Under the pieces are notes generated by a model, which worked only from the letters and a program-made list of their open reading frames with translations, did not search any database and was not told the DNA's origin. Both the position numbers and the translations under genes were made by a program. Positions 1 through 26,282 of a DNA stretch of 26,282 nucleotides are shown here, one piece after another; position 1 is the stretch's first letter, and each line of letters starts with the position of its first letter. The DNA comes from Candidatus Eiseniibacteriota bacterium (GTDB taxonomy: Bacteria > Eisenbacteria > RBG-16-71-46 > JABDJR01 > JAWXBZ01): positions 1-26,282 of the forward strand of contig JAWXBZ010000063.1 of NCBI GenBank assembly GCA_034440375.1. Reading direction: 5' to 3'.

Positions 1-740
1 CCCTGCAGGGCGGCCAGGAGGCCCATGCGCACCTCGTAGCGGACCGCGTAGCCTTCCATGGCATAGGCGCGCCGATAGGCCTCGCCCGCTTCCGACCAAA
101 GTCGATTTCGCGCGCAGATCCGTCCAAGGTAGTCCTCGAGATCACTGAATCCCGGGTGCTCGGACACCATGCTCTCGATTCGGTCCATCAGTTCGTCATC
201 CGGTTCGACATGGTCGTCAAGGCCGGCCCGTTCATACAGGCGGGTAACGATAGGATCGGCCGCGGCAGAACGCCAGCGTGCCAGGCATTCGGCATGCCGC
301 CCCAGTCGGCGTTCCACCACCCCCAGCCGGTGCAGCCAGGGGGCCCTGGGTCCGGTCACTTCAACGGCCCGGTTCAACCGCTCGAGCGCCTCGTCAAATC
401 GTCCCCTGCCGAGGGCCACCAAAGCCAGCCCGTACTCTCCGGATGTTCCAGTGGGATCGTCCGCACCGAGTGCGGCGTAAATTTCCGCGGCCTGGTCGTA
501 ACGCTGGCGCCGCATGTGCAAGTGGGCCAGGGTGCTGCGGGCCGCGGCATAACGCGGATTGATTTCGAGTGAACGCTGCAATGCCGACTCCGCGGTCGTC
601 AACTGTCCCTGCACGAGCTGGAGCAGGGCCGACAGGTGGTGAAGGTCGGCCCAGTTTGGGTGGCGGGCCAGATCGGCCTGAAGGCAGGTGCGTGCCTCCT
701 GGAGGACGTCCATCATCAGTCTCAAATTCTCCCGTCTCAT
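1..740 (-). CDS. Tetratricopeptide repeat protein (3'-truncated by window edge)
   Basis: Not in the ORF track because its stop lies outside the window. Manual translation from ATG 740 (ATGA overlap with the upstream stop; alternative ATG 716/713) is open to the window edge: MRRENLRLMMDVLQEARTCLQADLARHPNWADLHHLSALLQLVQGQLTTAESALQRSLEINPRYAAARSTLAHL...EHPGFSDLEDYLGRICARNRLWSEAGEAYRRAYAME. This shows repeated TPR consensus. Confidence 0.8.
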   Translation of the reverse strand, partial: MRRENLRLMMDVLQEARTCLQADLARHPNWADLHHLSALLQLVQGQLTTAESALQRSLEINPRYAAARSTLAHLHMRRQRYDQAAEIYAALGADDPTGTSGEYGLALVALGRGRFDEALERLNRAVEVTGPRAPWLHRLGVVERRLGRHAECLARWRSAAADPIVTRLYERAGLDDHVEPDDELMDRIESMVSEHPGFSDLEDYLGRICARNRLWSEAGEAYRRAYAMEGYAVRYEVRMGLLAALQ

Positions 741-1045
741 GCCTTCACCGCCTTTGGAGCCCATTGACCGCGAACCTTGACTATGTTTTCAAGATTGCAC
801 ACGACATCGCGCACGCCCCGGACGCAGCGAATCTGACGTTCGAGCTTGGTCACCAGAAGTCTCATGCTTTCATCCGGGGACTCCTCGACCTTTCCGTCCT
901 TCGACCGGGTCATCTCCCGGCGGAGCGAGCCGCGCAGATAGACGATTCCGTTCATCGTGCCGTGGTCGAGTTGGACGGTGTCGATCCATTGCCGGATGAG
1001 AAGGGTGCGGACCGAGGCATTGATCCGAAAGTCTTCGAATTGCAC
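737..1045 (-). CDS. Small BON-domain-like protein, no signal peptide
   Basis: GTG start with GAGGAA RBS. Pattern D-x-x-I-x-x-x-V-R-x-x-L ... NGIVYLRG ... VRGVRDVVCNL matches the BON consensus. Stop overlaps the TPR gene start. Confidence 0.6.
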   Translation of the reverse strand: MQFEDFRINASVRTLLIRQWIDTVQLDHGTMNGIVYLRGSLRREMTRSKDGKVEESPDESMRLLVTKLERQIRCVRGVRDVVCNLENIVKVRGQWAPKAVKA

Positions 1046-1097
1046 GTTGGTTCCTCAGCGTCGGGGCAGAATTCCCATGTGTGGCAAATGTATCGGC

Positions 1098-1113
1098 GGC
1101 AAGGCCGGTGCCC
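1098..1113 (-). promoter_or_regulatory. Possible sigma54 (-24/-12) promoter for the BON-TPR operon
   Basis: Minus strand reads GGGCAC-CGGCC-TTGCC: GG-N10-GC spacing with GGCAC and TTGC cores, about 55 nt upstream of the GTG start. The first and last positions deviate from TGGCAC-N5-TTGCW. Confidence 0.35.
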
Positions 1114-1199
1114 TTGACCAAAAAGGCAGGCGCTCCAACCGGACTCAATCCCCGCGGTCGACCGGCCGATGACTTGAGGGAACGGGAACAAACCGGGAT

Positions 1200-1218
1200 C
1201 CATGTGATCGGCACATGG
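1200..1218. promoter_or_regulatory. Perfect inverted repeat CCATGTG-N5-CACATGG, candidate operator
   Basis: 7-bp arms lie directly adjacent to the -35 box of the predicted mltD promoter, in a divergent intergenic region. Confidence 0.4.
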
Positions 1219-1247
1219 TTGAACCCGGGCCATCCGACACTTAGACT
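1219..1247 (+). promoter_or_regulatory. Predicted sigma70 promoter of mltD
   Basis: TTGAAC (1219-1224), 17-nt spacer, TAGACT (1242-1247). Confidence 0.5.
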
Positions 1248-1312
1248 GCGGCATAACCGAGGGCAGCACATTTACTTGAGCGCATGGCCGGCGCTCCGCG
1301 GAGGATCATTCG

Positions 1313-3019
1313 GTGATCGAAAACGAACCGACACCCCGGGCCCGCACCACGCCATGGGGCATGGCGCTGGTCCTGGCCCTTCTGACCTTGCCGGGAGCAC
1401 TGGGTGGATGCCGTCGGGCCCCACACCCGACGGCGGTGGTGGACACCCGGCCGGTGGCTACCGACGAGTCGTCCCGGGGGGACCTGACCGGCACCGAACC
1501 ATCGGCGGCAGACTCGACTCGATCGCCGGCCGACACCGCCGGGGTGTCCCGAATTCGGCTTCAAGTACCGCGAATCGAAACCCCTCATGACGCCTCATTT
1601 CCGGCTGCCACCCTGGTGATACACGCCTGGGAGTTTGTCTACTACAACACCCTTGACCTGGAACCCTCGATAGCCGATTCGGCGCTCTTCTTTCGCTACC
1701 AGGCGCTCTTGACTCACCTCGATCCGGAATTGATCGACGCCAACGCGGTTCGGCTGCGGGAACGAGCCGTGGAACTTCGTCAGTGGATCACCCGGAGCCG
1801 CGATGCGGCCTGGCAGCGCTGGCAGGTCGACCTGACGCCACCGCCCCAGCCGCAGACCATCACCCACACGGAGCGCGCCCCGATCGTTCCGGCGGATCAC
1901 CCCCGTGTGCAGAAGTGGCTTGAAGCCTTTACGGGGCCGAGTCGGGAGCGATTCGCCACCTGGATCTGGCGTTCAGGCGCCTATCGTCCTCTCATGGAGC
2001 GCATTCTGATCGAGGAGGGAGTCCCGAAGGAACTCATCGTCATCGTCTTCATCGAGAGCGGCTTCAGTCTGGTGGCCAAGTCCCGGGCCAGCGCCGTTGG
2101 CCCGTGGCAATTCATCCGCGAAACCGGCAAGCGTTACGGCCTGACGATCAACAACCACCGCGACGAGCGACGCGACTTCGTGCTGGCCACCCGGGCGGCC
2201 GCCCGTTACCTCAGCGACCTTCATGACTACTTCGGCGACTGGAACCTGGCGATGGCCGCCTACAATTGTGGTGAAGGGCGTGTCTTTCGCCAGATATCAC
2301 GCCAGGGGACCAATGATTTCTGGGCGCTCGATCTGCCGAGGGAAACGGAGGACTATGTCCCCGAATTCCACGCGGCGCTCATGATTCTGAACGATCCGGC
2401 CGCCTACGGATTCACGAACGTGCTCGACCAACCGCTCGACTTCGTCGAACACCCGCTGCCCGGACCGGTGCGTGTGGCAGACCTGGCGCAGCACTGCATT
2501 GTGTCGATTGAGAAACTGAAGGCGCTCAATCCGTCCTGGCTTCGGGCCGTGACCCCGGCCGACGGCAAGCCGGTGACGGCACGGCTACCCGGAAATCTCT
2601 CCCCGGGCATCTCGCTGGCCTCGTTGCCCCTTGCGCCGACGGCGGAAACCGTGGCCCGGGGCGGCACACACAAGGTTCGACGCGGCGAAACCCTTTCCGG
2701 CATTGCCCGCAAGTATGGCGTCTCGCTCACCGCGCTGGCCCGTGACAACCGGATGACGGCCCATTCACGGCTCAAGGTTGGCAAGGTTTTGCAGTTACCG
2801 GACGGAGCCGCCGGCCTTGCCTCCAGCTCGGGCAAGGCAAAGAAGAAGTCCGGAGCCGGCAAATCCCAGGCGTCGACACGTGTCCACACGGTCAGGCGGG
2901 GTGACACGCTTTCGGCGATTTGCAGCCGCTACGGCGTTCGGCTGAACGACGTCAAGCGCTGGAACAGCCTCAATTCATCGGCGATTCGTGCGGGTCAGAA
3001 ATTGAAGCTCACCGGCTAG
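1313..3019 (+). CDS. mltD: Membrane-bound lytic murein transglycosylase D-like lipoprotein (SLT domain plus two C-terminal LysM domains)
   Basis: GTG start with GGAGG RBS; lipobox-like LGGC. SLT motifs IESGF, SRASAVGPWQFI, LAMAAYNCGEG, LPRETEDYVP. LysM repeats HKVRRGETLSGIARKYGV and HTVRRGDTLSAICSRYGV. Confidence 0.9.
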   Translation: MIENEPTPRARTTPWGMALVLALLTLPGALGGCRRAPHPTAVVDTRPVATDESSRGDLTGTEPSAADSTRSPADTAGVSRIRLQVPRIETPHDASFPAATLVIHAWEFVYYNTLDLEPSIADSALFFRYQALLTHLDPELIDANAVRLRERAVELRQWITRSRDAAWQRWQVDLTPPPQPQTITHTERAPIVPADHPRVQKWLEAFTGPSRERFATWIWRSGAYRPLMERILIEEGVPKELIVIVFIESGFSLVAKSRASAVGPWQFIRETGKRYGLTINNHRDERRDFVLATRAAARYLSDLHDYFGDWNLAMAAYNCGEGRVFRQISRQGTNDFWALDLPRETEDYVPEFHAALMILNDPAAYGFTNVLDQPLDFVEHPLPGPVRVADLAQHCIVSIEKLKALNPSWLRAVTPADGKPVTARLPGNLSPGISLASLPLAPTAETVARGGTHKVRRGETLSGIARKYGVSLTALARDNRMTAHSRLKVGKVLQLPDGAAGLASSSGKAKKKSGAGKSQASTRVHTVRRGDTLSAICSRYGVRLNDVKRWNSLNSSAIRAGQKLKLTG

Positions 3020-3030
3020 GATGGTTTCAA

Positions 3031-4299
3031 TCAGCCGGTGTCTCCGAGAACCGAGCCGGAAGGAAGGTCCAGCGATGTGAAATCGGTCTCGCACAGATCG
3101 GCAGCCAGGCAGCAATTTCGCCCGATGGTCGTCCCTCGGGGTATGGAGGTGCCCTTCCCCACCACGGTCAGCCCCGAGTGAAGAAGTTGCGGTATCCGGA
3201 CATTGGCGACCGTGGCATCACCCTGGCCAACAATGGCCCCCTCGCCAATCTGGATCTGTTTGTCGAGAATCGCCCGGTCGATCCGCGCGCCGGATTCAAT
3301 ACGCGTATCATTCATGATGATTGAATCCGAGACATGGGCGCCGGGCCCGACGAACACCCCGGGAAAGAGTACCGACCGCTCGACCCGGCCAAGAACAACA
3401 CAGCCGTTGGAGATCAGGCTGTACTGAGCCCGCCCCCCCGCACCGAACTTCACCGGCGGGCGTTCGGCGCTGGGCGTGTGGATCTTCCACTCCGGATCGA
3501 AGAGGTCGAGGCGGGGTCGATCGCTTACCAGGTCAAGATTGGCCTCGTAGTATGCCTCCAGTGCCCCGATGTCCTGCCAGTACTCGTCAAAGCGGTAACC
3601 GAAGACCTTGCCATCGGGAATCAAGAGCGGAAGTATGTTGCGACCGAAGTCATGTTGACTCTCAGGGCTTGCCGCGTCCTGGGTGAGCCGATCCACCAGC
3701 GCCTGCGCCTTCCAGACGTACACCCCCATCGACACCAGGTTGCTGCGCGCCCGGGCTGGTTTCTCATCGAAACCGATCACACGATTGGCATCGTCCGTGT
3801 CGACGATACCGAACTGGTCTGTTATCTCCCATGGCACGGTCGTGACGGCCAGGGTGACGTCGGCGTCATGCTCCTCGTGAAACCGGATCATCCGGTTGTA
3901 GTCCATCTTGTACACGTGATCGCCGGAGAGGATCAGGACATGCTCGACCTTGCGGCGCATTACCTGATCCAGATTCTGGTAGACCGCGTCGGCCGTGCCG
4001 ACGTACCAGTCGCCCGTCTGTCGGCCCAGGAAAGGCTGCAACAGCGTGACACCGCCGGTCATCCGGTCAAGATCCCACGCCTTGCCATTGCCGATATGTT
4101 CGTTGAGCGACATCGGGCGGTACTGCGTCAGGATGCCGATGTCATCGACGCCCGAGTTGACGCAGTTCGACAGTGTGAAGTCGATGATCCGATACTTTCC
4201 ACCGAACGGCACTGCCGGCTTGGCGCGCTTGGCCGAGAGAATCGACAACCGGCTGCCGACGCCGCCGGCGAGGAGAAGCGCGTAGACGTCCCGGTTCAA
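3031..4299 (-). CDS. glgC: Glucose-1-phosphate adenylyltransferase (catalytic subunit)
   Basis: Intact [10 protein letters not shown]...[51 protein letters not shown] and YWQDIG motifs; C-terminal left-handed beta-helix. TTG start overlaps the upstream stop. Confidence 0.93.
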
Positions 4300-5558
4300 C
4301 CGACTTCCCCGCCGCGACGGACGCGGGCTCCCGACTCGACCGGGCTACCGTTGAAATCGACGGCGCGAACACCCGGTTCGACGACGCAGTGCCGGCCGAT
4401 GAGCGCGCCGTCCGGAATGACGGCATCGCGGCCGATGATCGACAGTCCGCCGGAAAAGAGGGCCGGCAGATCCTTGTGCGGCGCGGTCTCGCCGTGACCG
4501 ATCAGCACGTTGGCGCCGATCCGGACATCCTTGTCGACGATGACGTGCGACAGTGTGGCCCCGGCCGCGATCGAGGCACCATTCATCACGATGGAATGGC
4601 GCACGGTGGCACCGGCCTCGATCCGGACACCCGGGAAGAGAATCGAGTTCTCGACAGTCCCTTCCACGTTGCATCCATTGGCCAGCAGACTGCGTTCCAC
4701 CGTAGCCTCGGCTCCCAGGCGGGCCGGAGGCAATTCCTCGCTGCGGGTGTAGACGACCCACTCCGGGTCGTAGAGATTGAGGCGGGGCGTGTCGTTCAGC
4801 AGGTCCATCGAGGCACGATAGTAAGTGTCGACCGTGCCGACATCCTCCCAGTACCCCTCGTACCGATACGCATCCACCCGATCGCCACGGGCCACCATCG
4901 GCTCGATGATCTCCGTCACCAGGTTGTTGGCCTCAGGATGTTCGAGGAGTTCCTTCTGGAGCACGTCCGCGTTGAAGCAGGCAATCCCCATGTAACCGGG
5001 ACCGTCCATCGCCTCGATCGGCTTCTCATGGAAGTGGGTGATCCGCTGATCGGCGTCGACGCGGCAGATGCCGAAACGGTGACTTTCCCCGGCATCGATC
5101 GCCCCCACCGCCAGCGTGACGGGCGCATTCCGCTCAATGTGTGAGTCGAGAAGCCAGGAATAGTCCATCTTGTAGACAAGGTCGCCCGGCAGGATGAGCA
5201 CCCATCGGGCGCGGGCGTGGCGAAGCACATCGAGGTTCTGTCGAACGGCATCCGCCGTTCCAAGATACCAGCGGGTATCGCTCTGGCGCTGGTAGGGCTG
5301 GAGGATCATGACGCCGCCGTCACGGCGGTCCAGGTCCCACGGCTTGCCGATTCCCACATGAGCATGGAGAGAGAGCGGCGCATGCTGCGTGAGGAGGCCG
5401 AGCTGATAGATCTGGGAGTTGCAGAGGTTGGAGAGGGTGAAGTCGATGACCCGGTACTTGCCGCCAAAGGGGAGCGAGCTGGTGGCCCGCATTTCGGTCA
5501 GGACGGAGAGATCACGGGTACTGCCTCCGGCAAGCACCAGTGCCATGACTCGCCGCAA
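4296..5558 (-). CDS. GlgC paralogue with degenerate ATP-binding loop (GlgD-like subunit)
   Basis: Full-length ADP-glucose pyrophosphorylase fold (PFGGKYRVIDF, GTADAVRQN, GDLVYKMDY, FHEKP, YWEDVG), but GxGxRL/AKPA is replaced by GSTRDL/ATSS and DFG is absent. TTG start with GGAGG RBS. Confidence 0.85.
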   Translation of the reverse strand: MRRVMALVLAGGSTRDLSVLTEMRATSSLPFGGKYRVIDFTLSNLCNSQIYQLGLLTQHAPLSLHAHVGIGKPWDLDRRDGGVMILQPYQRQSDTRWYLGTADAVRQNLDVLRHARARWVLILPGDLVYKMDYSWLLDSHIERNAPVTLAVGAIDAGESHRFGICRVDADQRITHFHEKPIEAMDGPGYMGIACFNADVLQKELLEHPEANNLVTEIIEPMVARGDRVDAYRYEGYWEDVGTVDTYYRASMDLLNDTPRLNLYDPEWVVYTRSEELPPARLGAEATVERSLLANGCNVEGTVENSILFPGVRIEAGATVRHSIVMNGASIAAGATLSHVIVDKDVRIGANVLIGHGETAPHKDLPALFSGGLSIIGRDAVIPDGALIGRHCVVEPGVRAVDFNGSPVESGARVRRGGEVG

Positions 5559-5602
5559 CCACTACCTCCAGATTCGCGCGGGGAAAGCGGTGCACCCCGC
5601 TC

Positions 5603-6655
5603 CTACCACCCCAGATTCAATGTGACCCGATTCGTGGCGTCCAGCTCATCGTGATCCAGGAAGGCATAGTCGACCCCGAACCGCGACAGAGGGCCAAGTC
5701 GGAAACGGACGCCGGCCCCCGCGGCAAAGTGGCCCGAATTCGTTCCGGCCCGCACCGCGACCACACTGTTATACCAGTATTCGATGCCGGCATGGAGGTT
5801 TCCGGAGAGAGAACCGGAGGAAAATTGATCCGCATCCCCCAGGTCCTCGAAGGCCAGCTGAACATCGGCGGCCAGCGTGGCGGTGCCCTTGAGAAAGCCA
5901 ATCCCCCTCGTTCCCTGCCCCCCCACCGTCACGGTGGGCGCGATCTTTTCGTGCCGGCCGGTATCCCACTTGATTTGCGTTGTCGTGATGTCGGCCAGGC
6001 GCAGACCGAAGGTGGTCGAGGAGGATGGAAGCCAGAGAAGGCCAAGATCGGCGCCGATGCCGAATGAGGATCCGTCGCCCACGAGGCTCTGACGAACCAA
6101 CTTGACGTTGCCGCCCACCGACCATTTGTCGCCCAGACCGCGGGCATAGTTGAAGAAGACGCCGAGATCGTAGGCGCTCTCGATCCGGACCAGGTCGGGA
6201 TCGACGACGATCAGTCCGCCGGCCTCCTGCCGGAGTGCATCCGAGGTCACCTTGATGTCGTCAACGCCGAGCCGGATGACGGTAAGTCCGACGCTGGAGC
6301 GCCCGCCATTTCGTCCAATCGGCAGAACCGAGCTGATGACGTCGTGTGTGACGATTCCGCCGAACATTTCCGCGTGAGTCAACTGGACATCGGGCTCCCG
6401 GAGGAGCGCCGGACCGGCTGGATTCCAGTAGGTGGCGCTTGCGTCGTCGGCGAGGGCCGTGAAGGCGCCTCCCATGCCGAGGGCGCGGGCCCCGACGCCA
6501 ACCTTCAGGAACTCAGCGGCGAACTTGTCGGCGGCCAGGGCCGCCGGGATCGCCGTAATGAGCAGGGCGGCGGCAAAGAGGACGCCAGAAACCAGACGGG
6601 AGACCGTGGTCCGCAGCGCGATCGAGATATTGATTTTCGGTGACATCATGCGCAT
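5603..6655 (-). CDS. PorV/PorQ-family (FadL-like) outer membrane beta-barrel protein
   Basis: Signal peptide followed by the family signature AEFLKVGVGARALGMGGAFTALADDASATYWNPAG; amphipathic beta-strands; terminal Trp. The true start may be ATG 6649 or 6646, given the GAGGA RBS position. Confidence 0.85.
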   Translation of the reverse strand: MRMMSPKINISIALRTTVSRLVSGVLFAAALLITAIPAALAADKFAAEFLKVGVGARALGMGGAFTALADDASATYWNPAGPALLREPDVQLTHAEMFGGIVTHDVISSVLPIGRNGGRSSVGLTVIRLGVDDIKVTSDALRQEAGGLIVVDPDLVRIESAYDLGVFFNYARGLGDKWSVGGNVKLVRQSLVGDGSSFGIGADLGLLWLPSSSTTFGLRLADITTTQIKWDTGRHEKIAPTVTVGGQGTRGIGFLKGTATLAADVQLAFEDLGDADQFSSGSLSGNLHAGIEYWYNSVVAVRAGTNSGHFAAGAGVRFRLGPLSRFGVDYAFLDHDELDATNRVTLNLGW

Positions 6656-6718
6656 CCTCAGGGTAATCCGGGACCAGATCGTCCCCTCGATCTGTCCAAC
6701 TTTGACAGGGCCCCTGGT

Positions 6719-7126
6719 TCAGGGCCGGGACAGCCGTTCATCAATCATATCCCGCATCAGCCGCCAGCCGATATATTCTTCGATCAATTGTCGATCCGGC
6801 TGCTTGACGTCCGTGAAGCAACAGGCCATTTCCCAGCAGCCGTCGTCCATCCCCTCATTCTGGCAACGAACGACAACCCCTTCGCAGTTAATGACCTGGG
6901 TCTTCTTTCCCTGCCGCCCGAAGGACGGCAAGAGAAGGGTCAGGCCAACCCGGGTCAGGGGCGCCATGAAACTGCGAACCTGGCAGGAGATCCCGCCGGC
7001 CGAAAGATCAAGGCTTTCGCTGCTGACCGGCCGATCACCGCCGGGCTTCTTGTCGCGATCGACCTGGAGTGCGAGGCGGGCATCTATTCTAGGACTCTTG
7101 CGCCGTTCCGTTGTCTGGCGGGCCAT
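6719..7126 (-). CDS. Stand-alone PilZ domain protein (c-di-GMP receptor)
   Basis: RxxxR (ERRKSPR) and DxSxxG (DLSAGG) motifs plus GVVVR...ACCF. Start placed at ATG 7126 with GGAGG RBS rather than 7189. Confidence 0.85.
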   Translation of the reverse strand: MARQTTERRKSPRIDARLALQVDRDKKPGGDRPVSSESLDLSAGGISCQVRSFMAPLTRVGLTLLLPSFGRQGKKTQVINCEGVVVRCQNEGMDDGCWEMACCFTDVKQPDRQLIEEYIGWRLMRDMIDERLSRP

Positions 7127-7330
7127 GGTCCCTCCGTCCGGATCCCTGGCCGGGTCATTGACCGGCCGGTGAAGAACACGCACTTCCAACTCCGGTTTCC
7201 GGAGACGGAAGAAATGTTTCAGAATTTCTGCGTCAGGCGAGTGTCACGCAAGTTCAAGAATGACAAGACCCTAAGCGGGAACGTTAGCATACGATGTCGA
7301 CGAGCATCAACGCGCCGCACGGGCGAATGG

Positions 7331-8203
7331 TCATCGAAATCGATACTCGAGACGAGGTCCGGCAAGATCCGGCAGCAGGGACCGTGAAGATTCCTCGAGG
7401 AAGTCGAGGAATTGAAATCGGCTCCGCCCCCGATCGACGACCACCGGTTCCCCTTCGATCCCGGCCAGATCCGCGGCCCATTGGACGGCTTCCCGCTCGC
7501 CGCCGAGGCGATCCACCAGGCCGAGGCCAAGAGCCTGACGCCCGGTGAAAACCCGGCCGTCGGCGAGTGCCAGGACCTCCGGCCGCGTCATTGATCGGCC
7601 CGCCACCACGGCATCCACGAATTGTTGATAGGCGTCCTCGACGATTCCCTCCAGGAGGCGCCGCTCCTCCTTAGTCGGCTCGCGGGCAATGGTTCCCATG
7701 TCCTTGACCGGCCCGCTTTTGACCACCTCCAGCCGGACACCGACCTTTTGCATCAACTCCTCAGCCGTCATCCACGAAAAGATGACGCCAATCGAGCCGG
7801 TCAGCGATCCGGGATTGGCCATGATCGAATCGCAGGCAATCGCCACGTAGTAGCCACCCGAAGCCGCCGTGTTGGCCATCGAGGCCACGACCGGCTTCGA
7901 GGAACGCAACCGCTTGATGGCGTCGTGGATCTCCTGCGAGGGGGCGATGCCGCCTCCCGGCGAGTCGATGCGGATGACCACCGCAGCGATCGATTCGTCG
8001 TCGGCCAGATCGTCGATCGTCCGAGCGGCATGCTCGCTGGACACGATCGTCCCGGTGATCGGCAGCACGGCCACGCGCCGCCCGAGAAGTGGAAGATCAT
8101 TTCCATCCAGGAATCCGACAGCGAGAAGCAGAATGACACCGGCCCCGAACAGGAGCAACAGGACCACGCCACAACCGATAAGTCCAAACGTTCGTGATGT
8201 CAC
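7331..8203 (-). CDS. sppA: Signal peptide peptidase SppA, 36K type (S49)
   Basis: N-terminal TM helix; IDSPGG, KPVVASM..AASGGYY, GSIGV, KSGPVKD, DGRVFTGRQA...GLVD.LGG. GTG start with GGAG RBS. Confidence 0.93.
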   Translation of the reverse strand: MTSRTFGLIGCGVVLLLLFGAGVILLLAVGFLDGNDLPLLGRRVAVLPITGTIVSSEHAARTIDDLADDESIAAVVIRIDSPGGGIAPSQEIHDAIKRLRSSKPVVASMANTAASGGYYVAIACDSIMANPGSLTGSIGVIFSWMTAEELMQKVGVRLEVVKSGPVKDMGTIAREPTKEERRLLEGIVEDAYQQFVDAVVAGRSMTRPEVLALADGRVFTGRQALGLGLVDRLGGEREAVQWAADLAGIEGEPVVVDRGRSRFQFLDFLEESSRSLLPDLAGPRLEYRFR

Positions 8204-8222
8204 AAAATCTCCATTGACGGAA

Positions 8223-8825
8223 TCACAAAATTTCCAGTGGATGCAGCAGGCGCTCGATCAGGTCGGGATGAACCCGCGGGATGGCCACCGCCGCGAGGGG
8301 TCCCCCCCGCCCGTCCAGGATTCTCGTGCCGGCCTCGAGTGACGCCTCCACCTCGTGAAGGCTTCCCGTGAAGAGTATCAGTGTTCTCCCACCGATGCCG
8401 CGAGCGGCCTGGATCGAGAGAATCCGGATGTCACTGGCCTTGGCCGCCGCATCGGCCGACAACAATCCGGCCGCCACCGTGCGACACTCGAAGAGCCCCA
8501 TCGCCTCGATGGCGCCTGTCGGCGCCATTCCAATCGCTCCCGCCACATCCGGATGCGCCTGGGGCAGCAGCATCTCGTCGATCAGGTCATCGCCCGCCAG
8601 CCGTCGACCGACTTCGTGAGCCGTTTCGACCGCGGCCACTGATCCCGAGTAGATGATGAGGAGCTTTCCAGGGGTGACCGGTTCAACGGCCAGCAGCTGG
8701 ATGGAAGCAGCCTTGACGAGCGCGTCGGCCACGACGTAGCCCCGGGCCAGTGAGGCGAGTTCGAGCAGGGCCAGGGTTGGCGTGGCCGGCCTCTCGATGG
8801 GGAGCGTCGCGTCGGCGGGGATCAC
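8223..8825 (-). CDS. Bacterial microcompartment tandem-domain shell protein (BMC-T, PduT-like)
   Basis: Two BMC domains: LALLELASLARGYVVADALVKAA...PGKLLIIYSGSVAAVE and AMGLFECRTVAAGLLSADAAAKAS...GIGGRTLILFTGSLHEVEASLEAG...IPRVHPDL. GTG start overlaps the BMC-P stop. Confidence 0.88.
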   Translation of the reverse strand: MIPADATLPIERPATPTLALLELASLARGYVVADALVKAASIQLLAVEPVTPGKLLIIYSGSVAAVETAHEVGRRLAGDDLIDEMLLPQAHPDVAGAIGMAPTGAIEAMGLFECRTVAAGLLSADAAAKASDIRILSIQAARGIGGRTLILFTGSLHEVEASLEAGTRILDGRGGPLAAVAIPRVHPDLIERLLHPLEIL

Positions 8826-9124
8826 CGCCCGGGCCTGGCATTGTCGTACAGGCGCTTGCCGCCCGACTCGACAAGATCAACGATTCCCAGGATGGTGGCA
8901 TCGGCCGGTTTTCCGGTGGTCGCCGCCGTGTATCGGGCGCTCGAACCGGAAACGATCAGAACCCGTTCACCGATTCCGGCCCCGATGGAGTCGATAGCCA
9001 CCACCACGGCACCGGACGGCGCCATGTCGGCGCCGAGCGGTTGCACGGCAAGGAGTGTGAGTCCAAGGATGGCAGGATCTTTCCTGCTGGAGACGACCGT
9101 GCCGACTACGTCCGCGAGAATCAT
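8822..9124 (-). CDS. Bacterial microcompartment vertex pentamer (BMC-P, EutN/CcmL family)
   Basis: MILADVVGTVVSSRKDPAILG..LLAVQP...VVAIDSIGAGIGERVLIVSGSSAR....PADATILGIVD is the EutN/CcmL consensus. Confidence 0.93.
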   Translation of the reverse strand: MILADVVGTVVSSRKDPAILGLTLLAVQPLGADMAPSGAVVVAIDSIGAGIGERVLIVSGSSARYTAATTGKPADATILGIVDLVESGGKRLYDNARPGR

Positions 9125-9142
9125 GCCAACGGACGCTAACAG

Positions 9143-9178
9143 GAAGGGTCCGGAGCGTCAACGACGCCCGGACCCTTC
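9143..9178 (-). terminator. Strong GC-rich hairpin (terminator or attenuator) 18 nt upstream of the BMC-P start
   Basis: Minus strand GAAGGGUCCGG-GCGUC-guu-GACGC-u-CCGGACCCUUC gives 16 bp with one bulge. Only a weak U-tract (CUGUUAG) follows. Confidence 0.55.
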
Positions 9179-9349
9179 GGGCGAAGCCGCGATGGGCGTC
9201 GCTCCAGAACATGTATGAGGATGCTCTCCGCGTACGCCGGACCGAACGTCAACTTGATCCCGCACCGACGAGGGACTGTCACCACCCGATGATCGGACGG
9301 CGCAGAGAGCATCAGCTCTGCGCTGAGCCCCGAAAAGTGTCCGGGGTAC
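9143..9349 (-). ncRNA. Candidate structured RNA or regulatory leader upstream of BMC genes
   Basis: Several long helices with G-U pairs that work only on the minus strand (9301-9313 with 9220-9232; 9329-9345 with 9167-9181). Bounded by a sigma54-type promoter and a terminator-like hairpin. Confidence 0.5.
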
Positions 9350-9359
9350 CCGGGACAAT

Positions 9360-9375
9360 TGCAGGAGCCGTGCCA
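9360..9375 (-). promoter_or_regulatory. Sigma54 (RpoN) -24/-12 promoter
   Basis: Minus strand TGGCACG-GCTC-CTGCA versus consensus TGGCACG-N4-TTGCW: one mismatch, exact GG-N10-GC spacing. Predicted TSS about 9349. Confidence 0.6.
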
Positions 9376-9493
9376 GCTCCCTCGAGGACGCCGGCGTCCC
9401 TCCGGCGGCACGAGAACGAAAGTCAAACGCCTGAGAGTGACTCGTACGGGCCATCCGGCCCACCGGCCGGGGCCATGACACCCGACTCCGGTA

Positions 9494-11290
9494 TCAGCGG
9501 ACGATCAGGATCGGACGCGTGACGGTGCCATCGGGAGTGGTGAGACGAAGGAGATAGCGGCCCGATGGCAACTTTTCGGCCCGCCTGGACTCCATGTTCC
9601 AGGTCAGTATCTGATCGCCGGCTTCCTGCGGACCCAGCCGTTCGCCGGCCACCCGACGTCCGAGCACATCGAAGATGTCGACCGCGACATCCCCCCTCGA
9701 CTCCATCCGATAGGACAGATTCAGTGTCGTTCGTACCGGATTGGGATAGACCGGGCCGACCTGGAACCGCGTCAAACCTGCCGGCGTGTCGGCCGGCAAA
9801 CGGAAGGCCGCCACCGTTTCCAGGCGCCCGAAACGTTCCAGTGCGACCAGTTTCAGCATCGACGCCGCCCCCACATCGGACCGGGAGATGTCGATGGCGT
9901 AGCCAGGGCCGCCGCGAATCAACTCGCCGATCGGTCGGGCCTCGCTGTCGACATCGTCAGCCAGGAACAGCAGGAAACCGGAATGATCAACCTCTTCACT
10001 GGTCGTCCACTCGAGCCGGTAACCGCCGGCCGTTCTTGAAAGGCGACTTCCGGCCATGCGGACCGGCGTTGTGCCGGCCGCCTGGCCCGATCGATAGCGA
10101 ATGCTTCCCTCTTCCCCGGAGCCGGCATCGGACCAGATCAGGTGGAGAGTTCCATCGGCGTCGGCGAGAAGGCTCGGGCCGCGCGTTGGTCCGACGGTGG
10201 TCGTAAGACGGGTCGGCTGGACATCCCAACCGGTGTCCGTGTTGATCTGCCGGTAATACAACTCGCTGTTGCCGTGGATGTAATCCTCCCAGACGATGTT
10301 GATGGTGCCGTCCGGAGTCGTGGCCACGGCCGGATTGAGATGGTCGGCGCCGGAAAAGATGAAACGCTTCTCGTGACCGAAGCCGAGTCCCGGGAGCCAG
10401 CGTCGATACCAGATGGCCATCGGAAAGTTGGCTGGATTGTTGGGTGCCGTGTCCCGTCCATCCGACCAGGCAATGTGCAGTGAGCCGTCGATTCCCAGCG
10501 CGAGGCTCGGCCTGGCCGCGAAGCCCAGCGCCCGGCTGACGCGCACCGGCAGGGCCCGCGGCACCCCCTCCGCATCCAGTGGCATGTACCAGATTTCGGT
10601 GTTGAAATTGATGTCGGGGCCACCGTCGAGAATGCCGTCCTGCCAGACGACGTGCAGATCGCCGCTGGGGTCGATGACGACATTCGGTTGAATCGACTGG
10701 GCGGGATGATTGGTGAGGCGGCGGGGTGGCGAGAACTCCCCTCCCGGATCGCGCCGACAGTGATAGATCTCCTTGTTGCCGGAAACGGCATCGGACCAGA
10801 GCAGATGAAGGCGACCGGTGCTGCTGACACAAAGTACGGGATCGAGCGACTCCCCTTCCATGGTCGTGATCGGTTCCTCGTCTTCCCATACGCCAGGGGC
10901 GGATCGGTGCCGGTAGTAAATCTGCTCGGAACCGTCGCGCAGGTCTTCCCAGGCCAGGTGCAGATCGCCGGCCGGACCGACAGCCAGCGCGGGGTTTCGA
11001 ACCAATGAGTCGCCAAGTGACAGGACGGTCGGGTCGGTGGACCAGATGCCGAGCTCGCTTCGTTCGGCGCCGCGCACGACGGCAGCCTGTGCGCTGGACC
11101 GCTGATACCACACGACATAAAGGCGATTTTCCGGAAGGCGCACCAGGGCCTGTCGGCCGGGTGCGGTCAACGCCAACACCCCCGGTGGGGTGAGACGCGT
11201 GTCCTCGGTTGTCCAGATGGCCGCGCCGAGCGGAGTTGGGCCAGGGAGACCCGCGAGCAGGATCGCGACGGACAACCAGATGCTTGTCAT
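9494..11290 (-). CDS. Secreted repeat protein (probable beta-propeller, BNR/sialidase-like repeats) with T9SS type A/FlgD-Ig-like C-terminal domain
   Basis: Signal peptide; about 7 repeats of P-x-L-x3-(P/D)-x-G-x-L-H-L-x-W-x-D...I-Y-Y-R. Linker TPVRM...YRLEWTTSEEVDHSGF. C-terminal YPNPVRTTLNLSY...IFDVLGRRV...W...LPSGRYLLRL. Confidence 0.8.
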   Translation of the reverse strand: MTSIWLSVAILLAGLPGPTPLGAAIWTTEDTRLTPPGVLALTAPGRQALVRLPENRLYVVWYQRSSAQAAVVRGAERSELGIWSTDPTVLSLGDSLVRNPALAVGPAGDLHLAWEDLRDGSEQIYYRHRSAPGVWEDEEPITTMEGESLDPVLCVSSTGRLHLLWSDAVSGNKEIYHCRRDPGGEFSPPRRLTNHPAQSIQPNVVIDPSGDLHVVWQDGILDGGPDINFNTEIWYMPLDAEGVPRALPVRVSRALGFAARPSLALGIDGSLHIAWSDGRDTAPNNPANFPMAIWYRRWLPGLGFGHEKRFIFSGADHLNPAVATTPDGTINIVWEDYIHGNSELYYRQINTDTGWDVQPTRLTTTVGPTRGPSLLADADGTLHLIWSDAGSGEEGSIRYRSGQAAGTTPVRMAGSRLSRTAGGYRLEWTTSEEVDHSGFLLFLADDVDSEARPIGELIRGGPGYAIDISRSDVGAASMLKLVALERFGRLETVAAFRLPADTPAGLTRFQVGPVYPNPVRTTLNLSYRMESRGDVAVDIFDVLGRRVAGERLGPQEAGDQILTWNMESRRAEKLPSGRYLLRLTTPDGTVTRPILIVR

Positions 11291-14091
11291 GGCACCACCA
11301 CCAGCCGGCGGACGACCGTTCCACCGGGACCATTGGCCCGGGCGAAATAGATACCGGCCGGCACCGCGCGACCGGCGTCATCCGCGCCGTCCCAGTGGAC
11401 GCGGTGCTCCCCGGCCGGAAGTAATTGGTCCAGCAGAGTCCGAATTCGGCGTCCGACCGCATCGAACAACACGAGCGTCAGGTGGGACGACGCGGCCGTT
11501 CGGAGCGAGAGCTCCGCATTGGTACGACACGGTATCGGGGCCACCGTCAATTGCAGGGGCACGATCGGCGCCATTCCCACGCTGACCTGCCCGAGTTCGA
11601 TGGTCCCGCCGCTGCGTGTGATCGCCTCCAGCCGGTAGAGGACCGGCGCATCGGGCGCGCCCAGGTCCTTGTAACTTCCGATCGCCGCGCCGGGCAGCAC
11701 GACCATCCCCTCGTTCCGATCCGGCGCGGCCGCCAGCGCGCGCCGAAGCACCAGAGCGGCGGGGAGATCGGAAGGATCAAGTCTCCAGTCAAGTTGCACG
11801 CCATCCACCTGCCGCGATGCCTCAAGGTCGAGCAGTCGGACCGGCACTTCGGTTGATTCGACGCGAATGTTGTCAATCCACCAGCCGCGGTCGGTCACGC
11901 GCGCGGCGGTTGCGAAAAATCGGAATCGAAGTCGGGCGCTCCCGGCGAAAGCGGACAGGTCGAATTCGACCGGCTCCCACTGCGACCGTAGTCCGGTAAA
12001 AATTCCGCGGCCGCTCAAGTCGGCATCGCCCGAAAAGTAGATCTGGTCATAGCCGCCAATCGGCGTGATCGATTGCCAGGCCCCCCCGTTCACTGACATC
12101 TGGACAAACGCTCCGGCCCCCACCATCGACGACTCGGGATGCCCGATTTCGAGGAACTGGTCGATCTTGAGTCGACCGGCCGGAGGGATAAGGAACACCG
12201 GCGTTTCGAGGGAACAGTCGGTGCCGGCGGGATACCCGCCCCCGGCATTTCCGGCATGCCACGCACGGCTGCCCGTGAACGGCGCGCTGACTTCAAATCG
12301 CCAGACGTTGATACGATCGATGCGAAGCACCCGGCTCTGGAAACCGCCGGTGTTCTCGTTGAAGTCGGCCGACAATCCCTCGATATCGCCCGCACCAATG
12401 GTGATGGTCGAGTGAATCGGCACTTCCTCCCGATACGACACCCGAAGCTCGACCGGAAGGCCGTAGGGATTGGTCGGGAGTTCTCCCGTGATTCGAGCGA
12501 TCAGCGGTTCGAGTTCGTGTATCCCGGTGGCAAGAGTGCCAACGATCCGTTCCGGGACCTCCAGGACGACATGCGGATCGATACTGGCCGCCGACAGGAC
12601 GACATTGGAAACGTTGCCTCCCGTGACCAACACCGACGGGGTCAGCTCGAAACTTTCGCCCGGTTCTAGAAAACGGTCGCCGTCACCATCCCGCGGGGCC
12701 ACCCGAATGGTCTGGAGCCGTGCGATCGGCCCGGCGCCGGGACGAAGGGTGGCAGTCATCCGGCCGGAGCCGTCCGGCCCATCGAGGGCATAGACGGCGA
12801 TGCCCGTTTCCTGCCCTTCCTGGTTCCGGCTGTCGGGAATGGTAAATCGACCAAATCCCTCCCCGGTCGTCGCGCCGTTCCAGGGATCCCCCGCATCTCC
12901 GAAGCTGGGGTTGCCATTCAGATTCTCCAGCTGGAAGAGGCCATCGGCCTGTTCCAGGCCGACCTTGTAGTTGGGCGGCAGGTTGTTGGTCGGCCGAAGT
13001 TCGTTGACGTGATAGATGAGGAGCCCCTCGCCGGGGAGAAACGAATCGAATCCGATGCGTCGGCGGTTCTCGACCAGGAAATACTGAAAACCGCCGGCGC
13101 CGCCGGCGTTGAGCCGGTAGATGGCGCCTCCCAATTCCACCGGATCAATGACCACGGCCTCCTGGAGCGAGGTGACGACCACTGGAGAAAGGACGCCAAG
13201 CCTCGTCTTGCACCAGGCGTCGAGATGCGCGGGCGTCCGGGTTTGATCCAGACTCCAGCCGCCCGACATGAGCGACCAGGCGCCGAGGCCCAGTGATCGA
13301 CCGGTGGCATCGTACAAATCGGGCAGGCCCAGGAGGTGCCCAATCTCGTGGGCCATGACGCCGAGTCCGCCGCTCCAGGGCACGATTGCAAACTCGGAAA
13401 CGTTGACGCCGTCGAGATACTGCGGTTCCGGAAGGAACCAGGCCACGGCGCGCAACTCCTGGGGAGAGGACGATCCCTCTGTACCCGTACCGGTGTGCAT
13501 GACAAGCAGCAGATCGACACGCTTGTCATCATCACCGGTATCCGCCACGCCGTCGGGGCCATCGTTGTCAAACAGGGCGTAGTTCACGTCGGGATCCGCG
13601 GCGCGGGCCGCATCGCGAACCATCCCCTGCGTGTTCCGCGGATAGAAAGAAAGTCCGGCCGCACCGGCAACGTAATTCGAATAGCGCTCCGGCATTCGAT
13701 GCCAGCCGATCACCTGGCCGGCAAGGATCAGGCGACCGCCGGTATTTTCGATGTAATAGTCGGCCATGCTGCCATTCGGCAGTTCATTCCGGCTGAAGAG
13801 GCGCTTCTCGATCGCAGCCAGGTCGAGCATGTCGCCGGTGGCGGGGCGATCCATGAAGTCGGCCAGTATGACCAGCACGTTCAGCGTGACCGTCTCGTCG
13901 ACCTGAAGACGGGAGGCCACCGCCTCGCGCAGGGCCGAGGGTGGCGTCTGCCCGAACGGTTCCCATGTCATGAGATGGCGTTCGGCGGGGTCGGTGATGG
14001 AATCCAGGCGACCGGGCGTGGCCGGAACCGCCCAGGACGGGCGGGCCGTCCCGGTGAGCAGCAGTATCATGATTAGCAGTCGACGACGCAT
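11287..14091 (-). CDS. M6-family (immune inhibitor A-like) zinc metalloprotease with C-terminal FlgD-Ig/T9SS-like domain
   Basis: Signal peptide; VLVILADF.D, SMADYY.EN, HEIGHLLGLPDLYD, GLGAWSLMSGG, PAHLDAWCK..LG, YFLVENR...GFD..LPGEGLLIYHV, LEQADG. C-terminal LFDAVGRRIRTL...WDGADDAGRAVPAGIYF. Confidence 0.9.
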   Translation of the reverse strand: MRRRLLIMILLLTGTARPSWAVPATPGRLDSITDPAERHLMTWEPFGQTPPSALREAVASRLQVDETVTLNVLVILADFMDRPATGDMLDLAAIEKRLFSRNELPNGSMADYYIENTGGRLILAGQVIGWHRMPERYSNYVAGAAGLSFYPRNTQGMVRDAARAADPDVNYALFDNDGPDGVADTGDDDKRVDLLLVMHTGTGTEGSSSPQELRAVAWFLPEPQYLDGVNVSEFAIVPWSGGLGVMAHEIGHLLGLPDLYDATGRSLGLGAWSLMSGGWSLDQTRTPAHLDAWCKTRLGVLSPVVVTSLQEAVVIDPVELGGAIYRLNAGGAGGFQYFLVENRRRIGFDSFLPGEGLLIYHVNELRPTNNLPPNYKVGLEQADGLFQLENLNGNPSFGDAGDPWNGATTGEGFGRFTIPDSRNQEGQETGIAVYALDGPDGSGRMTATLRPGAGPIARLQTIRVAPRDGDGDRFLEPGESFELTPSVLVTGGNVSNVVLSAASIDPHVVLEVPERIVGTLATGIHELEPLIARITGELPTNPYGLPVELRVSYREEVPIHSTITIGAGDIEGLSADFNENTGGFQSRVLRIDRINVWRFEVSAPFTGSRAWHAGNAGGGYPAGTDCSLETPVFLIPPAGRLKIDQFLEIGHPESSMVGAGAFVQMSVNGGAWQSITPIGGYDQIYFSGDADLSGRGIFTGLRSQWEPVEFDLSAFAGSARLRFRFFATAARVTDRGWWIDNIRVESTEVPVRLLDLEASRQVDGVQLDWRLDPSDLPAALVLRRALAAAPDRNEGMVVLPGAAIGSYKDLGAPDAPVLYRLEAITRSGGTIELGQVSVGMAPIVPLQLTVAPIPCRTNAELSLRTAASSHLTLVLFDAVGRRIRTLLDQLLPAGEHRVHWDGADDAGRAVPAGIYFARANGPGGTVVRRLVVVP

Positions 14092-14160
14092 CAGACCTTC
14101 ATGACCGGCGGCAGCTGCCGGCCTCGATGAACAACCCCGTAGCTAAAAGGTACCGAACGT

Positions 14161-14703
14161 TCAGCTTCCTGGCAACCGGCGAGGACCCTGGCGCCGAATC
14201 ACCAGCGCCATGAGGATGCCCATGAACGCGCCGAACAAGAATCCCGCCGCCACGTCCCCGGGATAATGGACCCCGAGATAGACCCGCGACCAGCCGACGA
14301 GGAGGGCCACCGGCACCGTGATCGCCAGCGTCACCGGATAAAATGTACCCAGTGCCGCGCTGGCGGCGGCGCCATTGGTGGCATGATTCGAGGGGAACCC
14401 GTAGCGGCCGCCACAACGCATCACGACCCGGGCATCGATCGCGGCATGACAGGGACGGAGTCGGTGAAATGCCGGCTTCAAGATCTGCGCGGCGGCGGAA
14501 TCTCCCAGCGCCACGGCGAGGACCATGGCCAGAACGGCCCGTCGACCACGATCGCCCCTGACGGCCAGCAGGTAGATCACCCCCGCGCCGATGGCCACGC
14601 TCCAGGAGGTCCAACTGGTCACGATTGGCATCAGCCGGTCGAGCCAGGGATGAATCGCCACGCGGTTCAGCCAGTGGAAGAGGAGGACATCCAGATCGAT
14701 CAA
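14161..14703 (-). CDS. PAP2-family membrane phosphatase (possible undecaprenyl-pyrophosphate or lipid phosphatase)
   Basis: Motifs KPAFHRLRP, FPSNH and SRVYLGVHYPGD. Start placed at TTG 14703 (GGGGAG RBS, TTGA overlap with the upstream stop) rather than 14790. Confidence 0.88.
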   Translation of the reverse strand: MIDLDVLLFHWLNRVAIHPWLDRLMPIVTSWTSWSVAIGAGVIYLLAVRGDRGRRAVLAMVLAVALGDSAAAQILKPAFHRLRPCHAAIDARVVMRCGGRYGFPSNHATNGAAASAALGTFYPVTLAITVPVALLVGWSRVYLGVHYPGDVAAGFLFGAFMGILMALVIRRQGPRRLPGS

Positions 14704-16805
14704 CGGCGCTCCCCCGCGGAGGGGGGCATTGCCGACAATGTTTCCAGCTGCCTGCGGGCCGGCTTGTACTCGGGGCTCAACCGGAGGCACTCCTCCCAGG
14801 CGCGTCGCGCGCCGGCCAGATCCTTCAGCCGTGCCCGGGCCAGGCCCAGAAAATAGTGAGCTTCCACGTGGCGCGGTTCGCTTTCGATGACTCGTCCGAA
14901 CGCCTCCATCGCCTCCTGGAGTCGTTCCTCCATCAGGAGACTCTTGCCGAGCCCGAGACGGGCCGCCACATGGGTCGGCTCGATCTCGATCAACCGGCGG
15001 AAGTGCGCGGCCGAGCCGGAAAAGTCCCCTTGTCTCCCGTAGATGATCCCGGCGTTGTAACGGATCTCGACTTCATCCCCTTTTTTCGCCAGGGCCCGGT
15101 CGATATGAAAGCGGGCCCGCGTCAGATCCCCCTCGTGCTCGTACCAGGCCGCGAGGTTGTTGACCGTCCGCGGGTAGTCGGGGTCGATGGCGGCCGCCTT
15201 TTCAAACTCCTCGAGCGCCTCGCGCGAACGACTCTGTTGCATCAGGAGTACGCCGAGATTGTTGTGCCCTTCGTTGAATCGGGGATCGGCGGCGATGGCG
15301 GAGCGGTAGGCGGCTTCCGCTGGCGCCACACGCCCTTTTCCGGCCTCAACGATGCCAAGCCGAAGATAGGACTCGGCGAAAGTGTGCCGCTGCCGGAGGC
15401 GATGCGGGTCGTGGCTGACGAGGAGCACCCCGAGAACGAGCGCCCCGGCCGCGTAACGGAGCTCACCGATTCGTCCCCGACGGCATCGGGAGGTCGCGTC
15501 GACGAGGAGCCAGGCCGCCGGGACAACCAGCCACGGGATGATCGGTGCTCGAAATCGCCCGCAGACAAAGAAGATCGCGATCGAAAGACTGTAGGCCAGC
15601 ACCGAGATCGCCAGGATCCAGGGGAATCGCTTCTGTACGAAGGCGTGCACGAGGCCGGCCAGGGCCAGCGGCGCCACGGCTCCAAAAGTAAGTAGAAGAG
15701 GCCAGCGGAAGAGGATCGAGTACCGACTGAAGAAGTAAAAATCCTCGTTGTTGGGAATCTCGAATGATCCCCAGAAATAACCGATTTTCGAGAGAAGGAG
15801 CACCATGGCCTGACCAGGCGCCTTCGCGATCCAGGCGAGGCCGCGGACAAACCAGTAATCGGATACTTCCGAGGGTTTGAGCGGCCGTCCGAGTGCCTCT
15901 TCGGCAAGGCGCGTCGCGTCCCGTACGCCGCCGTACCATGTGGGGCGGAACTCTGGCGCCAACGCCGCCATGCCATCGGCCGAAGGATTGTTGCCGAGGT
16001 AGAAATTGAGCCCCCCCTGGGAGGCGATGGGCACGAAGTCCTCACCCACCGCGTAGTTTCGAATCGTCACGACTCCGATCGGGAGCGCGGTACCGGCCAG
16101 GTACAGGCCGAGCGTCGCCGCCCAGACGGTGCGGCCAAGCCGCCGCTGGCGCATCAGGAGCAGCAGAAGGAAGATCGGAGCCAGGATCAGAAAATTCGGC
16201 CGGGTGATGGCCGCGAGCCCCAGCACCAGACCGGCCAGGAATGTCGAGACGAGGGCCCCCGGTCGTCCTTCGGCTTCGACGACCGCCAGGACCCGTTCCA
16301 GCGCCAGGAGACCCAGGAATGTCTCGAGTACGACGAGAAGCAATTCGGCCTCGTAGTAAACGCTCGTCCCTAGGAACGCCGCCATGAGGCCCGCGACAAA
16401 ACCGGTTACCGGACCGAACAGCCGGGTGGCGATTCGGCCGACCAGAACGCACGACGCGGCCCCGATGGCGGCCTGCACGAGGCGAATGACCCAGTAGGAG
16501 TGATCCGAGACGAAGTAGACCGCGGCGAGAAAGTAGGCGTAGAGCGGTGCGCGGAAGAAGACCTCGGCGCCGACCCAATCGCCTCGCGCGATCTGGACGG
16601 CCCACCGGTCATGGTAGAGCGCATCCATCTGCGGATCGGCGAAAAACGGGTTGTGCTGGTATCCGATCAGGTAGATGAGCCGGATCAGGATCGCGGTCAG
16701 AAAGATTGGCGGCCCGATCCGACCCGGCCGAAAGCCGGGGCTTCTTTCCGGCTTCTCGAGCCCTCTGCTAGCATCGCCGACCATGATCGAGTCCAGCGGT
16801 GTCAT
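14700..16805 (-). CDS. GT-C fold glycosyltransferase (ArnT/PMT_2-like) with C-terminal TPR repeats
   Basis: Multi-TM N-terminal region with D-x2-Y...W-A, PLYAYFLA, GLAAITRPN, RNY, GGLNFYLGNNP, RFRAP; then about 5 TPRs (HNNLGVLL, YNAGIIY, HYFLGLAR). The start is uncertain (16805 or 16784). Confidence 0.82.
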   Translation of the reverse strand: MTPLDSIMVGDASRGLEKPERSPGFRPGRIGPPIFLTAILIRLIYLIGYQHNPFFADPQMDALYHDRWAVQIARGDWVGAEVFFRAPLYAYFLAAVYFVSDHSYWVIRLVQAAIGAASCVLVGRIATRLFGPVTGFVAGLMAAFLGTSVYYEAELLLVVLETFLGLLALERVLAVVEAEGRPGALVSTFLAGLVLGLAAITRPNFLILAPIFLLLLLMRQRRLGRTVWAATLGLYLAGTALPIGVVTIRNYAVGEDFVPIASQGGLNFYLGNNPSADGMAALAPEFRPTWYGGVRDATRLAEEALGRPLKPSEVSDYWFVRGLAWIAKAPGQAMVLLLSKIGYFWGSFEIPNNEDFYFFSRYSILFRWPLLLTFGAVAPLALAGLVHAFVQKRFPWILAISVLAYSLSIAIFFVCGRFRAPIIPWLVVPAAWLLVDATSRCRRGRIGELRYAAGALVLGVLLVSHDPHRLRQRHTFAESYLRLGIVEAGKGRVAPAEAAYRSAIAADPRFNEGHNNLGVLLMQQSRSREALEEFEKAAAIDPDYPRTVNNLAAWYEHEGDLTRARFHIDRALAKKGDEVEIRYNAGIIYGRQGDFSGSAAHFRRLIEIEPTHVAARLGLGKSLLMEERLQEAMEAFGRVIESEPRHVEAHYFLGLARARLKDLAGARRAWEECLRLSPEYKPARRQLETLSAMPPSAGERR

Positions 16806-17520
16806 GGCATCAGCCCGGCCGGGCCACCGGGAGCGGCTCGTCGTGGAACGGGGGTGCTGGACGCTTCTCTGGCAGGCACTTCCCGGGATCCGCGCCGGCC
16901 TCTCGGGGCGTCAAGTCCTCACCCGGCCGGACCTTGCCCCGTCGGACAGGGAACCCACCGCTCACATCGACCAGGTTCACGGCTGTGATGTGGTGGTGGC
17001 GCAAGGCGAAGGATCTGCCGGTCCGGCCGACGGACTCGTGACGGCGCAGGGCGACCTGCGCCTCGTCATCCGCGTGGCTGATTGCCTGCCGGTCCTTCTG
17101 GCCGTCCCGGGCGGCGTGGCAGCCGTCCACGCCGGCTGGCGTGGCGCCGCGGGCGACATCACAGGTCGGGCTCTCGGGAGACTCCTCGAGGAGTCCGGCG
17201 GAACGGCGGAGGAGGTCGTGGCCTGGATCGGCCCCGCCATCGGCGTCTGTTGTTTCGAGGTCGGGCCAGAAGTCGCCTCGGCATTTCCGGCGGCGGTTCG
17301 TCGTGCCGGACCCCGCCGTGACCATGTCAACCTGGCCGCGGCCGTCGCCGGACAGCTGATTGAGCTCGGGGTGCCCGGAGCGGCCATCGACATCAGTGGC
17401 TATTGCACTCGCTGTCATCAGCACCTCTGGCATTCGCATCGGGGTTCCGGCGGTCAGCCCGGCCGCCTGTTGGCCTGGATCACCCGTCCGGGTCAGGACG
17501 ACTCCAGCGTGGCACGATAG
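16804..17520 (+). CDS. pgeF: PgeF/YfiH family protein (purine nucleoside phosphorylase / laccase-like domain)
   Basis: QVHG, ADGLVT, ADCLPV, VHAGWRG, IGPAIGVCCFEVG, CTRC...SHR motifs. The start is uncertain: ATG 16804, or GTG 16843 with a GGGAG RBS. Confidence 0.88.
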   Translation: MASARPGHRERLVVERGCWTLLWQALPGIRAGLSGRQVLTRPDLAPSDREPTAHIDQVHGCDVVVAQGEGSAGPADGLVTAQGDLRLVIRVADCLPVLLAVPGGVAAVHAGWRGAAGDITGRALGRLLEESGGTAEEVVAWIGPAIGVCCFEVGPEVASAFPAAVRRAGPRRDHVNLAAAVAGQLIELGVPGAAIDISGYCTRCHQHLWHSHRGSGGQPGRLLAWITRPGQDDSSVAR

Positions 17521-18617
17521 AAATCGACGTAGCGCGGCACCACCCGGTCGATGTCGTACTTGTCGATGGCCGACTGGCGTGAGGCCTCCCCCATCCGCGC
17601 GGCCCGATCCCGATCTCCCAGCACTTCGAGGCCCGCCGACACCATGCCGGCGACATCGTCGGGGCCACGCAGATATCCGGTCACCCCGTCGTCAACCACT
17701 TCCAGCGGCCCCCCCTGGTTCGTGGCGATCACCGGGACGCCGGCACTCATGGCCTCGAGAGCCGACAGTCCGAAGCTCTCATGATGGCTCGGCAGGAGGA
17801 AAAGGTCGGCCGCCGGCAGGATCTCCTCGACGAACTCCTGGTTTCCGAGAAAGAGGACACGGTTGTGAACACCGAGTTGTCGGGCCAGGGCGTCGGCCCG
17901 TGCCAGTTCCGGGCCATCACCGACCAGTGCCAGCCGGCACGGAAGCTTCGCCGTGATCCCGGCGAAGACTCGAATGACCGCCTCAATGTTCTTGACGGGT
18001 CGGAAATTGGAGATGTGCATGATGATCTTCTCGTCGGCCGGGCCGAGCCGGCAGCGTGCCCGCGGATTATCAACCGGGCGAAACAGTTTCGTGTCGATGA
18101 AGTTCGGGATCACCGTGATCGGGCGTTCCATCGGAAATTTTTCGTCCGTCTGCCGCTTCAGCCACTCGGAGACGGCAGTCACCCCGTTCGATCGCTCGAT
18201 GGAGAATCGGGTGAGGCGATGGAATGACGGAAGCACCCCGACCAGCGTGATGTCGGTGCCGTGGAGTGTCGTGACGGTGGTGATCTTGCGCGGCTTCAAC
18301 ATTTCCTGGGCCAGGAAGGCCGACACGGCGTGCGGGATGGCGTAGTGGACATGCAGAATGTCCAGGCCATATTGCAGCGCGACGTCGTGCATGCGGGTCG
18401 CCAGCGACACTTCGTAGGGTGGATACTGGAAAAGCGGATAGGCCTCGGGCACGACCTCGTGAAAGTAGATGTTCTCGACGAAGCCGCGCAGTCGAATCGG
18501 CAGCGCCGAGGTGATGAAATGCACCTCATGCCCGAGGCCGGCCAGCCTCTTTCCCAGCTCGGTGGCCATGATGCCGCTGCCGCCGGCCGTGGGATAGCAG
18601 GTGATACCGATCTTCAT
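17493..18617 (-). CDS. bshA: N-acetyl-alpha-D-glucosaminyl L-malate synthase
   Basis: MKIGITCYPTAGGSGIMATELG, YPLFQYPPY, LDILHVHYAIPHA, TTLHGTDITLVG, HISNFRPVK and ESFGLSALEAM are diagnostic for BshA. Confidence 0.95.
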   Translation of the reverse strand: MKIGITCYPTAGGSGIMATELGKRLAGLGHEVHFITSALPIRLRGFVENIYFHEVVPEAYPLFQYPPYEVSLATRMHDVALQYGLDILHVHYAIPHAVSAFLAQEMLKPRKITTVTTLHGTDITLVGVLPSFHRLTRFSIERSNGVTAVSEWLKRQTDEKFPMERPITVIPNFIDTKLFRPVDNPRARCRLGPADEKIIMHISNFRPVKNIEAVIRVFAGITAKLPCRLALVGDGPELARADALARQLGVHNRVLFLGNQEFVEEILPAADLFLLPSHHESFGLSALEAMSAGVPVIATNQGGPLEVVDDGVTGYLRGPDDVAGMVSAGLEVLGDRDRAARMGEASRQSAIDKYDIDRVVPRYVDFYRATLESS

Positions 18618-19345
18618 GGCCCGACCTTCGTAAAGAGTGCTCTTATGTCCGCGATTCCGAACGGCTCGCGGAGATCGAACGGCTCGCCGTATCTCACCCC
18701 GATCCGATTTCCGTAGTGACGAAAGCGGGCCGCCACATCGTCGAAGAAGCCCGGTTCCGAGATTGGCGTCACCCGTGGGTCGTCCTTCTCACGAAAGAAC
18801 TGGCTTTGAAAACAGGAGGCGGCCCGGACGCGTTGATCCCAGGTGTCGGTGATGTCGATGATGAGTCGAGGCTCAAAAACGACGCGACCCATGTAGAAGA
18901 GAATCGACATCGGCCGAAAAGGAGCGCCGTCGGCCTCGAAACCGGAAAGGCCGGCCACAAAAGTGGCGCGTTCGACGAGATGCGCCGCCTCGACATGGTC
19001 GGGGTGGTGATCATGCTCGCTGGAGGTCAGGACCAGGGCGGGACGATGGCGGCGGATCGCCTCGACGACGGTCCGAAGCTGGCTTCCATTCCGCGAATCG
19101 ACGCCCAGGTCGGGAAAACCAAGGTTCATCCGACAATGCGCGCCCAGTTCAAGGCGGGCGGCCTCCGCTTCGGCCAGCCGGATTTCCGGCGTGCCCCGGG
19201 TTCCGCGATCGCCACGGGTCAGGTCGAGGAGGCCGACGCGATACCCCGCGTCGGTCAGCTTGATCAGGGTTCCGCCGCAACAAAGTTCCAGGTCGTCCGG
19301 ATGGGGTGCGAAGGCCAGGACATCCATGTGTTCAGACGGCGACAA
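18614..19345 (-). CDS. bshB1: Bacillithiol biosynthesis deacetylase
   Basis: PIG-L motifs APHPDDLELCCGGT, DLTRG..GTRGT...R..EA, DHHPDH, IIDIT, QSQF, G.RIGVRYGEPF. Start placed at TTG 19345 (AAGGGGA RBS); ATG 19327 is the alternative. Confidence 0.92.
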   Translation of the reverse strand: MSPSEHMDVLAFAPHPDDLELCCGGTLIKLTDAGYRVGLLDLTRGDRGTRGTPEIRLAEAEAARLELGAHCRMNLGFPDLGVDSRNGSQLRTVVEAIRRHRPALVLTSSEHDHHPDHVEAAHLVERATFVAGLSGFEADGAPFRPMSILFYMGRVVFEPRLIIDITDTWDQRVRAASCFQSQFFREKDDPRVTPISEPGFFDDVAARFRHYGNRIGVRYGEPFDLREPFGIADIRALFTKVGP

Positions 19346-20915
19346 GATGGTGTCCCCTTTCCCCCTGGAACAAGCCGGTGACATGCGTCCGGATCGCGGC
19401 ATCGACGGCCGGAGCGGCGCCCAGCAGTTCGACCGCCAGGGCGGAGAGTTCACGTTCCTGGAGCCGGGTTCTCGGGCGCAGAAATTCGGCCAGTCCCGAA
19501 AGACCCGGTCGCGCCGCCTCCTCTTTCTGACGAACCTTCTTGTAGGCCCCTTCAGGAAATCTTTCAAACTGGTAGAGCGCTTTCTCCCGGGCCGAATCGA
19601 GGATCTGGATCAGGCTGGCATCAAGAAGCTGCGAAGGCTCCCGCAGTTCCTCGAAGAGCTGCTTGAGACCGACCCGCGTCGATTCGATACGGGCTCGAAG
19701 ATCCGGGGGTAACCGGCCGTCGAGCCAGGCGTGAAGTGTCGCCACCGGATCGGCCAGAAGTTTGGCGGCACCCTCCGGAGCCTCGCCCATGATCGGTCCG
19801 GCCGGGCCTGGAACGAGAGTGCACATGGCACGGTCGACCACGATCGGGCGGGGCACGCCGAGTCGCTCATAGGCCGGCGCCAGTTGTGTCAGGTACTGAA
19901 GTTCGGCCGGGCCGGCCACGTGGGCCACGGTCGGAAAAACAACATCATTGACCAGCGGCCGCAGCACGACATTCGGCGACAGGTGCGACGGGTGCGTCGT
20001 GATCAGTTGCCGCGCCTGTGCCCGCGCGAGAACCGGGTCGAGCCGCAGGCGGCGCCTCTCCGGCGTGAGGAACAGGGCAAAGGCGGCCGCGTCGGCCGTG
20101 ATCGGCGGCTCATAGCCGGCCCTTCGTTGCCGTTCGCCCGCGGCGCAAACGTCATCGCGAATCGCATCCGAATCATCCAGGTAACGCGAAAAGAGGCCGG
20201 CAGCCGCGCGGCGCAACTCAGGCCAGCGGGCATCAACCACGACGAGGCCCCGGTGGCCATACCAACGCAGTGCCTCAGTGGTGTGCCACTCACCAAAATC
20301 GCGCGGTTCCCCGGCGGTTCGGTCGGCGAGCCAGGTGTCGAACCACTCACCCAGGCCCGCACCCACCCCGGGCGCCAGTGCGTCAAGAATCACCGGCGTC
20401 GGAATGTCGCCCACCCACCCGCGCGCCACGCGCGAGGAAGCCGGCAGCGAAAATCGAAGCAGCTTGAGATCGGGACGGGCCAGCGTGCCATGCGCGACCT
20501 CGTCGAAATCGGCATCGTCGGCCGCGTTCCAGTACACAGGTACGACCGGCCGGCCAAGGGTGACGGTCAGATGCTCGGCCAGGGTCACCGCCGTCCCGAT
20601 CTTGAGGCGGGTGTACAACGGACCGCCCAGGAGTCCAGGCTGCTGTCCCGTCAGAACCGCCAGTGCCTCCCCCGCCGCGAGTTGCTCCACCGCGCGGAGC
20701 GACGGCGCGGGCGCCCCGAGTCGTCGATGCGTCACCCGGAGCGTCGCGACCAGTTCATCCGGGAGGCGGCGGACCGGCCGTTCCGCGAGGACCCTGGACC
20801 AGTCGGCCGGCCGCTCGGGTCTTGCGAGGATGTCGAGATCGGCCGGAAGCCGCCCGGCCGCATGATCTCGAAAGAATGCCCCGTAGCCGGGCGTGGACTC
20901 GAGCGGCAGGATCAT
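19332..20915 (-). CDS. bshC: Bacillithiol biosynthesis cysteine-adding enzyme
   Basis: VLTGQQPGLLGGPLYT..K, VPVYW....DADFDEV, LSPNVVLRPL....FPT...AGPAEL.Y..QL, LQER; adjacent to bshB1 and bshA. Confidence 0.92.
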   Translation of the reverse strand: MILPLESTPGYGAFFRDHAAGRLPADLDILARPERPADWSRVLAERPVRRLPDELVATLRVTHRRLGAPAPSLRAVEQLAAGEALAVLTGQQPGLLGGPLYTRLKIGTAVTLAEHLTVTLGRPVVPVYWNAADDADFDEVAHGTLARPDLKLLRFSLPASSRVARGWVGDIPTPVILDALAPGVGAGLGEWFDTWLADRTAGEPRDFGEWHTTEALRWYGHRGLVVVDARWPELRRAAAGLFSRYLDDSDAIRDDVCAAGERQRRAGYEPPITADAAAFALFLTPERRRLRLDPVLARAQARQLITTHPSHLSPNVVLRPLVNDVVFPTVAHVAGPAELQYLTQLAPAYERLGVPRPIVVDRAMCTLVPGPAGPIMGEAPEGAAKLLADPVATLHAWLDGRLPPDLRARIESTRVGLKQLFEELREPSQLLDASLIQILDSAREKALYQFERFPEGAYKKVRQKEEAARPGLSGLAEFLRPRTRLQERELSALAVELLGAAPAVDAAIRTHVTGLFQGERGHHLVAV

Positions 20916-21676
20916 GTGGCCCGCCTGGCCAGGATGATCAACCTCGAAGATCGCTCCTGGTCGAAGGCGTGACCTTCGTAATCACCCAGGCGTACGAGAT
21001 CCACCCAGCCCGATGATTCGATTTCGGCGTCCAGTTCGGCGAGTTGATAAATCCGGACCTCCTCCCGCATCTGGTCAACCAGGTTGGTTTCTTCAAAGAC
21101 GTCGATGCTTTTGACCAGGCGATCGCCTCTCGAGTCCGTTTCGACGCGGCGCCGCTCGACGACCTCGTAGCGACCGACAAAGCGGGTACTTTCCGGAGCG
21201 AGGCCGGCCAGCGTGCGGACAGGATTGAAGTAGTCGACGGCCAGGAGTCCCCCCGGCCGCACCACTCGCGCGGCCTCGGTCAACACCCGGCGATTCTCGG
21301 CCGCATCGGCGAAGTAGCCGAACGTCGTGAACATGCTCAGCGCCGAGCCGAACGAAGCATCGGCGAACGGGAGTTGCCGCATGTCCCCACGAACAACTTT
21401 TCCCGCCGGTCGGATCACCGCTTCGCGCAGGAGGTGGCTGGAAAGATCCAGTCCGAACGCAAGGAGTCCGTCCCGTTCCAGCGCGGCCATATGGCGCCCG
21501 GTTCCGCAGCCGATATCCAGTACCGGTCCGACCATCCCCCGCGACAGGAGCATGCTGACAGCTGCCCGGGCCTCGTCCTCGTCCCGATGCTGATAGATCT
21601 CCGAATAGAGCGGCCCAAACGCGCTCTCGAACCAGGCGGGGGGACCGGCAGGATCCACCATGCGACTGGCGGTCAC
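20912..21676 (-). CDS. Class I SAM-dependent methyltransferase; candidate bacillithiol N-methyltransferase (NmbA-like)
   Basis: VLDIGCGTGRH, GLDLS, GDMRQLPF, SMFTTFGYF, RPGG motifs; N-terminal WFESAF...Y..IYQHRD..EA. Overlaps both mrp and bshC by 4 nt. The methyltransferase call is firm; the specific substrate is inferred. Confidence 0.85.
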   Translation of the reverse strand: MTASRMVDPAGPPAWFESAFGPLYSEIYQHRDEDEARAAVSMLLSRGMVGPVLDIGCGTGRHMAALERDGLLAFGLDLSSHLLREAVIRPAGKVVRGDMRQLPFADASFGSALSMFTTFGYFADAAENRRVLTEAARVVRPGGLLAVDYFNPVRTLAGLAPESTRFVGRYEVVERRRVETDSRGDRLVKSIDVFEETNLVDQMREEVRIYQLAELDAEIESSGWVDLVRLGDYEGHAFDQERSSRLIILARRAT

Positions 21677-22470
21677 TCCGCGCGCCGGACGATCGGGATC
21701 GGTCCGGTCGGCCGGGGCATGGCCGCCAGGATCTTGTCGGCGATGTTCCGAAACGCCTGGCCCACCGGACTGCCGGGCTGGCTGACGGTGATCGGTACGC
21801 CACGATCTCCCCCCTCTCGAGCTGCCGGGTCGAACGGGATGTCGCCGAGATACGGCACATCGTAGTGCCGGCAGGCCTCCTGCACAGTGCCACTCCGGAA
21901 AAACTCGGACTTCTGGCCGCAGTGCGGGCAGAGGAACTGGCTCATGTTTTCCACCATTCCCAGGATCGGAGTCGACACTTTTCGGAACATCGCCAGTCCC
22001 TTGATCGTGTCGGCGAGCGCAACCGCCTGGGGAGTTGAAACGAGGATTGCCCCGGCCAGCGGCACCTTCTGGGTCATCGTGAGCTGGGCATCTCCCGTGC
22101 CGGGGGGCATGTCGACGAGAAGGAAATCGAGATCACCCCAATCGACCTGGTTCATCATCTGGTCCAGTGCCTGCATGACCATCGGTCCGCGCCAGATGAC
22201 CGCCTGCTCCGGATCGACGAGGAAGCCAAGCGACATGAGCTTGACGCCATGCTCTTCGGGAGGCTGAATCCGATTGTTCCGGATCGTTGGCGGTTTCGAA
22301 ACGCCGAACATGATCGGAATGTCAGGTCCGTAGACATCCGCATCCAGGATACCGACCCTTTTGCCAGAGCGGGCCAGGCAGACGGCCAGGTTAACCGTGA
22401 CGGTCGACTTGCCGACCCCTCCCTTGCCGCTGGACACCACGATGACGTGGCGCACCCCGGCCAGGCTCAT
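21673..22470 (-). CDS. mrp: Mrp/NBP35 (ApbC) Fe-S cluster carrier ATPase
   Basis: SGKGGVGKST, DADVYGP, WRGPM, DMPPGTGD and ENMS...CPHC motifs. Confidence 0.95.
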   Translation of the reverse strand: MSLAGVRHVIVVSSGKGGVGKSTVTVNLAVCLARSGKRVGILDADVYGPDIPIMFGVSKPPTIRNNRIQPPEEHGVKLMSLGFLVDPEQAVIWRGPMVMQALDQMMNQVDWGDLDFLLVDMPPGTGDAQLTMTQKVPLAGAILVSTPQAVALADTIKGLAMFRKVSTPILGMVENMSQFLCPHCGQKSEFFRSGTVQEACRHYDVPYLGDIPFDPAAREGGDRGVPITVSQPGSPVGQAFRNIADKILAAMPRPTGPIPIVRRAE

Positions 22471-22796
22471 TCAATGACCGTTTTCAGCCGCCGATCATAT
22501 TCGGCCCGGGGATATGCCCCCACCACCTGGTCCACGACGTTGCCGTTCTTGAAGAACAGAATTGTCGGAATGCTTCGGATGGAATACTTCATCGACAAGT
22601 TCGGGTTGCTGTCGATGTCAACTTTCACAACTTTCACCTTGCCGGCGTAGTTGTCGGCCAGATCTTCGATGATCGGCCCGATCTGCTTGCACGGGCCGCA
22701 CCAGACGGCCCAGAAGTCGACCATCACGGGTGTTTCCGATTTCAGCACTTCAGTTTCGAAGGTAGCTTCAGTCACTTCCAGGGCTTTGACAGACAT
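22467..22796 (-). CDS. trxA: Thioredoxin
   Basis: VDFWAVWCGPCK active site, IRSIPT; GAGGAG RBS. Confidence 0.96.
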   Translation of the reverse strand: MSVKALEVTEATFETEVLKSETPVMVDFWAVWCGPCKQIGPIIEDLADNYAGKVKVVKVDIDSNPNLSMKYSIRSIPTILFFKNGNVVDQVVGAYPRAEYDRRLKTVIE

Positions 22797-22825
22797 GGAC
22801 TCCTCGGTAGTCAGTTATCGGTGGA

Positions 22826-23278
22826 TCAGGGAAGATCAGGCGGCGGACGACCGCCGCCGCCATCATCGATGACGGGCGTGTCTTCCGTGCCGCCGAAGAT
22901 TAGAAACGCACCACCCACCACGGCGGCCCCCGCCGCGACCAGGAGCAACGGATTGGATCCCGGCTTGTCGATTTCGATGCGGGCAACGTCCCGAAGCGGC
23001 AGGACGACCTCGCGGTACTGGCTGCGGGACTCGACGCGCTCATCCTCCCCCCGGCCAACCACCCGGCTCTGCACGTCCCGAACGGTGCCGGAAACATTCA
23101 GACCATCGGATGTGAGCGTAATGAACTCGAGTTCCTCCCCCGAGACAGCGGTCACATAGTAAACGTCCCGCTCCGGCGGGGTGGTCAACTCGCTTAGTGG
23201 AACGAGAGAACGTCCACCGGCACAACCAGTTACGAGCAGGGCCAGGATGGCCCCGAAGCGTCGAATCACCTTTGTCAT
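22826..23278 (-). CDS. Hypothetical lipoprotein with C-terminal hydrophobic helix
   Basis: GAGGT RBS; lipoprotein signal ending LVTGC; C-terminal LLLVAAGAAVVGGAFLIFGG followed by an acidic Gly/Pro tail. Confidence 0.75.
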   Translation of the reverse strand: MTKVIRRFGAILALLVTGCAGGRSLVPLSELTTPPERDVYYVTAVSGEELEFITLTSDGLNVSGTVRDVQSRVVGRGEDERVESRSQYREVVLPLRDVARIEIDKPGSNPLLLVAAGAAVVGGAFLIFGGTEDTPVIDDGGGGRPPPDLP

Positions 23279-23308
23279 GAAATTTACCTCGGCAAGCCCA
23301 ACGCCATG

Positions 23309-23336
23309 AGACTAACAAACCTGGGAGGGGATTCAA
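23309..23336 (-). promoter_or_regulatory. Predicted sigma70 promoter for the lipoprotein-trxA-bsh operon
   Basis: Minus strand TTGAAT, 16-nt spacer, TAGTCT with extended -10 TGn; about 30 nt upstream of the ATG. Confidence 0.4.
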
Positions 23337-23457
23337 ACCGGGAGGGGCGGGAGCCAGATCGGTCCGGGGGCACCTTCAGCCGGCTGGTCCACGAATCAGA
23401 CGGCGGGGGCCGAATTACGTCCCGGGGAGCGGGGAGGATCGACCGAAGAAATGAATG

Positions 23458-23609
23458 GTGAGGCGCCAACTCCCCGCGGAGGTGTCCATGACGACAACCT
23501 CTTTGCGGCCGGCGATTCGTCGCTAAGGAGGCTAAACCCGAATCGCCGACTGTCGGTGCCCAGCAAAGGCTCACCACGGACAGGCTCCGTGCGTGCCGAC
23601 GCCTCACTG
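23458..23609 (-). ncRNA. Rod-shaped ~150-nt ncRNA candidate, possibly 6S RNA
   Basis: Nested helices rich in G-U pairs on the minus strand (13 bp 23595-23607/23458-23470; 12 bp 23571-23582/23483-23494; 12 bp 23539-23550/23508-23519). They begin right at the TSS predicted from a strong sigma70 promoter. Confidence 0.55.
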
Positions 23610-23615
23610 CAATTC

Positions 23616-23644
23616 AATATAAGAACGAATTCCTCCGGCGTCAA
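23616..23644 (-). promoter_or_regulatory. Near-consensus sigma70 promoter overlapping the mutS stop codon
   Basis: Minus strand TTGACG (23644-23639), 17-nt spacer, TATATT (23621-23616). Confidence 0.65.
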
Positions 23645-26253
23645 CGCCGCTTCCCCATGTTTCCGTTCAAATAGAGGCGGCGAAGGCGATCCAGTTCACC
23701 CAAAGCCTCGATCGGCGTCAGAGTTTCCGGGTTGAGCCGGACCAGTTCGGCCAGAACCTCCTCCCCCGGCGGCTCGAACAGGTCAAGCTGAGGTTTTGCC
23801 TCCTCGTTCACACTGTCCTCCACCCGGTCAAGGCGGCCCGCCTCCAGGTGCTCCAGCACCTCGCGGGCGCGGGCGAGGACGGCCTCGGGCAGACCGGCCA
23901 AACGTGCCACCTGGATGCCGTACGAGCGATCCGCGGCACCGGCCACGATCTTGTGCAGGAAGTGAACCTGATCGTTCCATTCCCGCACCTGCACGTTCAG
24001 GTTGACGACCCGCGGTAAATCGCGCGCCAGGTGGGTCAATTCATGATAGTGCGTGGCGAACAGCGTGCGCGGACGTCCGGGGGTTCCCTCGTGAAGGTAC
24101 TCGGTCACGGCCCAGGCGATCGACAGCCCGTCAAACGTGGAGGTCCCCCGCCCAACTTCATCCAGCACCACCAGGCTCCGGTCCGTGGCATTGCGAAGGA
24201 TCGCGGCGGTTTCCTGCATTTCGACCATGAAGGTCGAACGCCCGCGGGCAATCGAGTCGCTGGCACCGATCCGGGTGAAGATGCGGTCGACGATCCCGAT
24301 GGTCGCAGCCGATGCCGGTACGAACGACCCGACCTGGGCCATGAGGACGATCAGTGCCGTCTGTCGGAGATAGGTTGACTTTCCGGCCATGTTGGGACCG
24401 GTGATGAGGAGGATCTGTCGCTCGCCGTCATCCATGTCAATGTCGTTGGGGACGAACTGTCCCGACGGTAGAAGGCGGGCCACCACGGGGTGGCGACCGT
24501 CCCGGATTCGGAGCATCGGGCGATCAACCATCGTAGGCCGGACGAAGCTCTGTTCGCGGGCCGCCGTGGCCAGGGCCAGCAGCGCATCCAGCTCGGCCAG
24601 GGCCGCCGCGGTGGCACGAATGGCCACGGCCTCCGCCACGACTTCTTCGCGCAGAGCGCGGAACAGTTCGCTCTCGAGTTTCCGGATCCGATCCTCGGCG
24701 CCAAGAACACGGGCCTCCTGCTCCTTGAGGTCGGGCGTGACGTAGCGTTCGGCGTTCACCAGGGTCTGCTTGCGAATGTAATCGTCCGGCACGAGGCCCT
24801 TGTGCGTATTGGTGATTTCCAGGTAGTAGCCGAACACCTTGTTGAAGCCGACCTTGAGAGACGGAATGCCCGTTCGCTCCCGCTCACGACTCTGAAGTGC
24901 GGCGATCCACTCCTTGCCGGAGAGATTACCTCGGCGGAGTTCGTCCAGCTCCGGGTGGAAGCCATCCCGGAAGACTCCGCCATCGGCGATCGTGGCCGGG
25001 GGGTCATCGATCAGCGCCCCGAGAAGCCGCCTTCCCAGGTCCGACAGGTCGGTGATATCGGCGGCCAGAAGCGCCAGGCGCTCCGCCTGGAAGACGCCCC
25101 CCACCCGGCGCAGGTCGACCGTGCGAACCGAAGTCTGACCGATTGCCGAGAGGTCCCGCGGGCTGGCCTTGCCGCAGGCGGCCCGGCCCAGAAGCCGTTC
25201 CAGGTCGTGAGCGGCGCCGAGGAGGTCGGCCAGTTCGTCCGCAATCACGGTTCGGGCGATGAAATCGGCCAGGGCATCATGGCGCGCCTCGATGGCCGGG
25301 CGGTCGAGCAATGGCTGCTCCAGCCAGGAACGCAACCGCCGCCCCCCGGGTGCCGTCCGCGTCCGGTCGAGGATATGCAGCAGCGATGTATCCGGGCCGT
25401 CGAACGCCGGTTTCAGAATCTCGAGATTTCGGCGGGTCGCCTCGTCCAGGAACATGGTGCTGCCGGTATCGATCCGCCGGACGCTGGTCAGGTGCCGCAG
25501 TTCGTTGTGCCGGACCTCCTTCAAATATCGGAGGAGCGCCCCCGCCGCGCCGAGGGCCGGTCCGGACACCTCGAGGCCAAGCCCCTCGAGACCATGAAGA
25601 CCGAAGTGAGCCTCGAGGGTCGACTGTCCTTCCGCCAGCGCGAATTGCCAGCCGGGGCGGCGGGTCAGGAGACGCTCGTCCAGCGCTGCCGAAAGCTCCG
25701 GAGTCGGCTCCCACTCCTCGGCCAGCAGGACTTCCCGGGGCTCGAACCGCTCGAGGTACTCCGACAATCGTTCGATCGGGGCTTCATCCACGGCGAACTC
25801 ACCCGTCGAGACATCGGCCACCGCCACACCGACCATTCCCTTGATGACCGCCACCGACAGGAGAAAGTTGTTCTCCCGTTCGGTCAGAAGTCCCTCGGCC
25901 AGCGCCGTGCCCGGCGTCACGACTTCGGTCACGGCCCGGTCGACGAGTCCCTTGGCCTGAGCCGCGTCTCCGACCTGATCGCAAACCACCACGCGATGAC
26001 CGGCCCGGATCAATCGTGCGATGTAGCGCTCCGAGGCATGCCACGGCACGCCGGCCATCGGAACGGGGTTCTCGCTGTTTCGGTCGCGGGTGGTGAGAGT
26101 CAGTCCGAGGACACGCGAGGCCGTGACGGCGTCCTCGAAAAACATCTCGTAGAAATCGCCCATCCGGAAAAAGAGGATGGCGTCGGGATTCGCGTCCTTG
26201 ATCCCACGGTACTGACGCATCATCGGCGTCAGTTTTTCGAGCGTCACACTCAC
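23641..26253 (-). CDS. mutS: DNA mismatch repair protein MutS
   Basis: TPMMRQY, FFRMGDFYEMFFEDA, Walker A ITGPNMAGKSTYLRQ, STFMVEM, LDEVGRGTST, FATHYHEL, SYGIQVARLAGLP; beta-clamp-like QLDLF. Confidence 0.98.
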   Translation of the reverse strand: MSVTLEKLTPMMRQYRGIKDANPDAILFFRMGDFYEMFFEDAVTASRVLGLTLTTRDRNSENPVPMAGVPWHASERYIARLIRAGHRVVVCDQVGDAAQAKGLVDRAVTEVVTPGTALAEGLLTERENNFLLSVAVIKGMVGVAVADVSTGEFAVDEAPIERLSEYLERFEPREVLLAEEWEPTPELSAALDERLLTRRPGWQFALAEGQSTLEAHFGLHGLEGLGLEVSGPALGAAGALLRYLKEVRHNELRHLTSVRRIDTGSTMFLDEATRRNLEILKPAFDGPDTSLLHILDRTRTAPGGRRLRSWLEQPLLDRPAIEARHDALADFIARTVIADELADLLGAAHDLERLLGRAACGKASPRDLSAIGQTSVRTVDLRRVGGVFQAERLALLAADITDLSDLGRRLLGALIDDPPATIADGGVFRDGFHPELDELRRGNLSGKEWIAALQSRERERTGIPSLKVGFNKVFGYYLEITNTHKGLVPDDYIRKQTLVNAERYVTPDLKEQEARVLGAEDRIRKLESELFRALREEVVAEAVAIRATAAALAELDALLALATAAREQSFVRPTMVDRPMLRIRDGRHPVVARLLPSGQFVPNDIDMDDGERQILLITGPNMAGKSTYLRQTALIVLMAQVGSFVPASAATIGIVDRIFTRIGASDSIARGRSTFMVEMQETAAILRNATDRSLVVLDEVGRGTSTFDGLSIAWAVTEYLHEGTPGRPRTLFATHYHELTHLARDLPRVVNLNVQVREWNDQVHFLHKIVAGAADRSYGIQVARLAGLPEAVLARAREVLEHLEAGRLDRVEDSVNEEAKPQLDLFEPPGEEVLAELVRLNPETLTPIEALGELDRLRRLYLNGNMGKRR

Positions 26254-26282
26254 GGCTCGACCAGCGAGTACCGCAATCCCAG
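26250..26282 (-). CDS. 3' end of an upstream gene (partial)
   Basis: Open frame LGLRYSLVEP-stop whose TGA overlaps the mutS GTG (GTGA), the same coupling seen across the window. Only 11 codons are visible. Confidence 0.35.
   Translation of the reverse strand: MGLRYSLVEP

Follow-up and report, generated by a model that had tools for sequence, protein, structure and literature searches.

The window analysed here, a stretch of 26,282 nucleotides from Candidatus Eiseniibacteriota (contig JAWXBZ010000063.1), carries on its minus strand a gene for a secreted protein with a T9SS sorting tail and BNR/GH43-like domains (9494..11290, assigned with Pfam), followed by a 369-nt spacer and then by three genes: one for an EutN/CcmL-type BMC-P vertex protein (8822..9124; Pfam PF03319, E 3.4e-27), one for a tandem-domain BMC shell protein (BMC-T; 8223..8825; PF00936 in two stretches, E 2e-31), whose start overlaps the EutN stop, and one for SppA, an S49 signal peptide peptidase (7331..8203; PF01343, E 1.8e-48). 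The main BMC locus of the genome, on contig C30, comprises RpiB-like and DeoC genes, BMC-H, three BMC-P genes and an aldehyde dehydrogenase. A small protein gene within the spacer was considered and rejected: its three open reading frames have no Pfam match, and their GC2 values are 0.58-0.69 against 0.46-0.52 in genes. Inspection of paralogous sequences likewise reveals no open reading frame common to the RNA copies described below.

The spacer contains, in non-coding DNA on the minus strand, a sigma-54 type promoter, TGGCAC-N5-CTGCA (9360..9375), with the -24 GG at 9374-9373, the -12 GC at 9362-9361 and a spacing of 10 nt. Counting from the -12 position, transcription is predicted to start at about 9349, so the promoter sits exactly where the RNA of about 200 nt put forward in the original prediction would require it. 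A matrix trained on 27 further non-coding sites of the genome gives this promoter 19.2 bits, a value reached by 11 sites genome-wide and by none when the spacing is shifted by -2 to +3. In a simple pattern search, TGGCAC-N5-NTGCW occurs 25 times at the correct spacing versus 10-12 times at spacings shifted by 1-2 nt. The element is unchanged in all four close copies of the region, and at least 9 of the 12 sigma-54 consensus positions are matched in 24 of the 25 members of the family introduced below. The genome encodes both rpoN (E 3.9e-64) and the activators on which such promoters depend, with 19 strong enhancer-binding-protein genes (PF00158, E 1.7e-50 or lower); no gene of this type was found adjoining the RNA. 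A repeat at 9526-9570, upstream of the -24 element, is one candidate for an inverted repeat connected with the activator. Hairpins at the 5' end do not appear to be a special trait of sigma-54 transcripts, since the mean minimum free energy of positions +1 to +45 (-12.8, against -11.0 for intergenic 45-mers) is indistinguishable from background.

Folded as a 225-nt RNA, the minus strand has a minimum free energy of -108.5 kcal/mol (z -3.65), better than all of 200 shuffled controls, and the plus strand folds at -109.0 (z -5.26). The complementarities named in the original prediction are all present: 9220-9232 with 9301-9313 (13 nt, 92%), 9143-9153 with 9168-9178 (11 nt, 100%, extending to a 16-bp hairpin), 9167-9177 with 9335-9345 (11 nt, 91%), and 9162-9169 with 9194-9201 and 9300-9307 with 9316-9323 (8 nt each). 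In the centroid fold the RNA begins with a 5'-terminal hairpin (9328..9346) of 7 bp (9346-9340 with 9334-9328) and a 5-nt loop, which has pair probabilities of 0.57-0.66 and folds at -10.7 kcal/mol alone; an analogous hairpin is seen in the folds of paralogues. There follows a rod domain (9220..9313), a long imperfect hairpin with the basal helix 9313-9301/9232-9220 (inverted repeat I4, pair probability 0.47-0.69) and an invariant-type core at 9308-9302/9231-9225. A pattern search places a C-rich motif, GUCCCUC (9270..9276), in the tip region of this rod. A linker (9219-9179) leads to the last element, a GC-rich 3' hairpin of 16 bp (9143..9178; inverted repeat I6), a probable terminator with an energy of -30.1 kcal/mol, pair probabilities of 0.90-1.00 and a weakly U-rich tail (9142-9125). 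That there is a structured minus-strand RNA of about 205-225 nt, starting near 9349 and ending in the strong 3' hairpin, is very likely; it is from these features that we infer the existence of the transcript 9349-9125 as well as its start and end.

The strong hairpin predicted as a terminator is present. Termination at this copy is uncertain because a canonical U-tract is absent, with 3 T among the first 8 bases of the tail, and a built-in consensus scan of 8600-9900 called no terminator-like sites (and no promoters). Terminator-like sites are not enriched across 1-20000 (19 versus 13.5 +/- 4.0). Among hairpins of 8 bp or more that follow stop codons in this genome, just 6.9% show at least 5 T in 8. 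Across the family a GC-rich hairpin sits at the corresponding place in 22 of 25 members, and several of these have clear U-tracts.

Homologues of the element were not apparent at the DNA level: searched with the 369-nt spacer, its own genome returned only the spacer itself and short matches, and 60 relatives only GC-rich matches of 20-40 nt (E 0.002-0.009). A metagenome scan with EutN gave 31 loci, the best at 57% identity and none syntenic. Structure-based models recovered them. A single-sequence model identified a paralogue at G000:C122 (33.7 bits, E 7e-4 for the genome), and a three-sequence rod model, R3, identified copies at G001:C113b, in a sister genus (69.2 bits), and in G021 (40.5 bits, E 1.4e-6), both outside the training set; the window's own copy scores 114 bits with R3 and, for itself, 167.3 bits with model R1. 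With filters off, R3 matched 13 of 30 sppA loci, just upstream of sppA and on the sppA strand, and a pairing search placed a rod in 21 of 28 sppA loci, the remaining seven being one truncated contig and six loci in which BMC genes precede sppA. R3 gave no match in five genomes with sppA behind BMC genes, a result to which we grant no weight. Across the class, R3 under strict filters matched 7 of 141 genomes, missing copies in families f9 and f2 that were later found in targeted loci. Locus L131 was left out of the rod set, and alignments A6 and A11, which contain antisense rows, were left out of the counts.

Some candidate matches were set aside. R3 matches in G026, G051, G087 and G140 were dropped, having a coding look and no sigma-54 element, as was a weak match at G001:C1 that also looked coding; a weak match at G040:C148 (31 bits) was not counted in the family. 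An exact-pattern scan of species genomes returned the known copies in G001 and G021 plus three matches in unrelated phyla, in an archaeon, a planctomycete and an actinobacterium, which we take to be chance.

The resulting set comprises at least 25 homologous elements, the window's copy included, in four families (f1, f2, f9 and f13) of one bacterial class. All 25 rods, folded alone, form one long hairpin, paralogues fold with z-scores of -6.0 and -4.2, and the length of the RNA varies across the family from about 190 to 295 nt. The order of parts is a sigma-54 promoter, a 5' hairpin, a rod of about 95 nt with a C-rich tip, a GC-rich 3' hairpin and, usually, a sigma-70 promoter followed by sppA. 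It could be argued that the structure of the window's copy is a chance product of GC-rich spacer DNA, given that folding energies in this GC-rich genome are low everywhere and that the spacer evolves fast (in the related strain X16 it is 84% identical over 121 nt, versus 96.5% in EutN). However, of 57 intergenic stretches of 225 nt drawn at random from the genome, only 2 reach z-scores as strong as those of the element, which places it above about 96% of them, and the 24 homologues share with it the promoter, the 5' hairpin, the rod and the 3' hairpin, together with covariation. A chance origin is already contradicted by this homologue set, and we find it barely credible.

Covariation is seen in the basal helix of the rod. 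In a sequence-only alignment of the 25 homologues, 95.1% of 324 cells pair, compared with 40-55% when the partners are slid, and 14 cells are changed on both sides, compared with 2-8; none of 500 shuffles reaches the observed values. These cells are not independent, because most of the variation lies between families and 11 of the f9 rows are near-identical. Pair 39-120, for example, is GC in 12 of the 25 sequences, GU in five, AU in four and CG in three. Beyond the 13 basal pairs the covariation comes from the four close copies, where 7 pairs are changed on both sides versus 1-4 when slid, and from model-fitted alignments. No RNA run covering the region was listed among 16 public runs. Contigs from four DNA runs were also compared with the region, in the parts that they cover, and usable variation came from strain X16 alone, in the form of one 173-nt contig at depth 5. 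Among the differences listed for it (10 of 19), positions 9344 and 9330 change together from C-G to G-C, a C>U change at 9345 leaves a U-G pair, loop positions 9335-9337 are changed, and the changes in the 5' hairpin and the basal helix are wobble-compatible. Comparison of the sequences shows the promoter, the overall architecture and the synteny, the covariation, and that stand-alone paralogues exist.

These data also bear on whether the inverted repeats act in RNA at all. They could instead be DNA-level features of a promoter region, such as operator palindromes for regulators of the EutN or sppA promoter or an insulator after the upstream gene, with no functional RNA involved. The 36-bp palindrome does overlap the -35 hexamer and spacer of the EutN promoter, folding is no worse on the plus strand than on the minus, and in the sister genus the 3' arm of the hairpin is conserved where the 5' arm is not. 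Against this, a U-G pair in the core helix, which breaks DNA symmetry, is kept in 24 of 25 homologues, and wobble-type changes recur elsewhere; compensatory changes are found in helices whose strands are 70-90 nt apart; and the stand-alone paralogues have promoters and terminators of their own with no adjacent promoter to regulate. We therefore regard an explanation at the DNA level as highly improbable. The same U-G pair, which would be a C-A mismatch on the other strand, settles which part of an earlier claim on strandedness holds: G-U pairs had been said to favour the minus strand, and although the folding energy shows no preference, the relatives do.

One suggestion of what the RNA might do comes from the tip of the rod. 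Pattern matching finds a C-rich motif of this type in 24 of 25 members, its clearest forms being GAUCCCC (f9 and G001) and GAUCCGC (f2), and we infer that it may serve as a pairing seed. Its predicted probability of being unpaired is about 0.83 in f9, 0.6-0.7 in f2 and 0.2-0.43 across f1, with 0.43 for the window's copy. For f1, the family of this genome, the predicted folds thus have the tip mostly paired, which counts against such a role.

Rod and tip might alternatively be a surface recognised by protein. The RNA would then regulate RNA polymerase or an RNA-binding protein, as a sponge or in the manner of 6S RNA. The dominant feature of the family is indeed a long, imperfect, conserved rod, the tip motif is conserved yet partly paired in several families, and multiple copies occur per genome (two each in G000 and G001). 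A resemblance to 6S RNA, which the original prediction had raised, extends to a size of about 200 nt and a largely double-stranded form. It goes no further, in that there is no match to the 6S model (RF00013) or any other Rfam family, the consensus has neither a stem closing the 5' and 3' ends nor a large central bubble, and the promoter is of sigma-54 type, which is not known from 6S genes. Repeated GGA loop motifs, on inspection, are not conserved either. A protein-binding role of this kind thus seems very unlikely.

The Rfam comparison in general supports the earlier statement that no known riboswitch consensus is recognisable, as no match at gathering score was found anywhere in the window. 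With E values up to 10 allowed, 9050-9560 gave four hits (E 0.83 to 7) at 12-19 bits, against cut-offs of 50-60, and the three paralogue loci gave one unrelated hit (E 0.11).

The genomic context of the family is dominated by sppA. SppA orthologues lie downstream of the RNA, on the same strand, in 21 loci of relatives (families f2, f9 and f13), and no shell gene is present in any of these; in all seven f2 loci the unit of RNA and sppA is also flanked by homologues of the upstream secreted-protein gene, the conserved left neighbour of the RNA. Between the RNA and the gene there is usually a second promoter. At the window's locus this is of sigma-70 type (9133..9161, minus strand), with the -35 hexamer TTGACG at 9161-9156, a 17-nt spacer and the -10 hexamer TAGCGT at 9138-9133; EutN is the first gene after it, and the -10 hexamer ends only 8 nt before the EutN ATG (9124), which makes the EutN mRNA probably leaderless. 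The consensus scan misses this promoter because 8 of 12 positions match where 9 are needed. The same two hexamers also precede a tRNA-Met gene of this genome, and at 12 strict promoters of the genome the -10 element is followed, at a distance of 5-9 nt, by a start codon, which is ATG in 11 of the 12. The sister genus (G001) conserves both hexamers, their 17-nt spacing and the 8 nt up to the ATG, but not the rest of the spacer. More broadly, a sigma-70 promoter (TTGNNN-16..18-TANNNT) stands behind the RNA in 20 of 22 sppA-linked loci. What had been taken for the terminator of a shell-gene leader is therefore the RNA's own 3' hairpin, which the EutN promoter overlaps.

The conserved linkage to sppA could nevertheless mean a role in cis rather than in trans. 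Under such a scheme, transcription would start at the sigma-54 promoter, the rod would sense a ligand or protein as part of an attenuator or riboswitch, and the hairpin would terminate unless overridden, with read-through expressing sppA and, here, EutN, BMC-T and sppA. Its appeal lies in the same-strand position immediately upstream of sppA, which is conserved in the 21 loci from three families and in the window's, in the hairpin interposed between rod and gene in 22 of 25 members, in the weak U-tail of the window's copy, which would permit read-through, and in the complementarity of the 5' hairpin region to the 5' arm of the terminator in that copy. This last point underlay the original prediction of two mutually exclusive folds, which does not survive folding: whereas the 3' hairpin forms with probabilities of 0.90-1.00, the rod-closing helix 9345-9335/9167-9177 has a probability of about 0, and enforcing it costs 14.5 kcal/mol (-94.0 versus -108.5). 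The second antiterminator that had been proposed likewise has an ensemble probability of about 0, both evaluations being equilibrium foldings of the window's copy only. Moreover, the 5' hairpin, which the antiterminator would have to open, is the very helix kept by the compensatory change in strain X16.

Three further observations speak against a leader. First, a canonically spaced sigma-70 promoter separates hairpin and gene in the 20 of 22 linked loci, overlapping the hairpin here. Second, three paralogues have no co-oriented gene downstream and are followed only by convergent genes. Third, the sister genus keeps EutN behind the same promoter region, and neither the RNA nor a sigma-54 site is present there (best score 0.7). 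To these may be added the lack of an Rfam match. We thus consider a cis-acting leader possible but unlikely. As a riboswitch or attenuator specifically for shell genes the proposal fares worse, given the 21 loci with the RNA before sppA and no shell gene, and EutN with its promoter but no RNA in the sister genus; to judge from these loci, 9349-9125 is not a dedicated switch for microcompartment shell genes. In this genome and its sister genus EutN and BMC-T lie between the sigma-70 promoter and sppA, so the neighbourhood of RNA and shell genes is specific to this lineage.

The possibility that fits best is the other one offered by the original prediction, a stand-alone small RNA, which agrees both with the three paralogues followed only by convergent genes and with the separation of the linked copies from sppA by a GC-rich hairpin and a sigma-70 promoter. 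Very likely, 9349-9125 on the minus strand is a gene for a structured small RNA, equipped with a sigma-54 promoter (9375-9360) and a 3' hairpin (9178-9143) of its own. As a whole, the explanation that we think probable is that of a sigma-54-dependent small-RNA gene belonging to a class-wide family, with an independent sigma-70 promoter behind it and a lineage-specific neighbourhood of shell genes. An enhancer-binding protein would switch the RNA on, the RNA would end at the 3' hairpin, and it would act in trans, most plausibly by pairing of the C-rich tip with G-rich ribosome-binding regions. In the window's copy, the weak U-tail would let some sigma-54 transcripts read into EutN, BMC-T and sppA.

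Small RNAs transcribed from sigma-54-dependent promoters include Qrr1-5 in Vibrio, GlmY in enterobacteria and CrcZ in Pseudomonas. Like these, the RNA of the window has a -24/-12 promoter, is short and non-coding and has its own end hairpin, here a predicted one, and it too occurs as several paralogues in a genome rich in enhancer-binding proteins. It differs in being longer (about 190-295 nt) and dominated by one rod, and in being linked to sppA, not to an activator gene. Although all three are in Rfam, none matched, so there is no similarity at the level of sequence or covariance model. The tip invites comparison with small RNAs of the RsaE/RoxS type, whose C-rich loops pair with ribosome-binding sites: a conserved UCCC-type motif sits at the hairpin tip and is predicted to be largely unpaired in f9, but it occurs once and not several times, other families have it partly paired, and again there is no Rfam match.

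Control of shell-associated genes by RNA has precedents in the eut genes of Enterococcus and Listeria, where the EutV ANTAR system acts through terminator/antiterminator structures and EutX/Rli55 is a small RNA containing a riboswitch. The likeness consists in a structured RNA with a hairpin upstream of shell genes. Unlike the EutV leaders, however, the RNA has no pair of hexaloop hairpins, its loops being of 5 and 6-8 nt and not overlapping the terminator; a search of the genome for the ANTAR domain (PF03861) gave no match, and none was obtained in control genomes, so this search is uninformative. Unlike EutX/Rli55, there is no match to a cobalamin or other riboswitch, and the linkage of the RNA family is with sppA and not with shell genes.

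Two published cases concern microcompartment genes more directly. A study of Clostridium ljungdahlii (PMC12016505) describes predicted sigma-54 promoters before glycyl-radical microcompartment clusters, proposed to drive protein genes directly. The resemblance is a sigma-54 promoter some 240-320 nt upstream of a microcompartment-associated gene; the difference is that here it precedes an RNA gene with its own hairpin, and then a second promoter. For satellite BMC loci, separate regulation of the satellite shell genes has been proposed to tune the shell (Sutter et al. 2021, PMC8217296), and here too EutN and BMC-T lie away from the main BMC locus. The text consulted describes no RNA element, whereas here the regulation would be inherited from the sppA locus. 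Our literature search turned up no regulatory RNA described from this phylum; the one paper containing both Eisenbacteria and sRNA was a survey of CsrA.

The putative RNA family, absent from Rfam 15 and spread across one class of uncultured bacteria, is previously undescribed; with it, a phylum known solely through metagenome-assembled genomes gains an RNA family that is well delimited and covarying. It also corrects a tempting misreading of an RNA found before shell genes, for the RNA precedes them here only because they sit inside the sppA unit. Three landmarks can be tested with metatranscriptomes: the RNA beginning near 9349 and ending near 9143, and EutN starting without a leader at 9124.

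More speculatively, the sigma-54 RNA gene, the terminator and the sigma-70 promoter may together form a control unit with two sigma factors for envelope and secretion functions (sppA), in which the RNA would act in trans through its C-rich tip and also in cis, either because transcripts read through the terminator or because the overlapping sigma-70 promoter is occluded, two shell genes having been placed inside the unit in this lineage. We hold this extended reading to be decidedly unlikely; were it true, a sigma-54 signal would govern the composition of the shell as regards the BMC-T pore protein and a fourth vertex protein, and a new class-wide regulatory RNA in an uncultured phylum would be joined to the tuning of an organelle shell, an unusual link. 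Whether or not this is so, the locus suggests a route by which satellite shell genes may inherit regulation from the locus in which they land.

The RNA predicted on the minus strand at 9349-9125 occupies part of a spacer of 369 nt (9125-9493) that separates two genes on that strand. The upstream one (9494-11290) encodes a secreted protein of 598 aa with a T9SS sorting tail; downstream, on the same strand, are EutN/BMC-P (8822-9124), a tandem-domain BMC-T whose start overlaps the EutN stop (8223-8825) and the S49 peptidase SppA (7331-8203), with a PilZ protein next after SppA. Three spacer ORFs of 96-107 aa have no Pfam match and do not carry the coding GC signature of the genome (codon-position-2 GC of 0.58-0.69 versus 0.46-0.52 in neighbouring genes), so we treat the spacer as non-coding. 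The EutN and BMC-T genes (8223-9124, minus strand) form a satellite pair relative to the main BMC locus of this genome (contig C30; L083 7231-12136), which comprises RpiB-like and DeoC genes, BMC-H, three BMC-P genes and an aldehyde dehydrogenase, nucleotide-salvage enzymes coming next. Since BMC-T is absent from the main locus, the pair may be the sole source of this protein in the genome. Elsewhere in the window, a GT4 glycosyltransferase, a PIG-L deacetylase and BshC in a row (17493-20915, minus strand) likely constitute a bacillithiol synthesis cluster; upstream of it on the same strand are a methyltransferase, a NUBPL/ParA-type ATPase and a thioredoxin.

A sigma-54 promoter, TGGCAC-N5-CTGCA, at 9375-9360 (minus strand) puts the predicted start at about 9349, exactly where the original prediction had the RNA begin. 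The genome encodes sigma-54 and 19 strong enhancer-binding proteins. Correctly spaced, the motif is found 25 times, compared with 10-12 times when the spacing is shifted by 1-2 nt; 13 of the 25 fall outside strictly called coding DNA, versus 3-7 for other spacings (N2-N9). Under a scoring matrix trained on 27 other sites, with the window's own site left out, that site reaches 19.2 bits; 11 sites genome-wide score as high, and none at shifted spacings. A perfect 10-nt inverted repeat (TGCCATCGGG at 9526-9535 and CCCGATGGCA at 9561-9570, 25 nt apart) falls within the 3' end of the upstream gene, and a third similar copy lies in the spacer (9450-9460). These copies, 75-195 nt upstream of the -24 element, are a candidate enhancer-binding-protein site, or a chance occurrence. 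On another contig of this genome, C177, an identical sigma-54-type site with its flanks is found near both ends in inverted orientation (76-91, minus; 8315-8330, plus), reflecting either an inverted repeat or an artefact of assembly.

Every complementarity named in the original prediction is present in the sequence. The minus-strand RNA of 225 nt has a folding energy of -108.5 kcal/mol (z -3.65), matched by 0 of 200 shuffles. The plus strand does as well (-109.0 kcal/mol, z -5.26), so energy alone cannot choose the strand. As 2 of 57 random 225-nt intergenic windows of the same genome match these z-scores, the region is unusually structured, though not unique. Searching the whole window against Rfam returned nothing at gathering score; at a permissive threshold, 9050-9560 gave only four weak matches (E 0.83 to 7). 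The suggested 6S-like identity is not borne out, no Rfam model being matched, and an ANTAR-type leader is unlikely. Nor does the ensemble favour a conformational switch: both proposed antiterminator helices have a probability of about zero, and enforcing the alternative helix 9345-9335/9167-9177 costs 14.5 kcal/mol. The 3' hairpin (9178-9143) is strong at -30.1 kcal/mol alone, with an ensemble probability of 0.90-1.00. No canonical U-tract follows it in the tail of the window's copy, which is weak evidence either way on termination, because only 6.9% of hairpins of at least 8 bp after stop codons in this genome have at least 5 T in the next 8 bases.

A first covariance model, for which only the 5' 135 nt of the window's RNA were used, identified a second copy in the same genome, on contig C122 (33.7 bits, genome-wide E 7e-4), where it lies between two convergent genes 610 nt apart. 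This copy carries a sigma-54 element of its own and the basal helix of the window's RNA, in which the 17-nt 3' strand and tail are identical; it also has a 16-bp hairpin that leads into a T-rich tail, and its fold has a z of -6.0. In the sister genus (G001), iterated models recovered two copies flanking the tex gene on contig C113 (L089 1049-1256; L093 1479-1686), about 2.8 kb apart and both opposite in strand to tex. Each comprises a sigma-54 promoter, 5' hairpin, rod and canonical terminator and faces a convergent gene; the second, outside the training set, scores 69.2 bits. An MqsA-like antitoxin gene lies near these copies. The -24/-12 element is invariant in all four close copies, and the surrounding DNA has diverged. 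That stand-alone copies face convergent genes, each with its own promoter and hairpin, supports the earlier suggestion of a stand-alone sRNA. In another relative, the first model also matched 54 nt (G040:C148:3082-3135; L085 1501-1554) at 31 bits; this match, which contains the 3' tail motif GCAUCCUCA without the inner rod, could be either a chance match or a truncated relative.

G001, the only other genome of the family compared, has the same gene order as the window (upstream gene, EutN, BMC-T, SppA), with only 147 nt before EutN versus 369 nt. No sigma-54 site was found in the approximately 600 nt upstream of its EutN (best score 0.7), and its upstream gene encodes 427 aa versus 598 aa, the C-terminal sorting domain being absent. 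The RNA has been lost from the EutN site in G001, which has two copies elsewhere. A GG-N11-GC string and a GGAGCATC match in the G001 spacer (L022 1789-1935) could be remnants of the deleted RNA gene.

Both spacers share a block before the EutN ATG: TTGAC(G/A), a 17-nt spacer, TAGC(G/A)T, and 8 nt to the ATG. Among 36 tRNA upstream regions listed for the genome, about 14 have sigma-70-type promoters (TTGAC/TTGAA-17/18-TANNNT), and both hexamers at one tRNA-Met gene are identical to those of EutN. Strict TTGACN-16..18-TANNNT promoters whose -10 lies 5-9 nt before a start codon number 12 genome-wide, 11 with ATG, a spacing that is the signature of leaderless mRNAs. EutN, unlike the gene that opens the main BMC locus, lacks a Shine-Dalgarno sequence, and its mRNA is probably leaderless (9122-9161, minus strand; -10 hexamer ending 8 nt before the ATG). 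The element originally called a terminator therefore also supplies, with its 3' arm and loop, the -35 hexamer and the spacer of the sigma-70 promoter for this EutN mRNA.

A class-wide search extended the family to G021, from another bacterial family (40.5 bits, E 1.4e-6), where the RNA has a sigma-54 element upstream and is followed, in the same orientation, by a TTGACA-18-TAGCGT promoter, a Shine-Dalgarno sequence and sppA. When 30 sppA loci were fetched from 60 relatives, a covariance model of the rod, run with filters off, matched 13, about 120-290 nt upstream of sppA and on its strand; a pairing search placed the rod in 21 of 28 loci (L109-L136). Where it was not located, sppA directly follows BMC genes (six loci) or the contig has only 228 nt upstream (one). 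The unpublished genome G054 enters tallies and appears as one row among many, and none of the claims relies on it. In family f2, of the same order, the left neighbour is a homologue of the window's upstream gene in 7/7 loci, and a sigma-54 element lies 258-298 nt before sppA. Since the RNA recurs upstream of sppA without intervening shell genes, and the left neighbour in f2 is the same, the ancestral unit appears to have run from the upstream gene through the sigma-54 promoter, the RNA, its terminator and the sigma-70 promoter to sppA; in the window's family, the sigma-70 promoter is separated from sppA by EutN and BMC-T. In six loci (L119, L129, L130, L131, L132 and L136; families f4, f6, f11 and f15), sppA directly follows EutN/BMC-T homologues within about 1 kb upstream, so the sppA-BMC neighbourhood is widespread in the class and possibly older than the window's arrangement. 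The highly conserved same-strand linkage to sppA would suit a cis-acting leader of the downstream operon, a role we consider unlikely in a family that includes stand-alone copies.

From a sequence-only alignment (MAFFT) of 25 members, RNAalifold predicted 13 basal pairs. Of 324 cells, 95.1% pair, against 40-55% with partners slid 1-3 columns; both sides are changed in 14 cells and, in the slid controls, in 2-8. In 500 shuffles the observed pairing, number of double-change cells and covariation score were never reached. Chance structure is less likely than a cis-acting leader. One basal pair is GC in 12 members, GU in 5, AU in 4 and CG in 3; another is CG in 20 and UA in 4. A U-G pair kept in 24/25 fixes the strand as minus, as originally proposed, and DNA-only palindromes, suggested by the folding of both strands, are likewise less likely than a cis-acting leader. 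Among the four close copies, 7/32 pairs change on both sides versus 1-4 in slid controls, in an alignment whose fit to the model itself favours the structure; with the four full-length RNAs aligned by MAFFT, RNAalifold gives compensatory changes in 9/32. A public DNA run that contains a related strain (X16) shows differences at 16/451 positions of EutN and at 19 within 121 nt of the RNA. Ten of the latter are listed: a paired change at 9344 and 9330 turns a C-G pair of the 5' hairpin into G-C, U now stands opposite G at 9345 and 9309, and the remaining six map to predicted loops, a small independent hint of structure from one contig at depth 5.

All 25 rods alone fold as one long imperfect hairpin. 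A sigma-54 element (at least 9/12 consensus matches) precedes 24 members, and a GC-rich hairpin follows the rod in 22; a sigma-70-type promoter follows the RNA in 20/22 sppA-linked copies and 0/3 stand-alone ones. A C-rich motif near the rod tip is present in 24/25, with a predicted unpaired probability of about 83% for family f9, 60-70% for f2 and 20-43% for the family of the window. An enhancer-binding protein would switch the RNA on, and the transcript would end at the 3' hairpin and act in trans. Because the C-rich tip is conserved, we tentatively propose pairing with G-rich ribosome-binding regions, the likeliest single mode although the odds are against it; protein binding ranks below a cis-acting leader. 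Given the degenerate U-tail and the overlap of hairpin and EutN promoter, some cis effect of the window's copy is plausible, whether transcription reads through into EutN, BMC-T and sppA or the two promoters interfere with each other.

Sigma-54 promoters are likewise predicted before clostridial microcompartment clusters (PMC12016505), and satellite shell loci with separate regulation likewise appear in a BMC catalogue (PMC8217296); an RNA like that of the window is described in neither. Literature searches on Eisenbacteria with microcompartments or sRNAs, which returned a CsrA survey, turned up no report of it.

The RNA resembles in kind both the sigma-54-dependent sRNAs Qrr, GlmY and CrcZ and the C-rich-loop sRNAs RsaE/RoxS, but their models give no match to it, and it represents a new family within a known kind. 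Comparison shows an RNA gene that is conserved and structured, with a sigma-54 promoter and a 3' hairpin of its own; the original observation was largely right, and the RNA is very probably real. A switch for shell genes is unsupported: comparison links the RNA family to sppA, not to the shell genes, and indicates that it can exist as a stand-alone copy.
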